A stretch of 64,000 bases of DNA, taken from Candidatus Heimdallarchaeum aukensis. Lineage in GTDB: Archaea > Asgardarchaeota > Heimdallarchaeia > Heimdallarchaeales > Heimdallarchaeaceae. Where the stretch lies: positions 512,001-576,000 of the forward strand of contig CP084166.1 of assembly GCA_021513695.1 (NCBI GenBank), read 5' to 3'. This document shows, in pieces, positions 1 to 64,000 of the stretch; the stretch's first letter is position 1, and every line of letters starts with the position of its first letter. The notes under the pieces are model-generated. The model saw only the letters and a program-made list of their open reading frames with translations. It did no database searches and was not told where the DNA came from. The translations under genes were made by a program, and so were the position numbers.

Positions 1-1541
1 ATCCCCTTGCTCTTAGATTCATAAGTAATTGCAATACGTTAAAGAAAGGAGAAAAAAACATCCTGAATTATGCATTCAATGAAATATATGACAATCTCTC
101 ACCAAAAGAGAAAGAATTGTTATTTTTTCTCTATACATGTCGATATCCAGTGACAACTCAAATGCTTTTAGATAATAACTTTTCTTATGAAACTTTCCAA
201 AGACTCTATAACAAAAGCTTTTGTTTTAAAACAGTTTTAGGTAATGTGCAACTACATTATATCCTTCGCAGCTTCCTTCACAAGCTTTTCTCACATAGTA
301 TATCAGAAAACACGCAAATAGTAACTAACATAAAGATTGCAGAATATTATAGAAAAAATAAAACACCCTTGAACATTATTGCTGCTATATATCATTATTT
401 TCATGCAAAAGAACACGAACAAGCTATAAAGCTAGCGATTCAATATGAGGATCTAATTATCGAAAATGGTTATTCTCAAGAGTTGATAGATATTTTAGAA
501 ACGTTTGAAAAAGATATTATTTTAAAAGAAGATTGGAAGAGTATACTACAACTCAAAGGTAACGCGTATAATGCAATAGGAAAAATAAATTATGCGTTAA
601 ATTTATACTTACAAGTCTTGGAATTATGCAAGAATACAGAAAAACCAGAAATAGAGCTTTTATTGGAAATAGGAAAATTGTATTTGAAAAAAAACGCATT
701 TGATATTGCTTTAGATAAATATATCGAATGTTTAAGAAATGCAAAAGAAAGTGATAATAAAGAGAACATTGCTTATAGTTACTATTATATAGGAAAAACC
801 TACTGGAAAAAAGGAAATCTTAAAAAATCGATTAGATGTTTGAAGAAAGCTCTTAGGTTCAGTAATCAAACCAACAATCTACACCTTAAAGGAAAAATCT
901 ACATGGATTTTGCGATGGTATATTCTCTCAGAGCAATGTGGCAACAAGCAATAAATAGTTCTCTTCTAAGTCTTGAATTATTAGAAAGAACAGGCAATTA
1001 CTATGAGATAAGTAAGGCGTATAATAATATTGGAGTAATCTATTCCTCTAGGGGAGATTATGAGAAAGCAATTTATTACTACGAAAAACAATTAAGATGT
1101 GCAGAGAAATACGACTTTATACGAACAAAAGTTTATGCTTTTTGTAATATTGCATGGGCAATTGCTAATAAAAATAATGTATCTAAACAAGAGTTAGAGA
1201 AAGCAATAGGTTTATGCTCACAAGCTTTTGATATCTCACGACATCTTAAGGATGATAGGATAACAGCAGGTCTCTACACAGCTTATGGTTGCTTATTTGC
1301 AAAAATGCAAAAGTGGGCAAAAGCTATCCATTACTTTAATCATGCAATCAACTACTTAGAAAAAGAGAAGGATATCCTTCTCCTTCCTCGAATATTTTTT
1401 TGGTTTGGAAAAATCTATAAAGAGAAAGGCGATATAGCCAATGCTAAGAAATATTTTAACAGAGCTTATAAATATTATAAAAGAAGAAAAAACCGAATAA
1501 GAATTAAAGAGATTGAAGTTGAATTAGAAACATGTGTTTAG
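1..1541 (+). CDS. TPR-repeat protein, 5'-partial (frame open to the window edge)
   Basis: Hand translation of the frame from nt 3 has no stop (PLALRFISNCNTLKKGEKNILNYAFNEIYDNLSPKEKELLFFLY...) and runs into the 474-aa ORF, so the TTG at 117 is only the ORF-finder start. The body is a run of TPR-like 34-aa units (YYYIGKTYWKKGNLKKSIRCLKKAL; AYNNIGVIYSSRGDYEKAIYYYEKQL; FFWFGKIYKEKGDIANAKKYFNRAY). Confidence 0.7.
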   Translation, partial: PLALRFISNCNTLKKGEKNILNYAFNEIYDNLSPKEKELLFFLYTCRYPVTTQMLLDNNFSYETFQRLYNKSFCFKTVLGNVQLHYILRSFLHKLFSHSISENTQIVTNIKIAEYYRKNKTPLNIIAAIYHYFHAKEHEQAIKLAIQYEDLIIENGYSQELIDILETFEKDIILKEDWKSILQLKGNAYNAIGKINYALNLYLQVLELCKNTEKPEIELLLEIGKLYLKKNAFDIALDKYIECLRNAKESDNKENIAYSYYYIGKTYWKKGNLKKSIRCLKKALRFSNQTNNLHLKGKIYMDFAMVYSLRAMWQQAINSSLLSLELLERTGNYYEISKAYNNIGVIYSSRGDYEKAIYYYEKQLRCAEKYDFIRTKVYAFCNIAWAIANKNNVSKQELEKAIGLCSQAFDISRHLKDDRITAGLYTAYGCLFAKMQKWAKAIHYFNHAINYLEKEKDILLLPRIFFWFGKIYKEKGDIANAKKYFNRAYKYYKRRKNRIRIKEIEVELETCV

Positions 1542-1562
1542 TTTAACTTTTGTAAGTTATTT

Positions 1563-1838
1563 ATGCAATTTTCATTGTTTACTTACACAAACAAGTTGAT
1601 ATTAACAAAAGATAAGCAATTATATTCTCTGTTAAAGAGGACTGGAATACGTAGCGAATATATGGAGCTACCTAAATCAAGAGAAATAGCCAATAAAATT
1701 AAAATAACATACAATCAGTTTTCATATCTTGCTCGAGAATTGTTAGTATTATCTCCTTATTTAATAATAGAAGTAGATAATAAATCAATAGTACTAACAA
1801 TGAATTGGTTTGGACATGAAAAAGAAAAAATGGTATAG
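1563..1838 (+). CDS. hypothetical small protein
   Basis: 91-aa ORF starting 21 nt after the TPR gene stop on the same strand. No motif recognised. Confidence 0.3.
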   Translation: MQFSLFTYTNKLILTKDKQLYSLLKRTGIRSEYMELPKSREIANKIKITYNQFSYLARELLVLSPYLIIEVDNKSIVLTMNWFGHEKEKMV

Positions 1839-1932
1839 AGGAGTAAAACGCTACAACAAAAATTGATGGTAAAGTTAGACATTTGTGTATTAAATGAAAT
1901 AAATATACTTATACAATATGAGCTATTGCGAT

Positions 1933-2301
1933 TTATAATTCTTCTAATTCATATTCTGTAACTTCTTTTTTAAATTCTTCTTCAGTTAATAGTACAACAT
2001 CAAAATCTAAATCTTCTATTTTCATATTAATAACATTGTATGAACTACCAATTTCAATATGAGCTTTAGGAAACCCATACTTGAGATTGGATGCAATCAT
2101 AGGATAAATATTCTTTTTAGGAGGATCTCCTGCAACAGTAAATATGATGTCTAAATCACTCTTATTACGATGATTCCCTCTTCTTCTTGAACCAGCTCTT
2201 GCTATTCCACTAACTCTAAGTCCAGTATTGTTTTTTATGAAATTTCCAATACTTCTCCACAACTTTGCATATCTCTGTTCAAATTCAGGTCTTTCAGCCA
2301 C
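1933..2301 (-). CDS. minimal nucleotidyltransferase (Pol-beta superfamily, MNT-like)
   Basis: Signature G-S-x(n)-D-x-D: ARAGSRRRGNHRNKSDLDIIFTV. The 122-aa size is typical of minimal NTases. No HEPN-like partner lies next to it. Confidence 0.6.
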   Translation of the reverse strand: MAERPEFEQRYAKLWRSIGNFIKNNTGLRVSGIARAGSRRRGNHRNKSDLDIIFTVAGDPPKKNIYPMIASNLKYGFPKAHIEIGSSYNVINMKIEDLDFDVVLLTEEEFKKEVTEYELEEL

Positions 2302-2404
2302 AAGCTAAATTATTACTTAAAATATAAAAACATTTTTTCTTTTTTTCTTTAATTATTCTTAAAAATTTTTATTTTGAATTTCAAATTATTTTTTCAATTT
2401 GAAT

Positions 2405-3415
2405 AAGAGCGTTCAAAAATTAATTTTTATTAATGTGAGGGTTTATGTTGGAATTATGACTTACTTTCAGATCAAGATCCCCACAAAGTAAGAGAATTCA
2501 TAATCATTATGAACCTTTCCTTAAGAAACTGGTGGATGAGAAAACGAGAGAAAGCAAAAAAGGAAGAAAAAGAATAGCAAAAAGATGGGTGATTCTGGCT
2601 TTAGCGATTATTGCTAGAATAGACGGGATAGCTTGGAGGAAGTTAGAAGAAAAGTTGTCTCTATGTGATTTTTTGATAGAAGAGGGGTGGATGAGGAAGA
2701 TTCCTTCTAAATCTACTTTTCATGCTGTATGGAGAGCAACAGAAAGTAAAATCTTAGAGCAGTGGATAATAGATTTAGGGGGAGAAATAGTGAGAAAAAA
2801 AGGGTTGAAAGCTATGGCGGTGGACAGTTCAGGGTTTAAAATCCATCAAGCTTCTGTTTGGCGTTTTCTCAAATGGTCAAGAGGGACACTAAAGAAAACC
2901 TCTAAACTAAACTTCTCTTGAAGATACACCTTATAGCTGGTTTACCCTCCAGAGCTATAGTCTCTCTAGCACATTCTGCTAGTAACACTCACGATAGTAA
3001 AGTCTTCGGTTTGTTATGGCAAAAACTTCCTTCTGCACTCTTAAGACCGCTCTTGAGATTCTATGGTGACTGCGCCCACTGGACAGAAAATATCGTCGGT
3101 CTTCTTAGCCAACATTCCTTTTTTCCTGTTATTCCCCCAAAAAGTAATGCTCGTTATCCCTCTCCTCCTCCCCTTGGACCAATAGTTCAAGCTCATCGTC
3201 TCTACCCTGTTCTCTATCGTTTATCATAATCACCACCCCGAGTATCGTAGTAGTATTGAACACGTCTTTGGTCTCCTCAAACTCTCTCTTCCCCCAATCC
3301 TTGATCGCTTACCCTCTACCATTCTCTCTACTCTTTATAGTTCTCTCCTCTGTTACAACTACCTTTTATTCCTTCGGACCGTTTAGCAGGTGAAAAAGAA
3401 TTTTTGGACATGCTT
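2405..3415 (+). mobile_element. IS5-family-like insertion sequence, copy 1 (decayed)
   Basis: About 1 kb, closely similar by eye to the inverted copy at 50695-51700. Right terminal repeat is AATTTTTGGACATGCTT (3399-3415); the left end is degenerate (AAGAGCGTTCAAAAATT). Flanked by the 7-bp direct repeat TTTGAAT (2398-2404 and 3416-3422). Visibly more G+C-rich than its surroundings. Confidence 0.8.
2456..3386 (+). pseudogene. DDE transposase (IS5/DDE_Tnp_1-like), multiply broken
   Basis: The ATG at 2456 hits TAA after 11 codons (MTYFQIKIPTK*). ORFs 2532-2921 and 2918-3229 then lie in different frames, and the C-terminal HHPEYRSSIEHVFGLLK... lies in a third frame. The motifs AVDSSGF, KIHL..GLPSRA, YGDCAHW and IEHVFGLLK fit the D-D-E layout of IS5-type enzymes. 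Confidence 0.75.
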
Positions 3416-3861
3416 TTTGAATTAAATTTATCAATTCCTTATTGTCAAGAAAATCATTCTTAATGGAAAAAAATCTAAACAATTTTCATAGTTTGTTTCT
3501 CCAGCAATTATATCCTCTTTTAAAGGTTAGTAAAATAAAAAAAGCAATATCGCTTTCTGCACTTTAAAAAGTTTTATTCCACTCCTTATTTTCGAAGAAT
3601 TCAGTCATAATATTCTTAATTTATTCAGTTCTTGTTAAATAAAAAAAACAATAAAAATAGAATCACATCATTTCTTGAAGTTACAACTAACTTTTGGCGC
3701 ATAATAATTATAGATTAAAATACAAAAAGTTTGCTCAGAATTTGGGACTTTGAATGTTAAAATCATTATTCACTCTAGTTCGATTAGACTTTTGTAAAAA
3801 AAACATACAATAATAAAAAAAAATTTATTTTGATTTGAGAAAAATCCAATTCTCGTCTCAA

Positions 3862-5361
3862 TTATATATTTCTCGTTTGCTCAAGTTTACTTCTTTGTTT
3901 CCACAAATTAAGTATTCTTCGCTGTTTTTCTGATATTGTTTCAGTTTTTACTCTTTTTATTGCTCCTATCTTTTCATAAAAAGCATATAGTGCTGCCACT
4001 TTTATTTCCTCATTTTCTTCTATTTTTTCTTTGATTGAAGCTTTTTCTATAAAGTCTGTTGAAACTATTCTTTCTTGGAATTCTTTTGTTTCAAGTATAG
4101 TTTTATGGAAATCTATGTTGGTTGTAATCCCACTAATTGTTAATTCTTTAAAAGCTAACCTTGCTCTTTCTATTGCGTCGTTTCTTGTTTTTCCCCATAC
4201 AATTAGTTTTCCTAAAAGAGAGTCATATTCATTTGACACATTGTAAGATGAAAAAACAAAAGTATCAAATCTTACATGATATATACTTGGAGCTATTAAT
4301 TGTTCAATTTTTCCTGATTTAGGTAAGAAGGTTTTTGGGTCTTCAGCATTTATTCTAAATTCAATTGCACTTCCATTTATTTTTATTTCATCTTGAACAT
4401 AACTTAATTTTAATCCTCCTGCTACTCTGATTTGTTCAACTACAAGATCTATTCCAGTAACCATTTCTGTTACAGGGTGTTCTACTTGAATCCTTGGATT
4501 AACTTCATTGAAATAAATTTGTCCATCTTTGTAAAGAAATTCAGCTGTTCCAGCATTAACATATCCTAGCTCTTTAGCCATCTTACAGACTTTTTCTCCA
4601 AGTTCATTTCTTTCTTGTTCTGTCAAAAATGAAGGCGCTTCTTCTATTAGTTTCTGATGAGAACGCTGAATGCTACATTCTCTATCTCCTAAGTGGATTA
4701 CATTACCATAACTATCTCCAATGAACTGTATCTCTATGTGTCTTGGAGATTCGATGTATTTCTCTATGAAAACAGACTTATTACCAAAAAAGTTCTCTGC
4801 TACAGATTGTGCTCCTAAAAGAGAGATTTCTAAAGTTTCGGGAGAGTTGACTATTTCCATTCCTTTTCCTCCCCCTCCAAAAGCAGCTTTAATAATTATA
4901 GGATAACCTATTTTTTCTGCTACTGTCTTTGCTTCTTCCAGTGTTTCTACATATCCTTTTGAACCTGGAACAACAGGTATTCCTACTTTACTTGCTATGC
5001 TTCTTGCTTTAACTTTGTCTCCTAGAAGGTCTATTACCTCTGGAGAAGGACCAATGAAAACAATCTTGCTTTTTATTACTTTTCTTGCAAATTCTGAGTT
5101 TTCAGAGAGAAAACCATAACCTGGATGTATAGCATCACATTTAGCTTTTTTGGCTATTTTTATTATTTTATCAATGTTAAGATAAGTTTCATTAACTGAA
5201 CCAGAACCAATACAATAAGCTTCATCTGCTAGTTTAACGTGTAATGACTGAGAATCGACTACGGTAAAGATAGCTACAGTTTTGATATTCATAAGTTTAC
5301 AAGCACGAATGATTCTAACAGCTATCTCTCCTCTATTTGCAATAAGTATCTTCTTAAGCAT
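3862..5361 (-). CDS. biotin carboxylase (ATP-grasp) subunit of a biotin-dependent carboxylase (AccC/PycA type)
   Basis: MLKKILIANRGEIAVRIIRA, HPGYGFLSEN, glycine loop GGGGKGM, EVNPRIQVEHPVTE. Start moved to the ATG at 5361 because the 27 upstream residues of the ORF track look like AT-rich read-through. No BCCP or carboxyltransferase gene is adjacent. Confidence 0.9.
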   Translation of the reverse strand: MLKKILIANRGEIAVRIIRACKLMNIKTVAIFTVVDSQSLHVKLADEAYCIGSGSVNETYLNIDKIIKIAKKAKCDAIHPGYGFLSENSEFARKVIKSKIVFIGPSPEVIDLLGDKVKARSIASKVGIPVVPGSKGYVETLEEAKTVAEKIGYPIIIKAAFGGGGKGMEIVNSPETLEISLLGAQSVAENFFGNKSVFIEKYIESPRHIEIQFIGDSYGNVIHLGDRECSIQRSHQKLIEEAPSFLTEQERNELGEKVCKMAKELGYVNAGTAEFLYKDGQIYFNEVNPRIQVEHPVTEMVTGIDLVVEQIRVAGGLKLSYVQDEIKINGSAIEFRINAEDPKTFLPKSGKIEQLIAPSIYHVRFDTFVFSSYNVSNEYDSLLGKLIVWGKTRNDAIERARLAFKELTISGITTNIDFHKTILETKEFQERIVSTDFIEKASIKEKIEENEEIKVAALYAFYEKIGAIKRVKTETISEKQRRILNLWKQRSKLEQTRNI

Positions 5362-5625
5362 GAAAAGTGAATATGCTACACCTTTATTTAAATGAGTTGT
5401 TGTTTTATGAGTAAAAAATATTATAAAAAAATACAATTTCAATTTATTTGAAATTAATTCAACAGAGAAATTCTTACTTGTTACATAGGTTTCTAAATGA
5501 TCTTTAATCTTAATTATAATAACAATAGAAACAATCTAAAGAGAACACTTCCTAAATTAGTAAAGTCAGTAGACAAAAATATTAATAATTAGCAACTAAT
5601 TATCCAATTTAGTTATATTTCCCAA

Positions 5626-6590
5626 GTGTTTGACTTGAATAAAGAGGTTCTATACAATTTTTTTCATTCTCGAATCTTCAGTATCATTCAAGCTTTCTTT
5701 ATTACAATTCTGTGGTCATCTTCTTGGATACTAATAAAAGAAGGACTAGAAGATATTCCACCTATATTCTTTGCGGGAATTAGATATACTATTTCTTCAT
5801 TTATTTTAATCATTTTAGTATTTATTTTCTATAATAAAGAACAAACAAATGTAAAGATTTCCAAAAAATTATGAGGAAAACTAATTATTTATGGATTTAC
5901 TTTTTATACCATCACTCAAGGAGCTCAATTTATTGGAATATATTTTCTTCCAACTATTACAGTAAGCATGGTTTATAGTTTCACTCCTATAATTGTAGTT
6001 CTATTTTCTTACTTGATTTTAAAAGAGAAATCAAGTTTAATTCAGTTACTAATAGTTTTAGCTTCTATTGTTGGAGTAGTTCTCTACTTTAATCCCTTTT
6101 ACCAACAAGAAAGAACAGACTTTTTTACAATTGGTATTATTATAGTTATTTTTGGTGTAATAGCAAACGCCTTAGCAACAATAATTGGTCGAGACATTAA
6201 TAGTTCAAAGCAAATTCCTCCTCTTCTTGTGACATCAATTAGTAAGACTATAGGTTCGATTATTTTACTTATAGTAGCATTAATAATTGAGAATTTGCCC
6301 AAAATATCACTTAAATCTCTATTAATTATTCTTTGGTTAAGTATTGTAAACACAGCATTTGCTTTTACATTATGGAACAAAGTGATGCAAAAGCTAAAAG
6401 CAGTTGAGTTAATAATGATTAACAACTCTATGCTTGCTCAATTGCAATTTTAGCAGTAATATTTCTAGGAGAACGTCATCTAATTATAGAATGGATTGGA
6501 TTAACAATAGTTGGTTTATGCTCTATTTTTATCCAAATATTTAGAAATAATGGGACAAAAGAAGTAATTACAAATAAAAATGAAAATTAA
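5626..6590 (+). pseudogene. EamA/DMT-family transporter, disrupted
   Basis: ORFs 5626-5874 and 5968-6453 share one frame, separated by a single in-frame TGA (5872-5874) within ISKKL*GKLIIYGFTFY. A frameshift near 6423-6432 moves the conserved tail (LYACSIAILAVIFLGERHLIIEWIGLTIVGL...) into another frame that ends at 6590. Confidence 0.7.
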
Positions 6591-6611
6591 AAAAGAAAAA
6601 CTAGAGCTTTT

Positions 6612-7997
6612 TTAATTCTGTGAAGAGATGTTTATACCCTTTGTTTTAATATAAGGAGTTTCTAGATAGCCATTAACTTTTTTGGTTGTTTTACTTAAAG
6701 ACACAATATTTTTCAGTACATCGAAAACATTACCTGCGATAGTCACATTAGTTAAGGGGGTTGTGATCTCACCATTTTTTATAAGTTGAGCACCTTTAGC
6801 TACTCCAGAGAATATACCATTCTCAGATCTTTGAGAGCCAGCAAAGTATTCAAAGACTATACCTTCTTTTATATCTTCTATCATTTCATCGTATTTTGTG
6901 TCTCCTGGTTTAATTACTGGTACATTTGGAAAGATATTATTTGGAGGATTCATAAAACTGCTATTTATAAATCCACGATAAGAATTTCCTGTTGATTGTG
7001 TGTTTGCTTTGTTTGCTGTCTTTATATCAAACAAATGTGTCATCAATACTCCATCTTTAATTATTTCTAGTTCTTTAACTGGTGTTCCTTCGTCATCAAA
7101 AGGTCTAGCGGTAGAGGATTTTCCATCTAATGAATTATCTATAAACGAGAAGCCATCTATCGCTACTTTTTCTCCTATACTATCTTTCCAAAGTGATTGA
7201 TTATGTTGTGTTCTTTCTGCTGATATAGCCATTGCAATAACAATGAATATTGGGCTAAGGACAGCATCAGGTTTGAAAACAACTATGTCTGAATCTATAC
7301 CTTTTAATTTTTCAACATTGACATTTCTAATGGCTCTTTCTACTAATTCTTTACCAAATTGGTAGAAATCAACTTCTTTTGGATCTTTCACACTAAATGA
7401 ATCCGATACAAAAGAACCTACTTTCTCTCCTTCTCTTGCAATTGCAAGAAATGATCCATCAAGGCTATTTCTGATATAGTTTCCTTCTACACCAAGAGAG
7501 TTTGCTATTCCCACATATTCTTCAGAAAGGATGATTCGACTAAGGTCTGTTTTAACGCTTATTGGTGCTTCTTCAAAGGGTAATAGTATCTGTTTAGCAC
7601 TGTCTATTAGTTCTTCAACCGTAAAAGTAGATAATTGTTTTGAAAAAAGTCCTTCGATTGTTGAATAGGAACTGGGAGGAGCAAGAGCTATTCCTTCTTT
7701 TTTAGGTTTGACTTTTAACATCACAATTGCTTGTTCAACTGTTTGCTCTATTGCTTTTTTATCTGCTTTATTAGTATAACTAAATCCTTCTACAGAATCT
7801 AGTAAAACTCTTATTCCAAAACCTAATTCTTGCACTTCTTTCTCATTAGCTATTTCTTTTCCAGAACAAGTAACTTCTAGTTTCTTGTTATCAGAGAAAA
7901 ATACTTCAGCGTCTTTAACTCCTTTCTTTTCAGCATACTCAATAGCATATTGAGCAAGATAATAAGCTTCATCTCTATTGATATTTGATTCACTCAT
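6612..7997 (-). CDS. pmbA: PmbA/TldE-family protein (TldD partner)
   Basis: 461 aa, homologous in length and layout to the adjacent TldD-like gene but without an HExxxH motif. Its start abuts the upstream gene's stop (7997/7998). Confidence 0.8.
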   Translation of the reverse strand: MSESNINRDEAYYLAQYAIEYAEKKGVKDAEVFFSDNKKLEVTCSGKEIANEKEVQELGFGIRVLLDSVEGFSYTNKADKKAIEQTVEQAIVMLKVKPKKEGIALAPPSSYSTIEGLFSKQLSTFTVEELIDSAKQILLPFEEAPISVKTDLSRIILSEEYVGIANSLGVEGNYIRNSLDGSFLAIAREGEKVGSFVSDSFSVKDPKEVDFYQFGKELVERAIRNVNVEKLKGIDSDIVVFKPDAVLSPIFIVIAMAISAERTQHNQSLWKDSIGEKVAIDGFSFIDNSLDGKSSTARPFDDEGTPVKELEIIKDGVLMTHLFDIKTANKANTQSTGNSYRGFINSSFMNPPNNIFPNVPVIKPGDTKYDEMIEDIKEGIVFEYFAGSQRSENGIFSGVAKGAQLIKNGEITTPLTNVTIAGNVFDVLKNIVSLSKTTKKVNGYLETPYIKTKGINISSQN

Positions 7998-9398
7998 TTA
8001 ATTTCCTCCTGCAAGCATTGCTTTAACTGCTATATGTGGACCTCCAGCATCCACTTTGGCCGGTTGAATCTTTCCACAAGAACCTGAACCTAAAGAAATA
8101 ACAAAATCTTTGCCTACGCCTATAATATTGGATAAAACTTCAAAAGCGTTTCCAGTTAAAACAGGTCCCTGGTAAATTTTCTCTGTTATCTCCCCTTTAG
8201 TAATTCTAAAAGCTTCTAATGCTCCAAACATGAATTCTCCACTTGAATCTGCCTGTCCATTTTGTAGAGATTTAAGGTAGTAACCGTCACCTATAGCTTC
8301 TAATAATTCTTCAAAACTCATATCTCCAGATTCGATGTAGGTGTTCCTCATTCTAACAATTGGTTCATCAGCAAATGTGTAAGCTCTTGCGTTTCCTGTA
8401 GGTTCAACACCTAACTTTGTTGCTAGTTCTCTATTAGTCATATACCCTGTCATAACTCCATTGGTAATGATTTTCACTTCTTTTCCTTTTACTCCTTCAT
8501 CATCGAAAGGTAACCATCCTACACCCATCCAGTTAGTGCTTTCTTTAAAAGGAGAATCTACTATAGTTATTCGTTCATCACAAACTTTTTTACCCAACTT
8601 ACCTTGAGTAAAAGAGCCAGCAAGAACTAAGTCAGCTTCAGCAGTGTGTCCTATAGCTTCATGTGCAAGAACACCTACCATCTGATGATCTAATAACAAA
8701 TTATGTGTCCCTGCAGGGGGTAATGTTGCATCTGTTAATTGTGTAGATTTTTCACATGACGATTTAACTAGTTCATCTAGTGGATGTAAATCAAAAAACT
8801 CTGCTCCACAAGTATGAGACCATGATTTATATCCTCCAGCTATTTTCCCTTCTTTTGAAGCAACAGCATAACTAATAACCGTTGGTTTCATGTCTTCCCA
8901 TTCTACTCTTGTTCCTTCGTTAGTGAAAATAATTCTTTTATCAATGACCTCATTATAGCTAATTTGAAGACTTTTGACCGCTGAATAATCATTTTTTAAT
9001 TTTGAAGCTTCTTGTATCATCTTTATTTTTTCTTCAAGTGAAATGTCTAACAAGCTAATTTTCCTCGGTGATACAGCTTTTTCATCGATTATTTCTACTT
9101 CAGCTAATTGTATTTTTTCACTTTTTGAACTTGCAGAGTTTTTAGCTAAAGAAACCGCGTTAGAAACAATTTTTTCTGCATTTTCTTTGCTCAACTTATT
9201 CGTACTAGCAAAAGCCCAACTTCCATCAACTAGAACCCTAATTCCTATTCCATTTCTAGATCCTATGTTAGTGTTAATTTCTCCATTCTTATATACTAAA
9301 TCTGCAGAATATTTGTCTTGAAACCGAGCTTCTACAAATTCTGCTCCTTTTTTTTCTGCATACTCTAGAATATAGTTTAATAGATCTCTTATTTCCAA
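7998..9398 (-). CDS. tldD: TldD-family metalloprotease
   Basis: 466 aa with HEAIGHTAEAD (HExxxH) and a Gly-rich C-terminal region. Paired with the PmbA-like gene, as in known TldD/TldE systems. Confidence 0.85.
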   Translation of the reverse strand: MEIRDLLNYILEYAEKKGAEFVEARFQDKYSADLVYKNGEINTNIGSRNGIGIRVLVDGSWAFASTNKLSKENAEKIVSNAVSLAKNSASSKSEKIQLAEVEIIDEKAVSPRKISLLDISLEEKIKMIQEASKLKNDYSAVKSLQISYNEVIDKRIIFTNEGTRVEWEDMKPTVISYAVASKEGKIAGGYKSWSHTCGAEFFDLHPLDELVKSSCEKSTQLTDATLPPAGTHNLLLDHQMVGVLAHEAIGHTAEADLVLAGSFTQGKLGKKVCDERITIVDSPFKESTNWMGVGWLPFDDEGVKGKEVKIITNGVMTGYMTNRELATKLGVEPTGNARAYTFADEPIVRMRNTYIESGDMSFEELLEAIGDGYYLKSLQNGQADSSGEFMFGALEAFRITKGEITEKIYQGPVLTGNAFEVLSNIIGVGKDFVISLGSGSCGKIQPAKVDAGGPHIAVKAMLAGGN

Positions 9399-9536
9399 TT
9401 AATCACCTTTATTAAATGAACTCTAAATTTAGTACTCTAAACTATTATTAAAACGTATACAAAAAATTAACAGTAGTAATATTTATATTATTTAAACCAA
9501 TAAAGTTCTACTTAGAACATCTTTTAGGGGTTCAAA

Positions 9537-12500
9537 ATGAAAAAGAAAGTATTTTTTATTATTAACATTCTAGTAATTATGTTATTGTTTTCTTCTTCAA
9601 CTTTTACTTTTGCTACAAAGCAAATAGACAAAAATACAGAGATCACTATTACAAGTATTGAAGAGTTTAACTTGAAGGAGAAACAAGTAATTGTAGGAGG
9701 TTACAGAGAGTTCTGCTATGGATGGGTAGGAACTGATGGTTGGGTAAATAGCTACGTCGGATTTGAAGGAATTGGATTAGTAGTGGGAAACTTGGATTTT
9801 TCAACCATTCCACAAATTTACATCGAGAATCTAGATTGGATTTCTCTCTCTACTCATTATTCTGAAGATCCATACGAGTGGAATACTAATCTTGATATTG
9901 ACTTTAGTGAATTAAGTTTTGAAGACGCTCAAAATGCAGCAGATTTAGTAAAAGAAATAATTCAACAATTCCTAATCGTAGAACTTGAGTTTGAAGGTTC
10001 GTACAGTTATGATGAGTGGAGAGGAGAATGGGTAGAAATAATATCATTTAGATATTCAGGACATGCGGACTGGTCAAACATCAAAGAATTGTATGAAGGA
10101 AGTATTCCTAGAGAAAAAGGAGGTATAGCTGAGACAATAGATATTGCAGAAGCTAAAGAATTGAGATTTGAAGGTTGGTATAATAGCTACGAACAAGCAG
10201 TGGTGGGAAGAATCGGTTTTTCATTCGGTTTCCAAAAAACAACTTTAGTCGGTGGACATTCAATAAGTTTGAAAGAGATTTTCCATATCGCAGATTTTGA
10301 AGCTTCATCAGAAGCGAGCAACCCACTAAACATATATGTAGAGTTGCCAGATGTTGAAAATTTAGATATAAGCCCTTGGTATAATGATACCCAACTAATG
10401 ATGTACTTGGAATATCACCCAAATATAGAAGAACCTTGGATCAAAGATTCAGCTTATTCAATCATAATAGATTTAAGTTCTGGAAAATATATAAGCGATT
10501 TTATTGTTTCATTTGACTACACATTTATTCCTTGGGACTTAAGAATACTTGAAGAAGCAGAATATTACATAGATCCAAGAGGATACGATAGCCGATATAT
10601 TGGTTACCAAGGTAGTCTTGCTTCTCTCTCAACAGATGCTTTTGACGAGTCAGTTCTTGAAAACATCTTCAACATTGATTTATGGTACTATGTAAATGCT
10701 TATTCTGTTGCAGAATATGCAAATATAGTTATCGATTTAAGATATACTGGGCCAGGTCCACACAACAATGACACTATAATTAGCTATTTTGAATCAATTC
10801 TTGGTTATACCTTTACTTTTGACGAAGTTACCACAGAATATGTATGGGACTATTATCAACAGCAAGATGTAGAAATAACTAGATATACCTCACATATACA
10901 AAACTTCCCTAAAGCAGATTTTGATAACTTAGTAGCTAATAGTATAGCCTATAAACATTCATCTATGATTAACAGCTCAAATATTCTTCCTGATATTACT
11001 AGATTTCATTGGAAAATAGACTACTTATCTATTTTTGATGATTATAGACACGAAATAGGCTTTTATGATTATAGTTTAGATGAATTTGAAGAATCACCAA
11101 CAAAAGCTTATACTGAAACCAGCGTCCCAAATACATATACCATAGATCTACTAAACAAATTCGGATGGACAACCTTTCCATACTCTTCTGAATCTTCGCA
11201 AATGAAAATAAGATTTGAGTCAACAATCACTGATTTAGATTCAGTGGTTTTTGACCCAGATAAAGGAAATGGATGGGGATATGATTCCTGGTTCTGGTTT
11301 TACTCGTGGAGTAATTATCAATATATCTATTATGATTTCAACTGGTTTACTGAAACTCCATATACAACAGACGATAATGGGAACAAAGTTGATCCTCTAA
11401 CAGGATTGACTATATCATTTGATAATCAATTTGAACCAGATACAATAGATATTGAACCTCCAAACATTAATGGACTACGTTATTATCCTTACCCAGACTT
11501 TTGGGACTGGGATATTTGGAGTTATTCCTATTCTGGATTAAACTTGTTTGGGGTAGATGTTGATGACAATGGATGGTTGTATTATTACGATACAAGTGTA
11601 GGGTATATGGTTCCGAGATTTCCAGGAAGTGGAGTAGATTCTGTAGAAGGAAAATTATTTTACACTGCATTACCTACAGAATTAAGCGGTGTAACTCAAA
11701 ACGTCTCCTTTATTTGGAATACCACTGCTAATCTTTACACAACTTATGTTGATTTCTCAAGTGGAGATTTTGCAGACGGTGAATGGGGTTTTGAAGTGTA
11801 TGCTAATGATTCTTATGGAAACGAGGCATGGATGTATGAGACTATAACTGTTGATAACTATGACGATGCAGAGTATGTAAATCCTGCTTCAGTAGTCTGG
11901 ACATCTACAACTCCAGAAGATGGAGCTACAGTTACTGGTGAGATAACTATAGAAGCAGAAATAACAGATGATGTAGGTGTATTCTTGGCAGTAATTTGGG
12001 CAAACTTTGGAGGATGGTTGTTTGAAGATCCAGACGAAGACGGAATTTATTCTAAAACAATCGATACAACTTACTACGTTGATGGGCCTTTAGAAATAAT
12101 TATAGAAGTATGGGACATGGAAGGACATCATACAGTTGTTTCAAGGACTTTTACAATAGACAATGTTCCTTCTGGAAACCCACCAACAATAACGTTCATT
12201 TATCCAACTGATGGAGAAACAGTAACAGGAACAATTTTGATTCAAGCAGAAGTAATCGATGATATTGGATTAAGATCTGTTACTTTCAGTGTAGATGACA
12301 GAACACCAATGGCTATGAGTTATAACGATGAAACAGGATACTACGAAGTAAGTTATAACACAAATCAGTTAACTAATGGAATGCATACATTCTACATTAC
12401 AGCAGTAGATCAAGACGAAAACGTACATACTGTTACAGCATCGATAGAAATAGAAGTAACAGGAAGCACAGGGACAGGAGAAGGCAATCCTCCAGAATAT

Positions 12501-12947
12501 AAGCTGATAAATGTACCAGTTAATCAAACAGAAGAGGAATTAGCAACACAAATAACTGCTGCAGTAGATGAATCAAAAGCAGTTGTTGATGTGTTTGTAT
12601 GGGAAATTGAAGCAAAAGACGATTATGGTCTTAATCAAATCTCTATTTCTATAGATGACAATCTGTCTGCAATGGAAGGAGCTGATGCAGGACCAGACAC
12701 ATGGAGTACATGGACCTACGAATGGGATAGCACAGAAGTAAAAGACGGAGCTCATTATGCGGTAATAACAATTTCTGATATTGATACAAATCAACATACA
12801 GTAAAAATTGTTATTGGTTTTACAACAAATAACGGAAATGTCGGAGAAAAGAAAACATTCGGAATTGATGGTTTCACCTACTTCTGGACTATTTTAGCAA
12901 TAATACCAATTTCAGTCATTAAAATTTTAAGAAGAAGAAAGCAATAA
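9537..12947 (+). CDS. large secreted cell-surface protein with Ig-like repeats and a C-terminal membrane anchor
   Basis: Signal peptide MKKKVFFIINILVIMLLFSSSTFTFA. Repeated Ig-like units (PEDGATVTGEITIEAEITDDVGV; PTDGETVTGTILIQAEVIDDIGLRSVTFSVDD; VWEIEAKDDYGLNQISISIDD). C-terminal TM plus basic tail FTYFWTILAIIPISVIKILRRRKQ. GGGGT lies just upstream of the ATG. Confidence 0.8.
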   Translation: MKKKVFFIINILVIMLLFSSSTFTFATKQIDKNTEITITSIEEFNLKEKQVIVGGYREFCYGWVGTDGWVNSYVGFEGIGLVVGNLDFSTIPQIYIENLDWISLSTHYSEDPYEWNTNLDIDFSELSFEDAQNAADLVKEIIQQFLIVELEFEGSYSYDEWRGEWVEIISFRYSGHADWSNIKELYEGSIPREKGGIAETIDIAEAKELRFEGWYNSYEQAVVGRIGFSFGFQKTTLVGGHSISLKEIFHIADFEASSEASNPLNIYVELPDVENLDISPWYNDTQLMMYLEYHPNIEEPWIKDSAYSIIIDLSSGKYISDFIVSFDYTFIPWDLRILEEAEYYIDPRGYDSRYIGYQGSLASLSTDAFDESVLENIFNIDLWYYVNAYSVAEYANIVIDLRYTGPGPHNNDTIISYFESILGYTFTFDEVTTEYVWDYYQQQDVEITRYTSHIQNFPKADFDNLVANSIAYKHSSMINSSNILPDITRFHWKIDYLSIFDDYRHEIGFYDYSLDEFEESPTKAYTETSVPNTYTIDLLNKFGWTTFPYSSESSQMKIRFESTITDLDSVVFDPDKGNGWGYDSWFWFYSWSNYQYIYYDFNWFTETPYTTDDNGNKVDPLTGLTISFDNQFEPDTIDIEPPNINGLRYYPYPDFWDWDIWSYSYSGLNLFGVDVDDNGWLYYYDTSVGYMVPRFPGSGVDSVEGKLFYTALPTELSGVTQNVSFIWNTTANLYTTYVDFSSGDFADGEWGFEVYANDSYGNEAWMYETITVDNYDDAEYVNPASVVWTSTTPEDGATVTGEITIEAEITDDVGVFLAVIWANFGGWLFEDPDEDGIYSKTIDTTYYVDGPLEIIIEVWDMEGHHTVVSRTFTIDNVPSGNPPTITFIYPTDGETVTGTILIQAEVIDDIGLRSVTFSVDDRTPMAMSYNDETGYYEVSYNTNQLTNGMHTFYITAVDQDENVHTVTASIEIEVTGSTGTGEGNPPEYKLINVPVNQTEEELATQITAAVDESKAVVDVFVWEIEAKDDYGLNQISISIDDNLSAMEGADAGPDTWSTWTYEWDSTEVKDGAHYAVITISDIDTNQHTVKIVIGFTTNNGNVGEKKTFGIDGFTYFWTILAIIPISVIKILRRRKQ

Positions 12948-12994
12948 TTTTTTCTTTTTTTTTCTTCTTTTTTCTCTTTTTTAAAAGATCTAAC

Positions 12995-14233
12995 CTACAA
13001 AAAATCTTCTAATTTCTTTTGTTTCTTTTTCAATTCATAAATTTTGGATTTGTTCTTATAATAATCGATTGAGTATGCTAGGAATTTTGGAATATAAGAA
13101 AATGCAGAATCTAGGGTGTCTGTGCTAACTATCTGATTTTGCATTGCTTGTCTTGCTCCTTGCCTTACAACCCAGACACCCAAAGGTAATTTATAATTCT
13201 GGTCAATTTCTCTAAAGGTTATCACTTGTGCTTGTCTTCTTATTTTTCGGAGATACTCCGTAACTGCTAATCTTGTAGCATAATATCCTCCAGATACATT
13301 TTTTGCATAAGTTTTTCGACCATTGTATAGTTCATAATCTGAAATACCAATATCCTTTGCACTTGGATTTAAGTAAGCACCCTTATACCAAACTTCAATT
13401 GCTTCAAAACCCCAAAAATCAGGTATTAATATGATATAAAAACGATTTCCAAAAAAGTAACTTGTAAAAACTTGAAATTCGTTGATTGTTGGAAACTTTT
13501 TGATTTCTTCAATATGTGATTTACTCAAAGTGTCATCAACAGCAGTGATACTCCAACGAGTAGGAACAAGTTTCCTATTTTTGCCCAAACCCAACATTCC
13601 TGCAGACATCACTCTAATTAAATTAGAAACAGAAATATTTTCTTTTCCTAAAATTGTAATCGCTTCTGAAGCTTTTAAATCTGTATCGTAATAAGCTTTC
13701 TCTATAGGTTTTAATGGGGTTTGATTCTCTGTAACATCTAGTTTTCTAATAGGAGCTACAGGTCCATGAGGAGCTAAACGAGGATCAATAGTTAGTCGAG
13801 GAATAATACTCCGTTCAAGTTCAACTTCAACATTGATGGGTTTTATACCTAATAACATTTCATGACTTTTCTGAATAATTCTAGATTCAAGAGGTTTCTT
13901 TGCATCAATTTGTGCCTTAGTCCTAATCATAGATAACCTCATCATAATAATTTCTTCTTGTGTTTTATTATTCCACAAATCACTATCATCAACCACAATA
14001 GACGGTTCTTTCGACGGAGTTAAAACTGGACCAGCATTGATTTCAGGATAGTTAAACCTTCCAACAAAAAAAGCAGGAGGAGCATATGCATCTTCAATTC
14101 TATCGATCTTCTTTACTTGAATACTCATCTCATCCATCCATTTTTTCAATAATGGACAAGGAGAAATACCACACAGATTCCTTGAAGTTTTGCATATTAC
14201 ACATAGCTCAAAATCGATATCCTGCTTTTTCAT
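12995..14233 (-). CDS. nreA: NreA-like archaeal DNA-repair protein with C-terminal PIP box
   Basis: N-terminal Cys cluster CVICKTSRNLCGISPCPLLKK followed by PPAFFVGRFNYPEINAGPV, as I recall for the Nre_N/Nre_C families. About 410 aa. The last residues QKKLEDFL fit the PCNA-interacting Qxx(L/I/M)xx(F/Y)(F/L/Y) motif. Confidence 0.7.
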   Translation of the reverse strand: MKKQDIDFELCVICKTSRNLCGISPCPLLKKWMDEMSIQVKKIDRIEDAYAPPAFFVGRFNYPEINAGPVLTPSKEPSIVVDDSDLWNNKTQEEIIMMRLSMIRTKAQIDAKKPLESRIIQKSHEMLLGIKPINVEVELERSIIPRLTIDPRLAPHGPVAPIRKLDVTENQTPLKPIEKAYYDTDLKASEAITILGKENISVSNLIRVMSAGMLGLGKNRKLVPTRWSITAVDDTLSKSHIEEIKKFPTINEFQVFTSYFFGNRFYIILIPDFWGFEAIEVWYKGAYLNPSAKDIGISDYELYNGRKTYAKNVSGGYYATRLAVTEYLRKIRRQAQVITFREIDQNYKLPLGVWVVRQGARQAMQNQIVSTDTLDSAFSYIPKFLAYSIDYYKNKSKIYELKKKQKKLEDFL

Positions 14234-14378
14234 TATATTTATATCTTTTTTTCAATTTTTAAATATTAATAACATTAATTTAATCTTTTTTTTATATAAT
14301 AAACAAATTATCGAAACATATATGTTAGAATTTTTCATAAAATTAATAAATATGAAAAATAATAACATTTCGATAACA

Positions 14379-14840
14379 ATGAAAATTAATTTAATTTCTA
14401 GGAAAAAAAGCTTGATATTTGGGGTTCTATTGGTTTTAGTGATATCTCTTTCATGGGGAGTGAGAGCAGATAGCAACATGAAACTTTCAATTACCACAGC
14501 ATATTACTGTGACATTGATGGAGATGGATTTGAAGATGATATTTATGCAGAAGCAATAGTATTAGCAGATGAAGGATTCAAATTTTACTACATGGAATAC
14601 TCTTTAATTTACCCATCAGGAAATGTTTATTCTGATGATCATACATATTACACCTTTGATAGTGAAACAACTTTTGTTTTCAGATTAACAAATGCTGCTA
14701 CAGAATCAGGATGGTATACATTAGAAATAACTCTATACGTATTAACTGGTGGTGGAATAACAGTTCTTTACGATAGCTTAGAGTTCGATCCCCCTGGTGG
14801 AAGTGGAGATGAACCAATAGGTGGAGGAGTTTCTCCCTAA
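14379..14840 (+). CDS. small secreted protein with DxDxDG-type Ca-binding motif
   Basis: Start moved to the internal ATG (MKINLISRKKSLIFGVLLVLVISLSWGVRA is a signal peptide). The ORF-track start at 14190 overlaps the divergent nreA start. Motif CDIDGDGFEDD. Confidence 0.5.
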   Translation: MKINLISRKKSLIFGVLLVLVISLSWGVRADSNMKLSITTAYYCDIDGDGFEDDIYAEAIVLADEGFKFYYMEYSLIYPSGNVYSDDHTYYTFDSETTFVFRLTNAATESGWYTLEITLYVLTGGGITVLYDSLEFDPPGGSGDEPIGGGVSP

Positions 14841-14874
14841 ATCTTGCTGAAAAAATAGAAGAAAAAAGAAATTA

Positions 14875-14926
14875 AAACTCCTTAGGTTTTAATTTTTATT
14901 TCCGTCGCTCGCCCCCTAAGGAGTTT
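14875..14926 (+). terminator. perfect 12-bp stem-loop followed by a T-rich tract
   Basis: AAACTCCTTAGG (14875-14886) pairs with CCTAAGGAGTTT (14915-14926) across a 28-nt loop containing a G+C-rich patch (CCGTCGCTCGCCC). It lies about 35 nt after the stop at 14840 and is followed by CTTTCTTTTATTTCTTTC. Confidence 0.35.
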
Positions 14927-15024
14927 CTTTCTTTTATTTCTTTCTGATTTAAACTCTACTAGTTACCTATTGTAAAAAATACTTTAATATTTAGTCAGAA
15001 AGAAATAAGGGGCAAAAATAGGAG

Positions 15025-16260
15025 GTGAAAAAAATATATAGAATTCCTTTATTACAAGTAAAAATAATTCATGCATTACAAGATAACCCTTTGGCTTCTT
15101 ATGAAGAGATAGCAAAAAAGGTTAAAATTCCTCTTACCACACTATACAGGAAAATAAGATCACTAGAAGAAAAGAAGATCATTAGAAACACTCTTTCATC
15201 CAAAATAGCTGAAAAAATAGGTTTAACCCGCTATACATTTGAATTTAAGATAAAGTCACTTGAACAGTTTCAACTAATGCAGCTTGCTTTTCATGAGCAT
15301 CCTTTTACTTATCATTATAACAGATTTTACGGAAACCAATTTGGTTTTTATGCTAAATTTGACATTCCTGAAGGAGGAATAAAGTATTTTGAATTATTCT
15401 TAAAAGAATTAATAAATAGAGAAATGTGTGAAAGTTACAACCTATATGCATCTACAGGCCATTGGGTGGATATTCAAGAGCCTATACCAAACACAAAGCT
15501 AAATCCAAAAAGTTTCAACCTTGTTGAATTCTGGGGAAAAAGACAAGAGATGAAAGAAACAAATGGAGAGAAAATTGAGAAAATTGATATAAAAAAATTA
15601 CATCCTATTCAACTTTTAATACTTCGAGATATAAACAGGAATGCTAAGCAGAAACAGAAAGACCTTTTAGAACTTTACAAAAAAGCTTTAGAGAATGAAA
15701 AAGTGAATTCAGAAGAAACAAAAATCATTCCAGAGGCATACAAATCATTCATTGAAGAATTTTTTGAAGGTAGAAGTCATGAAGCAATAATGATGGACTT
15801 TAATCGTAAATATAAATTCGTTTTTGAAAATTTAGTCACTAATTTCAGAATTAACTTTTCTCGTAACTATTTTGAGATATATCCTATGCAAGCTTATGTT
15901 ATTAAAGATATAAGCTCTGAAGAAAGTTTCCAAACTTTAAACTTATTCAAAAAATATAGACCACCTTTCAGAGCAGGTATTGATATATTAAACAGAGGAT
16001 TGTTCATTGCTGTTACTCTCCCACCGTTCTATGCTTCAAGATTCTCATACTTAATATATAGTTCCTATTCTGATTTTAAATTTTATAACATGGACTTCTT
16101 TGGAGAGCATGGTGTGGCTTATCCTTTCTATGTAAATAACTTTGATCCAATAAAAAATGAATGGAAAACAGATAAAAAATGGATAGTAGATGATGTATTT
16201 TCAAGAATTGATGGAAAACTAAACAATGGTAATTATGGTGAAAACAACAATCACCATTAA
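15025..16260 (+). CDS. Lrp/AsnC-type winged-helix regulator with a large uncharacterised C-terminal domain
   Basis: N-terminus LLQVKIIHALQDNPLASYEEIAKKVKIPLTTLYRKIRSLEEKKIIRNT matches the HTH_AsnC pattern. The GTG start directly follows GGAGGTG, so the exact start is uncertain. Confidence 0.6.
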   Translation: MKKIYRIPLLQVKIIHALQDNPLASYEEIAKKVKIPLTTLYRKIRSLEEKKIIRNTLSSKIAEKIGLTRYTFEFKIKSLEQFQLMQLAFHEHPFTYHYNRFYGNQFGFYAKFDIPEGGIKYFELFLKELINREMCESYNLYASTGHWVDIQEPIPNTKLNPKSFNLVEFWGKRQEMKETNGEKIEKIDIKKLHPIQLLILRDINRNAKQKQKDLLELYKKALENEKVNSEETKIIPEAYKSFIEEFFEGRSHEAIMMDFNRKYKFVFENLVTNFRINFSRNYFEIYPMQAYVIKDISSEESFQTLNLFKKYRPPFRAGIDILNRGLFIAVTLPPFYASRFSYLIYSSYSDFKFYNMDFFGEHGVAYPFYVNNFDPIKNEWKTDKKWIVDDVFSRIDGKLNNGNYGENNNHH

Positions 16261-16399
16261 TTTTTTTATTTTGCACCAAAAGTGTATAATAATTGACTAG
16301 ATATCAACAGTAATTCTTCTTAAATACTCAATTGTTTTTTGCAATTTTTTTGTCTTCAAAAATAGAATAGTTTTTGTATTTGAAGAAAAATAATTACTT

Positions 16400-17512
16400 A
16401 TGGTATCGAGTGAGTTAGAATTATACATAAAAATAGCGCAAATAACTCTTATAACATTTATTCTTGCATACTTTATCTACAGAAGAATAAAAGATAAGAT
16501 TACTGGATTTAACTGGTTTATTTTCTTATTCATTTCAGCCTTAACTCAAGGTATTGTTGAAATGATTTTATATGGATTAACATCAAATGGTTCTATTTCA
16601 GAAAATTCTACTCTACAAGAAGTACATATCATTCCTTATGCAGTTGGGTTATTCACCTTATTCTTATATTGCGAACTAATAATGAGAGAAAGACCAAATG
16701 AGATATTATTGAGCTTTATGACTTTACTGATTGGAGCTTATTTAGCAACTTTTTCTCTAGAACTAGCTTTTAACTTAAATACAGATATCCTTCCTAAATA
16801 TCGTTTAAATAGATTAATTTTCAACATTTTCCAATTTTTTGTTCTATTGGAAGCAACACTAATGTTTGCACTGGATGCGAAGAGAGTTGAATATAAGAAA
16901 CTTAGAAGAATTTCTCTTGTTATAGCAATTGCAATAGGTACATCTGCAGTTTTTGCTTTCTTCAAAATATTGGAATACTGGGTTCTTCCTTTTTCCTTTT
17001 ATGGAGCGATACCTTATGGAATTTTATTTGGAGTTTTAGCAATTGAATTTATTGCCAATCCATTCTTTGTTTATTTGCTACCGTCAAGAATAAACAAAGT
17101 TGTAGTCATAGACGATTCTGGAGTTTTACTATTTGCTGTTAGAGTTGGAAAAGAAGAACCTGACATAATCGAAGACACATTACTTTCTGGAACACTTTCT
17201 GCTATGAAATCAGTAATAAAAGAAACAACAGGAACACAAACAGAACTTCAAAAAATAGAGTTCAGAGATAAATATATGATAGTTGCAGAGAATGAAGAAA
17301 AAACAATTTCTACGATTATTATATGCGACAGAGATTCATTTATGCTACAAACAGCAGCAAGACAATTTATCAACGCCTTTGCTAAAGAGTTTAAAGAACA
17401 TTTAGAAAAGTTTGATGGATCAATTGGTAGGTTTGGTGCTGCTACACATCTAGTGCGACGTATCTTTCCTTTTGTTCCACCTAAGGAAATAGTAGAAGTA
17501 AAAGAAAAGTAA
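16400..17512 (+). CDS. 7-TM membrane protein with C-terminal Roadblock/LC7(MglB)/longin-like domain, paralog 1
   Basis: Seven hydrophobic helices by eye. The soluble tail is KVVVIDDSGVLLFAV...DTLLSGTLSAMKSVIKETTG...LQKIEFRDKYMIVAE...ISTIIICDRD...MLQTAARQFINAFAKEF...IFPFVPP. It shares architecture and size with 19373-20479, 25404-26516 and 52633-53757. Confidence 0.6.
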   Translation: MVSSELELYIKIAQITLITFILAYFIYRRIKDKITGFNWFIFLFISALTQGIVEMILYGLTSNGSISENSTLQEVHIIPYAVGLFTLFLYCELIMRERPNEILLSFMTLLIGAYLATFSLELAFNLNTDILPKYRLNRLIFNIFQFFVLLEATLMFALDAKRVEYKKLRRISLVIAIAIGTSAVFAFFKILEYWVLPFSFYGAIPYGILFGVLAIEFIANPFFVYLLPSRINKVVVIDDSGVLLFAVRVGKEEPDIIEDTLLSGTLSAMKSVIKETTGTQTELQKIEFRDKYMIVAENEEKTISTIIICDRDSFMLQTAARQFINAFAKEFKEHLEKFDGSIGRFGAATHLVRRIFPFVPPKEIVEVKEK

Positions 17513-17651
17513 TAAGTTAGGGTTCAATTCTCTTTTTTTTAGTTTCTCTTTTATTTGAATATTAATCAAAAAGTTGGAAGAAAAAAATAAATAGTTGTTT
17601 AAGAAGCTAGAGAATTAGCAAAACTTAATCATTAAAAAATTGTAGATAAAA

Positions 17652-18545
17652 ATGGAGATTGAAGAAAAAGATAAAGTAAAACATGCTAATAAGGATAAAG
17701 AGAATACGATATACGGAGATTTTAGATCTTTAGGTTTCCTATTTCTTTTTACAGTCTTAACGGCAACAATTCTTTCTCTCGTTGATTTTTCTGTCTTAAG
17801 TAATGCAAAATGGCTTTTATCCTTATTGTTTGTTGCAGATCTAATTTTGTTAATATTTATACTACTTGTTCATAGGAATTTTATAACTATAACAGGTTTC
17901 ATAATTACAGAACAATTAAAAGAGATGTTTATTCCAAAGAAAAGAAACAAAGAAAGATTTCTAAAAAAGATTAACAAGTGGAACAGAAAACAAAAATCAT
18001 ATATAAAAGATGCAAAAGAACTTAAAGAATTGATTCCAAAGCTTATTGGATTAACTCTAATTTATTATTTGCTTATTTTCACTATCTTGTTTGATCCCTC
18101 AGCACTAACAGGTTATGGAGCATATTTCACTGTTATGTATTGGGCTTTTATTCTCTTATATGCCTTTGTTTTTCTCTTCATTATGAGATTATTTAATAAA
18201 CATCCCTTAATTTCTGGAGGAATATTTTGGGGTCTAAATGGACTATCTGTTTTTGGTTTAAAAGTACTTAATCCTATTCCTTTGTCTTTATTACTTTATA
18301 TAGCTGGTAAGAAATCATCTGAAATGAATGATGCAATCATTAGCATTATGCAAAAAACATTAATTGCTAAATTTATTTTTGCAGTTTTAAATGTTGTTAG
18401 TGTAATTGGTATAATTGTTTATTCTTTTAGAAACGCAATGAACTTTAACTTTAGTCCAGACTTAATTGTTTTTAAAGAACAATCTGCAGAAGACAACAAG
18501 AAAGAATTTCGTGGAACTGATAACCAAATTAACAAAGAAGAATAG
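17652..18545 (+). CDS. polytopic membrane protein, function unknown
   Basis: 297 aa with multiple long hydrophobic segments and a Lys-rich loop (KKRNKERFLKKINKWNRKQK). Confidence 0.55.
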   Translation: MEIEEKDKVKHANKDKENTIYGDFRSLGFLFLFTVLTATILSLVDFSVLSNAKWLLSLLFVADLILLIFILLVHRNFITITGFIITEQLKEMFIPKKRNKERFLKKINKWNRKQKSYIKDAKELKELIPKLIGLTLIYYLLIFTILFDPSALTGYGAYFTVMYWAFILLYAFVFLFIMRLFNKHPLISGGIFWGLNGLSVFGLKVLNPIPLSLLLYIAGKKSSEMNDAIISIMQKTLIAKFIFAVLNVVSVIGIIVYSFRNAMNFNFSPDLIVFKEQSAEDNKKEFRGTDNQINKEE

Positions 18546-18557
18546 ATATTCGCTAGA

Positions 18558-19320
18558 GGTAGTGTCTAGTTTTCTTCCGACAAAAATATTTGTGGGGACT
18601 CTAATAGTAAGATATGAAAACACAAAAACTATCTACTCTTTTTAAGAGATGCAGAGTCCCCAAAAAGATAATAATAAAAGCGATTTATGAATATATTGGT
18701 TCAAAGAATGGTTTGAGGACAGTAGCATGGAAGAATGGTTTAACGCATCAAACATTATGGTATTGGGTAAAGAAGTTCAGGCTCTTTAGGGAAAGTTTAC
18801 ATAGAGTTGTAGCAGAAAGAGGGGGAATACCAGAGATTATAGTAGTTGATGAAACAGAGATTAAGACCTCTCAAGGCTCAATATATCTGTGGTTCGCGTT
18901 AGATCCTTACAACAAGACTTTACTGGGTTTTAGTATTACTAAAGGACGGAGTAATCTTGAATGTTTACTAACTTTCCGTTATTGGTTCAAATGTTGGGGT
19001 TTTAAGCCCCGTATTGTCGTTACAGATGCAGGGGTATGGTATCCTGTCTTACTTCGTCTCGGTATCAAAATCTCTGTTATCAAAGGTGGTTTACGCTCCT
19101 ATATTGAACGTTTTAATGCCACCCTTAAGAGTTATCATTGGTTTCATTCTATTCTTCACTGTACTTGTCCTATCCGTGCCGTCTATGGCTCTACTCATCT
19201 TTCTGGTTTCCTTACTCTCTTTATGCTCCATTTTAATTTCGTTCGTCCTCATCAGAGCTTGGGACATCCTCCCCTTAGTTCTTTTTTACCTAGGAGGTGG
19301 TATAAAAACTAGACACTACC
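18558..19320 (+). mobile_element. IS6-family-like insertion sequence, intact copy
   Basis: 763 bp. Terminal inverted repeats are GGTAGTGTCTAGTTTT (18558-) and AAAACTAGACACTACC (-19320). Direct repeat of flanking DNA ATTCGCTAGA at 18548-18557 and 19321-19330. Single transposase ORF. Confidence 0.85.
18614..19312 (+). CDS. IS6-type DDE transposase
   Basis: 232 aa with an N-terminal HTH-like region. D-D-E candidates: VVDETEIK, IVVTDAGVWY, SYIERFNATLK. Confidence 0.85.
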   Translation: MKTQKLSTLFKRCRVPKKIIIKAIYEYIGSKNGLRTVAWKNGLTHQTLWYWVKKFRLFRESLHRVVAERGGIPEIIVVDETEIKTSQGSIYLWFALDPYNKTLLGFSITKGRSNLECLLTFRYWFKCWGFKPRIVVTDAGVWYPVLLRLGIKISVIKGGLRSYIERFNATLKSYHWFHSILHCTCPIRAVYGSTHLSGFLTLFMLHFNFVRPHQSLGHPPLSSFLPRRWYKN

Positions 19321-19372
19321 ATTCGCTAGAACTATCAAAGTTTTTAAATAAGTACTTCTTCCTTTTTCTAAT

Positions 19373-20479
19373 ATGGATTTAAATTTTGTAGTTTCACTTA
19401 CTATCGCAATTTTCATGTTTATTTTAGGAATTATTTTCATAGTTCAATCAATAATTAAGAAAAGAACAGCGTACGTTTTTACTTCTTCAATGTTTATAGG
19501 GATGATTGCTTCTCTTATAGAAGTCTTTAGAGTAAGTAAATTACCTAATTTGGATTTTAATTCAAGCGTTTTACTTGTAATTCATTTATCATTTTGGTGC
19601 TTGATGTATCTACTTTCTTTGATTTTCTTCATTCAGCTTGAAAAAGAAAAAATCTTATCCTATATACTTCCAGTCGTCATGATTATTTATGTTCTACACA
19701 TAACTTTCGGGATTTTTTGGATTTACTCTGGTTCTTTTCCTGATCAAGCTCAGTCAACAATAACTATGTTATGGGACTTAACTTACGCTCTCATGGGAAT
19801 ACTCACTTTCTCTTACGGTGCTTATGTCCATTTTAAAACTGGAATAAAAGCACATGAAAAAGAAGGTTATTTGTTAGGAGGAGCACTCATTTTAATAAGT
19901 ATTGGCTTCCTTTTGGGTTTCATTAAAGATTTAGGTGTAAAAGTTGATATTCAAAGTATTCCTGTTGGAGAAGTACTTAAATTAATAGGTATTTTCACCT
20001 TTATTATATTCTACATTGCAAAACCAGATTACATCTTCAGATTACCTTTCCAAATTACTTCAGTTCTTGTATTTAACAGACTTGGAATGTTAATCTATTC
20101 AGCACAATATTTGACTGAAGATGGTGATGAGGAAATAGATCCTGATGATACATCGATGGAGCTAATTACTGCAGCAGTAAATGCATTTTCAACCTTTATG
20201 AAAGAAACAACTGGAAGCGAAGAACCTCTAAAAAGAGTAAAAACAGGAGATAAACTTCTGATAGTAGAACAAGGAGATAAATGTTCTATAGCAATAATCT
20301 CTACCTCTTCTAGTTATTTCATGATACAAAGCATGAGGAAAGTAATTAAGGAACTAGAAAAGAGATATGAAAAAGAACTAGAACTTGATTATACTGACTC
20401 TACCTTTTTCAATGAAGTACCGAAACTTATTTCCTACTCTTTTCCATTCTTGGGAATACCAAAAAAAGAATTGTATTAA
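19373..20479 (+). CDS. 7-TM membrane protein with C-terminal Roadblock/longin-like domain, paralog 2
   Basis: Seven hydrophobic helices by eye. Tail: SVLVFNRLGMLIYSAQ...MELITAAVNAFSTFMKETTG...LKRVKTGDKLLIVEQGDKCSIAIISTSSS..MIQSMRKVIKELEKRYE...SFPFLGIP. Confidence 0.6.
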   Translation: MDLNFVVSLTIAIFMFILGIIFIVQSIIKKRTAYVFTSSMFIGMIASLIEVFRVSKLPNLDFNSSVLLVIHLSFWCLMYLLSLIFFIQLEKEKILSYILPVVMIIYVLHITFGIFWIYSGSFPDQAQSTITMLWDLTYALMGILTFSYGAYVHFKTGIKAHEKEGYLLGGALILISIGFLLGFIKDLGVKVDIQSIPVGEVLKLIGIFTFIIFYIAKPDYIFRLPFQITSVLVFNRLGMLIYSAQYLTEDGDEEIDPDDTSMELITAAVNAFSTFMKETTGSEEPLKRVKTGDKLLIVEQGDKCSIAIISTSSSYFMIQSMRKVIKELEKRYEKELELDYTDSTFFNEVPKLISYSFPFLGIPKKELY

Positions 20480-20495
20480 AAAAAATCTTTTTTTT

Positions 20496-21617
20496 CTATT
20501 CTTCTTCTTTTTCAAAAGGAAAGACATAATTTAGTTTAAGATCATCGCGTAAAAAGATTAGGTCTCGAGCAATACTATCATTAATTGGTACACCATGCTC
20601 TCTTACTCTCTTTTCTGCTTCGTATTCTTTTTCTCCAGCAGTATAAATTCTTGATTCACCAGGAGCTTTTTTAGAGTTCCTGAGCTCTCTACATATCGAA
20701 CCAGAAATCTTTTTGAAAATATTTACATCAATAAAATGTTCTACGTTTATCGCAATAAAGAAATGACCAATCATAAAGTGCCTAAAAGAACCATCTTCGT
20801 TCAACCCACTTAAATCCTTTAGGAATTTTCCGTTCTGTAAAGCTGAAGATAATATCTCTACAACAGTAGAATAACCATACCCTTTATGTCCAGATAATTC
20901 TTCTCCCTTTCCTCCAAGAGGTAAAAGTGCAGCCTTTCCATTCACAAAATCAGAGATGAGCTGCTCAGCATCAGTTCTATACTCTCCAGTTTCAGTGTCT
21001 ATTACACAACCTAAAGGAAGATCTTTATTTTCCCGAGCATAAACTTCAACTTTTCCTCTTTGAATAATAGATGTAGCACAATCCAAAACAAAAGGAAAAG
21101 CTTCATCAGTAGGTATACCAAAAGTCAAAGGATTAGTGCCTAACATAGGCTCAACACCAAAAGTAGGTGCAACAGCAGGACGAGCATTTGTACCAGTAAT
21201 CCCTATACAGTTCTCTTTTACAGCCATAAGAGCATAATAACCAGCAATACCATAATGAGTACCATTACGAACAACAACCATACCTATACCAAACTTCTTA
21301 GCCTTAGAAATAGCAAGCTCCATAGCTTTATAGGAAATATAATGACCATTACCATGATGGGCATCAATAACAGCAATAGCATCTTTATCTTTAACAATTT
21401 CATATTTGCTAATAAGATGTTGCTTTCTCTTAATACGGTCATAATAATATTTTAATCGCTGAACACCATGACTTGTTATCCCGCGAAGATCTGACTCAAT
21501 TAAAACATCAGCACTAACTTGAGCTTCCTCAACAGGATAACCCAAAGAAACAAAAACATCTCGAATAAAATCATGCAATAAATCAACTGAAACATATTTC
21601 TGATTGGAATCTGTCAT
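20496..21617 (-). CDS. Ldh_2-family (malate/L-lactate/sulfolactate-type) 2-hydroxyacid dehydrogenase
   Basis: N-terminus VSADVLIESDLRGITSHGVQRLKYYYDRIK and HYGIAGYY; about 370 aa, typical of the family. Confidence 0.8.
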   Translation of the reverse strand: MTDSNQKYVSVDLLHDFIRDVFVSLGYPVEEAQVSADVLIESDLRGITSHGVQRLKYYYDRIKRKQHLISKYEIVKDKDAIAVIDAHHGNGHYISYKAMELAISKAKKFGIGMVVVRNGTHYGIAGYYALMAVKENCIGITGTNARPAVAPTFGVEPMLGTNPLTFGIPTDEAFPFVLDCATSIIQRGKVEVYARENKDLPLGCVIDTETGEYRTDAEQLISDFVNGKAALLPLGGKGEELSGHKGYGYSTVVEILSSALQNGKFLKDLSGLNEDGSFRHFMIGHFFIAINVEHFIDVNIFKKISGSICRELRNSKKAPGESRIYTAGEKEYEAEKRVREHGVPINDSIARDLIFLRDDLKLNYVFPFEKEEE

Positions 21618-21959
21618 CTCATTCTTAACTTAAAATTAGTCAATATAAATATTGTTTAAAATAGAAAAAAAATAAAAGAAATTCAAAAAATAAATTTCCA
21701 AAAAAAATTATCTGTATTATCTTTACATTGCTAAATTAAATATAAAATATCCATACAAATAGTTTTTTAGATACTACAACAGAATATCGCATTTATTATC
21801 ATTTATAAAGAAGTAGCATTTTTAAAGAAATTTTTTTTTTGTTTTTTTTTGAAGCATACTGTTTTGCAAAAAAATGTAGAAAATGATAAATAAATCTTTG
21901 AAACAACTAAATAAAAAACTTGAAACATAACAATTAACATTTACTTTTTTGAGAAAAAG

Positions 21960-22523
21960 TTATGATTTTTTCATTTCAAGCTGATTTACCAACCATGTAA
22001 ATGCTTCGTTTACTCCTGTTCCGTTTATTGCACTGCAGTCAAACACTGCAAAAGTTCTATCTTTCATTTCTAAATGTAGTCCTAGCAATTGTATTAGCAT
22101 TGGTGCTTGTATTGATTCTGGTAGATCTTGTTTATTTGCTATTATCAGGCAAGGTATTTTTTCTAAATACGGATTGTTAAATACATGAACTTTTAATATA
22201 TCTCTCGCTTCTGGCAATCTTTCTATATCTGCTGCATCTATTACAAATATTACTGCTGAACTTCCTGGGTAATGCACTTCCCATAGAAATCTGAACTGTT
22301 TTTGTCCTGCTACATCTACTATAGTAATATTCCAATCTGCAAAGTTTACTGTATCTATGTTTTGTCCTATTGTTGGTACTGTATCTTGAAAGTCTCCTGT
22401 GTTTACATATTTCATTAATGTAGTCTTACCTGCTGAATCTAAGCCTAAAACGATAATTTTAGCCTTTTTTTCTGATTTAAGTTTTTTCCTTAACCAAGAA
22501 GAAAACGATAGTTTAGAGCTCAT
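21960..22523 (-). CDS. Arf/Arl-like small GTPase
   Basis: KIIVLGLDSAGKTTL (P-loop in the Arf form GLDxAGKTT), VPTIGQNIDTV, DVAGQ, LWEVHY, ANKQDLP, SAINGTGVNEAFTWLVNQL. N-terminal basic amphipathic segment MSSKLSFSSWLRKKLKSEKK without Gly2. Confidence 0.9.
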   Translation of the reverse strand: MSSKLSFSSWLRKKLKSEKKAKIIVLGLDSAGKTTLMKYVNTGDFQDTVPTIGQNIDTVNFADWNITIVDVAGQKQFRFLWEVHYPGSSAVIFVIDAADIERLPEARDILKVHVFNNPYLEKIPCLIIANKQDLPESIQAPMLIQLLGLHLEMKDRTFAVFDCSAINGTGVNEAFTWLVNQLEMKKS

Positions 22524-22615
22524 TGTGTATTATTTCTTTATTCTAATTACCCATTAATAAAAATTGTCTAAGTCTTCAACAATAAAAAAAGAAAGTGATA
22601 AATCTTAAAAAAAAA

Positions 22616-24808
22616 TTATTGGTGTTTCTTTGCTAATTCTATTAGTTCAGGAAAGTCCATTCCTAGTTCTTTTAATTTTTCTATAGTAGGTACACCGTTT
22701 TCTGTCCATCCTCTTCTTTCATATACAGCTTTTTTCAACTTTTCATACCTTTCTTCTCTGTATTTTCTTATTGCGGCCATCTTTTCTTCTACTGTCATGT
22801 TTGTTGGATCTACACCTACTTTTTCTTTTAGTTCTTTAAGGTAGTATTTGTCTTCTCTGGACAGGTATTCTTCTTTTGTTACTGGACCCATAGCTCTAAA
22901 GGGTATAGTGTCTAATTCTTTGTAAGTTACACCTTCTGGAATGAAAAGTAAATTCATTACTCTTTGGAAGTTATAGACTCTTTCACTCATTTTAATATAT
23001 TCTCTAGAATCTATATTATTACCTGTTACACTATTGAAGTATTGGACATAATTTAGAACGTGTTCTGGCACTTTTGCAGGGTCGGCTAGATCTTCAGGAA
23101 CAGTCATTCCATGCTTTTCTATCTTTCCTTCTGCAAATTCTTTATTATCTTCTGGAACAATATCGTTCCAAGGTAACTTACATAGACCTAATAGTCCAAA
23201 GGAAGTTCTCCACATTGGGAACCACCATAGAGCTTCTGCTTTTTGTTCGAAAGTGGGCATAAAGTTATGCACCATGTCTAGAAAGATTAACCATGCTTCA
23301 TCGTGCTGTGGTCCCTTGAGTGTAAGACCATATCCTCCTTGTTGTGCAAGTGACTCTTTTGTCATATATTCGCTAAATTCTAGACCTTTAGATTCCATTC
23401 CTATATCGTCCAAAAGTTTGGCTTCTTCCTCACTCAAGTTAAACTCTTTCTTGAAGTACTCTTTCATGTATCTAATTCCTTTACCGAATATTTTACCGAA
23501 CCCATCTCCTTTTGCTACTTGGTGAATAACTTCCATTGCTCCTTCAAAATTGCCCCAAGAGAGATCTATTCCTCCAGTTCTTTCTTTGTTTAATATTCCG
23601 TATTCGTAGCACTCCATACAGAAGGCCATACCTGTTCCTACACTAATAGTATCTAAACCATAGTTATCACAATAGAAATTAACTTCAATAACATGGTCTG
23701 GGTCCCACATGTACCAGTTAGAACCTACTCCAGCAGCTGTTTCATATTCTGGACCGTCGACAGTTACTTTTTGACCTTTGTATGGTCCAGTTTTACATTC
23801 AAAACTACTCACACCATGAGTACATCCTACTGTACATCCTTTCCAACATGGGTCTGGTCCTTTTTCAAATCTCTTATAATAAGCTTCTTTACCTATTTTT
23901 TCTGCTTGTGGGTCAGAACCAAATTTGAAGTTCTTTGTTGGTAAAAGGTCAAAATCATTCATTATTGGAATCAAATGTATAGTTCCAATATTTCTCATAT
24001 CGTTTTGCTTTGGATCGAGTTCAGTTATTTCTTTACTGTGTCTCTTGGCTACTTCTTTCTCTGCTTCAGGATTAGCAGGATTGTTAGATTTGACGTTAAC
24101 ATTGCTTTTTCTTACAACTAGAGCTTTTATTTTCTTATTTCTAAATACAGTTCCTGTTCCTCCTCTTCCGGCTTGTTTATATCTTACATATCCTCTTTTA
24201 CCGTCAAACCAACTGAAATTTAAGCAACCCATATAAGCATTTTCTGCTCCAGGACCTGCAGATACAACAGAAATATTTCTTTTATCTTTTTCATCTACTG
24301 CATATCTCTCAGTAAGTATTTTTCCTATCTGAAAAGTTTCTGAAGGTAAATCTTCTGCTTCTTCGATGATTATTTTTCCATTATCTCCATCAATAAAAAT
24401 GACTAATTCTTTTTCTGCTTTACCTTGAATGGCCATAGCATCGAAACCTGCAAATTTGAGAAAAGGACCAAAATATCCTCCAACGTTTGAATCAACCAAA
24501 ATACCAGTTAATGGAGAAATGGCTGTTACAATACTTTTACCTGAACCAGGATAGTTGGTTGTTCCACCTAATGGTCCAGAAGCTATACAAAGAACATTAT
24601 CTGGGTCATCCCATTTTACTTTTTTGTCTTTAGGAATATATTTCCAAGTTAGCCAAAGATCAAATCCCCTTCCACCTATGAATTTTTCTTTCATTTCTTC
24701 TGTAACATCTTCTATTTTTGCTTCTAACGTTTCTAAATTAATGTACAATGTTTTGTTAGCATATCCTTTATCTATTACTGGAACTTCATAATTTATCTCT
24801 TTAATCAT
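22616..24808 (-). CDS. aor: tungsten-type aldehyde:ferredoxin oxidoreductase family protein
   Basis: GGRGFDLWL, GPEYETAAGVGSNW, GLDTISVGTGMAFCMECYE, and Cys ligand region CWKGCTVGCTH. At 730 aa it has a C-terminal extension relative to the roughly 600-aa members I recall. Confidence 0.9.
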   Translation of the reverse strand: MIKEINYEVPVIDKGYANKTLYINLETLEAKIEDVTEEMKEKFIGGRGFDLWLTWKYIPKDKKVKWDDPDNVLCIASGPLGGTTNYPGSGKSIVTAISPLTGILVDSNVGGYFGPFLKFAGFDAMAIQGKAEKELVIFIDGDNGKIIIEEAEDLPSETFQIGKILTERYAVDEKDKRNISVVSAGPGAENAYMGCLNFSWFDGKRGYVRYKQAGRGGTGTVFRNKKIKALVVRKSNVNVKSNNPANPEAEKEVAKRHSKEITELDPKQNDMRNIGTIHLIPIMNDFDLLPTKNFKFGSDPQAEKIGKEAYYKRFEKGPDPCWKGCTVGCTHGVSSFECKTGPYKGQKVTVDGPEYETAAGVGSNWYMWDPDHVIEVNFYCDNYGLDTISVGTGMAFCMECYEYGILNKERTGGIDLSWGNFEGAMEVIHQVAKGDGFGKIFGKGIRYMKEYFKKEFNLSEEEAKLLDDIGMESKGLEFSEYMTKESLAQQGGYGLTLKGPQHDEAWLIFLDMVHNFMPTFEQKAEALWWFPMWRTSFGLLGLCKLPWNDIVPEDNKEFAEGKIEKHGMTVPEDLADPAKVPEHVLNYVQYFNSVTGNNIDSREYIKMSERVYNFQRVMNLLFIPEGVTYKELDTIPFRAMGPVTKEEYLSREDKYYLKELKEKVGVDPTNMTVEEKMAAIRKYREERYEKLKKAVYERRGWTENGVPTIEKLKELGMDFPELIELAKKHQ

Positions 24809-24928
24809 ATTAATACACCCGAGAATATCGTTATAAATACGAAAAAAATCAACTATATAATTTTAACTCTATCTCGTCAAGTATTAAAGAAAACTAACTT
24901 TTTCTTTTAACTAAAAAGAAAGTTAACT

Positions 24929-25348
24929 TTACGAAGAATTATCAATCTTAAATTTATTAGCATTTTTGGGTTCGTGTCCAGCTTCAAAAGATTGTATCTC
25001 AAGAGTATATCTGTCAGGATCATTAAAGAAGATGTTATAAATTTGATATTTTTCGTACATACTAGGCTCTTTAGTTAGATTGACACCTTTCTCTTTAAGG
25101 TATTTCGCCCAAAGATTCACTTCATCTGGTGTTTCAACAACTAATGTTAAACATGTTTTCTCAGGATTTGAAATTTCTTCACTTGTTTCACAGAATCCCC
25201 AGTAACCATTTGAACCTATGTTATAAATTATACAGTTTGTCTGCTCTAAGGCAACTTCAAGTTCTAATAGACCAGAATAGAACTTTTTATTTTCTTCTAA
25301 ATTTTTTGTTTTCAAAAAGGTAATAGGATAAATAATTTTTGGAAGCAT
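24929..25348 (-). CDS. glyoxalase/VOC-superfamily protein
   Basis: 139 aa; TFLKTKNLEENKKFYSGLLELEV ... FNDPDRYTLEIQ fits the paired beta-alpha-beta-beta-beta pattern. Confidence 0.55.
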   Translation of the reverse strand: MLPKIIYPITFLKTKNLEENKKFYSGLLELEVALEQTNCIIYNIGSNGYWGFCETSEEISNPEKTCLTLVVETPDEVNLWAKYLKEKGVNLTKEPSMYEKYQIYNIFFNDPDRYTLEIQSFEAGHEPKNANKFKIDNSS

Positions 25349-25403
25349 ATATTAAATAAGTTATTCTTCTTTTAAAAATTTCTTGAGAATGTATGGATTT
25401 TTT

Positions 25404-26516
25404 TCAAACTCCAACTGTTAGTTTTGATTCATCTACAAATGGGAAGTACAATGGAATGTATTTCACTGCATCATCGAAAACAGAGGCATCTCCGCTAAAA
25501 CATACAATCTGCTCTCTAAACATTGAATTAAACTTGTTTACAAAATGTTCAAGTGAAGTGTCAAATATCCTTACCCTTCTATCAACTATTAACACTCCGA
25601 TAATATCATCTTTCTCTTTGGTTATCATGACTCTATCTTTTAGTTCAACACATTTTAATAACTGATAGGATGAATTGGTTACTTCAGAAATAAAATGAGC
25701 AAAAGCGTTAATCATTCCCCCAATTAACAAACCCTCTGATTCTTTTTTAGAATAGTTTGAAGCAGAGAAAAGAGTTGTTCCATTTTTATTAATTATTAAG
25801 AAGTTAAAAATCTCTGCAGAAGTGAATAAGACAAATTTAGGGTCAATTAAATAAATGACCAAAGTTACACCGAGAGCTAACCCAAAACCTATAGCACCAT
25901 ATGTTTCTAAAGGAACTACATGTTCCAAAAATTCCAAAATAGCCACTATAAAAGCTATAAAGAAGCTTATCCATAATAGTAATGTATGATATTGAGCTTT
26001 TTTACCTACACTCTTAACAAAGGTAAAAGTTATTCCTACTAAACATACTGTAACAACATATAGTTGAAAAAAATCTAAAAACCAAATATATAAACAGTCA
26101 TTCTTTGTTGGAACCTTCAAATTCGTAGAGATCGGGGGTAAATCAAAGAAAATATTTATCAAATAAGTAACAAATAAAGAAAAAATAATAATGTAACCTG
26201 CTTGAACTACTCTACGATCCCAAGCGTTGAAGTTACTAAAATGTATTAAAATATATAGAAATACAAGAGCATAAGGAATAATCTCTAAAGAAGGTAAATA
26301 ACTATTTTCTAAATATGCCCACTGATAACCTGCTACACGGGCAAAATAGAAAAAGAATTCTACTACACTTTGTATAATCGCCAGAATTAATGCAGCAATT
26401 AAATTTTTATAACCTTGAACTTTGTTTACTGTGCTCCGATAAGAAAAAACACCTAACATAATCAAAATAATAACAACTTGAAATAGTTTGAATATCGCTT
26501 GGCTTAGAGTTTCCAA
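25404..26516 (-). CDS. 7-TM membrane protein with C-terminal Roadblock/longin-like domain, paralog 3
   Basis: Seven hydrophobic helices by eye. Tail: FNFLIINKNGTTLFSAS...GLLIGGMINAFAHFISEVTN..LLKCVELKDRVMITKEKDDIIGVLIVDRR..FDTSLEHFVNKFNSMF...YFPFVDE. Confidence 0.6.
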   Translation of the reverse strand: METLSQAIFKLFQVVIILIMLGVFSYRSTVNKVQGYKNLIAALILAIIQSVVEFFFYFARVAGYQWAYLENSYLPSLEIIPYALVFLYILIHFSNFNAWDRRVVQAGYIIIFSLFVTYLINIFFDLPPISTNLKVPTKNDCLYIWFLDFFQLYVVTVCLVGITFTFVKSVGKKAQYHTLLLWISFFIAFIVAILEFLEHVVPLETYGAIGFGLALGVTLVIYLIDPKFVLFTSAEIFNFLIINKNGTTLFSASNYSKKESEGLLIGGMINAFAHFISEVTNSSYQLLKCVELKDRVMITKEKDDIIGVLIVDRRVRIFDTSLEHFVNKFNSMFREQIVCFSGDASVFDDAVKYIPLYFPFVDESKLTVGV

Positions 26517-26647
26517 AGTAAATCAATTAATTGATTATATTTCTATTATATTAAATTTATGTAAAAATGCCAAAGTTACATTTTAGAAAAGATATTGAAA
26601 AAATATACTAAAACTTCTTGAATTACATATTTTTCTTTAATGAGATA

Positions 26648-26935
26648 TCATCCCCCTGCAACAAAAGGAAGTATCGATATTTCAGTTTTATCTTCAGTTA
26701 CTAGATAAGTTGACAGCTCTTCATGATGAATAGTTTTGCTATTTATCATTATATTATAAAAAGAATGTAGCTTTTTATTTGTAAATAGGAGTCCATCAAG
26801 CTCTGGATACGTCTTAGTTAAAAATTCTATTGCTTCTAAAACAGTTATTTCCTTATCTTCTAATTCAATTTCGACTTCTGCTTTATTTCCTAAAGTAGAC
26901 CTTAACTGACCAAACAAGCGAAAAATAACTCTCAT
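26648..26935 (-). CDS. MoaD/ThiS-type beta-grasp (ubiquitin-like) protein ending in Gly-Gly
   Basis: 95 aa. MoaD-like start MRVIFRLFGQLRSTLG and C-terminus ...ILPFVAGG directly followed by the stop. Confidence 0.7.
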   Translation of the reverse strand: MRVIFRLFGQLRSTLGNKAEVEIELEDKEITVLEAIEFLTKTYPELDGLLFTNKKLHSFYNIMINSKTIHHEELSTYLVTEDKTEISILPFVAGG

Positions 26936-27000
26936 TCTTTTTCCTCTGATAAGATAAAGTAGATTAAAAGAATAAAATTGTTATGTTTTGTCAATTCTTT

Positions 27001-27561
27001 TTATATAGAATTTACCTCAAAGAATTTGACTATATTTTCTATAAGAGTAATAAAAGCTCTTTCTACATTTTCTCCTGTTTTAGCTGAAGTTTCTATATAA
27101 GGTACTTCGAATCCACTCCAATTACTTAGGCTTTTGGCATAATCTGCAGCATATTCATATGGTACTGCATTAGGAGTTGAATCACGAAGATCAGATTTGT
27201 TTCCAATTAAAAGCATAGGAACAATCTTATTTTTGTTATTCTTGATTAACTCATGAATCCAATTAGGTAATAATTCATATGTTTCAGGTCTTGAAATGTC
27301 AAAAACTAGCAAAGCACCTGAAGTTCCTCGATAATATACTTCTCTCACTGCAGAAAAACGTTGTTGTCCTGCTAAATCCCATATCTGTAGAGTATACTCA
27401 ATATTATTTAGTAGCATTTTCTTTACTGCAAAGTCTGCACCTACTGTCATGGCATATCCTGATTCAAAAGTTTCTCCTAAATATCGACGTCTTAACGATG
27501 TTTTACCTACTGCTCCTTCACCAAGCAATGAAACTTTAAAGATTCTCTGCACTTTTTTCAT
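27001..27561 (-). CDS. Rab/Ras-like small GTPase
   Basis: LLGEGAVGKTSL (P-loop), WDLAGQQRF, YYRGTSGALLVFDIS, GNKSDL, ETSAKTGENVERAF. No C-terminal Cys (ends FFEVNSI). Confidence 0.9.
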   Translation of the reverse strand: MKKVQRIFKVSLLGEGAVGKTSLRRRYLGETFESGYAMTVGADFAVKKMLLNNIEYTLQIWDLAGQQRFSAVREVYYRGTSGALLVFDISRPETYELLPNWIHELIKNNKNKIVPMLLIGNKSDLRDSTPNAVPYEYAADYAKSLSNWSGFEVPYIETSAKTGENVERAFITLIENIVKFFEVNSI

Positions 27562-27717
27562 CTCTCTCTATTTCTAAAGAACTCATGCACAACATATTAT
27601 TAAATTATTTGTTTACTTGCAATGTCTACTATTTAAGAAAATTATTTTTTAGAAAAACTCTTAGTGCATTTTACCTTTTAATTAGCTTTTTATAGTTCTT
27701 TAACTACTAATAACAAG

Positions 27718-29088
27718 ATGAGTGAAGAAACAGTTGTTATTCAAAATCCTTTACTAGTGTGTAAGTACATTAAAAAATTTACTCATTATCCAGAATTTGA
27801 TAGAATTTTAATAGATAATTTAGATTGGAAAAGAGAAGATATTATTGGAATCTCCATTATTCCTATTGTAGATACTGTTCCATCAGGCAAAAATGCAATC
27901 TTTAGAATATTTATTTCAAACATGGGAGAAACAACACAAAAGGTAAAAGTTCATGTTCGTACTTTTGGTTATTTAAGCAAAAAAGAAAAGTTAAATAGAA
28001 GCCAAATAGCATTTAAAAAATTAATTATCAACAACAATGAAGTATGGTATAGAGATGTTATCATACCAAGTGATATAAAATTAGGTAAAAACTTTTTCCA
28101 GCTTGTCGTTAAATATAAAGTAAACAAAAAGAAAAGAATAATCTATGAAATTAAAGAATATACAGAGATTATGCCTTTAGATCATATAAAACAGATTGCC
28201 AGACAAAACTTTTTAGGACTTGCCCAAAAGCCCTACATTGATCCTTCTTCAATAAGTTATTGGATATATTGCTCTCTTTTTGGTTCTAGAAATTATTCAA
28301 AAGAACCAACTTTCATTTATATAACTAAATGGATTGTTTTTCTTCTAAGTATTTCTACTATTGGTGCTTACTTCACTTTACCTTTACCTGAAATAGTTCT
28401 TTATATCAGTTCAGGAGGAGCTTTGCTTTCTTTCCTAACCTTTTTTACTGATTTAGATAGACATACAGTCCGTGAGATACATGATTTAGGTTTAACTGAA
28501 TTAAAAAGAAAAGCCTTCATAGATAACATCCCGAAAAAAACCGAATGGCTTAAGTTATTCACTCTGAAAAGTGATTATTTCTATTTCATTGAAGAAGAAT
28601 CAACTTTTGCATGGAAAACTAGTACAGATAATTCATTTAAACCAGTTATTTATTCTTTAAATCAAGTTTTAGATACACAATTAAGTATAAAAGAAGGAAC
28701 AAAAGAAGAGGAAGAAAGAATAATTGAAGAAATAATAACTAATAGGAAAATAGAAAAAATTAAAACAAAAACAAAAACGAAAGAAGAAGTAGAAGAACAC
28801 GAAGGTATTGTTTTTGAAGAAGATTTGTCCATAAGTTTTGATGCAAAGATGCAAATACTTGATAGTATAACTTCATATACTGTACCTAGCAAAGCAATTG
28901 AATTAGAAGATAGTTTTGAACTTCCTGTAGAAATAATAAAAACAGAAACATTCATAGAACCTGATTCTGTAGCTTTTGATGTTTTAGATAAACCTTTTAC
29001 AACTGATTTAGAACCAATAATTACAGACAGTGAAAGTATAGACTCTAAAGGTTCACTGAAATTCAAGAAAACAAACATAGATGTATAA
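27718..29088 (+). CDS. membrane protein with N-terminal beta-rich domain and acidic C-terminal tail, function unknown
   Basis: 456 aa, divergent from the Rab-like gene. Two adjacent hydrophobic helices (WIVFLLSISTIGAYFTLPLPEIVLYISSGGALLSFLTFF). Glu/Lys-rich tail. Confidence 0.5.
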   Translation: MSEETVVIQNPLLVCKYIKKFTHYPEFDRILIDNLDWKREDIIGISIIPIVDTVPSGKNAIFRIFISNMGETTQKVKVHVRTFGYLSKKEKLNRSQIAFKKLIINNNEVWYRDVIIPSDIKLGKNFFQLVVKYKVNKKKRIIYEIKEYTEIMPLDHIKQIARQNFLGLAQKPYIDPSSISYWIYCSLFGSRNYSKEPTFIYITKWIVFLLSISTIGAYFTLPLPEIVLYISSGGALLSFLTFFTDLDRHTVREIHDLGLTELKRKAFIDNIPKKTEWLKLFTLKSDYFYFIEEESTFAWKTSTDNSFKPVIYSLNQVLDTQLSIKEGTKEEEERIIEEIITNRKIEKIKTKTKTKEEVEEHEGIVFEEDLSISFDAKMQILDSITSYTVPSKAIELEDSFELPVEIIKTETFIEPDSVAFDVLDKPFTTDLEPIITDSESIDSKGSLKFKKTNIDV

Positions 29089-29181
29089 ATAAAGTGAATA
29101 AAATAGATATGAAAAAATTAAACTGTAATAACTAAATTTGTTTTAAACAATAAATAGAAAAACTTTATCAATATACGTAAT

Positions 29182-29943
29182 TTGGTCGATTCAATGATTA
29201 CTGGAACACATCCTTCAACTATTGCCGAAGAAGATTATTTTTCATTTATTGGTATTTTTCTTTCAGTTCCGTTTTTTATTGCTTATTTTGTAAATGAGAT
29301 GATTCTAGCTTTATTCAGACTCACAAAATACGAAAGAGAGATTGGAACACCTGTTACTGCCCCTTATCCTACTTGGAGAATGATTAATGCTGTTATTTAT
29401 GCAGTAGCAATTATTATTTTAGCTCTTCAAGTTTTAAGTTGGAGTGTAACCTATCGAAGATATGAATTCAGAAAACTTGCAAAAAGAACTGTTTTTGCTT
29501 TTCTTATTACAGCTATTTTTGTAATTATTTTTGAGTACTTACAGATTTCAATGCCTGTTCAACCTAGAGATCAATCAGATATTACTGTGCCATTTTTCAC
29601 TTTAGTAGGCTTTCATTTGTGGTCTTTTGTTAGTTTTAAACAAGTTATAGAGCATTTAGGAAAACATTACAAAACTAGAGTAGGTGATTCTATATTTTAC
29701 ATTCTCTTTGCAAGCTATCCATTCATTAAATTTGGATTACCCATAATATTATTGATATTTGTCAGTTTGGCAATGTCTCCTTATGCTTTTATTCTCTATT
29801 CTGAAATAACAATGGCATACCTAGTCGGTTTCATTTCAATTGCTCTTGGTGTTGTTCTTATAAATGATGTTGTTAAAATTGGAAGAGCGCAAGATCATTA
29901 TTTTTTCACAAAAGAGAGCACCGAAAACAAAAAAGAGGATTAA
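29182..29943 (+). CDS. polytopic membrane protein, function unknown
   Basis: 253-aa ORF with several hydrophobic helices. The track start is TTG; an in-frame ATG at 29194 is an alternative start. Confidence 0.5.
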   Translation: MVDSMITGTHPSTIAEEDYFSFIGIFLSVPFFIAYFVNEMILALFRLTKYEREIGTPVTAPYPTWRMINAVIYAVAIIILALQVLSWSVTYRRYEFRKLAKRTVFAFLITAIFVIIFEYLQISMPVQPRDQSDITVPFFTLVGFHLWSFVSFKQVIEHLGKHYKTRVGDSIFYILFASYPFIKFGLPIILLIFVSLAMSPYAFILYSEITMAYLVGFISIALGVVLINDVVKIGRAQDHYFFTKESTENKKED

Positions 29944-30584
29944 CTTTTTTTCTCTTTTTTATCTTTAATTTTGTAGTATAAGATTTCTAGTCCAGGTTTG
30001 ACTATAAATACAATTACAAGAACACTAACTCCAATCCCAATGATTATAAAAAGTATTTTTAACAAATCGCTATTATCTTGCAGAGGATCAGAAATATATT
30101 GTTCAGTTTCGTGATTTATTGCAATTTTTATTTTTTCTTCAAGAGTTGAAGCGTAGGTAAATCCTTCAAATATGGCTACTATATAATTATAATCATCTAA
30201 AATTATTATAAATGGAACAATTCTTATCTTGTAATCTACGACTGTTTTATTAGTTACATACCCCATTATCCAGTTTTCAGAAAGATTATTTTCTTTTTTA
30301 TAATCTAAAAGTTGTTCATTTGTTTTGTTGAATTTTGCAGATAGACCGAAGATTGTAATGTTATACCTCTCTTCTACTTCTTTTATTTCATCTATTTCAA
30401 GATGACAATTTGGGCAAGTAGGAAGATAGACAAAAACTATTTTTATACCTGAATAATAAGTAACATCATCATTTTCTCCTTCTGTGTTTATAAAAGATAT
30501 ACTAACATTACTAGCATTGGCAAATAAAGAACTTAATGAAATTACTATTATGAACACTGATAGGAAATGAATTATTTTTCTCAT
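29940..30584 (-). CDS. extracytoplasmic thioredoxin-fold protein (CxxC), membrane anchored
   Basis: Signal peptide MRKIIHFLSVFIIVISLSSLFANA, active-site-like VYLPTCPNCHLE, and C-terminal TM ILFIIIGIGVSVLVIVFIV plus a Lys-rich tail. Confidence 0.6.
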   Translation of the reverse strand: MRKIIHFLSVFIIVISLSSLFANASNVSISFINTEGENDDVTYYSGIKIVFVYLPTCPNCHLEIDEIKEVEERYNITIFGLSAKFNKTNEQLLDYKKENNLSENWIMGYVTNKTVVDYKIRIVPFIIILDDYNYIVAIFEGFTYASTLEEKIKIAINHETEQYISDPLQDNSDLLKILFIIIGIGVSVLVIVFIVKPGLEILYYKIKDKKEKKS

Positions 30585-30708
30585 TACACTTAATCACAAT
30601 AGAGCACTTTTAAATCTCATTATTGATTAATATTAAGTGAAATTCTTTTTTCATTTTATTAAAAAAAAGTTTTTAATTCAGAACAAACAATAACAATTTG
30701 AAGAGAGA

Positions 30709-32706
30709 TTGACACTACAAGATTCTGACTTTGATATTCCAGAAGAATTTTCTTCTTATAACAAGTTTTTAATGGAAAACAAGAAAATCATTTTACCTAA
30801 AATAAAAGAATGGATGAAAAAAGGAAAAACTTTTTTCCAATCATTGGTCTATGCATGTGATGAGATAGGTTCAGAGCTACCTACTCCAGATGTGTTAAAA
30901 CCCACTTTCTTAGAAATAGCTATAATTGGATATTTCCTTTTAGATGAATATGAAAAAGTATTGAAAATAGAGACTATAAGCGATAATTTTCTTTCAAACT
31001 ACTTTAAATATAAATCTGCTTGGTTATTAGGTCACAAGAAAGCACAAGCTTACCTAGCTGATCTTGTACCGTCATTAATGGAGTTAAAAAAGCAAAATAA
31101 AGAGATTTACGAAATCTGTAACAATATAATCTCTCTTGAGGTAAGTTTCATCTCTTCTAACAAAGAAAATATATTAAAACATGCTGCACAGTTCAAGCAA
31201 GATCTTTTTGATAAATCACTTATCACTACTTTTCCTCTTTTGGCTATCGAAATTGCAGGAGATTTAGCTTACAGAGAATACAGAACTGGAGATCCTGCTT
31301 TCTCTGGTTGGCTTGAAATCTATAAAGAATTAGTAGAAGCTTTTAACATGGATTCTAGGAGATTAGACTGCTACACCATTTTAGGTGGTCTTTACAGGTA
31401 CAAGGGATATTTAGAAGATGCAGAAGAATATTACAAAAGAGCTATGGAATTATCAGAAAAAATAGGAAACGAAAAAGCATACAACGAAATAATAGCAAAG
31501 ATAGCGGATTTTGAACACACTAGAGGAAACTTTGACGTTGCTTTAAAACTCTGTCTGGATGTCATTCAAAAAACTGAAGGAAAAGGAGAGATTAACAAGT
31601 CAATTTACATAAATTTAGGCGAAATCTTAATTAAACAACAAAAGTACGAAGAAGCAGTAAAATATCTGAAAAAATTAGAGAACGATGAGTCTCAAGAAAC
31701 AGCTATAATTAACATTCTCCACGGTTATGCCTTAACTAAATTAGATGAAAAAGAATTATATAATAGTGGAATCAAATTACTGGAAAAGGGAGGAGCTTTA
31801 AGCGAGAAAACAGGAAATAGAAGATTTTTGACAATTTATTACTATTACAGAGGAAGAGCTCATTTAGACAGTTATGACTTGTCTTCAGCTATAAAGAACT
31901 TTGAAATGTGTTATAATACAGCAATAAATACAGAGTTTCAATATGTTCTTTTTTCTCAAATCTACTTGGCAGTAGCTTATCTTCACCGTTTCAAAGTTTC
32001 TCAACAAGATGCAGATCTTACTCAATCAAAACATTATGTTGCAAATGTAATCACGATATGTAAAGAGCAAAACTTACCTATTTTGGCTAACATTCTACTT
32101 CTACAAGGTCAAATTCTAATGGTTTTAGAGGAGTATATTGATGCAAAGCATATTTTAGAACAAGCAGTGATTGAAGCAGAAAAAGTTGAACTTGACTGGA
32201 CAAAAGAAAAAGCTGAACAGTATCTAGAACTATTGTACTCTAATGAACGAATTAAAAACCAAATTCTGATAAATGAAATAACTGAACTAATTGATAATAT
32301 TGCCAAGTTTTCTTTCCAGAAAAATATTGAGTATTTACCTCATTTTTACTTCTTAATGCTTATGTATAAAGGAAATGAATTAATTACTAAAAGTTTTGAC
32401 AAAGAATTTGAAGAGAAAAGTCACTTAGTTAAAGATTTGGTTCATGCAGTAGCTAGCTTCGATGAATATGAGGGTATAAGAAGCATAAATTTTGAAGGAA
32501 TAACGTTAATAATAGAAAAAGTAAGAAATATTACAGCAATACTTGCTAGTGATTCAGATAGTTTTAATGCTAGAATAAAAATAATTGAAATATTAAAAAA
32601 CTTGCAAAAATACCTCCAATCAATTGTAACAGAAGAAGATGAGATATTCATTACTATATTAAAAGATAAAGCACTGAGAATAATAGAAAAAACTTTTGAA
32701 ACCTAA
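30709..32706 (+). CDS. TPR-repeat protein with C-terminal Roadblock/longin-like domain
   Basis: TPR units (ILGGLYRYKGYLEDAEEYYKRAMEL; YINLGEILIKQQKYEEAVKYLKKL). Tail: HFYFLMLMYKGNELITKSF...HLVKDLVHAVASFDEYEGIRSINFEGITLIIEKVRNITAILASDSD..NARIKIIEILKNLQ. TTG start in the track; the first ATG is at 30772. Confidence 0.6.
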   Translation: MTLQDSDFDIPEEFSSYNKFLMENKKIILPKIKEWMKKGKTFFQSLVYACDEIGSELPTPDVLKPTFLEIAIIGYFLLDEYEKVLKIETISDNFLSNYFKYKSAWLLGHKKAQAYLADLVPSLMELKKQNKEIYEICNNIISLEVSFISSNKENILKHAAQFKQDLFDKSLITTFPLLAIEIAGDLAYREYRTGDPAFSGWLEIYKELVEAFNMDSRRLDCYTILGGLYRYKGYLEDAEEYYKRAMELSEKIGNEKAYNEIIAKIADFEHTRGNFDVALKLCLDVIQKTEGKGEINKSIYINLGEILIKQQKYEEAVKYLKKLENDESQETAIINILHGYALTKLDEKELYNSGIKLLEKGGALSEKTGNRRFLTIYYYYRGRAHLDSYDLSSAIKNFEMCYNTAINTEFQYVLFSQIYLAVAYLHRFKVSQQDADLTQSKHYVANVITICKEQNLPILANILLLQGQILMVLEEYIDAKHILEQAVIEAEKVELDWTKEKAEQYLELLYSNERIKNQILINEITELIDNIAKFSFQKNIEYLPHFYFLMLMYKGNELITKSFDKEFEEKSHLVKDLVHAVASFDEYEGIRSINFEGITLIIEKVRNITAILASDSDSFNARIKIIEILKNLQKYLQSIVTEEDEIFITILKDKALRIIEKTFET

Positions 32707-32725
32707 AAAAAGAAAGAAAAAGAAT

Positions 32726-33670
32726 CTATAATTTAGGTAAGATCTCTTTTGAGAAAAGTTTCATTTGTTCAATTTCTTGGTTTCCTGGAAACATAAAAAT
32801 AAAATGACTAACACCTAATTTTTTGTAATCTTTGATTTTTGTAGTTATTTCTTCAATTGTTCCGTGCATTGCTCCTTCATATCTCTTCTCAAGTTCTTCT
32901 AAAGTAAATCCTCTTTTTTCAGCTATTTCTCTCCAAGCTTTAATCTTTTCTTCTTCGCTTTCATAAATCCTGGTCCAGATACCATAACTTCTTAGTAGAG
33001 AATCTGGTTTTCTATCATTTTTTTCACAAAGTTCATCTAACAAATTCATTTTCTCTTCAAAAACTTCAAGAGGATAAGCCCAAGCTAAATTTATTCCATC
33101 AGCATATTTAGAAGCAAGTGTAAGCATCTTGATTTTGGCATACATTGTACCTACCCAAATTTTCATTGGATTTTGAACAGGTTTGGGAAAAGAAATAGCA
33201 TCTTTTAACTGATAATACTTACCTTCAAAAGTAGCCTTGTCTTCAGCCCATAACTTTCTAATTACTTGAATCGCTTCTTCAAGCATTCCTAATCTATCTT
33301 TTACACTGGGAAAAGGAATACCATAGGCTGAATACTCTAACTCTTTCCACCCTGCACCATATCCGAAGTCTATTCTACCATTAGAATAATTATCTAATGA
33401 AGCAATTTGTTTAGCAAGAACTGAAGGATAACGATAATTGTTACACAATACTAATGAACCAATTCTTAACTTTGTTGTATATGAAACTGCAGCCATCATT
33501 GCAACTATACACTCTTGACTTTCCAGATTTGTTGCATCTGCATTTAACATAAAATGATCAGAAAACCAAGCGTGAGTGAAACCCAATTTTTCTGCATTTT
33601 GTACTATATATTTTATTTGATCAAAAGAATAGCCAAATTGTGGTTCAATTTGTATTCCATAGTATGACAT
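32726..33670 (-). CDS. luciferase-like (LLM-class, probably F420-dependent) oxidoreductase
   Basis: MSYYGIQIEPQFGYS...AEKLGFTHAWFSDHFM...GRIDFGYGAGW pattern; 314 aa. Confidence 0.8.
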   Translation of the reverse strand: MSYYGIQIEPQFGYSFDQIKYIVQNAEKLGFTHAWFSDHFMLNADATNLESQECIVAMMAAVSYTTKLRIGSLVLCNNYRYPSVLAKQIASLDNYSNGRIDFGYGAGWKELEYSAYGIPFPSVKDRLGMLEEAIQVIRKLWAEDKATFEGKYYQLKDAISFPKPVQNPMKIWVGTMYAKIKMLTLASKYADGINLAWAYPLEVFEEKMNLLDELCEKNDRKPDSLLRSYGIWTRIYESEEEKIKAWREIAEKRGFTLEELEKRYEGAMHGTIEEITTKIKDYKKLGVSHFIFMFPGNQEIEQMKLFSKEILPKL

Positions 33671-33828
33671 AACTGTATTTGTTTTTTTAATTAAATAAAG
33701 GTTATTGTTCCCAAATTTTCAATTTTGGCTTGATTCAATTTTGTATAGGAACAATATTGATAGAACAGTTTATCTTTTCTTCAAATAATAAGGAAGCATT
33801 AAAATATAAGTTCAGAAAAAAAGTAATT

Positions 33829-34242
33829 ATGCAAGAGTCTGCACTTTTTCGATATTTTGACCAATTTGAAAGAACGGACTTGCTATTCATCAATTTCGCA
33901 TTTCTGATTATAATTATCCCAGGACTAATTTTCGGATTGTTAAGTAAAATCATTTGGATGTTTTATGTAGCTTTAGTTGTACTTTTTTTCTTTGTTTGTT
34001 GGAATTGTCTTTACTTCTACATAAAATTCAAACTAAACAAACAAGAAAAAGAACTGCTTAAGACTATTCCAAGTTTTCCTCAACTCGACTTCTGTGATTA
34101 TTGTGGTAAATCATTAGAAAATTCAGCTCCTGCAGTGATTGATAATAATCTAATCATTATTTGCCCTCATTGTGGAAAAGAAAATATTGTTAAATCAGAG
34201 GAAGAAATTGAACAAATAAACAATGAACAAGCAGATTCATAA
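33829..34242 (+). CDS. small membrane protein with C-terminal zinc ribbon
   Basis: Start moved to the ATG at 33829 (MQESALFRYF). Two hydrophobic helices, then CDYCGKSLE...ICPHCGKEN. Its stop lies 17 nt before the next gene. Confidence 0.55.
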   Translation: MQESALFRYFDQFERTDLLFINFAFLIIIIPGLIFGLLSKIIWMFYVALVVLFFFVCWNCLYFYIKFKLNKQEKELLKTIPSFPQLDFCDYCGKSLENSAPAVIDNNLIIICPHCGKENIVKSEEEIEQINNEQADS

Positions 34243-34259
34243 TTTAAGGAGATAAAAAA

Positions 34260-35960
34260 ATGAAAAAAAAAGCGAAAATACTTTTTTTACTAATTGTTTT
34301 CTCAAACTTAGTTTTTGTTTTGGTAACAAATACAAAAAACATTAATGCATTAAAAGAGCCTATTACTAGTGATTCTAATGAATTTCGAGCGTATAGTTTT
34401 GCTGTTCCTTACATGTACACTGATGTTACGATAAAGAAAGATGGCTCGATAGATATTTCTTATACCATTAACTTTACAAATTTTATTTTTGGAAATACTA
34501 TTGACATTATAGATATTGGTTTTCCTAATAAACATTACAATCTTAAAAGTGTTCAAGCTTGGATAGATGGTTATGAGATTACTGATATAAGGGAGAGTGA
34601 ATACATTAGTATAGGAGTAGAGATACATTTAGGTAGTCATTCTATTTTACCTGGTGAGAGCGCTGTATTGGTAGTTAAAGGGAATAATCCTAAAATGGTT
34701 TTTAAAGACGATACCAAAAAAAATTTTGCTAGTTGTGTTTTCAGGCAAACTTGGTTTAGTTCACAATTTGCTTTTGGAGAAACTGAAAGAAGAGTGAGAT
34801 TTTATTTTCCTGAAGATTTAACTGATATGAATGAAGTAGAAAAAAGAGTTTCGGACACTAGTGTAAATTTCACTAGGGAAGCAGATTACGTCGAGTTTAG
34901 CAAAACCAGTACTCCCTATGATAATGATTTTTATGTGGGTGTAGGAATACCTTCTAACTATGTTGATAAAATGTATAGGGAGTTTTGGGTTTATAGATTT
35001 GATGAACTTGTTGCTCAAGCATTGTTTTTCCTTTTCTTCTTTGGATTCTTTGGGATATTTTTCTATGTTTTTTGTATTTATCCCCTAAAAGAAAGAAAAA
35101 GATATCTCCCTCCAACTATAAAGTCGACAGGAGGAGCTGTAAGAATGGGTTTGAAACCTTCCGAAGCAGCTATTATCTTAGAAAAACCTCTTACTCTTGT
35201 AGCTTCTTTAGTTATTTACGAAATGATGTCAGAAGGATTGATTACTGTTAAACAAAAAGAACCCTTAAGATTTAAAGTTGAGATATCTACTAAAGAGAAA
35301 TCCAAATTACCTACTTACCAGAAGCATATTATTAATGGAATTAAGAAAAGAGAAAAATCAGACTTAAAATGGGAAAAGGGAAGTGTTTCTGGTGCTCGAC
35401 CACACGATCCTTTTGACCAAGATTACATAAGAAAAGCGCTTTTATCCTTAATTAGAGAAACAACTATGAAAATGAAAGGGTATAACCTGAAGAAAACAAA
35501 GAAGTACTATAATGAATTAATAGAAAGAGCTTGGCAAGACATGAAAAAAGAAAGACCAGAACTAGAAAATGCTTTCCTATGGATAATGATAGATGAAGAT
35601 TATGACGACAGAATGAAAGATCATTATCATGACTATTATTACCCTTCATGGTATGTTTATCATTATCATACCCATTATTATGGTAGAAATAGAGGAAGAG
35701 GAAGAGATAGGATAACTGGTAGAGAATTAAGAAAATCTGGTTTTAGAAGAACAAAGATAACAGATAGGGGACAGATAATCCCTGGAACAGATTTCAAGCG
35801 AATACAAAAAAATATTGTTAGAAGCCCAAGAAAATTACTTTCGTCAGTAAAATCAAAGACCAGACCTGTTTCTAGCAGCTCGGGAAGAAGTGGAGGGGGA
35901 GGAGGAGGTTGTGCTTGTGCTTGTGCTTGCGCTTGCGCTTGTGCCGGAGGAGGACGATAA
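34260..35960 (+). CDS. DUF2207-like membrane protein with C-terminal GGGGGG-(Cys-Ala)6-GGGR tail
   Basis: AGGAG SD. Signal peptide MKKKAKILFLLIVFSNLVFVLV, ectodomain with YTDVTIKKDGSIDISYTINF, one TM (ALFFLFFFGFFGIFFYVFCIY), PP..GLKPSEAAIILEKP..LVIYEMMSEGLITV. His/Tyr block HYHDYYYPSWYVYHYHTHYY and RG-rich block. Tail SSSSGRSGGGGGGCACACACACACAGGGR. Confidence 0.75.
   Translation: MKKKAKILFLLIVFSNLVFVLVTNTKNINALKEPITSDSNEFRAYSFAVPYMYTDVTIKKDGSIDISYTINFTNFIFGNTIDIIDIGFPNKHYNLKSVQAWIDGYEITDIRESEYISIGVEIHLGSHSILPGESAVLVVKGNNPKMVFKDDTKKNFASCVFRQTWFSSQFAFGETERRVRFYFPEDLTDMNEVEKRVSDTSVNFTREADYVEFSKTSTPYDNDFYVGVGIPSNYVDKMYREFWVYRFDELVAQALFFLFFFGFFGIFFYVFCIYPLKERKRYLPPTIKSTGGAVRMGLKPSEAAIILEKPLTLVASLVIYEMMSEGLITVKQKEPLRFKVEISTKEKSKLPTYQKHIINGIKKREKSDLKWEKGSVSGARPHDPFDQDYIRKALLSLIRETTMKMKGYNLKKTKKYYNELIERAWQDMKKERPELENAFLWIMIDEDYDDRMKDHYHDYYYPSWYVYHYHTHYYGRNRGRGRDRITGRELRKSGFRRTKITDRGQIIPGTDFKRIQKNIVRSPRKLLSSVKSKTRPVSSSSGRSGGGGGGCACACACACACAGGGR
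35910..35945 (+). repeat. hexanucleotide coding repeat (TGY GCN)x6 encoding (Cys-Ala)6
   Basis: TGTGCT TGTGCT TGTGCT TGCGCT TGCGCT TGTGCC, in frame with 34260-35960. Confidence 0.95.
35946..35954 (+). promoter_or_regulatory. Shine-Dalgarno-like GGAGGAGGA for the radical SAM gene, embedded in the terminal Gly codons of the upstream gene
   Basis: GGA GGA GGA CGA TAA A ATG: 7 nt separate the purine run from the ATG at 35962. Confidence 0.5.
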
Positions 35961-35961
35961 A

Positions 35962-37284
35962 ATGCCAAAAGAAGAAAAAGAAGAACAGAAAAAGATGTTT
36001 CACCTAAGAAACGAAGAAACCTTTACTAGAATGCATTTAAGGAAAGAAAAGAAAGGACAAGGAATACTAATAGTTAACGCCAACAGAATCTTTCACCTAA
36101 ATAAAACAGCAACTCAATTCGTTGAATACATAATAGAAGGAAAAAAAGATGAAGAAATAATAAGAAAAATGGTTAACAAATACAATGTTCACGAATCACA
36201 AATAAGAACAGATCTAATGAATCTGAAGATCGCAATAGAAGATATAGTAAATAAACCAGATATTGACCCGGTACAAGAACTGTTTGACGAAGATATGGAA
36301 ATGGAGAGAATGATTTTTTCAGCTCCATTGAGAATGGACTTGGCTATAACTTACAAATGCAATAACAAATGTGTCAAATGCTACGTTGAAGAAAAAAGAG
36401 AAATAAAAGAATTAACAACAGAAGAATGGAAAAAAGTCTTAGATAAACTGTGGGATATAGGTATTCCCCACGTAACATTTACTGGAGGAGAACCCACAAC
36501 AAGAAAAGATTTAGTGAAACTAGTAGAATACGCAGAAGATATAGGCATAGTAACGGGACTAATAACCAACGGAAGAAACCTGAAAGACAAAAAGTTAGTA
36601 GAAGAACTAGTAGCAGCAGGAATAGATCATTTCCAAATAACAATAGAAAGCCATATACCAGAAGTACATGATAAATTAACAGGAGTAAAAGGATCGTGGG
36701 AAGAAACAGTAGAAGGAATAAAAAACGTTGTACCTACACCAGTGTTTATTATGACAAACACAACTCTAGTTCCAGAAAACATAAAAGAAATAGATAAAAC
36801 AATAGAATTTTTAGCTAAGTTGGGAATAGACCACTTCGCAGCAAACGGAATAATAAAAGCTGGAGGAGGAAAAGATGACTCACTAGACTTAACAGTAGAA
36901 GAACTAAACAAAACACTAGATACAATAATGAAGAAAGCTGAAGAAATGAAAATGAGATTTCTATGGTACTCACCAACAAGATATTGTGAATTTAACCCAG
37001 TAAAGAAAGGACTAGGAGTAAAACAATGTACAGCAGGAAATATAGCAATGGCAATAGAACCAGATGGACAAGTAATACCATGCCAAAGCTACTTTGAACC
37101 ACTAGGAAACATATTAACTACTCCATGGAAAAAAATATGGAACCATAAAACAACAAAAAGAATAAGAAAAAGAAAATACTTGCCCCAAGAATGCAAAGGC
37201 TGCCCAGAAAAAGAAATATGCGGAGGAGGATGCCCTCTAAATTATCAAGCGCCAATAACTGTTTGCAGAGACGCTCTTTCGTAA
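35962..37284 (+). CDS. radical SAM / SPASM-domain peptide-modifying enzyme with N-terminal PqqD-like (RRE) domain
   Basis: PqqD-like ILIVNANRIFHLNKTATQFVEYIIEGKKDEEIIRKMVNKYNV...DLMNLKIAIEDI; CNNKCVKC (Cx3Cx2C); FTGGEP. SPASM pattern C-x12-G-x4-C (CTAGNIAMAIEPDGQVIPC), CKGCPEKEICGGGC (Cx2Cx5Cx3C) and a final Cys. Start moved from the ORF-track 35890 to the SD-preceded ATG at 35962. Confidence 0.9.
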   Translation: MPKEEKEEQKKMFHLRNEETFTRMHLRKEKKGQGILIVNANRIFHLNKTATQFVEYIIEGKKDEEIIRKMVNKYNVHESQIRTDLMNLKIAIEDIVNKPDIDPVQELFDEDMEMERMIFSAPLRMDLAITYKCNNKCVKCYVEEKREIKELTTEEWKKVLDKLWDIGIPHVTFTGGEPTTRKDLVKLVEYAEDIGIVTGLITNGRNLKDKKLVEELVAAGIDHFQITIESHIPEVHDKLTGVKGSWEETVEGIKNVVPTPVFIMTNTTLVPENIKEIDKTIEFLAKLGIDHFAANGIIKAGGGKDDSLDLTVEELNKTLDTIMKKAEEMKMRFLWYSPTRYCEFNPVKKGLGVKQCTAGNIAMAIEPDGQVIPCQSYFEPLGNILTTPWKKIWNHKTTKRIRKRKYLPQECKGCPEKEICGGGCPLNYQAPITVCRDALS

Positions 37285-37346
37285 TCTTAACAATATCAAA
37301 AAAAATAAAAAAGTATTTTTTACCATTTTTAATAGGATAAGTAAAA

Positions 37347-37639
37347 TTACATCTTTTTTCCTTTTCCTGTTTTTTCCCATTCACTAAACTTATCTATTAG
37401 TTCGTCAATAGCATGTGTTATCTCTTCAGTGATTTTTTCAACAATAATTAATTTGTCATCTTCAATTCGAATAGACAAAATAGAACCGAGTTCAACCAAC
37501 CATAATTCAAGTTCATTAAGATCTTCAAAACCTAATTTTTCCTGTAAAGTAATTAAAGGTATTTTAGAATTATTAGATAGGACTTTGAATAATTTTTAGC
37601 TCTTTCTATTTCAATATCGCGAGAATCAAAATAGTTCAT
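37347..37639 (-). pseudogene. orphan duplicated 3' fragment of the 40618-43875 gene
   Basis: About 290 bp, near-identical by eye to 40618-40910. It translates to [15 protein letters not shown], loses frame, and ends ...KFSEWEKTGKGKKM*. Its ATG overlaps the TGA of 37636-40335 (ATGA). Confidence 0.8.
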
Positions 37640-40335
37640 TTTTTCTTCCCCTTTCCTTTACGTTCCCACTCACTGAACTGTTTGAGTAAATCATCAATAG
37701 CTGTAGTCATATCTTCAGAAACAAATTCGCCCTCAAATTGTAAGTCAAAGATTACTTCGTCTCTTTCGATTCTATTCGGTACATCCTTTGAATAGATGTA
37801 TAACCATAATTTCATAATCTCTATATCTTCAAAATCTAATAATGGAGAAAGCTTATTTAGACTTATTTTGTCGTAAACTAAACTAATTTTCTTAAGACGG
37901 TCAAGTATTTTATTATTAGTTTTTTTATCATTAATTATTTTTGTTAATTCAGACAATGTTCTATTATCTTCATCCAGTATATCTTTAACTATCGTTACTT
38001 TCTTTGTTGCAAAATCAAAAACTTCTGACCAATTATGTGCAAAAGATGGAAATAGTTTCTTAATTGTAGAAAAAGTATCACCTTTAAAAGAGATTATATA
38101 ATTTAAGAATGATAGCAATTTTTTATAACTAGCTATTATAGGCTTAAACTCTTGATCAGACCACTTTTCAATGAGTTTAGTTAACATTTCTTTTTTGAAA
38201 CTTTGTAAATTTGTAAAATTAATAAGATCAACTAAATAATTTATTTTACTGAGAACGGTATTATTTACGAAATAATCTAATTGATCATATGTTTTGTTTA
38301 ATTGTTCTCTTTCTATTTTTCTTAATTTTCTCTTATTTGAGCTGATAAAAAGGTAATCTTTAAGAAATAGTTTCAATTTTTCAAGATATTTTATAATCTC
38401 CTCAATTGAACTAATAAATAATAGTAAGGAAGAAGTGTTTATGAAAATCTTATCAAATTCTTCATTTAATTTAGTTTGCATATTTATTATCCCTGAGAAA
38501 TTTTCTCTTATCCTTAACCTTATTTTGTGTTCATAAACAAAAAAAAGAGGTAGGATAACAGATATAAGAAGTATAAGAGAAAAACATATTTTTTCAATTG
38601 GTTTAAGATAAATACTCTTTTTTAAAGGATTTTTACCATTTTCTATTTCCCAACCATCGAACAAACCGTCATCATCAGTATCAGAATCTAAAGGGTCAGT
38701 TCCAGCTAGATACTCTTCCAAATTAGTTAAACCATCTCCGTCCAGATCTTCTGATGAATCATATAACAAAGGGTTTAATGAATTACATAGTTCCCATCCA
38801 TCAGGTATGCCATCATCATCAGTATCGGGATCATTAGGGTCAGTTCCAGCTTGATATTCTTCTAAATTAGTTAAACTGTCTTTATCTTTGTCAACATAAG
38901 TGTCATTACTCAAAGGATTCAATAAAAATTCTACTTCCCAACTATCAGGTATGCCATCATCATCAGTATCAGAATCTAAAGGGTCAGTAGAATGCAAGGT
39001 CACTTCTTGAAAATCAGATAAGCCATCATCGTCAGTGTCTGAATCTAAAGGGTCAGTACTGTAAATAGTCACTTCTTGAAAATCAGAAAAGCCATCATCG
39101 TCAGTGTCTGAATCTAAAGGGTCAGTACTGTAAATAGTCACTTCATCTCCATCGTTCAAGCTATCATCGTCAGTGTCTGAATCTAAAGGGTCAGTACTGT
39201 AAATAGTCACTTCATCTCCATCGTTCAAGCTATCATCGTCAGTGTCAGAATCCAAAGGGTCAGTAGAATTCTGATACTCTTCTAAATTAGTTAATCCATC
39301 GCTATCTGGGTCTTCTGCAGAATCATCGATAGTAGTGTTTAAACCATTATTTTCTTCCCATTTGTCAAGCATATTATCTTGGTCTAAGTCTACATGCATG
39401 GGATAAGGATCAAAATTGTTAGCTGAACCATCTATAGGATATGGTCCTGTTCCACTCCAGTCATACCAATAGTTACCTGTTGTACCAGAATAAAATTTAT
39501 TGTATGTCCCATAATCACATGCTTGAGAAGAACCACCTAGATTATTTTTTATTAAGAAGTTTTTTACAAATATTTCATTTTTAGAGCTCTCATTTAGATA
39601 TATACCATAAGAATAACTATTTATTATAATATTGGAAGTAAAAGTATTTTTGTTAGAAACATCAAAGAGAATACCATAATTACTACTATTTACAACAGTA
39701 TTTGAAATAAAAGAATTGTTAGAACTACAAGAAAAAAATATGCCATCATAATAACTATTTGTTATAGTATTGGAAGTAAAAGTATTATTAAAACTAGAAT
39801 GAAGAGACATACCATAATTACTACATATCACAGAGTTGAAGGTAAAAGTATTATTGTTACTACAATAGAGGAAAATACCTACATTATAGCTATTTATAGT
39901 ATTATTAAATACAGTTATTGTTCCATCTGCAACAGAATAAATATAAATACCATAAAATGAACTTGAACCGCCCCCTTCAAGATAACAATCTCGAATAAGA
40001 ATATACTTTGTTGTCCCAGATATCTTTATACCATGAGATGTAGAGTCAGTTATACTATAGTTTTCAATGACATAAGGGTTATCTTTTGTCCCAGAACCAG
40101 GAAAAACAGTAAGATCATCATCAGACTCAATAAGAATAGGCGAATGAACTGTATAAACTTTTTTTACAGCTCTAGTTTCATTTGAATTTACACTAGACAT
40201 TGAATCTATTGTTATTTGATTAGATTGTAGAACCATATTTTCCTCTATTTGAGTCGAAAGGTAAACAAAGAAAACTGTAGTTGTTATTAATATTAGTACT
40301 AAACTTAATTGTATATAAGTTGCTATTCTTTTCAT
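37636..40335 (-). CDS. giant type-I membrane protein A: beta-helix (PbH1/NosD-like) + TSP3-type Ca-binding repeats + TM + cytoplasmic coiled coil + conserved C-terminal module
   Basis: Signal/anchor [26 protein letters not shown]. PbH1-like units ([19 protein letters not shown]...), [17 protein letters not shown], repeated [34 protein letters not shown], then about 330 aa Lys/Glu-rich helical sequence ending [21 protein letters not shown]. Confidence 0.8.
38948..39268 (-). repeat. tandem 69-bp (23-aa) coding repeats, TSP3-like
   Basis: Units [23 protein letters not shown] x2 are almost identical at the DNA level. They are followed by [46 protein letters not shown] and a partial fifth unit. 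Confidence 0.9.
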
Positions 40336-40617
40336 TTTTCAACCCTAGATACTCTAACTCTAAAGTAAATGCTTATTGAACATTTTCAAGATTTTAAATT
40401 TGAGTCACTTAATATTAAACAAAATACTAATTAACTTTTTCTACTAAACTTTGATTAATGTATAATCTGCACACATTAGGATGAAAGAAACTAAACTGTT
40501 TTTAGAGAAAAAATTCAAAATAAATGAACCACATTCAGTTATAACTAAAAAAATTCAGTGATTTTAATTAATATGTATGCTTCACAAAAACAACATGAGA
40601 TTTTCAACATTCTTTTT

Positions 40618-43600
40618 TCATTCTTTTTTACCTTTTCCTGTTTTTTCCCATTCACTAAATTTATCTATTAGTTCGTCAATAGCATGTGTTATCTCTTCAG
40701 TGATTTTTTCAACAATAATTAATTTGTCATCTTCAATTCGAATAGACAAAAAAGAGCCAAGCTCAACCAACCATAATTCAAGTTCATTAAGATCTTCAAA
40801 ACCTAATTTTTCTTGTAAAGTGAATAAAGGTATTTCAGAAGTAGTGGATAAAACCTTGAAGAATTCTTTAGCTCTTTCTATTTCAACATCTCGAGAATCA
40901 AAATAGTTTATTTTTTCTTCTATTTTTTCTTTTAATTCATTGTATTGTTCTATTCCATTGCTGGATAGCTCTCCTACTGTCTCTGTGTTCATAACCCTAC
41001 TATAATTTTCTTTCCAGTTAGCTAATTTTTCGTCAAACTCTTTAAAATATAACTCACTTTCTGTTATTTTTCCTTTTAGAGAATACACAAACAGATTATC
41101 TATTTCTTTTCTTAGCTCTTCTCCTTTTTTATCTAACAATATTAAAGGATAAAGATAAATAAGATCTCGAACTTCTTGTCTCTTATTTTCTATTTCTTGT
41201 AATTCCTCTAACAAGTCTTTTCTTTCTTCATTGGTTATTTGTTTAGAAAGAATTTCAAGTTTAGATTGAAAAAAATCACGAAAACCATCTGTTATCTCTA
41301 ATAACTTTTTTACTTTCTCGTAGTTAATATTAATGTTTAAGTCTTGTTGATTAATTATTTCTTTCTCTATTTCTAAAAATTCATCAAAGGTTTGTTTTTT
41401 GTGTATCTTAATTTGATTAATGTACGCATTTAATTCTTCTTTTGAAATTTGCTCATCAATATTTTTGATTTCATAGATCTTGGAAGAAAGCAAAGCATTT
41501 CGTATATCTATTTTTTCTATCTCTTTGGCATAGATTAAGTACTCATTACTTAATTCTTTGAATTCAAAAAAGACTTTAGCTATCCTTTTATTATAGTTAT
41601 CAAGATCAATTTTTTTATAATCGTTCTTTTGCACATAGCTATTGATCTGTTGCAAATCAGAGAGCAGTTGTTGCTTCTTTTCTAATATTTTATTCAACAA
41701 TAAGATATATTCATCTGTAATTTTTCTTTCTAATTCAGTCTTAATTTGTGATAACTTTTCTATAAAATCATTAATCTCCCTTTTCACTTTTTCAAATTCA
41801 ATAATATTTTTCTTTCCAATTATAACCTTAAATAAATTAAACTTTGAGCGATAAGAACCAATAATATTATCTAATTGTTTAGCACTATTAACCCATTCTT
41901 TAAAATTATCAGGTGAATATGATTGAAGAAGATATTCATCTATTTTTTCCTTAAATTTATTAAATTCCAAAAATTGTTTATTATATTCGTTCTTCAGTTG
42001 GATGATTTTTTCTCTCTGTTTTTTCTTAATTAATAAAATAGTTGTTGTTACGCTTCCTATTACCAAAAAACTCAATAGACAGGAAAGCACAATTTTAATT
42101 TTTTTTGCTCGAGGATTGCTTAATTTATTTAATGGATCACTTCCATAAATGATTATTTCATCATAATCATTAAATTTGTCATCATCTGTGTCATTTTTTG
42201 TTGGATCTGTGTGGTAAGCATATATTTCTTCATAATCAGATAAACCATCTCCATCAGTGTCAGAATCTATGGGATCAGTTAAGAAAACTATAACTTCTTG
42301 ATAATCAGTTAAACCGTCGCTATCTGAGTCTTTCTTATAAGGAAAAGAATGAAATATTTTAACTTCTTCATAATCACTTAATTTATCATCATCAAAATCC
42401 CCATCTCTTATACATCCTCCAAAAATAACTTCATCATAATCATTAAGACCATCACCATCAGTGTCATTGAAATTAGGATTAGCCATCCACTGATATTCTT
42501 CTAAATTTGATAAGCCATCTCCATCAGAATCGGCCTTGGAGTCATCTAAATTATAGACAATTTCCCAAGCATCTTCCATTCCATCAGAATCAGAATCATT
42601 CTCGACAGATGCAACTCGCCTAGGAAAGATATCTCCAATTTTATTTCCATAAATAGAATAAAAATTGGTAGTACCATCCCAATCTTCCCATAAATTGCCA
42701 ACTAGTAAAGTAGGAGAATACCAGTAAGTGTTAGTGCCATAATCTTCATTATTATCTTGAATCTTCAAAAAAGAATTATTGAAGACTATGTTATAATCTC
42801 CTCTTTCACCAATCCTTACTCCCCCTAAACCTGTTCCACAAAAAAGGTTATTATAAATCAAACTGTTACTTACTTCGAAACCATAACTAATAGCAAAATT
42901 AGTTGAATTATAGATATTGTTATTACTAATAACAACGTTATTACATCTTTCTAAATATAATCCATCTGATGTTGCTCCATTTATCAAATTATCAGAGATT
43001 ACAATTTCACTATTACCACTTGACCATAGGCATGAAGCCCAATCATTAGTTGTTTTTTCTAAATTATTGTAAAAGATTTTTATTTTTTTATTATCTCTAA
43101 CTCCAATGCTTCCTGCTCCATTAGTTATACATGTGTTTTTTATAATTGTAACATTTGAAGATTCAGAAACTAAAATACCAAAACCAGAGTTATTGGCAGA
43201 ATAATTATTTTTTATCAAGCTATCTCCAGATTGATGTACCAACACGCCATATTGATTATAAAGAAGAGTACAATTCTCAACTATTACACCACCTGCTCTA
43301 GTTTCAGAAGAAATCCCAACTTCATAACCTTGAATAAAACAATTCCTAATTATTACGAAAGAACTAACATAACGAATAACAATACCACAAGAATTTTCTA
43401 AATACTCAGTATCACCAGTTGAAACTTCATAGTTCTCAATTATATAAGGGTCTGCTTCAGTTCCTGAACCAGGAAACCCAAACTTTACAAAGTCTTCTTC
43501 ACTATTGATTTCTATCGGTGAATGAACAATATAACGTGTTTCTTTAGCATTGTTTCTTTCGGCAATTGCTTTTTGACAAGAACTACCATGGTTTATTTGT

Positions 43601-43875
43601 CTGTAGCTTGAAGTTAAATTATGCTTATCAATTGAGCGATAATTATCATATTCTTTTCCATTCTCTGTTTTATTGTTATTAAATTTAGAAGCCTTTTCAT
43701 CTACATAATTATCTATTAGGTGAAAAGTTGGAGTAAGAAAAAGAAAAATAACTAAAGAAACAATAATTCTTTTATAGTTTGGAAATATATTGTTTAATAT
43801 TTTCATTTCTAGAACAAGTATATACATTACAATAAAAAAATAAAAGTTTTTCTTCACTATTTCTTTTCTTTTCAT
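40618..43875 (-). CDS. giant type-I membrane protein B (same architecture as A, longer coiled coil)
   Basis: N-terminal anchor, beta-helix units (NNSGFGILVSESSNVTIIKNTCITN...), TSP3-like DSDGDGLSNLEE / DTDGDGLNDYDE / DSDTDGDGLSDYEE, TM IVLSCLLSFLVIGSVTTTILLI, and about 480 aa coiled coil ending AIDELIDKFSEWEKTGKGKKE. Confidence 0.8.
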   Translation of the reverse strand: MKRKEIVKKNFYFFIVMYILVLEMKILNNIFPNYKRIIVSLVIFLFLTPTFHLIDNYVDEKASKFNNNKTENGKEYDNYRSIDKHNLTSSYRQINHGSSCQKAIAERNNAKETRYIVHSPIEINSEEDFVKFGFPGSGTEADPYIIENYEVSTGDTEYLENSCGIVIRYVSSFVIIRNCFIQGYEVGISSETRAGGVIVENCTLLYNQYGVLVHQSGDSLIKNNYSANNSGFGILVSESSNVTIIKNTCITNGAGSIGVRDNKKIKIFYNNLEKTTNDWASCLWSSGNSEIVISDNLINGATSDGLYLERCNNVVISNNNIYNSTNFAISYGFEVSNSLIYNNLFCGTGLGGVRIGERGDYNIVFNNSFLKIQDNNEDYGTNTYWYSPTLLVGNLWEDWDGTTNFYSIYGNKIGDIFPRRVASVENDSDSDGMEDAWEIVYNLDDSKADSDGDGLSNLEEYQWMANPNFNDTDGDGLNDYDEVIFGGCIRDGDFDDDKLSDYEEVKIFHSFPYKKDSDSDGLTDYQEVIVFLTDPIDSDTDGDGLSDYEEIYAYHTDPTKNDTDDDKFNDYDEIIIYGSDPLNKLSNPRAKKIKIVLSCLLSFLVIGSVTTTILLIKKKQREKIIQLKNEYNKQFLEFNKFKEKIDEYLLQSYSPDNFKEWVNSAKQLDNIIGSYRSKFNLFKVIIGKKNIIEFEKVKREINDFIEKLSQIKTELERKITDEYILLLNKILEKKQQLLSDLQQINSYVQKNDYKKIDLDNYNKRIAKVFFEFKELSNEYLIYAKEIEKIDIRNALLSSKIYEIKNIDEQISKEELNAYINQIKIHKKQTFDEFLEIEKEIINQQDLNININYEKVKKLLEITDGFRDFFQSKLEILSKQITNEERKDLLEELQEIENKRQEVRDLIYLYPLILLDKKGEELRKEIDNLFVYSLKGKITESELYFKEFDEKLANWKENYSRVMNTETVGELSSNGIEQYNELKEKIEEKINYFDSRDVEIERAKEFFKVLSTTSEIPLFTLQEKLGFEDLNELELWLVELGSFLSIRIEDDKLIIVEKITEEITHAIDELIDKFSEWEKTGKGKKE

Positions 43876-44044
43876 TATTTCATTTTAAAGTAGTTTATTT
43901 ATCAAGTTCAACTTGCATAAAAGAATACAAATAAAACTAATACGAAAAATCGATGAAAAACATAAGATTCACAGAATGGATAAAATAAGACAGAAAAAAA
44001 ATATAATATTTCATATTTTTTTCTAAAAACTAAAATTAGTGAAA

Positions 44045-46010
44045 TTACTTCTTTTTCCCCTTTCCTGTACGCTCCCACTCACTAAACTGTTTAAGCAGAT
44101 CATCTATAGCTTCAGTCATATCTTCTGCCACGAACTCACCCTCAAGTTGTATATCGAACATTACTTCTTCTCCTTCTATCTGATTTGGTAAATCTTTAGA
44201 ATAAGCATATAACCATAGTTTCAAGACCTCTTTGTCTTCAAAGTCTAACAAAGGAGAAAGCTTGGTTAAACTTATTTTATTATAAACAGAACTAACTTTC
44301 TTAAGTCTTTCAAGTCTCATATTATTATTCTCACTATCATTAAATATTTTAGCTAACTCACCTAATAATTGTTCATTTTGTTCTAATAGTTCTTGGACAA
44401 TAACCAATTTTTCAGTAGCTAAATCTTTAATATCAGACCAGAAAGAGTCAGAAGAAGCAAATTTAGTAAAAGCTTTATGATCAATAAAAGCTACAATGTA
44501 ATTTAGGGTTGATAATATCTCTTCATAGCTGATAATTAGAGGTTTGAACTCCTTATCAGACCAATTATAGACAATGTTAGTTAACATTTCTTTAGTGTAA
44601 TCAAACAAATTTTTATAATCAATAAATTCAATTAATGAAACTACTTTATCATGAAGAGAGGAGCTGATAAAAGAGGTTATTTTTTCAAAAATCTTGTTAA
44701 ATTGTTCTTGTTTATTAGTTTTTAATCTTTTGCTGTTAGAATGAACAAAAATTAACTTTTCAAGAAGATTACCTAACTTTTCAAAATAGTCTTTTATCTC
44801 CTCTGCAGAAGAAACGAAAGAAATTAATGAAGAAATTTCTGTAAAAGTTTCCTTATACTTTCCATCTAATTCAGATTGTAAATGAATTACTTTTTCAAAT
44901 TTTTCCTTTACTTTTATTCGCATTATTAATACATGAATGGAGAATGTTACAAGAATAACAAATATAGGAAGTATAGCAAAATAACCTATTTTTTCTACTT
45001 GAGACAAATAAATATTCTTTTTTACAGGATTTTTTCCATTTTCTACTTCCCAACCGTCAAGCATACCATCTCCATCAGTGTCATTGTCCAAGGGGTCAGT
45101 AGAATAGATATGAACTTCTTGACCATCAGTCAGTCCATCTCCGTCACTGTCACTGTCCAAGGGGTCGGTATTGTAAGTATTTATCTCTTCATAGTCATCA
45201 AGTCCATCGTCGTCTGTGTCATTATCTATGGGGTTAGTACCTATTTGATACTCTTCTAAATTGGTCAAACCATCATTATCAAAATCCTCTGTAGAGTCAT
45301 CAATATTTGTGTCCAAGCCATTATCTTCTTCCCATTTGACGGGTATATTATCCTGGTCTAGATCCACATACATAGGATAAGGATCAAAGTTATTAGCGGA
45401 ACCATCTATTGGATATACTCCTGTTCCATTCCAGTCATACCAATAGTTCCCTGTTGACCCAGAATAAAACTTATTGTTTGTTCCCTCATCATACGCTTGT
45501 GAAGAACCACCTAAATTATTTTTAATTATGATGTTTTCCATAAAACTATTATTAGAGTATAACGGAGTCTTATACCATAAGAATTACTATTAGCTATAGT
45601 TTTAGAGCTAAAAATATTGTAAGAACTATTAAGAATATATACACCAATATAGCTACTGTTTGCTATGGTGTTAGAGGTAAAAATGTTATAAAAACTATAG
45701 CCTAGTTATATATTGTAGATACCACCATTTGTTATAATATTATTTATAAAAATATTATTAGAACTAGAACCGAGACTAATACAACACCAATCATTATTTA
45801 TAATTGTATTAAAAATAAAGTTGTTATTAGAACTATAACCTATTCGTATACCGTAATAACTAACAGTAATATTATTGAAAAAGAATGTGTTATTAGAGCT
45901 ATATTGAAGATTTATACCACTGGTAATTATATTTGTTATTTTATTAGAAATAAATGTATTATTAAAACTAGTTTCAATCCAAATACCATAATTCTTATTA
46001 TTTCTTTAGT
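44045..46010 (-). pseudogene. paralog C of the giant membrane protein family, 5' (beta-helix) part decayed
   Basis: ORF 44045-45541 starts inside the conserved [25 protein letters not shown] segment. DNA from 45542 to about 46010 still resembles the PbH1-repeat region of A (39600-39900) but contains stops and frameshifts, and no signal peptide remains. Confidence 0.75.
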
Positions 46011-47054
46011 ACCAACAATAAGTTGACCGATTTCTATAGGTTAAAATTATAGAAGTCCATACTATCATTGTCGTGTTTCCAACACAAAGTTTTTACGATA
46101 ATTCGGAAGTACTATATTTCTTATAAAAAAATATAAAGTTGCAAAAAAACAAATTTACAAATTTTCCAACTACAACCATTATTCAATGTTAATGTTTTGA
46201 ATTCAATAATTATTCTCCTCTGTTGCCTTTTTTGGTTTATTGCAATCTTCTTTGTTGTTCTTTATTTCCTCTTCAAAGGTTGTTTAATAATTTGTTTAGA
46301 GTTAATCTAATTTCTGAACGAGTTTTATTATCAGGAATAAGAAAAGAGACTTTTACTCCATTACTTTTATTATAAAACATATCTGCTACTTCACGTAAAT
46401 TATTCTTAATTTCAATTAATTCCTCAGGAATTGGACTACTTTTAGGCAATTGTTCTACTTTTGCTTGATAAATGTCAAATAATACCGAATACAATATTTC
46501 GGTAGTAAAATAATATTTTTCATAATGAGAGTTTTTCCAATCCTCTTCTTTTAGATTTTTTTCTTTTATATGTTTGATTCCTTTATATTTTTTCCCACTC
46601 GCTAGCTCTTCAAGATAATAATGAGATTTTGCATGTTTTAAATACTTACCCTTGATAGGTGATTCTTTTTTAAATTCAGTAACATCAAGATGAAACGAGT
46701 ACGTAACTTTTTTCTCTGTATCATACTTTATAGGCCTTTCTAATAAAGAATAAAATATTACAAAAATTAATTTCGCTAATAATTTTGTATCACAGTCATT
46801 CTCATTTATTTCCTGTTCTATTCGCTCAAAAACTCCAAATCTTTCTAGTAGATAGATTTTATCTTCATTATTGAACAAAAATGTAACTAATTCTAAAATT
46901 ATATACTCTTTGTCATCACTATCAGAAGAAAAAGTGAAAAGATCTTTAAACTCATCAAAAACCTTTAGACGAAAGAGATAATCAAGATCACTGTTCTTAG
47001 CTGCGTATTTAACTGTTTCAAAGTAAAACATATTTATTATCACAAAACCAACAA

Positions 47055-48065
47055 TGTTCACTCAATAGACCTGGGTTACACTTTTGGGTACTAGAGAAAC
47101 ATAGGGGTGATTCATAAATTTTTCTCCAGGAGTAAGGAGGTTAAGAGACTGGTGAGGACGGCTAAAATTGTAGTATGAGCGGTAGAAGGAGAGGTCGGAG
47201 TTACAGTAGGTTAGTCCTAGTCTTTTCATCTCACGGATAATGGTTCCATGTAGTCTTTCTACTTTTCCACATGTTTCGGGGTGAAAAACTCTAGATCTTA
47301 TGTGCTTTATTCCCTCTGTTTGACACCAACGGGAGAAGGTACTTGTTCCCCCTCTAACGGAGTAGAATAGTGCTCCATTGTCTGTGAGAATAGACTCGGG
47401 GTATCCATATTTTTCTACTGCTTCTTCTAACAGACTTATTATCTGCTCTTTTTTCGGTGCGAAAGGGTGGAGTTTAGCTCCCAGGCAGAATCGTGAGTGG
47501 TCGTCTATTAGAGTTATGAGATAAAGGTGTTGTCCTTGTTCTTCTACCCAGAAAGGTCCTTTCACATCTATCTGCCAGAGTTCGTTAGGGGATGAGCGCT
47601 CAAAACTCTTGTATTGAGTAATGTTTCTCTTTTTTCTATTACTCCACAGAGGAAGACCTAACTCCCCTATTACTTTAACTACTGTGTTTCGCGATAGTGC
47701 TCTTCCTTCTTTCTTCAACAGATAAACTATCTTCTCCACGTTCATTCCTTGCTTTACTCTTAACTCCCTTATCCTCTCTCTTAACTCCTCATTCACTTTC
47801 CTGTGTATAGTTTTAGGTCTAGATGATCTATCCTTCCACCATTCTCCTTCAGGGTTCTCCTTAAACCTTTTCAACCACTTATATACAAACTTCCTACTCA
47901 CCATATACCTGTGAGCTACCTCTTTTATCTTCTCTCCTTCCAAAGCTTTTTTAACCACAATCTTTCTTAGTCTCTCTAGGTTACGTTTGGGTTTGTTCAT
48001 AATTCGTCACTTACCCTCGTAACCCACTTTCTATTTATTTGTTACCAACGTGGGTAGAGTAAACA
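47055..48065 (-). mobile_element. IS481/IS3-like (rve integrase-type) insertion sequence
   Basis: 1011 bp between the 16-bp direct repeats. Imperfect terminal repeats TGTTCACTC.../TGTTTACTC... One ORF. Visibly more G+C-rich than host DNA. Confidence 0.8.
47062..48000 (-). CDS. DDE transposase, rve (integrase core) type
   Basis: 312 aa with an N-terminal HTH (KEVAHRYMVSRKFVYKWLKRF). LWQIDVKGPF (D), ESILTDNGALF (D), CGKVERLHGTI (E), YNFSRPHQSL. Confidence 0.85.
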   Translation of the reverse strand: MNKPKRNLERLRKIVVKKALEGEKIKEVAHRYMVSRKFVYKWLKRFKENPEGEWWKDRSSRPKTIHRKVNEELRERIRELRVKQGMNVEKIVYLLKKEGRALSRNTVVKVIGELGLPLWSNRKKRNITQYKSFERSSPNELWQIDVKGPFWVEEQGQHLYLITLIDDHSRFCLGAKLHPFAPKKEQIISLLEEAVEKYGYPESILTDNGALFYSVRGGTSTFSRWCQTEGIKHIRSRVFHPETCGKVERLHGTIIREMKRLGLTYCNSDLSFYRSYYNFSRPHQSLNLLTPGEKFMNHPYVSLVPKSVTQVY

Positions 48066-48875
48066 ATCACAAAACCAACAAAGAAAGAAATAATAAATAT
48101 TAAAAAAATTGTTTCACCATCTGCAAAATTGGTGATAAAAGCATAACTGATACAAAATATCAAACTAAGAATATTTATTCCAATTTTGTAGTCATCTCCT
48201 AAAATCTGTAAATCTAAAGGTTTGTTTGCTACTTCCAAGTCTGAAACCTTGAAAAAACTTTGTAACAAAATAATGAAATATAACACATATACACCATTAT
48301 AAAACCAAGCAAACTTTGTTATTTTACTGGAACTTGCTCCTATTACAGCAGTAATATATTTTGGATCAAGAAATGATAAGAAAAAAGGAATTGCTATAAA
48401 AAATAACGAAAGGGGAAAATAATAGATTAAGATTAAAGCTCTATTATAAAGCGATATTTTTGATTTAACAATGCTATACGAAAGAAGATAGTTTTTTATT
48501 TTCTTTAGATATTCTCCGTCAATATTATTTTCTCTTTGCTCTCTTGTTTCAATATCCTTCTTAATCTCATTAATAGTTTTTTTAGTTGATACCAAGTATT
48601 TTACAATTCTTATTAAGAAAACAATTAAAAGTAAGGTCACAACCAAATTGATAATAAAAAATGTAGTAATTAAAAATGTAGAAAAACTCTTTTGAGACGC
48701 GAAAATGGAATACTTTATGCTGAAGAAAGAATTGACTAAAAAAGCAGTAAAAAGAATAACTACGATATTAGTGACTATATATGGTTTTATCTTTAAATAG
48801 TACCTTTCTAACAAGGTACTATACATAAATAATTTTCTCGCTTAATTATTTTTAAACTTTTAGTGATTAAAAATC

Positions 48876-49651
48876 GGTAGTGTCTAGTTTTCTTCCGACA
48901 AAAATATTTGTGGGGACTCTAATAGTACGATATGAACATTCAAAAACTATCTACTCTTTTTAAGAGATGCAGAGTCCCCAAAAAGATAATAATAAAAGCT
49001 ATTTATGAATATATTGGTTCAAAGAATGGTTTGAGGACATAGCATTGAAGAATGGTTTAACACACCAAACATTATGGTATTGGGTAAAGAAGTTCAGGCT
49101 CTTTAGGGAAAGTTTACATAGAATTGTAGCAGAGAGAGGGGAATACCTGAGATTATAGTAGTAGATGAAACAGAGATTAAGACCTCTCAAGGCTCAATGT
49201 ATCTGTGGTTCGCATTAGATCCTTCCTTACAACAAGACTTTACTGGGTTTTAGTATTACTAAGGGACGGAGTAATCTTGAATGTTTACTAACTTTCCGTT
49301 ATTGGTTCTGGTTCAAATGTTGGTATGGGGTTTTAAGCCTCGTATTGTCGTTACAGATGCAGGGGTATGGTATCCTGTCTTACTTCGTCTCGGTATCAAA
49401 ATCTCCGTTATCAAAGGTGGTTTACGCTCCTATATTGAACTTTTTAATGCCACCCTTAAGAGTTATCGTTGGTTTCATTCTATTCTCCACTGCACTTGTC
49501 CTATCCGTGCTGTCTATGGCTCTACTCATCTTTCTGGTTTCCTTACTCTCTTTATGTTCTATTATAATTTTATTCGTCCTCATCAGAGTTTAGGACATCC
49601 TCCCCTTAGTTCCTTTTTACCTAGGAGGCGGTATAAAAACTAGACACTACC
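48876..49651 (+). mobile_element. IS6-family-like insertion sequence, decayed copy
   Basis: Same termini as 18558-19320 (GGTAGTGTCTAGTTTT ... AAAACTAGACACTACC). Flanking direct repeat TTAAAAATC (48867-48875 and 49652-49660). The transposase frame is broken by stops and indels; only a 120-aa C-terminal ORF (49281-49643) survives. Confidence 0.8.
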
Positions 49652-50694
49652 TTAAAAATCAACATTAATGCTTGTAAATAGAGAAAAAAAGAAAAAATAT
49701 GTAAGTCGTCATTTATTGTTTCTTTCTTGCCATTAATTGTGTAGAAATACAAATAAAGAAAATAAGTAATATGTATATGTTTAGAAAAGAAGTTTTCGCA
49801 GTATCATCTCCATAATTGTTTATTCCTAAATAGTTTTCATTCTTCCATCCAGCTAAAGTCGCCCAAAACCACCAAGCAGAATAAGCTTTAAGATTAGCAT
49901 TTAAAGGTTGGGAATGAGCTGAAGCACAATTATACCATTCTATTCCTTCTTCATGTTTATTTTGCCATTCAATAGCCCAATTACCTGAATGTGTTCCATT
50001 ATTCCAACTACAATCATCACTTACATTTTTGTCTCCATAATAGTTTCCATCGGGATCATAAGATTCTATATCTGCAAAGTCATATAGTACTTTATTATTC
50101 TCTTTGCAGAATTCTCTTATTTGCTCGTTCCTTTGATGTAAGTTTCCTTCTAAACCTGTTCCATCAGTGTGACCAGTCATATAGACAAAAATCACGTCAG
50201 GAAACTCTTGTTCGAGAATACTCATAGGTGTTAGATAGTGGTTAACTAGTTCTTCTTCCGACATCCAGCTCAGTTGACCACACCAACTCCACATTATGAC
50301 ATTCACATCTTTATTGTTCATATCTTGTAAAAAGGCTCTTGTAGCATTAGACCATTGAGAATAACCTGCATCAGCTGCTTGACTTGGATCAGGAGCATAG
50401 CTTGCTATAGTATTATCTTCTAGAAAAGAGGAATTGTAAGAAAAGAGTCCTTGAGTTCCTCCATTTGCTTCCTTAAAGGAAGGCAAATCAGACATACCTG
50501 TAATAATTTGCGAACCGTGACTGGTGTGCTGATAAGCTATGTGCAATTTATTCTTTGCTTCAATAATTGCTTCATCTGGAATTTGGTTCAATCTAACTAG
50601 ATTAGCTATTGAATGATCAGCTATTATTTGTGCAGTGTTTGTACTGCCAGAAACAAAATTTCCAGTTCTAACAATAAATGGAAGCAAATTAATA

Positions 50695-51700
50695 AAGCAT
50701 GTCCAAAAATTCTTTTTCACCAACTATACAGTCCGAAGGAGTAAAAGGTAGTTGTAACAGAGGAGAGAACTATAAAGAGTAGAAAGAATGGTGGAGGGTA
50801 AGTGATCAAGGATTGGGGGAAGAGAGAGTTTGAGGAGACCAAAGACGTGTTCAATACTACTACGATACTCGGGGTGATGATTATGGCGATAGAGACCAGG
50901 GTAGAGACGATGAGCTTGAACTATTGATCCGAGAGGAGGAGAGGGATAACGAGCATTACTTTTTGGGGGAATAACAGGGAAAAAGGAATGTTGTCTAAGA
51001 AGACCGACGATATTTTCTGTCCAGTTGGCACAGTCTCCATAAAATCTCAAGAGCGGTCTCAAGAGTGCAGAAGGAAGTTTCTGCCATAGTAAACCGAAGA
51101 CTTTACTATCGTGAGTGTTACTAGCAGAATGAGCTAAAGAGATTATAGCTCTGGAGGGTAAACCAACTATAAGGTGTATCTTCCAGAAAAGTTTAGTTTG
51201 GAGGTTTTCTTTAGTCCTCCTCTTGCCCACTTGAGAAAACGCCAAACAGAAGCTTGACGGATTTTAAACCCTGAACTATCCACCGCCATAGCTTTCAACC
51301 CTTTTTTTTTCACTATTTCCCCACCTAAGTTTATTATCCACCGCTCTAAAATTTTACTTTCTGTCGCTCTCCACACTGCATGAAAAGTAGATTTGGAAGG
51401 AATCTTCTTCATCCACCCCTCTTCTATCAAAAAATCGCATAGAGACAACTTTTCCTCTAACTTCCTCCAAGCAATTCCTTCTATTCTAGCAATGATCGCT
51501 AAAGCCAGTATCACCCACCTTTCTGCTATTCTTTTTCTCCCTCTCTTACTTTCTCTCGGTTCCTCTTTCACCAGTTTCTTAAGGAAAGGTTCATTAATGA
51601 TTATGAATTCTCTTGCTTTGTGGAGGTCTATGATCTGAAAGAAACTCATACTTCCGACATAAACCCCCACATTAATAAAAATTAATTTTTGGACATGCTT
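50695..51700 (-). mobile_element. IS5-family-like insertion sequence, copy 2
   Basis: Perfect 17-bp terminal inverted repeats AAGCATGTCCAAAAATT (50695-50711) and AATTTTTGGACATGCTT (51684-51700). I found no flanking direct repeat. Confidence 0.85.
50724..51670 (-). CDS. IS5-type DDE transposase in two overlapping frames (orfA 51167-51670, orfB 50724-51245; a -1 shift is needed)
   Basis: orfA ends ...AVDSSGFKIRQASVWRFLKWARGGLKKTSKLNFSGRYTL*. orfB carries KIHLIVGLPSRA...NTHDS...YGDCANW...IEHVFGLLK to the natural end. It has fewer lesions than copy 1. Confidence 0.7.
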
Positions 51701-51865
51701 GAATAATTAAAATAAAATTCAAGAAAAAATAAAATTTTTTTGAAAACATCCATTTCACTCCTAAATTAAATAATATTAACCAAGAAACTATTTTAGTATT
51801 TCTAGTAAAAATCTAGCTGATTGATAAGTATTTTTAGCAGAAATACTAAGCTTATCGGTGACTTA

Positions 51866-52603
51866 TTTGGTAAAAGTAACAGTTATTAACGGTAGCCCTC
51901 GAAAACAGAAGGGTTATACTGGTTTTTTTTATTCTCAAACCTTTTATTAACGGAATGAAAAAGGCAGGAGGAACAGTAAATGTTTATTATCCTTCAGAGA
52001 TGAAAATCAAACCTTGTATTGGCAATTTAGACTGTTGGGAAAGTGGAAATAAAGAATGTATTATAAACGATGAAATGCAAAAGATGTATACAATCTTAAG
52101 AGAAACAGATATTCTAGCATTAGCTTCACCAGTTTATATTCCTTTACCATCCAAGATGCAGATATTTTAACCGTTTATGCGCTCTTCTTAACCATGAAAC
52201 ATAATTCATAGAAGGTTGTACTAGAGTATCTTTTCGTGAAAATGTAAAAATTTCTAAAATATTGGGTCTAATAACTGGTGGTTGGTGGGAAATAGAAAAC
52301 CTTGATACGGTACTAACTATTTTTAAGGAATTTGCAAATATAGCAAGCGTTAAATTTGTTGGTGCAATCCTTCGTCCTCATACTTGGTTATTAAAAGAAA
52401 ATATACAGAAAAACAAAGAGATTTTGAATAAGATTGAATCTTTAGGTAAACAAGTGATTAAAAGTGGACAGATGGATAAAAGAGATTTAGATTTTGTTAG
52501 CCAACCTCTAACAACAGAGCCTGAATTAAGAAAAATGTTGAATAAAATACATTCTCAAATTTCTTCATTATTATTGAGAGAAAAAAGCAAAAGCAAAGAA
52601 TAG
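51866..52603 (+). pseudogene. NADPH-dependent FMN reductase / iron-sulfur flavoprotein-like gene, multiply frameshifted
   Basis: LVKVTVINGSPRKQKGYTGFF then a frame change in a T8 run (51914-51921) to ILKPFINGMKKAGGTVNVYY...ILALASPVYIPLPSKMQ. A further frameshift and an in-frame TAA lie before ...ILGLITGGWWEIENLD (ORF 52262-52603). Confidence 0.65.
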
Positions 52604-52632
52604 CAAAAAAAGAGGATTATAGAAGAGAGAAA

Positions 52633-53757
52633 CTAAATTATCAATACTCGTTTAAGATTTTGCTCAACTATTTTTTTGAGTAATTTTTCTGAAGTTTCAT
52701 CGAAATTTACAAATCCAGGGTCAATTTTTGAAGCCAGAACAGGATTTTCTTGTAATTCTCTTAAAAGCACATTTAATACAGTCTCTAAAGTTTTATCAAA
52801 TCTTTCTCCAAAAACATATGCTTGGAGAAATCCTGTGGCTGTCGTTCCTATAACTTTGTCTTTGTAAACGACAGTATTGAGTTCAGATTTTCTTTCCATT
52901 ATTTCTTCTAAAGCTTTGGTTACACCAGAGATTAAACCAGAGGTTAAATCTATAGAAACTTCTTTATTAATTTCTTCTTTATCAGAAGTAAAATCATTAT
53001 AATAAACAGGTAATCCACTATCAGTGGTAATCAACAATTGATTTATCTTAGCATTAGATATCATTATATTAAAAGGATCTATTAACAGGGTTATAGACCA
53101 AATAAACCATCCTGCAGCCATTAGAAAAGGTCGTATCGCTCTGAGTATATAACTACTAGAAAAAACTGCAAAAATAACCCAGATAATTATGATGATAAAT
53201 CCAACCACTTGCACAAATAACTGCTTTTTAATGTCTGGATCTTCTGTTCTAAAAAGCTTTGTTGAAATAGGAAGAATAAAAGAAACAATGAAAAAAAGTA
53301 ACATAGGAGCTGTAAGAGCAGGTATCCATATACTATACTTCGCAGTCCAAGCGCCAAGAGTTTCAGAATAACTCAATTCAGTAAAATCAGGTAAAATAAA
53401 AGCTAAAAATAATGCTCCGCCCAAAAAACTAACGATGTTAACAACGGGATGTAGACGATTTGTTTTGAAGTAGATAAAGGAGTAAAAAACGAGAATCATA
53501 CCAAGAATTAATAGACAGTTAAAAAATGACCAAATGGATGAAATTAAGTAAAAGTTATCAAAAATCACCAAGTTTTTAGTAAAAAAGGATGTTATGAACC
53601 GACCTACAGAATCAAATGCCCAAAAAACATAACTCATTCCCAGTAGAAAATGAGAAAGAAAATGTGTTTGTTTGTATGTCTTAAATAAAATAAAACTGCT
53701 TGTAATGAAAGTCAGTTGTTCAAACAAAAATAATCCTATCGAGTAATAAGAAATCAT
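52633..53757 (-). CDS. 7-TM membrane protein with C-terminal Roadblock/longin-like domain, paralog 4
   Basis: Seven hydrophobic helices by eye. Tail: NQLLITTDSGLPVYYNDF...SIDLTSGLISGVTKALEEIM...LNTVVYKDKVIGTTATGFLQAYVFGERF..TLETVLNVLLRELQ. Confidence 0.55.
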   Translation of the reverse strand: MISYYSIGLFLFEQLTFITSSFILFKTYKQTHFLSHFLLGMSYVFWAFDSVGRFITSFFTKNLVIFDNFYLISSIWSFFNCLLILGMILVFYSFIYFKTNRLHPVVNIVSFLGGALFLAFILPDFTELSYSETLGAWTAKYSIWIPALTAPMLLFFIVSFILPISTKLFRTEDPDIKKQLFVQVVGFIIIIIWVIFAVFSSSYILRAIRPFLMAAGWFIWSITLLIDPFNIMISNAKINQLLITTDSGLPVYYNDFTSDKEEINKEVSIDLTSGLISGVTKALEEIMERKSELNTVVYKDKVIGTTATGFLQAYVFGERFDKTLETVLNVLLRELQENPVLASKIDPGFVNFDETSEKLLKKIVEQNLKRVLII

Positions 53758-53948
53758 GTTTAAAAAAACGAGAACTAAAATTTAAATATGTCGAAGAACT
53801 TTTGAGTAATTCTGATAGAAAAGAAAGTTTTGCTTATTGAAATTATCTTGTTCTCTATCGTGTAAACATCAGCTTGAATAGCGTAGTAATTTTAACATGT
53901 TTTTGGTTTGGTCTCTTCAATCTCTTTCTTCTCCCATTATTATTTGTC

Positions 53949-54272
53949 TTACTTCCACTGTTTCTTGGGTCGGATTTTAAGAAGATTGAACCCCATCTGG
54001 TCTTCCTTTTGTTTATGAATACTTATCCAACTCTTATTTCTAGATGTAAGTTTCTTGATGTCTTCTTTCGTTTGTTCATTGATTACAGAAAAAAAGGAAA
54101 GAACAGCTTGGGTAAGATCTTGCTCCTTCTCATGAATTTTCAAATTAATAGTCATTATTTTTTTGCTAAGTTCAAATAACAAAACCTTCCCTTTTTTTAT
54201 GTCATAATAGTCATATACAATTGTTTTAATAGTTTTCAGATTATCAAAAGATGATTGAAGTGTTTGATACAT
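53949..54272 (-). CDS. hypothetical protein, possible partner of the adjacent nucleotidyltransferase
   Basis: 107-aa ORF starting 11 nt after the MNT-like gene's stop, on the same strand. The only HEPN-like element is a loose R-x7-H (SRNKSWISIH), which does not fit the canonical Rx4-6H. Confidence 0.3.
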   Translation of the reverse strand: MYQTLQSSFDNLKTIKTIVYDYYDIKKGKVLLFELSKKIMTINLKIHEKEQDLTQAVLSFFSVINEQTKEDIKKLTSRNKSWISIHKQKEDQMGFNLLKIRPKKQWK

Positions 54273-54283
54273 CCATGTTTTGC

Positions 54284-54640
54284 TTAGAGAAAAATTCGAT
54301 CGTAGATCTTCTCCGTACAGTAGTTTATTATGTTGGAAAAAATGATAAAAAAAGGTGCTGAAGTACTGTTAGAGAGAGTATGTATTTGTTCCATACTAAT
54401 AATTTTAATATCCAATTTATGCTGTAGAGAGAGATTACGAAACGAATCTTTAATATCAGTGTATATACGATCCTGAGAAGCTTTTTTCGAAATAACTAAC
54501 AGGTCAATATCGCTGGTTTCAGAAAAAGTTCCACTAGCATAGGATCCTCCCAGCAAAACGGAAACGATTTTTGAGCGAGAAGGAAGTTTTTCAATTTGAT
54601 TAGTAATTATTTTGATAAGTTCATCTTGTAGCTTTGCCAT
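54284..54640 (-). CDS. minimal nucleotidyltransferase (MNT-like)
   Basis: LLGGSYASGTFSETSDIDLLVI (GS...DxD signature); 118 aa. Confidence 0.65.
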   Translation of the reverse strand: MAKLQDELIKIITNQIEKLPSRSKIVSVLLGGSYASGTFSETSDIDLLVISKKASQDRIYTDIKDSFRNLSLQHKLDIKIISMEQIHTLSNSTSAPFFIIFSNIINYCTEKIYDRIFL

Positions 54641-54646
54641 AATCTT

Positions 54647-56077
54647 TCATCCTTTTTTGGAAAAAAGAAGATAATGTAGACACATCAGTTGTTCAACTAA
54701 TGATAGCGATCTAGTTAGAGAAGAGCAAAAAAGAACACTATATTGAAATTTAATATATGAACAATCCTTGTCTGGATTTATATATAGGGAGAATTTAGTG
54801 TTTGCTGTTTCATTTTCAAAGAGATCAGTTAAAAGTGTTCGATTGTAGTAAATCTTTGTATTTTGTCTATCAACAATCTCATTCTCATCCCACGGAGTAG
54901 CCATCCAACAGTAATGAAGGTATTCATCACCCAGTTTAATTACTGGAATATATTCATCAATATCTGGGGAGGAAGTTAGTTGACGTTCCACATAGCTCTT
55001 ACCATCATATAAACCCATGAAGAGATCATAATCATCAGAAGAGGTTAATTCTTTCTTTGTGTAAATAAAAATATACGAATTATCTTTGCAAGCAATCATA
55101 GATCTATCATAAAATCTTAATCTTTGGTCAAATTCTTTTATTACTTTTGTTTCAAAATAAGAAGCGTTGAATAATCGTGTTCTGAGTATTTTACCACTAT
55201 TAGAAAACAGACCAGGATCGTAGGAAAAAATATCACAATATTCATCTGTGAGGAACAAAGCAATTGGTAGATAATTATTTTCTGCTGTACCCAAAGAATA
55301 TAATTTCCAGCCTTCCACCTTCCATTTTACGGCAAGCAAGGGATAAGAAGAGTCGTAATCTAAATGATTTTCCCACAAAATAAAGACATTTTCACCTCTT
55401 TCCTTAAAATCGCCAGGATCATAGGTGGAATACGACCTTACTTCAGGGAATGTATTATTAAGAAAGAACCATGAATGATTTTTTTCTCGATAAATAGCGG
55501 GTATAGTGCCTTTTTCTTCAATATAACGATATAAATAGGCCATGGATAAGTTTCCTTCATCATTGTAGTACCAATTAAGTAATGATAACATAGTATCCAT
55601 ACGTAAATGAACGGGAAGTTCACGAAATGGCTCATATATTTCCCAAGCTCTTGTTCCTCTCAATTCCATAACTGAACTTCTGTAATCAAAAAATGAGTCA
55701 CGATAATAAAGATAGGTTATTGGTTTGTTTTGTACATTTAAAATAATGTTAACCTCAAGAAAGTCTAGAAATGTAGTTTTTATAATTGGAAAATAATCAA
55801 AATAAGATTCTTTTAGATTTAATTGGCCATAAACCGCACCAGGACAACTATTATTTGCACTTGTAATAACAAAGTGAATGTAACTATCATTTTCAACAAC
55901 AAAATCAGTGTAAGTTCCATTTGCAAATAAGTAATTAGGATACAGATAGGAATGTGTCTTTTTACCATCTGAATTATTGTTCGGTGGTTTAGGATAAAGA
56001 ATAACAATAAAAGAAATAGTTAGTCCTATAATGATTAAACTGGTTATAGCTATTCCAATTATTATTTTTTTCTTCAT
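54647..56077 (-). CDS. N-terminally anchored extracytoplasmic protein, function unknown
   Basis: MKKKIIIGIAITSLIIIGLTISFIVIL anchor, SD AAAGGTGAAAAAGG upstream; 476 aa rich in Tyr, Asn and Trp. Confidence 0.6.
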   Translation of the reverse strand: MKKKIIIGIAITSLIIIGLTISFIVILYPKPPNNNSDGKKTHSYLYPNYLFANGTYTDFVVENDSYIHFVITSANNSCPGAVYGQLNLKESYFDYFPIIKTTFLDFLEVNIILNVQNKPITYLYYRDSFFDYRSSVMELRGTRAWEIYEPFRELPVHLRMDTMLSLLNWYYNDEGNLSMAYLYRYIEEKGTIPAIYREKNHSWFFLNNTFPEVRSYSTYDPGDFKERGENVFILWENHLDYDSSYPLLAVKWKVEGWKLYSLGTAENNYLPIALFLTDEYCDIFSYDPGLFSNSGKILRTRLFNASYFETKVIKEFDQRLRFYDRSMIACKDNSYIFIYTKKELTSSDDYDLFMGLYDGKSYVERQLTSSPDIDEYIPVIKLGDEYLHYCWMATPWDENEIVDRQNTKIYYNRTLLTDLFENETANTKFSLYINPDKDCSYIKFQYSVLFCSSLTRSLSLVEQLMCLHYLLFSKKG

Positions 56078-56092
56078 CCTTTTTCACCTTTT

Positions 56093-56557
56093 TTACGATA
56101 AATTACATAAGTACTCTATTAAGTCTTCGACATCTATACATCCGTACCCTACTCTATAGGAATAATAAGTAGAATAAGTGCCTAGGTTATTTATTGGTTC
56201 TCCAACTTTATCCCAGTGTAGTTAATAATAGGAACCGATATTTCTACCACTAGGATCATTCTCGCATGAATAATCAAGACATGCTCCGAAATCTTGATAC
56301 GTTAAAGGATGAGCAGGATCAAGATGATAGTGCATACGTGAAGCTAAATAAGCAGTTACAGCTACTTGAGGTGCAGACATGCTGGTTCCAGTAGCAATAA
56401 TATTTTCCACCACTCCATCATTATCCAAATCGCTCTTCATTTCCACTTTAAATGATGGAGATACACAATCAACAGTCGCTTCACTCAACCCATGATCTTG
56501 CCAAAACAGACTACCAACATACGCACCATCAGTGTTTGGAGAATAGGTGAAAGACAT
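56093..56557 (-). pseudogene. subtilisin-like (S8) serine protease, C-terminal remnant
   Basis: Contains the catalytic-Ser motif ATGTSMSAPQVAVTAY but no Asp/His regions upstream. An in-frame TAA at 56222-56224 is followed by a still-open, family-like tail (...YRVGYGCIDVEDLIEYL). Confidence 0.65.
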
Positions 56558-56562
56558 TCTAC

Positions 56563-57276
56563 ATGTTTCATGACTTTCAAGTTCAAGATGGTATTAACCT
56601 TTACAATTCCAATGGTTTTATTATAAAAAATAATACCATTTCCTATGGCGGGTATGGACTATTTGTATCTGAATCTTCACACGGGGTATATACTAATAAT
56701 ACTTGTATAGAAAATAGCAAATATGGTGTTTATATAAAATATGGATACAACATTTCTATCAATGAAAACAACTGCAGCGCTAATGATCAAGGTATAAATC
56801 TTTACAACTCTTCTACAATTTATATCCACAATAATAGCATAAGTAAAAACACTATTGGACTGACTTTTGATCTCTCTAATCATTCAATCATCACTTTTAA
56901 TTCATTTGAGAAGAATGAACAATATGCAATAATTATGGATTCTTCATCTTCTTCTAATCTCATCCATCATAATACGTTTATTGACAACAACTTGCAAGGA
57001 ACATCTCAAGCTTGTGATAATGGTCATAATAATACTTGGTATGACCAATCAACAAAAACTGGTAATTATTGGTCTGATAGAAAAGGGATAGGAAAATATT
57101 ACATAGATGGTAATAGTAAATCGTATGATAAATACCCCCTAAAAAATCTCCCTCAACAATGTGCTGAAAAAACTTCTATTGATTTTCTCATCATTCTGAT
57201 CTCTTTTCTCTCTACAGTTATTTTGTCTTATGTCATAAGAAACAAGTATGCATTCAGACAATTACGATTTAGATAG
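56563..57276 (+). CDS. beta-helix (PbH1) protein fragment with C-terminal TM, N-terminally truncated relative of the giant family
   Basis: PbH1 units (NNTISYGGYGLFVSESSHGVYTNNTCIEN...), NNLQGTSQACDNGHNNTWYDQSTKTGNYWSD..GKYYIDG as in A and C, and TM FLIILISFLSTVILSYVI. No signal peptide; the frame opens only at 56551. Confidence 0.5.
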   Translation: MFHDFQVQDGINLYNSNGFIIKNNTISYGGYGLFVSESSHGVYTNNTCIENSKYGVYIKYGYNISINENNCSANDQGINLYNSSTIYIHNNSISKNTIGLTFDLSNHSIITFNSFEKNEQYAIIMDSSSSSNLIHHNTFIDNNLQGTSQACDNGHNNTWYDQSTKTGNYWSDRKGIGKYYIDGNSKSYDKYPLKNLPQQCAEKTSIDFLIILISFLSTVILSYVIRNKYAFRQLRFR

Positions 57277-57279
57277 GTT

Positions 57280-57567
57280 TTATCCATCAGCTAATCCAAT
57301 CACTTCTCCTCTCTTAGTGAGATAAACATCAATTTCCGCTGCTTTTTTTGCTATAACATAGTCAATAGGTAGTATATCAAATCTAGATAAGTCCTGCTCA
57401 GCTTCCTCAAGTTTATTTGAAAATATAGCTGGCTTGTTACTATAAAGATAGTATATACCGCGTAAATATTCTTGGGCAGTAATCACAGATATGGCTTTAT
57501 AGCTTGGCCCCCTATCAATTTGCTTTGCTTTTTCTAAAGCATTTGGAACAGAGTTTGATACATATAT
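57280..57567 (-). pseudogene. PIN-domain (VapC-like) toxin gene, body fragment
   Basis: Hand translation: IYVSNSVPNALEKAKQIDRGPSYKAISVITAQEYLRG...FDILPIDYVIAKKAAEIDVYLTKRGEVIGLADG*. It lacks the N-terminal Asp-containing strand and the last roughly 25-30 aa. Confidence 0.65.
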
Positions 57568-57588
57568 ATGATTAAGAATATGATTAAG

Positions 57589-57840
57589 ATGGCGAAGAAT
57601 ATAGCAGTCTCTGATGAACTCTACAAATTGCTGAAACGGTTAAAACGTCCTGGTGAAAGTTTTACTGATGTGATTTTAAGATCAATAAAACATTCAACCT
57701 CTATAATGGATATTGCAGGTAAAAAAACAATACCCCTAGAAGAGTGGGAAAAACTCAAAAAATTATTTGAAGCGAAAGAAATAGAGGATTACAAGTGTAA
57801 AAGAGATTTGCTTGAGAAGGCTAATAATGTATCTTATTGA
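57589..57840 (+). CDS. vapB: VapB-type antitoxin (archaeal PF02697/DUF217-like pattern)
   Basis: MAKNIAVSDELYKLLKRLKRPGESFTDVILRSI matches the family pattern I recall (M.K.I.ISDE.Y..L..LK....SFS.VI..L). The start is placed at the third in-frame ATG. Confidence 0.65.
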   Translation: MAKNIAVSDELYKLLKRLKRPGESFTDVILRSIKHSTSIMDIAGKKTIPLEEWEKLKKLFEAKEIEDYKCKRDLLEKANNVSY

Positions 57841-57877
57841 CACAGATTTTATAATATATATTCATATGTATTATTAA
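57827..57877 (+). pseudogene. first codons of the PIN (VapC) gene, separated from its body
   Basis: The ATG overlaps the vapB end by 14 nt, as in TA operons. MYLIDTDFIIY is the PIN N-terminal strand with the catalytic Asp; it then reads IHMYY*. Confidence 0.6.
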
Positions 57878-57916
57878 AAATTTCCTAATCACATGCTCCA
57901 AAAAAAATAAAGAATG

Positions 57917-58981
57917 TTAATTATCATAGAATCGTAAATAGAAATAACTGCTAGGATCACCATCTTCAAGTACAGGAACAGAAGTGTAGGCATCAACATA
58001 ATCTTTTATTGTGTCAAAAACATTTTCTAAGTCAAGGTCAAAATTTATCCATTCACAACTGGAGCTATCCCAGTATTGTTTTATAAAATAACCTGTAAGA
58101 GCTCCATGGTAGTTGCTTCCATCCGGCATATAATTAAAGAATTTAGCTTGAGTAGTTTCATTGTATCTACACGCTGCAATCATAAGTACATTCTCTGAGG
58201 CTTGAATAGACATTATTTCATTCATTCCTCCAGAAAAGCATGAATCAATAAAAACAAGTAATTTTGATTCATAAGTCGTAGTTGAATCAGAACAAGCAAA
58301 TTTATCAAAAAGTATCTTTAAATTATAGTCATAAAGAAATTCATCTATTCCATAAGCTTGAACACTATGCTCTTCTTCATTATAACTATATCCATGCCCC
58401 GAGTAAATAAAGAATATTAAGTCATTTGGATCAGAATTTTCAACAACATTAGCTGTAACATCGTAAATATTTTGTAGTGTTGCTTGATGATAATCAAAGT
58501 TAAAGATACCACCTCCAGGACCTGATGTGTCAGGTAAATCAAAAAGACTTTCTCGATTTACAGATTCTTCGTGGCCAAGTAGGTGAACATTCATAGAAAA
58601 AGAAACAATATCATAAGTTTCTGGTTGTTGATCAAATAATTCAAAAAGAGCTGAAGCCCACATACACCATAAAATTGCATCTTCCCACGCACCAGCACAA
58701 TATTGTCCAGTTTGATCTTGACCAATACCGATAATAATAAACTCTGCCTTAATTTTATTGTCAGTGCCACTAGGATAGTCTATTACTGGAATAGTTGGTC
58801 CATTAACTCCTCCCCCATCACCGGTACCAGGATCAAGTTCAAAACCTTTTGTCAATAAGACTTCTTGAAAGAGTGTATTATTTATACTAGAACATAGTAA
58901 TGTCGATAAAATAAATAACGTAATAAAAATATTTTTATTAATTTTATTCACAGACCTATTAAAAAAATAACAACATCCCAT
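57917..58981 (-). CDS. extracytoplasmic caspase-like (clan CD) cysteine peptidase
   Basis: N-terminal anchor IFITLFILSTLLCSS. His/Cys dyad contexts LIFFIYSGHGYS and LLVFIDSCFSGGM. Confidence 0.65.
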   Translation of the reverse strand: MGCCYFFNRSVNKINKNIFITLFILSTLLCSSINNTLFQEVLLTKGFELDPGTGDGGGVNGPTIPVIDYPSGTDNKIKAEFIIIGIGQDQTGQYCAGAWEDAILWCMWASALFELFDQQPETYDIVSFSMNVHLLGHEESVNRESLFDLPDTSGPGGGIFNFDYHQATLQNIYDVTANVVENSDPNDLIFFIYSGHGYSYNEEEHSVQAYGIDEFLYDYNLKILFDKFACSDSTTTYESKLLVFIDSCFSGGMNEIMSIQASENVLMIAACRYNETTQAKFFNYMPDGSNYHGALTGYFIKQYWDSSSCEWINFDLDLENVFDTIKDYVDAYTSVPVLEDGDPSSYFYLRFYDN

Positions 58982-59042
58982 ATTTAAATATTTCGGATAA
59001 TAGGAAACAATATTTATTAATGTCTATAAAGCACATACCATA

Positions 59043-61805
59043 ATGTTGATAGTAAAACAGTATAGAACCAAAATAGTTTTTATTATTGTAGTCTATTCTT
59101 TATTTATTAGTTCAAGCGTTAATTTATCTCAAGAAAAGATATATGCCTATGAAGTTCAAAAAGATCATAATAATCTAAAAAAAATTGAACAGAATAGCAG
59201 TTTTTCTATTTATAATAGTTCTAAATACAGAGTATTATGGAAATTAACCATTCCATCACCATATTATGGAGATATTTCATTTATTGATTTAACAGATGAT
59301 AATAAACTAGATTTACTAATTGGAAAGCCTGATGAAGGATTATATGCTATAAATGGATTTAATGGTTCTATTATTTGGACAAAAAATTACTCTTCCAATA
59401 GTTGGTGGTTTCCTTATGTCAAGTGTTATGGAGCAAATTTTTTGGACATTGACTCTGATAATGAACTTGAGATCATTTTTAGTGTTGCTAATAATCGTAC
59501 TATTAATGCTTTAGAAAAAAATTCTACAGATATTTGGTCATATTATTGTAATGATGGTAATGGTAATACTGTTTTGGTTGATACAAACAATGATGGTTAT
59601 AAAGAACTTCTTTTTGGTTTTTCTGGAGGAATAAAAACTCTTTCTCCTTTTAACAGAACTGTTCTGTGGAGCTATGAAAACGATCTTCTTTCTTCTGGAG
59701 AATCATATCTGACTATAGCAGATTTAAACAACGATGGATTTGATGATGTAATTGATGCTTCATCTTTTGGTAATCTGATTGCAATTAATGGAAAAACACA
59801 TACACTTCTATGGGAAAGAACTTTACCTAAAAAAAATAAAGATAAAGAATTAAGACATCTTTCTAGGCCTGTTGCTGGAGATATGGACGGAGATGGTCAA
59901 TTAGAAGTGTTTGTAAGTGCAGGAAAAGAATATAAGAATATTTTTTTCACACTTGATGGAAAAACAGGAAAAACAATTTGGAAGGTTGAAGGAGAAAAAT
60001 TTAGTCGTGACACAGTTCTTGGAGATTTAAATGGAGATAATATTTTAGATATCGTTTCAACAACTACTGATGGTAAAATAATTGTGCTTGATGGTTTAAA
60101 AGGAAAAACTTTATGGACATTTCAATTTGGCAAATCATTGAACAATCCAGATAGCTATGGATTACCTCTTTCTTGCCCTGTTTTAGGTGACCTTAATAAT
60201 GATAACAGATTAGATGTTTTAATAGGCTCATGTGATGGTAAATATTATATCCTTGACGGATTAACAGGTAACCCTTTGTTTATTTTTGACAATCCTTCAA
60301 TATCTGAAGGACATAGAAAAACAGTAGATATTATTGATACAGGTGCTATCGTAGATTTAGACGGAGACGGAGAAAATGAAGTTGTTCTTGTCTGGACAGG
60401 TTTAGGTGTCTACGCTTACGATTTTGAGGAGGAATTAGCAGGAAAAAGAATTTTCTGGGGGACAAAGAGAGGAAATTCTTTGCAATGGGGAAATGCTTTA
60501 GCATTAGATCAAGATAATGACAGATTATCAGATTACAGTGAAAAATTATTTGGGACAGATAAAACGAATCCTGATACTGATGGAGATGGATTACCTGATG
60601 GTTATGAACTCAGTTACTTAAATACATCACCAACTCTATATGATACTGATAATAATGGAATTAGCGATGGTGAAGAAGACTTTGATGGTGACGGATTATT
60701 AAATGAACAAGAATTTAGACGCTTTACTGACCCATTTATATTTGATTCTGATTTTGATGGAATAAGAGATAAGCTTGACCTTTTTCCTTATTTAAATGAC
60801 TATATCGTTTATTCTAAAATTCTTGGAATTGTTTCTTTGTTTAGTTTTTCATTGTATAGTTACAAAAACTACAGGAAAAAAGGTTTAGTTTATCGAATTA
60901 TAAACTACGCTTACCTTAAAACAAAAAGGTTCCTTAAAAAATGTAAAAACTTTTTTAAAAAAACATCAGACGAAGTATTCTACTTTCTTCTCGTCAATAA
61001 AGGGTTAACAATAGCAAAAACCATTCTTGCCTTTATTCTTTCTAATATACTAATTATTCCTTTTTTCATTCCAGCTTGGAGAGAAAGAATGTATCTTAAG
61101 AATACTGAAGCACATATCACAATTTCTGATACAGGATTCCATAATATGGGATACATTGATCATTCGGGAGAATGTGTAGGAAAATACTGGCTTAGAACAG
61201 AAGATGGAGTATTCTATGCAATAAGTGGATATAAAGGAAACTTACCATACGGAGATTTCTATATTCGTGGTGAAGGATTTACTTATGATTCTGGAGATTT
61301 GGGGTTGAACTATCTTTTTGAAATGTCTCCTGAAGATGTGAAAGAAATAAAAGCAGCTCTTAGAAGACCTTGGTTATTGTTACTAGGATTAGTAGCTGTA
61401 AGCTTAGTGTTTTACTTAACATTCTACATTCTACAAAAGCTCATAAGCAAAATAACAGAACAGTCGTTTAAAGGAACACCATTTGAAGAGATGATTGCCA
61501 GTTTCCTCGAAGAAGTAAAGAAAATTACTTTTAGGAAACAGGAAAGTTTTGCAATGCAAGGATTATGGTTTGATCTAATAGAATACTACTGGGACAAAGG
61601 GTTAAGTAAATACGTCGACATTGATAAAAAACAATTAGTTCAGAGTAAAGGAGCACAAAAATATTTCATCAAAGACGATATTCAAGTTAAAGATGTTATT
61701 ATATACCTTGTTCTGTCTGATCCAGAAGCTCAAAAGACTAAGTTACCTATCATCATCAGGACCAATAGATTAAAAAAATCTAAACTGGAAAAAATAGATA
61801 ATTAA
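59043..61805 (+). CDS. integrin-alpha-like FG-GAP/beta-propeller protein with TSP3-type repeats, TM segments and a cytoplasmic domain
   Basis: Signal peptide. About 8 repeats with DxDxDG-type loops (DLNNDGFDDV, GDMDGDGQLEV, GDLNGDNILDI, GDLNNDNRLDV, VDLDGDGENEV), each followed by G..(I/L)W. Then DQDNDRLSDY, NPDTDGDGLPDGYE, YDTDNNGISDGEEDFDGDGLLNEQE. Hydrophobic helices after residue 590. Confidence 0.75.
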   Translation: MLIVKQYRTKIVFIIVVYSLFISSSVNLSQEKIYAYEVQKDHNNLKKIEQNSSFSIYNSSKYRVLWKLTIPSPYYGDISFIDLTDDNKLDLLIGKPDEGLYAINGFNGSIIWTKNYSSNSWWFPYVKCYGANFLDIDSDNELEIIFSVANNRTINALEKNSTDIWSYYCNDGNGNTVLVDTNNDGYKELLFGFSGGIKTLSPFNRTVLWSYENDLLSSGESYLTIADLNNDGFDDVIDASSFGNLIAINGKTHTLLWERTLPKKNKDKELRHLSRPVAGDMDGDGQLEVFVSAGKEYKNIFFTLDGKTGKTIWKVEGEKFSRDTVLGDLNGDNILDIVSTTTDGKIIVLDGLKGKTLWTFQFGKSLNNPDSYGLPLSCPVLGDLNNDNRLDVLIGSCDGKYYILDGLTGNPLFIFDNPSISEGHRKTVDIIDTGAIVDLDGDGENEVVLVWTGLGVYAYDFEEELAGKRIFWGTKRGNSLQWGNALALDQDNDRLSDYSEKLFGTDKTNPDTDGDGLPDGYELSYLNTSPTLYDTDNNGISDGEEDFDGDGLLNEQEFRRFTDPFIFDSDFDGIRDKLDLFPYLNDYIVYSKILGIVSLFSFSLYSYKNYRKKGLVYRIINYAYLKTKRFLKKCKNFFKKTSDEVFYFLLVNKGLTIAKTILAFILSNILIIPFFIPAWRERMYLKNTEAHITISDTGFHNMGYIDHSGECVGKYWLRTEDGVFYAISGYKGNLPYGDFYIRGEGFTYDSGDLGLNYLFEMSPEDVKEIKAALRRPWLLLLGLVAVSLVFYLTFYILQKLISKITEQSFKGTPFEEMIASFLEEVKKITFRKQESFAMQGLWFDLIEYYWDKGLSKYVDIDKKQLVQSKGAQKYFIKDDIQVKDVIIYLVLSDPEAQKTKLPIIIRTNRLKKSKLEKIDN

Positions 61806-61816
61806 TAAAGCATTTT

Positions 61817-62299
61817 TTATTTTGTTCGTAGTAATCTTGAAAGATGATAACCACAGCTTACAGGTAGTATTGGATGCTTTTTTCCGCTGATTGATATTGA
61901 AATATTTTTTATTATTTTTATTTCAGAATAATGACGCCAACCTTTACTTAAAACAAGAGGGTAGTATGATTTCTTAATATTTTTTGAACAATATTCTTCA
62001 ACTATAGTTTTTACTACTTTTGAACCATTTTCTAGTTTTTCAATGACTTCTTTAGCTTTTGCACTTTTGTTTTTCAATTCAGCAATTATAATATACAAAC
62101 AATGATTAGTCTCAACAATAATAATACAATCTGATGATTTTTCCTTAATTAACGAGTCCCCATCTAATATTATATATTCTTTATCAATATCAATTTTTAG
62201 TTCACAGTTTCTTTCATAACATTTCTTTCTTGAATAGTCCGAATAAAATTGGCTAACAGTTTGAAAAAAAGTCATAGAAAATCCCATTGAAATAATCAT
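61817..62299 (-). CDS. hypothetical protein, possible PD-(D/E)xK nuclease fold
   Basis: 160 aa. SSDCIIIVETNHCLYIIIAELKNKS offers a D ... E-x-K arrangement on alternating strands. This is weak, from motif only. Confidence 0.3.
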   Translation of the reverse strand: MIISMGFSMTFFQTVSQFYSDYSRKKCYERNCELKIDIDKEYIILDGDSLIKEKSSDCIIIVETNHCLYIIIAELKNKSAKAKEVIEKLENGSKVVKTIVEEYCSKNIKKSYYPLVLSKGWRHYSEIKIIKNISISISGKKHPILPVSCGYHLSRLLRTK

Positions 62300-62967
62300 T
62301 CTAGTTCTTTTTTTAGTTTAAAAATTTCTTCATGGTATCTCTTTTCCTTTTCTTACTGATATTAATAGAGTTATTATAAGCTATAAACAAAACTGTTATA
62401 ATAAAAGATTATTAGAAATTATAAAATTAATGTGAGTACAAAGTTGTTTTCATTATCAAAACATACTCGAAAAACGCTTAAATTTGACACCTATTACAAT
62501 TATTAAAACAATACCAAAAAATGAGATTGTCCCAATCACATACGAAGGATACATTTATTCCCATATAGAATGACTGCTTTCCCCATAGATCCAATTTTAA
62601 ACACTACTTTTATTATCGTTTAAACTTGGGATATTCTGATTCTAGTGCATATTCTTATGCAAGATATAAAGCATAGTACTAACATAAAGACCAAATTTCT
62701 CTGAAAAATGATTAATGCAAATATATTTGGTTGCTATATTAGTAAAATAACAATACCACAAAGATGTTTTTTAATTAAAGATTGAAGAAACAGGTAGAGT
62801 ACAATGAATCTTGTACTAAATAAGGTCAAATTAACACCTGTTATTCATCCTTTACAAAAAGGACAATCCTGTTCGTTAACAAATCTATAACTATATGTCA
62901 AAAATGATATATAGATGTTTAAAATAATGAATATTTGATAGAAAAGTATGTATTTTGTTGATAAAAA

Positions 62968-64000
62968 ATGAGCAATAATAAACATACTACAATCGCATTA
63001 ATAATAGTCATATTGTCATTAGCTCTTGTTTTTATTAAACCAACAGGAGCTGGTTGGGTAGAATGGGAAGGGAAAGTGTATAATGAATGGAATAATGGAG
63101 TAAGTGGAGCAATAGTAAAACTAAAACAGAATAATGTTGTTGTTAAAACAACAACCACAGATAGTAATGGGGAATATTCTCTCATATACTATACTTCTAG
63201 CTATGCTACATACAAAATTACAGTGACTAAGGAGGATTATAATAGTCAAACAAAGACTGTTCCCAAGACTTCCCTTGGAGAACCCTGGGTTGTAGATTTT
63301 AATATTCGCTATGTTATGAAATATGCTGTGATCGTGGGAATAGAAGATTATGCTTATCTTAATGATTTACAGTATACAGAAAATGATGCAGATGCTTGGT
63401 ACGACTTCTTATGTGATACATCTTTAGATTTCGATGAAGTGGATCTATATAAAGGTAGTAATGCATATGAATCCGCCATCAAAAACGCTTTAGAAAATAT
63501 GGTAAATATAGCTGATAAAGGTGACATTATTGCATTTATTTTCTCAGGGCATGGTTATAAAAAAAGTAGTACTGAACATGCCCTTTCTATGTGGGATGCT
63601 GATGGTAATGGTAACACAGGTTACTTATATGATTCAGAACTAGCAACTATTTTAACTAGTTCAGAAGCTGAAAGAATATTTCTATTTTTTGACTGTTGTT
63701 ACAGCTATGGAATGCAAGAGGAGTTGGCAGAGATAGGAAGCAAAGATCATATCCTTCTTACTAGTTCTTGTGATAAAAATGAAATTTCCTATTATGACAA
63801 AGCAAATGAAAAGAGTTGTTGGACGCAAAGTTTTTTAGTAGAATCATGGATTAATAATAATGAGCCAGAAGATCCTGTAATAGATGTTTTCAACGATGCA
63901 ATAATTTATTTCAGAGCCCATATAACTAATGGAGATGATTATTACTCAACGGATCAGAATCCGCAATTGTGGAACCCTTATGGAAACAATTTTCGATTAA
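62968..64000 (+). CDS. secreted protein with CarboxypepD_reg-like domain and caspase-like (clan CD) peptidase domain, 3'-partial
   Basis: Not in the ORF track because it runs off the window. The ATG at 62968 gives MSNNKHTTIALIIVILSLALVFIKPTGA (signal). GKVYNEWNNGVSGAIVKLKQNNVVVKTTTTDSNGEYSL, then YAVIVGIEDY...IIAFIFSGHGYK...IFLFFDCCYSYGM. Confidence 0.7.
   Translation, partial: MSNNKHTTIALIIVILSLALVFIKPTGAGWVEWEGKVYNEWNNGVSGAIVKLKQNNVVVKTTTTDSNGEYSLIYYTSSYATYKITVTKEDYNSQTKTVPKTSLGEPWVVDFNIRYVMKYAVIVGIEDYAYLNDLQYTENDADAWYDFLCDTSLDFDEVDLYKGSNAYESAIKNALENMVNIADKGDIIAFIFSGHGYKKSSTEHALSMWDADGNGNTGYLYDSELATILTSSEAERIFLFFDCCYSYGMQEELAEIGSKDHILLTSSCDKNEISYYDKANEKSCWTQSFLVESWINNNEPEDPVIDVFNDAIIYFRAHITNGDDYYSTDQNPQLWNPYGNNFRL

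Follow-up and report, generated by a model that had tools for sequence, protein, structure and literature searches.

A predicted PCI-type winged helix and amphipathic helix at the C-terminus of a family of Heimdallarchaeial membrane proteins

PCI scaffolds, such as the proteasome lid, the COP9 signalosome (CSN), eIF3 and TREX-2, are regarded as inventions of the eukaryotes, of unclear origin. In the lid and the CSN, C-terminal helices form an inter-subunit bundle. A PCI-like winged helix (WH) is also carried by DDRGK1, which comprises a transmembrane (TM) segment, a long charged helix, a C-terminal PCI-like WH and a partial WH. DDRGK1 completes the partial WH of its partner and docks a large cytoplasmic machine, for example the ribosome. 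Heimdallarchaeia are the archaea usually placed nearest to eukaryotes. Asgard homologues of UFL1 and DDRGK1 receive brief mention in the literature. In short passages of their survey, Makarova et al. 2024 describe archaeal ESCRT loci with membrane-associated Ser/Thr kinases that carry a small C-terminal PCI-like wH, as well as ESCRT-associated proteins of Asgard archaea with HTH/PCI domains, with oligomerisation or contacts between wH domains as the proposed role (PMC10936438). These passages and the mentions of Asgard UFL1 and DDRGK1 homologues come nearest to a published account of the proteins analysed here, and no description of their family was found in the searched literature.

We analysed a stretch of 64,000 nucleotides from Candidatus Heimdallarchaeum aukensis (contig CP084166.1, positions 512,001 to 576,000), hereafter the window, in which three genes on the minus strand, A, B and C, encode proteins with similar C-terminal ends.

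Gene architecture and the C-terminal module

The product of gene B comprises, in order, an N-terminal signal anchor, a NosD-type right-handed β-helix, TSP3 Ca-binding repeats, a TM segment, a helical cytoplasmic region of about 380 aa and the C-terminal module. Its Pfam matches are to NosD, Beta_helix and TSP3_bac. Gene A has the same architecture, and gene C is a truncated A-type paralogue without the signal anchor and the β-helix. The module is located in the cytoplasm, about 300-470 residues from the membrane in A and B. Gene C adjoins an IS481-type element. Positions in the window are as follows.

37636-40335, minus strand: gene A, 899 aa; TM at residues 583-601 (38533-38589).
37636-37938, minus strand: A C-terminal module and stop codon, the sequence modelled by AlphaFold2; HMM score 92.6 bits.
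37870-37926, 37747-37869, 37714-37746, 37654-37713 and 37639-37653, minus strand: pre-helix, WH, linker, helix and end of the A module, respectively.
40618-43875, minus strand: gene B, 1085 aa, from the ORF call; C-terminal end AIDELIDKFSEWEKTGKGKKE.
42028-42093, minus strand: B TM, residues 595-616.
40618-40920, minus strand: B C-terminal module, last 100 codons and stop codon (40618-40620), from the alignment of the tails.
40837-40896, minus strand: B pre-WH helix, residues 994-1013, placed via alignment to the A model.
40714-40836, minus strand: B winged-helix core, residues 1014-1054 (strand, helix, helix, strand, strand).
40636-40695, minus strand: B terminal acidic amphipathic helix EITHAIDELIDKFSEWEKTG, residues 1061-1080; helix in the AlphaFold2 model.
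40621-40635, minus strand: B basic end KGKKE, which contains the family-conserved Gly-Lys.
44045-45541, minus strand: gene C, 498 aa; TM at residues 185-206 (44924-44989).
44045-44347, minus strand: C C-terminal module and stop codon, with the WH at 44156-44278, the helix at 44063-44122 and the end at 44048-44062; HMM score 103.2 bits.
37347 to about 37650, minus strand: orphan relic of a B-type module; HMM score 80.7 bits.

With the family HMM described below, the B tail has a score of 79.4 bits; the match covers residues 999-1088 in the stop-to-stop frame. The original prediction had placed the module at 40618-40910, a 293-nt interval that holds the B stop codon and about the last 97 codons and whose upper edge falls off a codon boundary. 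All three ORFs end as it had quoted, and the similar segment of about 60 aa that it described ahead of these ends aligns in all copies. Its view that the rest of the cytoplasmic region has diverged strongly between A and B agrees with identities computed in 50-residue bins, which are 18-32% over the coiled-coil region against 45% in the last 49 residues. Between C and A, the corresponding values are 30-50% over the coiled-coil region and 72-79% in the last 100 residues.

In the same prediction, the tail had been taken for a small helical docking domain, possibly similar to a winged helix, that ends in an interaction helix. The domain and the helix were both recovered when AlphaFold2 was run on the last 100 residues, with the WH more specifically of the PCI type; docking is still a matter of interpretation. 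Two helices (pLDDT 84-94 in the A model) are predicted immediately ahead of strand 1, followed by the WH (pLDDT 90-95), a linker and the terminal helix. The latter is predicted in both models at low pLDDT (50-71), which fits a helix in need of a partner. The models thus show a module of about 100 residues, predicted to consist of one or two helices, a PCI-type WH, a short acidic linker and an acidic amphipathic helix of 17-20 residues that ends in Gly-Lys plus 0-2 residues.

Extent of the family and its conserved chain end

We performed an exhaustive HMM search of 1.84 billion proteins with a profile of the tails (E<=1e-3). Conservation outside the locus, on which the original prediction depended, was found in about 100 protein clusters: the profile recovered 102 cluster representatives, 23 of them at E<=1e-10, and the conservation of the tail is therefore far above chance. 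Word-indexed homology searches with the tails returned near-identical fragments only, and NCBIfam holds no model for them. The module sits at the extreme C-terminus in about 90% of the representatives, and 93 of 105 sequences end no more than 5 residues past it. Many members have TM segments upstream of the module. Their N-terminal parts are highly diverse and include β-helix/TSP3, LRR, FG-GAP or LVIVD propellers, TPR/HEAT and zinc ribbons. All named sources (6/6) are Heimdallarchaeota MAGs, and the nearest genome, Ca. Heimdallarchaeum endolithica PR6, encodes at least 8 paralogues within 34 kb. Within the Asgard archaea, the module marks out a large family of paralogues in Heimdallarchaeia and is constrained to the C-terminus. 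No recurrent partner gene was found in the gene neighbourhoods of six family members. Paralogues often lie in tandem, and one subgroup of the family is found on contigs of 64-65% GC (L006, L007). For these contigs, neither a plasmid match nor tRNA genes were found.

The consensus end of the family is AID-LL--F-EWE---G-GK plus 0-2 residues. Among 81 tails, the conserved columns of the terminal helix are I, D, LL, F/Y, W/F and E, and the Gly and Lys at the chain end are conserved in 78% and 93%, respectively. The Lys tail of the original prediction is present in A, B and C, where the ends are indeed Lys-rich; the end conserved across the family is a single Gly-Lys close to the C-terminus and not a poly-Lys tail. 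Gly-Lys is missing from the internal copies of tandem modules and may therefore be a mere chain-end cap. It could act as a helix C-cap or make a contact that needs a nearby free carboxylate. A Walker-A reading of G-x-G-K was rejected, as the motif lies at a helix end at the chain terminus, without a nucleotide-binding fold. MIM1 motifs have a conserved Arg and UIM motifs an Ala-x-x-x-Ser spacing; both features are missing from the column profile, and these two readings of the terminal helix were likewise set aside.

The chain end itself could be the functional element, with the WH as a mere spacer. The Lys-rich end and its free carboxylate would then constitute a C-terminal sorting, retention or membrane-contact signal, either a di-lysine signal (KKxx/KxKxx) or a polybasic membrane anchor. 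The chain ends of A, B and C read K-G-K-K-K or K-G-K-K-E, with Lys at -3 and -5 on free cytoplasmic C-termini of membrane proteins, as in the di-lysine signals of eukaryotic type I membrane proteins. The conserved Lys lies 0-2 residues from the C-terminus in 71/81 tails, and RING-containing variants have Lys runs at their ends as well. Lys-rich ends are rare in other proteins of the window: of its 45 ORFs, just four (A, B, C and one more) have at least three Lys in the last six residues, and such ends are thus not a property of the whole genome. However, just one Lys is conserved family-wide, at -3 in 46/81 tails, and position -5 is Lys or Arg in 30/81. Unlike a di-lysine signal, the pattern is not kept across the family, and here it comes together with a folded domain and a conserved helix, both at least as conserved as the end. 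The helix beside the end is acidic in A and B, and the membrane is several hundred residues away. We know of no COPI-like coat in Asgard archaea and of no coat partner for such a signal in archaea at large. A sorting signal is thus an improbable explanation, and the resemblance to eukaryotic trafficking motifs, which the original prediction had itself called speculation, goes no further than the formal fit of A, B and C to KxKxx.

Relationship to PCI subunits and a candidate docking role

The strand and helix arrangement of the tail WH is the one given as defining the PCI winged-helix subdomain (PMC1274264), and the module has the arrangement of PF01399. As in the PCI domains of CSN7, Rpn5, Rpn12 and eIF3a, the WH is followed by a C-terminal helix near the protein C-terminus, and the two share the sequence pattern R...L..I...Y..I.L..LA.LL.F.....E.WL.......I.G..V.F. 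Nearly all of the top 35 or so Foldseek matches are PCI subunits of the lid, the CSN or eIF3. They align with the 100-residue query over 82-106 columns, and the terminal helix is therefore part of the match. In sequence comparisons, the best match of the family profile in the PDB is the eIF3a PCI domain (E 0.026). PCI is the sole recurrent Pfam match of the family: of 90 distant members, 25 match at E<=0.01 and 7 at E<=2e-4 (best E 1.4e-7), always on model positions of about 24-63.

With 22.6 bits, P0053 reaches the Pfam gathering score for PCI (22 bits). In the window this score is not reached: C scores 15.9 bits, with weak matches of its tail to PCI, Paf67 and CSN8_PSD8_EIF3K, and A and B have no PCI match. 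At its edge, the family therefore shades into PCI, but A, B and C are not PCI proteins by Pfam. They also differ from the PCI subunits of the lid, the CSN and eIF3 in being archaeal and membrane-anchored, and the family has no known MPN partner or defined complex. Upstream of the module, A, B and C have no Pfam match to TPR or HEAT repeats and contain a coiled-coil-like region instead of a TPR-like solenoid; such repeats precede the module in P0053 and three other members (P0038, P0067 and P0046). To our knowledge, the conserved ID-LL--F-EWE helix with its Gly-Lys end has no PCI counterpart.

On balance, we lean towards the tail being a PCI-like assembly or docking module common to many surface proteins. 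The mean net charge in 81 members is -3.75 (sd 2.5) for the WH and -2.6 for the helix, and binding to protein is therefore favoured over binding to nucleic acid. In the manner of eukaryotic PCI subunits, the acidic winged helices would contact one another laterally or bind a common partner. The terminal helix, on its flexible tether, would pack with its hydrophobic face (I, LL, F/Y, W/F) into a bundle or onto that partner. In this way, a single cytoplasmic structure would collect, or be coupled to, many different surface proteins.

The same acidity bears on a role as a membrane-tethered DNA-binding regulator, similar to ToxR or CadC or freed by proteolysis, which we regard as very improbable. 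The acidic WH does not fit the combination of a basic or polar recognition helix and a positive DNA-binding face, and the third helix, in the 'recognition' position, carries a conserved hydrophobic L-x-x-W-L motif, as expected of a PCI core. PCI subunits rank above regulators in both structure searches, and the family has many paralogues per genome, on adhesin-like proteins.

The tail might instead correspond in archaea to the membrane-anchored winged helices found in the UFM1 E3 complex of the ER membrane, in a scaffold similar to that of UFL1 and DDRGK1. The layout of DDRGK1 (UFBP1) is found here, with a membrane anchor, a long helical region and a C-terminal PCI-like WH. However, the three window tails have no Pfam match to DDRGK even at E<=10, and at the same cut-off no DDRGK1 chain of the PDB is matched by the family profile. 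An hhalign comparison with an approximate DDRGK1 C-terminal sequence gives a probability of 0.5%. In both structure methods DDRGK1 is outscored by PCI subunits. It has one N-terminal TM and no ectodomain, and its C-terminal element is a partial WH, whereas here a single amphipathic helix with a Gly-Lys end follows the WH. Such a relationship is thus unlikely.

An alternative that is quite improbable in our view is a handle coupled to ESCRT, in which the tail WH would bind to winged helices of the ESCRT-II or CdvB type, or to ESCRT-III, and label these membrane proteins for sorting or vesicle budding. Arf- and Ras-like GTPases are encoded in the Asgard genome to which the window belongs, and a precedent exists in ESCRT-linked archaeal proteins with a PCI-like wH (PMC10936438). 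As far as published descriptions allow the comparison, the kinases of Makarova et al. 2024 too are membrane proteins of archaea and carry a small PCI-like WH at the C-terminus (PMC10936438). Unlike these, the present proteins have other N-terminal domains and no kinase, and no family locus is linked to ESCRT genes. The closest structural similarity is to PCI subunits and not to the winged helices of Vps22, Vps25, Vps36 or CdvB.

If the tail is indeed a PCI-like docking module, dozens of adhesin- or receptor-like ectodomains (β-helix/TSP3, LRR, FG-GAP, LVIVD) would share one cytoplasmic handle. Such a handle would parallel the adaptor-binding tails of eukaryotic adhesion receptors and would constitute a testable principle of Asgard cell-surface organisation. 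The tail offers a simple bait for a cytoplasmic partner in cultured Asgard archaea. Far more tentatively, and with only a small chance of being right, the Heimdallarchaeial family might be the prokaryotic forerunner of the PCI module of eukaryotes, or a sister to it, and could even stand in the same relation to the winged helices of UFL1 and DDRGK1. In that case, the device of a WH and a C-terminal helix would first have gathered diverse membrane receptors and adhesins on a sub-membrane scaffold and would later have entered the soluble complexes (lid, CSN and eIF3), and the invariant Gly-Lys would be specifically recognised or modified by a partner. A large membrane-anchored family with a C-terminal PCI-like domain in Heimdallarchaeia would be a concrete candidate source of the PCI module.

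Recombination and selection at the locus

The fragment at 37347-37639, which the original prediction had taken for a copy of the module, is an orphan relic of about 290 nt with 92% DNA identity to the 3' end of B. It starts inside the last Lys codons and the stop codon of A, where an A-rich microhomology (GAAGAAAAAAT) forms the junction. Loss of 1 nt near 37595 causes a frameshift and leaves a TTG ORF of 50 codons (37347-37499). The orphan is also found in the related contig L001, where the arrangement of the locus differs from that in the window.

The similar ends of A, B and C could have no function of their own and reflect recent duplication or gene conversion among tandem paralogues. The locus is recombinogenic, with its orphan copy, the truncated gene C, IS481 elements and the different arrangement in L001. 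However, identical tail residues are encoded by the same codon in only 50-69% of cases, as in the rest of the genes. Because the synonymous sites of the tails are as diverged as elsewhere, the conservation results from selection and not from gene conversion. In addition, about 100 distant clusters keep the module at 25-40% identity, with the same key residues. An origin in duplication or conversion alone is therefore extremely improbable, and the tail is under purifying selection.

A C-terminal tail common to three surface proteins

Coordinates 40618-40910 cover the 3' end of gene B on the minus strand; genes A and C flank this gene.

37636-40335, minus strand: gene A, open reading frame of 899 amino acids
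40618-43875, minus strand: gene B, open reading frame of 1085 codons
44045-45541, minus strand: gene C, open reading frame of 498 amino acids

A and B are built alike: the signal anchor at the N-terminus precedes a right-handed β-helix of NosD type and bacterial-type thrombospondin-3 (TSP3) Ca-binding repeats. Next come a single transmembrane segment with basic residues behind it, a long helical region rich in Lys and Glu, and the tail. This order of parts places the tail in the cytoplasm. C is an A-type paralogue without the signal anchor and the β-helix, and adjoins an IS481-type transposase gene.

The translated C-termini of A, B and C are exactly the peptides quoted in the original prediction, and the last ~100 residues, including the similar segment noted before each end, can be aligned in all copies. 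The strong divergence claimed for the rest of the cytoplasmic region is also observed, A and B being 18-32% identical in the helical region versus 45% in the last 49 residues. For C and A, identity is 30-50% in the cytoplasmic helical region and 72-79% over the last 100 residues. Recent gene conversion was rejected as the source of this amino-acid conservation, since identical residues of the tail use the same codon in only 50-69% of cases, no more than in the rest of the genes. Among the other window proteins checked, Lys-rich ends are not a general habit of this genome.

The orphan fragment beside A (37347-37650, minus strand) is, as proposed, a copy of the tail module, in which the last ~290 nt of B are duplicated with 92% nucleotide identity. 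The junction lies inside the final Lys codons of A, at the A-rich microhomology GAAGAAAAAAT, and the last Lys codons and stop codon of A derive from EEK(I/M)N of the B-type frame via this fusion. The orphan frame is broken by a 1-nt deletion near 37595. The orphan is a recombination relic. The related metagenomic contig L001 harbors the same relic behind its A orthologue (10017-10262), and its C equivalent is only a 128-aa tail fragment. The A/B/C locus is a hot spot for recombination between paralogues. The transposase gene (rve and HTH; 47062-48000, minus strand) lies directly upstream of the truncated C, abutted by a 262-aa open reading frame without assigned family (both within 46273-48000, minus strand). 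Near-identical transposases interleave with the paralogue array of Ca. H. endolithica PR6 (L004 5885-6673 and 13147-14085). A DDE_Tnp_1 fragment is found in the window at 50724-51245.

Predicted fold and PCI likeness

Two AlphaFold2 runs on the tail of A, with 6 and 81 aligned sequences, had the same outcome: one or two helices followed by strand-helix-helix-strand-strand at pLDDT 90-95, then an acidic low-confidence linker, a 20-residue helix (pLDDT 50-71) and a disordered end. The A-type tail is thus predicted to be a folded domain, in line with the suggested winged helix, whose core is the segment originally quoted. The terminal amphipathic helix is flexibly tethered in these models and is not docked in cis.

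A Foldseek search with the tail model returned nearly exclusively PCI subunits of the proteasome lid, the COP9 signalosome and eIF3 among its best ~35 matches, with no E-value below 0.001. These alignments cover 82-106 columns of the 100-residue query and thus take in the terminal helix. The window tails had only sub-threshold matches in Pfam, all to PCI-clan models (PCI, Paf67/eIF3L and CSN8_PSD8_EIF3K). Pfam PCI was also the commonest Pfam match in 90 distant relatives (25 at E≤0.01, 7 at E≤2e-4, best E 1.4e-7), always in one and the same region of the model. With the family profile, the best PDB match was the PCI domain of eIF3a (E 0.026), aligned from the helix preceding the winged helix through its third helix. 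The tail module is PCI-like. A, B and C are not classed as canonical PCI proteins, because they fall below the Pfam threshold and the region upstream of their module showed no TPR-like solenoid.

A family with a Gly-Lys end

An exhaustive profile search over 1.84 billion cluster representatives retrieved 102 proteins at E≤1e-3, establishing conservation outside the locus. The module ends within 5 residues of the C-terminus in 93 of 105 family sequences, and many members have 1-8 hydrophobic segments upstream of it. N-terminal parts are highly varied (β-helix/TSP3, LRR, FG-GAP and LVIVD propellers, DUF285, TPR/HEAT, zinc ribbons). Six members have a source name, in every case a Heimdallarchaeota MAG, and one assembly accounts for four of the six. 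The closest genome, Ca. H. endolithica PR6, has at least 8 paralogues within 34 kb, interleaved with IS481 transposases. The G+C content of the window is 31%; the contigs that carry P0064 (L006 4879-6192, L007 4106-5419) have 64-65% G+C, unlike the AT-rich Heimdallarchaeum loci. P0034, P0035, P0053, P0072 and P0089 group with P0064 by sequence, in a subgroup with 3-5 N-terminal transmembrane segments. The family may thus reach beyond known Heimdallarchaeia.

The winged helix follows the pattern R...L.KI...Y..I.L..LA.LL.F.....L..WL..LP.....I.G..V.F, then an acidic linker of 3-15 residues and the end [ED]-h-x-x-A-I-D-x-L-L-x-x-[FY]-x-[ED]-[WF]-E-x-x-G-x-G-K-[K/h]-x(0-1)-COOH. The hydrophobic helix residues I81, L84/L85, F88 and W91 (numbering of the A tail) lie on one face. 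Mean charge is -3.75 for the winged helix and -2.6 for the terminal helix, basic residues being confined to the last few positions. The acidic winged helix and its hydrophobic third helix make DNA binding unlikely.

The last Lys is kept in 93% of tails and the Gly before it in 78%, with 0-2 residues after the conserved Lys in 71 of 81. Of the acidic amphipathic helix with Lys tail originally described, the helix is family-wide; in A, B and C, the Gly-Lys end is locally elaborated into a poly-Lys run. A di-lysine-like or polybasic signal at the Lys-rich end would agree with A, B and C but not with the family as a whole, and is quite improbable. Four proteins (P0019, P0042, P0056, P0073) carry the whole module in two tandem copies, the internal one keeping the amphipathic helix but not the Gly-Lys end, which ties the latter to the chain end. 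The Gly-Lys end may cap the helix at its C-terminus, or make a contact that depends on the nearby carboxylate. In P0079, P0084 and P0086, a RING-H2-like zinc finger replaces the terminal helix after the PCI-like winged helix. All three end Lys-rich; P0079 (L011 8001-9095) has LRR repeats and no detected transmembrane segment, and the other two have N-terminal ones. These variants hint at a link to ubiquitin-type ligases.

Possible roles of the tail

The tail is under purifying selection. It is strictly C-terminal and lies on the cytoplasmic side in many membrane proteins that are unrelated to each other. In PCI subunits, winged helices touch each other laterally and C-terminal helices form a bundle. 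By analogy, we infer that the tail is most likely a protein-protein assembly or docking handle. Tails would assemble among themselves or attach to a single shared partner in the cytoplasm; both routes would gather diverse surface proteins on one structure or couple them to it.

The most interesting of the alternatives, albeit an improbable one, is a role like that of UFL1/DDRGK1. DDRGK1 shares its order of parts with the tail proteins and is a strong structural match, and P0051 (1012 aa; L008 10001-13039) combines 8 transmembrane segments, a UFL1-matching region and the family tail; however, neither the window tails nor the family profile carry a DDRGK sequence signal. Residues 389-514 of P0051 score 44 bits, above the Pfam E3_UFM1_ligase (UFL1) threshold, and P0051 may be a UFL1-like Asgard protein anchored in the membrane. 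Cdc48 is among its neighbours, as are Arf- and RagA-like GTPases. UFL1 and DDRGK1 have been proposed to originate from Asgard archaea (PMC10183829). Coupling to ESCRT has a precedent in the PCI-like winged helix of archaeal ESCRT-locus kinases (PMC10936438), but neither gene linkage nor structural ranking supports it here, and it is very improbable.

The fold class of the tail is already known, and small PCI-like winged helices on archaeal membrane proteins were mentioned earlier (PMC10936438). No description of this family was found in the literature searched; it is set apart by its invariant helix and Gly-Lys end, by the Heimdallarchaeia expansion and by the sharing of one tail among adhesin-like proteins. 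Its interest would be much greater if the module were ancestral to the winged helices of eukaryotic PCI proteins or UFL1/DDRGK1, or if a partner were found.

Three other surface-protein-like features of the window are without the module: a NosD β-helix fragment (56563-57276, plus strand), a caspase/legumain-like peptidase (57917-58981, minus strand) and a 920-aa FG-GAP propeller protein (59043-61805, plus strand). A 566-aa membrane protein within 34260-37284 (plus strand) ends in SSSSGRSGGGGGGCACACACACACAGGGR; the next gene, which overlaps it, codes for a PqqD-like RRE together with radical SAM and SPASM domains. The latter protein scores under all NCBIfam equivalog cut-offs and may be a maturase of RiPP type that acts on a large protein with a Cys-Ala repeat tail. 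Arf-family and Ras/Rab-family small GTPase genes at 21960-22523 and 27001-27561 (both minus strand) are typical Asgard eukaryotic-signature genes, in line with Heimdallarchaeum.

Follow-up and report, generated by a model that had tools for sequence, protein, structure and literature searches.

Type II VapBC toxin–antitoxin (TA) modules are the closest described counterpart of the locus presented here. Shared with them are a PF02697 VapB antitoxin gene lying upstream, a 14-nt overlap with the toxin gene, and a PF01850 (PIN domain) VapC toxin gene encoding the conserved residues Asp5, Glu42 and Asp103. The locus differs in having a toxin gene that is split between the two strands and has lost its C-terminal quarter, and an antitoxin gene that is probably off its promoter. 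The nearest solved relatives are FitB (2h1c) together with the tRNA(fMet)-specific VapC endonucleases of Shigella, Salmonella and Haemophilus (3tnd, 6ifc and 5ed0).

Decaying TA loci and orphan antitoxins are closely comparable. Orphan antitoxins are a discussed phenomenon, and their cross-interaction has been reviewed (PMC7354431). The present locus likewise has an intact antitoxin ORF beside a destroyed toxin gene, in a lineage with further solitary or fragmentary vapB copies (that of protein P0014 and contig L083, and a fragment on contig L079). It differs in that natural alleles reveal the order in which its lesions arose, and in that the antitoxin gene is probably promoterless too.

Invertons, such as those flipped by the Hin and Gin serine invertases or the fimS element with FimB and FimE, offer a second comparison. 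As in these elements, a short segment that adjoins a fixed promoter and is bounded by inverted repeats exists in both orientations. Unlike them, the locus has no recombinase gene nearby, its AT palindromes are unequal and only 6–10 nt long, no sample has yielded a mixture of orientations among its assembled contigs, and the gene concerned is a pseudogene in both states.

A third group comprises rearrangements at palindromes. Template-switch events at bacterial quasipalindromes belong to a related class of rearrangement. In human t(11;22), mediated by palindromic AT-rich repeats (PATRRs), the breaks fall at palindrome centres (PMC4940405). The breakpoints here are also inside AT-rich palindromes, although the human palindromes measure hundreds of base pairs.

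We describe a vapBC locus of Candidatus Heimdallarchaeum aukensis PM71 that is very probably the relic of a type II module damaged in two successive steps, an older 3′ deletion and then a one-off inversion. It is a new, well-documented instance of two known phenomena, the decay of TA loci and the inversion of DNA at short inverted repeats.

MATERIALS AND METHODS

The window is the whole stretch of PM71 DNA that was analysed (64 kb, 31% G+C), and all coordinates are window positions unless a contig is named. The PM71 genome is circularised, with a backbone assembled by SPAdes from Illumina PE150 reads and with Nanopore reads from MDA-amplified DNA used for scaffolding (Wu et al. 2022, PMC8813620). 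Comparisons were made by blastn and tblastn, domains were assigned by Pfam profiles, and the frequency of short motifs was judged against dinucleotide shuffles of the window.

JGI metagenomes were scanned with a 30-mer common to both possible arrangements of the locus, which returned one contig, L005. The un-inverted contigs are L079 (ERZ23491060), L080 (ERZ27227320), L081, which is the same as L005 (JGI 3300014911), and L082 (SRR6823441). Contig L004 is a more distant relative, L083 carries a paralogous vapB, and L001 and L002 are Logan contigs. The inversion junction pattern had no match in GTDB species-representative genomes.

RESULTS

An intact vapB gene and a divided vapC gene

The antitoxin gene lies on the plus strand at 57589–57840, ending with the TGA at 57838–57840. 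Its 83-aa product matches PF02697 (VAPB_antitox, E 6.6e-12), confirming the VapB-type antitoxin called here by the original prediction, and also NF010249 (E 1.4e-10). It has the length of the L004 VapB and is encoded directly upstream of the toxin start, as expected in a VapBC module. Alternative starts at 57580 and 57568 would give proteins of 86 and 90 aa. These in-frame ATGs are added by a perfect 12-nt tandem duplication just 5′ of vapB, two copies of ATATGATTAAGA at 57566–57589 (plus strand), which came to light in a repeat search and in the comparison of alleles. The duplication is present in both the inverted and the un-inverted allele of this locus and absent from the paralogue on L083 (paralogue B).

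An orphaned 5′ stub of vapC follows on the same strand (57827–57877), its ATG at 57827 overlapping the end of vapB by 14 nt. It reads MYLIDTDFIIYIHMYY*, with the stop codon ending at 57877: native codons 1–9 (MYLIDTDFI) occupy 57827–57853, the residues IY come from the junction, and IHMYY* follows. Nothing else of the toxin gene stands behind vapB. The body of the pseudogene, codons 10–104 plus the TAA at 57282–57280, is on the opposite strand (57567–57280, minus), where IYVSNSVPNALEKAKQIDRGPSYKAISVITAQEYLRG...GLADG is read from 57567 to 57283. It thus lacks codons 1–9 through the inversion and about 32–35 C-terminal codons through the older deletion.

Both pieces were recognised by tblastn with full-length P0002, the closest homologue of the restored VapC, which is encoded on L004. 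Residues 1–10 aligned at 57827–57856 (plus) and residues 12–103 at 57561–57286 (minus), in agreement with the predicted division of a PIN gene into a short start at the end of vapB, running into junk and a stop, and a remainder read from 57567 down to 57280. Residues 104–136 had no match in the window. A remnant of the vapC 3′ end beneath the neighbouring NosD-like gene was considered and rejected, as tblastn found no trace of one in the window.

When the segment was turned back in silico, the restored protein aligned to the PF01850 PIN profile across the junction, from profile position 1 (positions 1–85 of 120, 32.8 bits), as the original prediction had anticipated. Deprived of the stub, the protein scored 23.0 bits, under the curated cutoff of 23.6 bits. 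The restored VapC is 49–63% identical, from Met1 onward and across the junction, to VapC proteins of 136–139 aa, one of which is annotated in a Baldrarchaeia MAG. Asp5, Glu42 and Asp103 are all present, and everything beyond Asp103 is missing relative to these proteins. Even in one piece the gene would therefore fall short of a complete PIN domain of about 130–140 aa, and the predicted 3′ shortening (GLADG*) is real.

Part of the body is annotated in the published genome. The 68-aa ORF at 57280–57486 (minus) is identical to NCBI UJG41291.1 (K9W45_02235), a ‘hypothetical protein’; it is a fragment of the vapC pseudogene, and the annotation is corrected here.

A reciprocal inversion with junctions in two AT palindromes

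The 8-nt palindrome ATATATAT, (AT)4, occurs just twice in the 64-kb window, at 57562–57569 and 57854–57861, once at each junction of the inversion. Dinucleotide shuffles gave a mean of 4.4 copies against the 2 observed, so the count is ordinary; the coincidence of both copies with both breakpoints is not chance. Between them, the unambiguous interior of the inverted segment (57570–57853, plus strand) holds vapB and vapC codons 1–9. By blastn this interior matches L079–L082 in forward orientation at 99.3–99.7% identity, and both flanks match in reverse. With the AT-tract portions included, the length of the flipped piece comes to 290–298 bp; cuts at the centre of both palindromes would make it 292 bp.

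The crossover register could be read from the toxin frame. Re-inverting 57568–57853, a 6-nt register, yields an in-frame PIN ORF of 104 codons; the symmetric 8-nt register causes a frameshift. The former agrees with the un-inverted alleles, which have (AT)3 in vapC codons 10–11, homologous to the left junction, and (AT)5 upstream of vapB, at the right junction. In PM71 both tracts are (AT)4. The originally predicted inversion of roughly 300 bp, its placement in the two palindromes and its 6-nt register have accordingly all stood.

Un-inverted alleles in sister strains

Four assemblies from four samples (L079–L082) carry the un-inverted vapB–vapC pair at about 99% identity to the window, each encoding the same 104-aa VapC (P0010). 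On L005 the order is ACATATGA-(AT)5-GATTAAG...vapB...GATTTTATA-(AT)3-GTATCAAAC. Here vapB and vapC form a bicistronic operon with the 14-nt overlap, as they do on L004, and this pair is broken in the window. The arrangement that the original prediction had reconstructed, with an uninterrupted PIN ORF behind vapB, is therefore found in nature.

The 9.1-kb contig L079 spans the whole neighbourhood, in which the gene for a protein of 919 aa is followed by those for a caspase-like peptidase, VapB, VapC (104 aa) and NosD (491 aa). Its positions 1980–6381 match the right flank of the window (62258–57854) in reverse at 98.8% identity, positions 6376–6673 match the inverted segment (57562–57859) in forward orientation at 99.7%, and positions 6668–7660 match the left flank (57567–56572) in reverse at 96.6%. 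Both flanks are thus collinear with L079, on the right out to 62258, and the difference between the alleles is a single reciprocal inversion.

Polarity follows from the more distant L004, on which vapB (83 aa) and vapC (136 aa) share a 14-nt overlap and converge on a NosD/beta-helix gene. At the DNA level the L004 vapB matches the plus strand of the window, and its vapC body and NosD gene match the minus strand. The PIN ORF is continuous only in the un-inverted form, and the layout of that form is the vapB–vapC–NosD layout of L004, with the same NosD neighbour as in the window.

Divergence at the locus is low. When the window sequence is reconstructed with (AT)5 and (AT)3, its alignment to L081 and L082 is gap-free, and mismatches are absent from the upstream junction, with two in vapB (2/252 positions against L081) and two in vapC (2/315 against L081). 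The vapB differences from the sister alleles amount to one or two nonsynonymous changes. By comparison, the NosD gene differs from L081 at 35/708 positions and the caspase-side flank from L079 at 10/1158. The module thus appears to sit at the background divergence of about 1% with no discernible signal of selection, one or two substitutions per gene being too few to test, and the inversion is recent. Elsewhere in the window, an aldehyde:ferredoxin oxidoreductase is 95% identical to its counterpart in Ca. H. endolithica PR6.

An older deletion at the toxin 3′ end

The convergent neighbour of vapC, which served as a synteny anchor, is represented in the window by a fragment of a NosD/beta-helix gene (56563–57276, plus strand; PF05048, E 8.9e-24) that covers the C-terminal half of a protein of 491 aa. 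The gene is full-length on L079, at 6959–8434. The premature vapC stop (57282–57280) sits 3 nt from the convergent NosD-like stop (57274–57276), and the scar of the deletion lies at 57277–57285. Nucleotide similarity to the full-length L004 vapC stops at 57285; at the deletion site L004 continues with 100 nt more of vapC, followed by a spacer of 44 nt.

The same GLADG* end, directly against the NosD stop, is found on L005 and L079–L082. Since all un-inverted alleles already end in this way, the deletion of about 145 bp is older than the inversion. And since the toxin gene is truncated in these alleles, the inversion was very probably not its inactivating event. The 104-codon VapC is missing the helix and strand at the C-terminal end of the PIN fold, and from its sequence was presumably non-toxic before the inversion took place.

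Promoter and expression of vapB

The flipped segment excludes the probable native BRE/TATA of the operon, GGAAATTTTTAATAATA at 57885–57869 (minus strand), which is conserved on L079 and in paralogue B. Its GAAATTTTTAATAATA is conserved upstream of vapB on both L079 and L083, and in L083 lies 24 nt from the ATG. The L083 region upstream of vapB is 85% identical to that of the un-inverted allele over 55 nt. Other genes in the window are preceded by similar elements, resembling (G)AAA-TTTTTAAA or TATTTATA and ending 16–24 nt before the ATG, a spacing expected for leaderless archaeal mRNAs. On these grounds GGAAATTTTTAATAATA is probably the native vapBC promoter. Upstream of it, a run of eight T residues after the caspase-like gene (57900–57907, minus strand) is a likely archaeal terminator that would set this gene apart from the vapBC promoter.

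The (AT)n tract was also considered as the TATA box of the operon, in which case the palindrome would keep vapB expressed after the flip. This idea was downgraded, because GAAATTTTTAATAATA lies further upstream at canonical spacing and L083 reads ATGTATATGT at the (AT)5 position. As L083 keeps a GGAAATTTTTAATAATA-type element but not (AT)5, the tract most likely lay between the TATA box and the vapB start.

With the BRE/TATA left outside the inverted segment, expression of vapB is doubtful. The intact ORF is probably uncoupled from its promoter, which would now read antisense into the stub and vapB. Transcription is predicted to start near 57845 on the minus strand and would probably produce antisense RNA of vapB and then of the start-less vapC body. 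The original prediction of an intact antitoxin beside an inactivated toxin is thus right about the vapB ORF; it has to be amended in that the toxin gene was truncated before the inversion and in that vapB is probably promoterless.

DISCUSSION

A decayed module and its likely mechanism

The reading that we consider very probable has two steps. The first, common to all sampled strains of the lineage, was the deletion of about 145 bp that removed the last 32–35 vapC codons and the spacer to NosD, leaving a 104-codon ORF that ends ...GLADG*. The second, confined to PM71 among the sampled strains, was one reciprocal inversion, about 292 bp long, whose ends lay in a pair of short AT palindromes, the (AT)5 between the probable TATA box and the vapB start and the (AT)3 in vapC codons 10–11, leaving (AT)4 at each. 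It parted vapC codons 1–9, including the catalytic Asp5, from the rest of the gene, and turned vapB away from its probable BRE/TATA, so that the promoter probably drives antisense RNA over vapB into a promoterless vapC body.

The mechanism was most likely illegitimate. Candidates are the rejoining, through microhomology, of two breaks that may have fallen at the palindrome centres, and a replication template switch across an imperfect inverted repeat of 14 nt (86%), the best such repeat flanking the segment. When L079 was flipped in silico, both window junctions were reproduced for every pair of cut offsets summing to 8. Five cut-site pairs are therefore equivalent, centre/centre among them, and the mechanism cannot be read from the product. 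Breaks at both centres with blunt rejoining, as in the PATRR translocation, are compatible with the change from (AT)5 and (AT)3 to (AT)4 and (AT)4, as one of these five solutions. Cruciform extrusion is implausible, because the ancestral tracts (6 and 10 nt) are far shorter than palindromes known to extrude. Site-specific recombination is unlikely. Recombination with an inverted paralogue was rejected as the cause, since the segment is 99.3–99.7% identical to the un-inverted allele (allele A) and only 92% to paralogue B, and since collinearity of the flanks extends to 62258.

Alternative explanations

The alternative that survives best, though we regard it as unlikely, gives the inversion a function: it would have inactivated the toxin and been tolerated or selected for keeping an expressed orphan antitoxin, either to neutralise a paralogous VapC or as an anti-addiction device. 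The vapB ORF is intact, related vapB paralogues in these strains make cross-talk conceivable, and the (AT)4 at 57562–57569 now lies 19 nt before the ATG at 57589, a typical TATA-to-ATG distance in this genome, where it could act as a substitute TATA box that keeps vapB expressed. Yet truncation of the toxin gene is seen even in the un-inverted alleles; the conserved BRE/TATA stands outside the segment and now faces vapB antisense; the vapB substitutions are at background level with no sign of selection; and tblastn found no intact VapC paralogue in the window.

Far less probable is a programmed, reversible switch, an archaeal inverton that would couple and uncouple vapB and vapC and the fixed promoter at 57869–57885. 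Both orientations do occur among strains about 99% identical, the imperfect 14-nt inverted repeat flanks the segment, both junctions are still perfect palindromes, so that the event is formally reversible, and invertons classically have a fixed promoter immediately beyond the segment that flips. However, no serine or tyrosine recombinase was found in a Pfam scan of the ORFs across 46–62 kb, and the only mobile-element genes within about 10 kb, 6–10 kb from the locus, are of IS type and encode an rve integrase (47062–48000) and a split DDE_Tnp_1 transposase (50724–51670). Invertons typically have matched repeat sites of more than 10 nt; here the repeats are shorter, and their lengths differ between the two states, (AT)3/(AT)5 in the ancestral and (AT)4/(AT)4 in the derived. 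The gene to be switched is already a truncated pseudogene when ON.

Nor do the assemblies suggest that the segment is moving. Each holds one orientation: the PM71-type contigs (L001, L002 and the window) are inverted, and L079–L082 are un-inverted, with no graph break where they cross the vapC junction. No sample yielded both orientations among its assembled contigs, a level of observation above that of minor read fractions. Two contig ends were examined as possible traces of a mixture and rejected. The Logan contigs stop at 57666, a break inside the segment rather than at a junction, which a paralogue explains. L080–L082 start at (AT)5, but they cross the vapC junction, L080 begins with a Nextera adapter, and coverage is low. 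A variant of the same idea, in which AT palindromes beside the TATA box would let a 292-bp cassette flip relative to the fixed promoter and so toggle sense and antisense transcription of the antitoxin, with no recombinase at all or with one supplied in trans, is just as improbable; if true, a reversible AT-palindrome switch of this kind would give Asgard archaea their first described inverton-like element.

The paralogue that explains the ends at 57666 is a second vapB in the PM71 genome, encoding P0014 (69 aa, annotated ‘antitoxin VapB family’), which is 95% identical to the window VapB. Its metagenomic counterpart is L083, whose long exact run shared with the window ends near 57694. Because of this shared run the Logan k=31 contigs, from runs SRR15988954 (100% identity to the window over 6.3 kb) and SRR15988958 (99.9% over 4.6 kb), break off before the left junction. 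The right junction (57854–57861) is exact in both L001 and L002, and the left junction has been seen only in the window. Exact-protein look-ups with VapB at its three possible lengths (83, 86 and 90 aa), with the PIN remnant (68 aa) and with the NosD fragment (237 aa) found no record, and so no independent assembly of the left junction. L001 and L002 probably derive from the same enrichment as the PM71 genome, and so count as independent assemblies rather than as independent biological samples.

Multiple displacement amplification creates inverted chimeras. That the inversion is such a chimera or an assembly artefact, as the metagenomic origin of the PM71 genome and its Nanopore library from MDA-amplified DNA might suggest, is hardly credible, since the backbone is Illumina PE150/SPAdes with Nanopore used for scaffolding only (PMC8813620), the 8-nt repeats are far below any k-mer used and leave no ambiguity to an assembler, the right junction recurs exactly in Logan contigs of two runs, and the event is exactly reciprocal, 5+3 AT units becoming 4+4 with no base lost, from which a consensus of chimeric reads would differ.

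Meaning of the locus

With two-step decay of a vapBC module as the preferred reading, the direct significance of the locus is small: it is one more dead TA locus in a genome rich in repeats and rearrangements. As its vapB is probably promoterless, TA surveys should take care not to score it as a working orphan antitoxin. Its value is as a clean natural example, with both alleles at hand, junctions exact to the base and the order of the lesions known. It shows that in a Heimdallarchaeon a sub-kilobase inversion can arise via very short AT palindromes around an archaeal promoter.

Structural and sequence variation of the NosD-like gene

The NosD-like locus convergent with the vapBC relic is structurally polymorphic between strains, since the window ORF (56563-57276, plus strand) corresponds to no more than the C-terminal half of a secreted protein of 491 aa, whereas the copy in L079, a 9.1-kb contig of a sister strain, is intact, and a 280-aa version is found in L003, a public ENA contig, and in the sister-strain contigs L080 and L081. 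In place of L079 7661-8458 the window has 260 bp of unrelated sequence (56312-56571), contained in a minus-strand ORF (56222-56557) that gave no match in Pfam and includes a GTSMSAP motif resembling that of subtilases. The gene also differs in sequence: window 56570-57276 is ~5% divergent from L080-L082, against ~1% for the adjoining DNA, which suggests either diversifying selection or recombination between NosD paralogues. Further NosD/beta-helix genes lie at window 40618-43875 and just past the window end.

Two public ENA contigs open with the Nextera (Tn5 mosaic-end) adapter AGATGTGTATAAGAGACAG (L003 1-67 and L080 1-23), and this adapter is the source of the spurious 'MCIRDR' N-terminus of protein P0001, the representative of its 90% cluster.

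Additional vapB sequences

A second, solitary vapB paralogue is carried by metagenomic contigs L083 (1-900) and L084 (JGI 3300033149 / 3300033150); its representative in PM71, encoded outside the window, is the 69-aa protein P0014. Its identity to the window vapB is 92% at the DNA level and 95% at the protein level, and its C-terminus is shorter and different (...FEMKEIELQA). At the L083/L084 locus the 3′ half of a NosD gene lies upstream in tandem orientation, and no PIN gene was found downstream. The putative promoter GAAATTTTTAATAATA is retained there and the 12-nt duplication is absent. Positions 1-75 of L001, a PM71-type Logan contig, suggest a NosD paralogue ~0.8 kb past the right end of the window, so the paralogous vapB locus may be only ~7-8 kb from the vapBC relic.

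L079 holds a third vapB-type fragment, MVKTIAISDELYKLLKG* (1891-1984, minus strand), similar to the protein P0012 and joined to an ABC-transporter ATPase fragment. Homology between L079 and the window stops, at window 62258, exactly at this fragment, which looks like another rearrangement breakpoint with a vapB relic as its marker.

Gene content of the neighbourhood

At a distance of 6-10 kb from the vapBC relic there are two IS-type genes. One (47062-48000) encodes an rve-family integrase that includes HTH domains; the other (50724-51670) is a DDE_Tnp_1 transposase gene whose division into two overlapping ORFs is probably a frameshift or pseudogene. The region is flanked by a paralogous pair of caspase-like (Peptidase_C14/C13) genes, at window 57917-58981 (minus strand) and L001 824-1882, and also by surface proteins of the FG-GAP/beta-propeller and TSP3-repeat kinds. 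These surroundings resemble a variable island of surface or secreted proteins.

Follow-up and report, generated by a model that had tools for sequence, protein, structure and literature searches.

Near the end of a 64,000-nucleotide stretch of the Candidatus Heimdallarchaeum aukensis genome (the window), a membrane protein gene lies between two peptidase genes. This arrangement raises the question of whether the three genes form one cell-surface unit and whether that unit is tied to eukaryotic adhesion machinery. The initial annotation had described them as an extracellular adhesion-plus-protease cluster built from domains best known in eukaryotic cell-surface biology, and their open reading frames were found where it had placed them. 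Gene A (57917..58981, minus strand) encodes a 354-aa metacaspase-like peptidase (family C14, clan CD) and diverges from gene B (59043..61805, plus strand) across an intergenic region of 61 bp (58982..59042). The product of gene B is a 920-aa membrane protein with a signal peptide, a propeller, a thrombospondin type-3 (TSP3) stalk, three transmembrane (TM) helices, and a tail. Gene C (plus strand; in-window part 62968..64000, 344 codons) encodes a peptidase of 352 aa in full. Between B and C lies an unrelated 160-aa reading frame on the strand opposite to both (61817-62299), with a 668-bp spacer between it and C. The 3' end of C, truncated by the window, was recovered from a public contig that carries an identical gene B and matches C across its whole in-window part; just 8 codons and the stop lie past the window end. 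A NosD-like beta-helix gene starts 15 bp after that stop, outside the window.

The surrounding window carries transposases (rve at 47062-48000 and DDE at 50724-51245), a family of surface proteins of the beta-helix/TSP3 kind, and fragments of genes. Scanning all 64,000 nucleotides for Rfam families and tRNAs returned no matches, and a repeat search across 53-64 kb detected no terminal repeats bounding the genes, the only hits being short chance matches. Caspase, integrin, and FG-GAP genes go unmentioned in the genome paper on this organism.

Domain architecture of the membrane protein

The propeller of B (aa 60-478; 59220..60476, plus strand) has eight blades, each with a DxDxDG-type Ca loop. 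About eight FG-GAP-like Ca-loop repeats had been proposed for this region, and the count holds. Pfam matches include FG-GAP_3 (8.8e-14), PQQ_2 (1.3e-10), and FG-GAP (9.1e-08), the FG-GAP and FG-GAP_3 scores exceeding the Pfam cut-offs. The eight predicted Ca-type loops follow the pattern D-x-[DN]-x-D-[GN]-x-x-[DE]; seven are canonical (aa 135, 180, 227, 280, 328, 383, and 438) and one is a variant (DLTDDNKLD at aa 82). In the AlphaFold model, the eight blades have four strands each (pLDDT about 90), giving 32 strands plus a closing strand. A conserved 'WGTxRGNSLQ' segment after the propeller was considered as an Arg cleavage site and discarded because it contains this closing strand.

Fold matches of the propeller are to BamB, YxaL, and Bap1. 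A PQQ/BamB-like propeller free of Ca loops would have contradicted the initial annotation; BamB and YxaL are among the fold matches, yet a Ca-type loop is present in every blade. BamB lacks DxDxDG Ca loops and is a Gram-negative outer-membrane lipoprotein, whereas the archaeal host has no outer membrane. The identification of B as BamB was rejected because, although the fold matches, equivalog scores fall far under the cut-offs (22.9 bits against 285 for the BamB equivalog TIGR03300, and 18.1 against 423 for PRK11138).

The stalk (aa 479-581; 60477..60785, plus strand) is made of five putative bacterial-type, Ca-binding TSP3 repeats, in agreement with the TSP3-type repeats first noted in B. 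Five TSP3-like motifs are found by pattern at aa 489-580, though the TSP3_bac (PF18884) score of 18.1 bits is under the 25-bit cut-off, and NCBIfam matches of the stalk to the TSP3 proteins CglD, MtsC, and MtsD are all sub-threshold. The suggested link of this repeat type to the genes at 37-46 kb also stood up: these genes encode NosD/beta-helix proteins with TSP3_bac repeats, and the TSP3 stretch of B matches them at 33-43% identity (tblastn, E down to 5e-9).

Hydrophobic helices occur in B at aa 8-30, 582-609, 646-688, and 763-805. The membrane module (aa 582-805; 60786..61457, plus strand) consists of TM1 (aa 582-609), a strongly basic loop (aa 608-647, net charge +11) that is probably cytoplasmic, TM2 (aa 646-688), about 74 aa of acidic, beta-rich sequence (aa 689-762), probably external, and TM3 (aa 763-805). 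A helical tail of 115 aa, predicted to be cytoplasmic, completes the protein (aa 806-920; 61458..61802, plus strand). The membrane helices and C-terminal region of about 300 aa reported for B correspond to these three TM helices and to the 336 aa past the TSP3 repeats. All nine N-x-S/T sequons fall within aa 27-527, which, like the charge of the basic loop, favours export of the N-terminal part. In comparison with a 61%-identical orthologue, the TM helices are 79-89% identical, the tail 76.5%, and the propeller 56%. Because identity in the membrane and cytoplasmic module (76-89%) is higher than in the ectodomain (56%), this module is not a passive remnant.

A HMMER search of 1.84 billion representatives, eukaryotes included, detected no homologues of the tail outside the clade. 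With the C-terminal 336 aa as query, the same database yielded one clade fragment and one weak match, between aa 705-753 and a module that is repeated within a T9SS adhesin from bacteria (E 6.6e-4), which was too weak for a domain name to be given. Pfam at E<=1 returned no matches for the 336 aa.

Class and predicted specificity of the two peptidases

In peptidase A, the N-terminus forms a signal or anchor helix (aa 1-36; nt 58874-58981, minus strand). A linker rich in Gly leads from there to the core, which has a caspase fold (aa 76-354; nt 57920-58756, minus strand) and carries about 45 inserted residues behind helix 1. The protein matches Pfam Peptidase_C14 (E 5.2e-10, 39.8 bits; cut-off 21.4) and Peptidase_C13 (E 2.5e-07). 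The clan-CD His/Cys contexts recognised earlier in A and C are retained on alignment with metacaspases. In A, the catalytic residues are His196 (motif YSGHG; codon 58394..58396, minus strand) and Cys248 (motif DSCFSG; codon 58238..58240, minus strand), both codons verified; they align with His86 and Cys139 of Arabidopsis metacaspase-4 (AtMC4, PDB 6w8s). Acidic S1-pocket positions are Asp246, two residues before Cys248, and the conserved Asp101. The structural model of A is weak (mean pLDDT 56, core about 75), with Foldseek TM-scores of 0.27-0.42. Its top matches are metacaspases, GSU0716, caspases, legumain, and PIGK, and clan-CD enzymes make up all 24 of the 24 best; PIGK stands at rank 39.

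Peptidase C begins with a predicted signal peptide, followed by a beta-sandwich (aa 35-111; nt 63070-63300, plus strand) and a C14 domain (aa 118-297; nt 63319-63858, plus strand). The sandwich, initially described as CarboxypepD_reg-like, passes the threshold for that family (35.7 bits; cut-off 32.3), and the C14 domain likewise passes its own (E 2.7e-15, 57.1 bits; cut-off 21.4). His195 (codon 63550-63552, plus strand) and Cys244 (63697-63699, plus strand) align with the metacaspase and GSU0716 motifs. A profile of the C family matches the yeast metacaspase Yca1 (E 4e-13), bringing the CxND, SGHG, and DSC motifs into register, and the acidic S1 residues Asp140 and Asp242 are invariant in the family.

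When trimmed sequences of both families were aligned together, Asp101, His196, Asp246, and Cys248 (A numbering) were invariant. Taken separately, both families have an invariant catalytic Cys; the His is invariant among A-family sequences and occurs in 16 of the 17 members of the C family. The Asp and Cys positions correspond to D95, D211, and C213 of TbMC2, of which the first two are the acidic S1 residues that confer basic P1 specificity and the third is catalytic (PMC6426788). Judged by thresholds passed and a conserved His/Cys dyad, A and C are both assigned to peptidase family C14, as prokaryotic, orthocaspase-like enzymes, and both are predicted to cut after Arg or Lys, like metacaspases and orthocaspases. 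PDB profile matches span the p20 part only (profile positions 110-269 of 368). The C-terminal 90-100 aa are conserved inside the peptidase families with no match to p10, and neither a p10 domain nor a prodomain was recognisable in A or C by matching.

Metacaspases and orthocaspases such as Yca1, AtMC4, T. brucei MCA2, and Geobacter GSU0716 have in common with A and C the caspase-haemoglobinase p20 core, the SGHG and D-x-C motifs, and two acidic S1 residues. Most discussion of caspase homologues treats them as proteases of cell death or stress that act inside the cell. Unlike known metacaspases and orthocaspases, A and C bear predicted export signals, and each of their genes is coupled to a surface-protein gene. 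A is, in addition, strongly divergent, with a best PDB E-value of just 1e-4 and a family restricted to one archaeal clade, whereas the N-terminal Ig-like beta-sandwich of C resembles the Big_7 domain reported for archaeal orthocaspases (PMC6426788). In archaea, caspase homologues are rare: of the 11,208 p20 sequences from prokaryotes counted in 2019, 93 were archaeal (PMC6426788).

The secretion signals first ascribed to both peptidases are recovered as N-terminal hydrophobic, signal-like segments, present in B as well and judged on hydrophobicity and charge. Because A and C have export signals, both are predicted to act outside the cell, and the presence of such segments in all three proteins makes an extracellular protease-plus-binding-protein reading reasonable. 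Of the cluster as originally proposed, the named domains, dyads, and signal-like segments hold, but A, B, and C do not form a single unit, as their genomic contexts indicate.

Conservation of the gene pairs

Only the A-B part of the presumed three-gene cluster is conserved. The divergent A-B pair is present in the window, in locus L002, in H. endolithica PR6 (L005), in L003/L004, and in L021, that is, in every Heimdallarchaeum-clade locus recovered, with differing flanks. None of the 10 flanking genes in L002 has a match in the window, and the flanks of L003 differ again. At 57-63% protein identity between loci, the flanks are fully replaced, while the pair and a spacer of about 60-90 bp persist. 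Alignment of three intergenic regions revealed an AT-rich element (ATTTATTAA[TC]GT) that is conserved and lies about 25-35 nt away from either start codon; it may be a shared TATA region.

The pairing is limited to three to four species of one genus-level clade. Relatives of A were found in the Heimdallarchaeum clade only, where close B orthologues occur; genome and metagenome scans added H. endolithica and one short contig, and nothing more. None of the four contexts of more distantly related B homologues includes a caspase neighbour, and a 386-aa divergent gene beside one such homologue (L012) was excluded as an analogue of A for want of caspase similarity. In L003/L004, A has a 1-nt frameshift and B occurs in a short form, and in PR6 B is frameshifted within TM3. 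One partner is thus disrupted in two species, so either the A-B module can be dispensed with or is decaying, or assembly errors affect these sequences.

C is missing from the other A-B loci and is the first gene of a separate pair with the NosD-like beta-helix gene. A beta-helix gene lies directly downstream of the C-family gene in all five archaeal contexts, with gaps of 15-73 bp, and the pair is kept down to 36% identity across these five differing neighbourhoods. One bacterial-looking C-family context is without a beta-helix neighbour.

Proposed peptidase-partner coupling and its alternatives

We propose that the region consists of two independent two-gene surface modules, in each of which an exported C14 peptidase is coupled with a large membrane-anchored repeat protein, a reading to which we give about an even chance. 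Module 1 would comprise A and B, transcribed divergently out of the 61-bp spacer, and module 2 would comprise C and the beta-helix gene immediately downstream. A and C would be exported and retained at the membrane via an uncleaved signal or a lipobox-like Cys. Each peptidase would work jointly with its partner: B or the beta-helix protein, stabilised by Ca and itself non-catalytic, would serve for docking, holding a surface or a protein substrate and offering it to the enzyme, much as gingipain-type clan-CD peptidases have adhesin or FG-GAP domains within their own chain. Occupancy or cleavage of B might also be reported to the cell interior via its extra TM helices and conserved tail. We infer the coupling from conserved adjacency and from bacterial proteins (P0063 and P0034) in which Peptidase_C25 (clan CD), CarboxypepD_reg, and an FG-GAP propeller occur in one chain; these fusions concern family C25, whereas A and C belong to C14.

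Other clan-CD enzymes process their partners, including the GPI transamidase PIGK, the T9SS sortase PorU, and the self-processing gingipains. In the same way, A and C could be dedicated maturases, sheddases, or sortase-like transpeptidases that cut their neighbour near the membrane, so that a juxtamembrane cut would activate, release, or re-anchor the ectodomain of B or the beta-helix protein. The strict one-to-one pairing fits this explanation, as do the Peptidase_C13 match of A (the legumain and GPI8 family) and the matches of its model to legumain and PIGK, but the latter are weaker than the metacaspase matches. The beta-helix partners and short forms of B also share a C-terminal layout like that of a sorting signal, in which a conserved motif (D-x-YPLS-x-PP or TSP3 repeats) is followed, after a linker of about 10 aa, by a TM helix and then a basic tail. 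However, the D-x-YPL motif is the usual end of NosD-like domains, no conserved Arg/Lys cleavage motif was found, and B is held by three TM helices and a conserved tail, unlike a removable sorting signal. We regard the partner as substrate as unlikely.

Somewhat less probable still is that the genes are independent neighbours in a variable island of surface proteins and mobile elements, their adjacency reflecting short evolutionary distance. The transposases, gene fragments, and beta-helix/TSP3 family of the window would suit such an island, as would the confinement of A-B conservation to one genus-level clade and the broken partners in two lineages. Chance adjacency is harder to reconcile with the survival of the A-B pair and spacer amid replaced flanks, with the persistence of the C/beta-helix pair in five neighbourhoods, and with the existence of clan-CD peptidase/FG-GAP fusions.

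A more elaborate picture, in which B is an Asgard transmembrane adhesion receptor, appears very improbable. A, as its dedicated surface metacaspase, would clip or gate the Ca-dependent ectodomain, and the unusually conserved membrane and cytoplasmic module of B would relay the event inward. The pair would then be a prokaryotic signalling device of the outside-in type, regulated by a protease and situated at the archaeal root of eukaryotes, with the C/beta-helix pair as a second example.

The integrin-alpha-like label originally attached to B is correct for its Ca-loop FG-GAP repeats and fails on other counts. FG-GAP-type repeats with Ca-binding loops as in B are found in integrin alpha, ITFG1, ITFG2, and FAM234, and integrin alpha and B share a layout of N-terminal propeller, stalk, membrane anchor, and cytoplasmic tail. 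These features, the conservation of the tail, the Asgard host, weak Pfam matches of B to the FAM234A/B and ITFG2 propellers, and Foldseek matches to ITFG2 in KICSTOR would accord with B as a forerunner of eukaryotic integrin-type receptors, signalling to the Asgard cytoskeleton with A as a regulatory protease. 'Integrin repeat' proteins were reportedly counted as Asgard signature proteins (Liu et al., 2021, as relayed in PMC9258230). Yet B has 8 blades rather than 7, a TSP3 stalk in place of thigh and calf domains, three TM helices instead of one, and no GFFKR-type tail. Integrin alpha is missing among its top structural matches, by sequence it is closest to FG-GAP proteins of archaea and bacteria, and its tail is without a homologue anywhere in the database searched, eukaryotes included. 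No VWA-type gene, the candidate for a beta-subunit, lies near B in the window or in orthologous loci. An ancestral integrin is, on this evidence, extremely doubtful.

An intracellular caspase-type conflict or programmed-death system, with B as membrane sensor and A or C as effector proteases, can be set aside as barely credible: the generic PADLOC 'caspase' matches (A, 1.9e-09; C, 2.8e-14) and a sub-threshold NCBIfam match to caspase_w_EACC1 mirror the common caspase fold only, B has no PADLOC match, all three proteins bear predicted N-terminal export signals, and no NTPase, effector-associated, or death-like adaptor domain is present.

Two further known systems bear comparison with the proposed modules of exported peptidase and docking partner. 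The gingipain-family C25/FG-GAP fusions (P0063 and P0034) combine a clan-CD peptidase, a CarboxypepD_reg or Ig-like domain, and a propeller, which is the domain set of A/C plus B. They differ in being single chains with a C25 peptidase, often T9SS cargo, whereas here the genes are split, C14, archaeal, and membrane-anchored. Bap1 of Vibrio cholerae (paralogue RbmC; PDB 6mlt) is a secreted, soluble biofilm matrix adhesin into which a beta-prism lectin domain is inserted; B lacks the insert, continues instead into a TSP3 stalk and three TM helices with a cytoplasmic tail, and is paired with a peptidase.

The eukaryotic flavour first attributed to the locus is not supported by these comparisons: the TSP3 repeats are of bacterial type, the peptidases are orthocaspase-like, and all homologues found are archaeal or bacterial. 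Nothing ties A, B, and C specifically to eukaryotic adhesion machinery. The presence of FG-GAP, TSP3, and caspase domains in an Asgard archaeon does not by itself make for eukaryotic signature proteins, and this locus guards against such over-reading. What it does reveal is an Asgard lineage near eukaryotes with at least two metacaspase-like enzymes that are predicted to be exported, each tied to its own surface protein. If the proposed coupling is true, it would imply a role for the caspase fold in surface proteolysis or surface-protein processing in archaea, and the locus would offer a simple two-gene system for testing extracellular metacaspase function.

Two adjacent gene pairs and their surroundings

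Candidatus Heimdallarchaeum aukensis is an Asgard archaeon with a closed genome of 3.08 Mb; the window has a G+C content of ~30% and returned zero matches in tRNA and Rfam scans. The ORFs initially annotated for two flanking peptidases, A (57917-58981, minus strand, 354 aa) and C (from 62968, plus), and for the membrane propeller protein B (59043-61805, plus, 920 aa) were borne out by an ORF check. B shows 100% identity to an H. aukensis protein in NCBI. Between B and C lies a previously unmentioned ORF of 160 aa (61817-62299, minus), separated from C by a 668-bp spacer and missing at all orthologous loci. It has weak matches only (PADLOC PDC-M47B, 6.5e-5; Pfam Profilin, 0.033, probably by chance), and its D...ELK pattern, seen by eye, recalls PD-(D/E)xK nucleases. 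A public contig with an identical B, matching C over the in-window part, gives C a total of 352 aa, with 8 codons and the stop beyond the window, and places a NosD/beta-helix gene 15 bp past that stop.

Divergent A-B pairs recur in a Heimdallarchaeaceae MAG (L002; A and B each 61% identical), the closed H. endolithica PR6 genome (L005), two JGI contigs from a third species (L003/L004) and a short JGI contig (L021). The L002 and L005 pairs lie between glycine-cleavage genes and, in this H. endolithica lineage, an RtcB RNA ligase gene (11469-14444 and 1566-4541, respectively) that contains an intein, with Pfam Intein_splicing falling between two RtcB halves. None of 10 L002 flanking genes is matched in the window, and the L003 flanks differ again. 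The A-B spacers (~60-90 bp) share an AT-rich ATTTATTAA[TC]GT element, ~25-35 nt from either start codon, consistent with a common archaeal promoter region for both genes. In L003 (~6885) and L004 (~2914), the A orthologue carries a 1-nt frameshift, the same deletion in both metagenome assemblies, and B is a short form of 617 aa; in PR6, the B orthologue (5131-7930) is split by a frameshift inside TM3. The genes are otherwise well conserved; the frameshifts could reflect genuine decay or errors common to the assemblies. None of four contexts of more distant B homologues (24-30% identity) includes an adjoining caspase gene.

The other A-B loci lack C. Instead, a NosD/beta-helix gene (450-555 aa) lies 15-73 bp downstream of C-family genes, on the same strand, in 5/5 archaeal contexts; none was found downstream of a C relative in one bacterial-looking context. 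These partners have a signal peptide and a C-terminal D-x-YPLS-x-PP motif, TM helix and basic tail. The three-gene cluster of the initial annotation thus gives way to two neighbouring modules of two genes each, with the second truncated at the window end. At L015 (4127-7973; also L016), a C14-peptidase and beta-helix pair lies with a few small ORFs between ornithine carbamoyltransferase fragments (PF00185, both minus strand). This cassette seems to have been inserted into that gene, a hint that the members of the pair travel together.

Nearby lie what look like two back-to-back gene remnants: a 111-aa ORF (56222-56557, minus) with no Pfam match but a Ser motif, GTSMSAPQVA, resembling that of subtilisins, and a NosD/beta-helix ORF (56563-57276, plus) that is truncated N-terminally and ends in a TM helix and basic tail. 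The latter is paralogous to the gene that follows C. A VapB-type antitoxin gene (57568-57840, plus) has no adjoining toxin ORF of at least 80 aa, and a small nucleotidyltransferase gene (NTP_transf_2; 54284-54640, minus) precedes a 107-aa ORF, an arrangement seen in MNT/HEPN-type pairs. Three large paralogues (37636-45541, minus; 899, 1085 and 498 aa) carry both NosD/beta-helix repeats and TSP3 repeats of the bacterial type, and share a conserved C-terminal motif, ...FSEWE[RK][KT]GKGKK. In the TSP3 region they have 33-43% identity to B, and no caspase gene adjoins them. Transposase genes a few kb upstream (rve integrase with HTH domains, 47062-48000, minus; DDE_Tnp_1, 50724-51245, minus) are consistent with a rearrangement-prone region.

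Metacaspase-like features of A and C

The clan-CD His/Cys contexts first noticed in both peptidases hold on alignment. A matches Pfam Peptidase_C14 (E 5.2e-10) and Peptidase_C13 (E 2.5e-07), and, position by position, its YSGHG and DSCFSG motifs align to His86 and Cys139 in metacaspase-4 of Arabidopsis (AtMC4), the latter confirmed as catalytic through a C139A mutant entry. A has a ~45-aa insert after the first helix. The AlphaFold model of A is of low quality (mean pLDDT 56, core ~75); the best Foldseek matches are clan-CD enzymes (metacaspases, GSU0716, caspases, legumain and PIGK). C matches Peptidase_C14 (E 2.7e-15) and, above threshold, CarboxypepD_reg. A profile of its family (17 sequences) matches yeast Yca1 (E 4e-13), C. 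glabrata MCA1, AtMC4, AtMC9 and T. brucei MCA2, bringing the CxND, SGHG and DSC motifs into register.

When the two families are aligned together, four residues never vary: Asp101, His196, Asp246 and Cys248 (A numbering). They correspond to Asp95, His147, Asp211 and Cys213 of TbMC2, in which the two Asp residues accommodate basic P1 residues (PMC6426788). With this dyad and both Asp residues, A and C bear the hallmarks of metacaspase/orthocaspase-type peptidases and are predicted to be Arg/Lys-specific.

Only two A relatives were found among 5.8 billion proteins; a GTDB genome scan found relatives in H. endolithica only, and a metagenome scan added one contig. By these searches, the family is clade-restricted and very isolated. 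The C family has ~19 members, mainly in Heimdallarchaeaceae. Distant relatives of C, P0099/P0100 (L010; L011 6001-7614), lie beside an ECF sigma factor and LpxB in a bacterial-looking context. Their C14 domain is joined directly to TSP_3 repeats of the eukaryote type (PF02412), a further link between TSP3 repeats and secreted caspase-like enzymes.

A, B and C all begin with charged residues leading into a 13-20-residue hydrophobic helix, which, with a lipobox-like Cys closing the signal helix of A orthologues (ILGSC, IISSC), suggests export. A itself, whose N-terminal helix region spans 58874-58981 (minus), has LLCSS instead. The peptidase may be lipid-anchored, a trait that, if true, would be notable in an Asgard archaeon. 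Among archaeal orthocaspases, members with Ig-like domains at the N-terminus are already known (PMC6426788).

Architecture of the propeller protein B

Pattern searches of B found eight D-x-[DN]-x-D-[GN]-x-x-[DE] loops, one of them variant, at a regular spacing of 45-55 residues, and five TSP3-type motifs at aa 489-580. The AlphaFold model (input alignment of 40 sequences) has eight four-stranded blades at aa 60-478 (pLDDT ~90), followed by the TSP3 region at moderate confidence, long helices (582-609, 615-638, 644-688 and 763-805), a poorly predicted beta-rich segment (689-762) and a helical C-terminal domain. BamB tops the Foldseek matches in the PDB (E 4e-19, TM 0.74), with V. cholerae Bap1, ITFG2 in KICSTOR, PQQ dehydrogenases and YxaL also leading; B falls far below BamB equivalog thresholds. 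Together, the model, matches and loops identify an eight-bladed BamB/PQQ-type propeller bearing FG-GAP-type Ca loops. The loops of the initial annotation stand, but its integrin-alpha-like fold does not, and B is very improbably a true integrin-type receptor. Bap1 is its closest solved analogue with an adhesive role.

Charge would place loop 608-647 (net +11) inside and the acidic segment 689-762 outside, and all nine N-glycosylation sequons fall within aa 27-527. Compared with the 61%-identical orthologue, identity is 79-89% in TM helices, 76.5% in the tail and 56% in the propeller. In this comparison the 336-aa post-repeat region is more conserved than the propeller, and no homologues of it were detected outside the clade. 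Shorter family members (P0003, P0004, P0007, P0008, P0011 and P0013) possess a single TM helix and terminate in a short basic tail.

Candidate functions and significance

Each module pairs a metacaspase-like enzyme, predicted to be exported, with a membrane-anchored repeat protein, which in the first carries Ca-type loops and TSP3 repeats. The partner would dock substrates or surfaces for the Arg/Lys-specific enzyme, a surface protease module to which we give roughly an even chance. Bacterial proteins from the B search (P0063, P0034) combine Peptidase_C25, also of clan CD, CarboxypepD_reg and an FG-GAP propeller in one secreted chain; these fusions provide independent support that such parts cooperate, and the docking reading is therefore favoured. 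It is unlikely that the partner is instead the peptidase's own substrate in maturation, shedding or sortase-like transfer, as in PIGK, PorU and gingipain processing, and somewhat less likely still that the genes are mere neighbours within a variable surface-protein island. An intracellular caspase conflict system is the least credible alternative, as PADLOC and NCBIfam yield nothing beyond generic caspase matches and the proteins carry export signals.

In NCBI, these proteins already bear the labels 'caspase family protein' and 'FG-GAP-like repeat-containing protein', and a published listing of Asgard signature proteins (Liu et al. 2021, as cited in PMC9258230) reportedly includes FG-GAP 'integrin repeat' proteins. 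No description was found anywhere of the A family, the A-B and C/beta-helix pairings or B's conserved orphan membrane and cytoplasmic module. The H. aukensis genome paper makes no mention of these genes, and full-text searches for Asgard with integrin and FG-GAP, or with metacaspase, returned nothing relevant. Besides correcting the integrin reading of B, these findings chiefly offer a two-gene system in which extracellular archaeal metacaspases could be put to the test.
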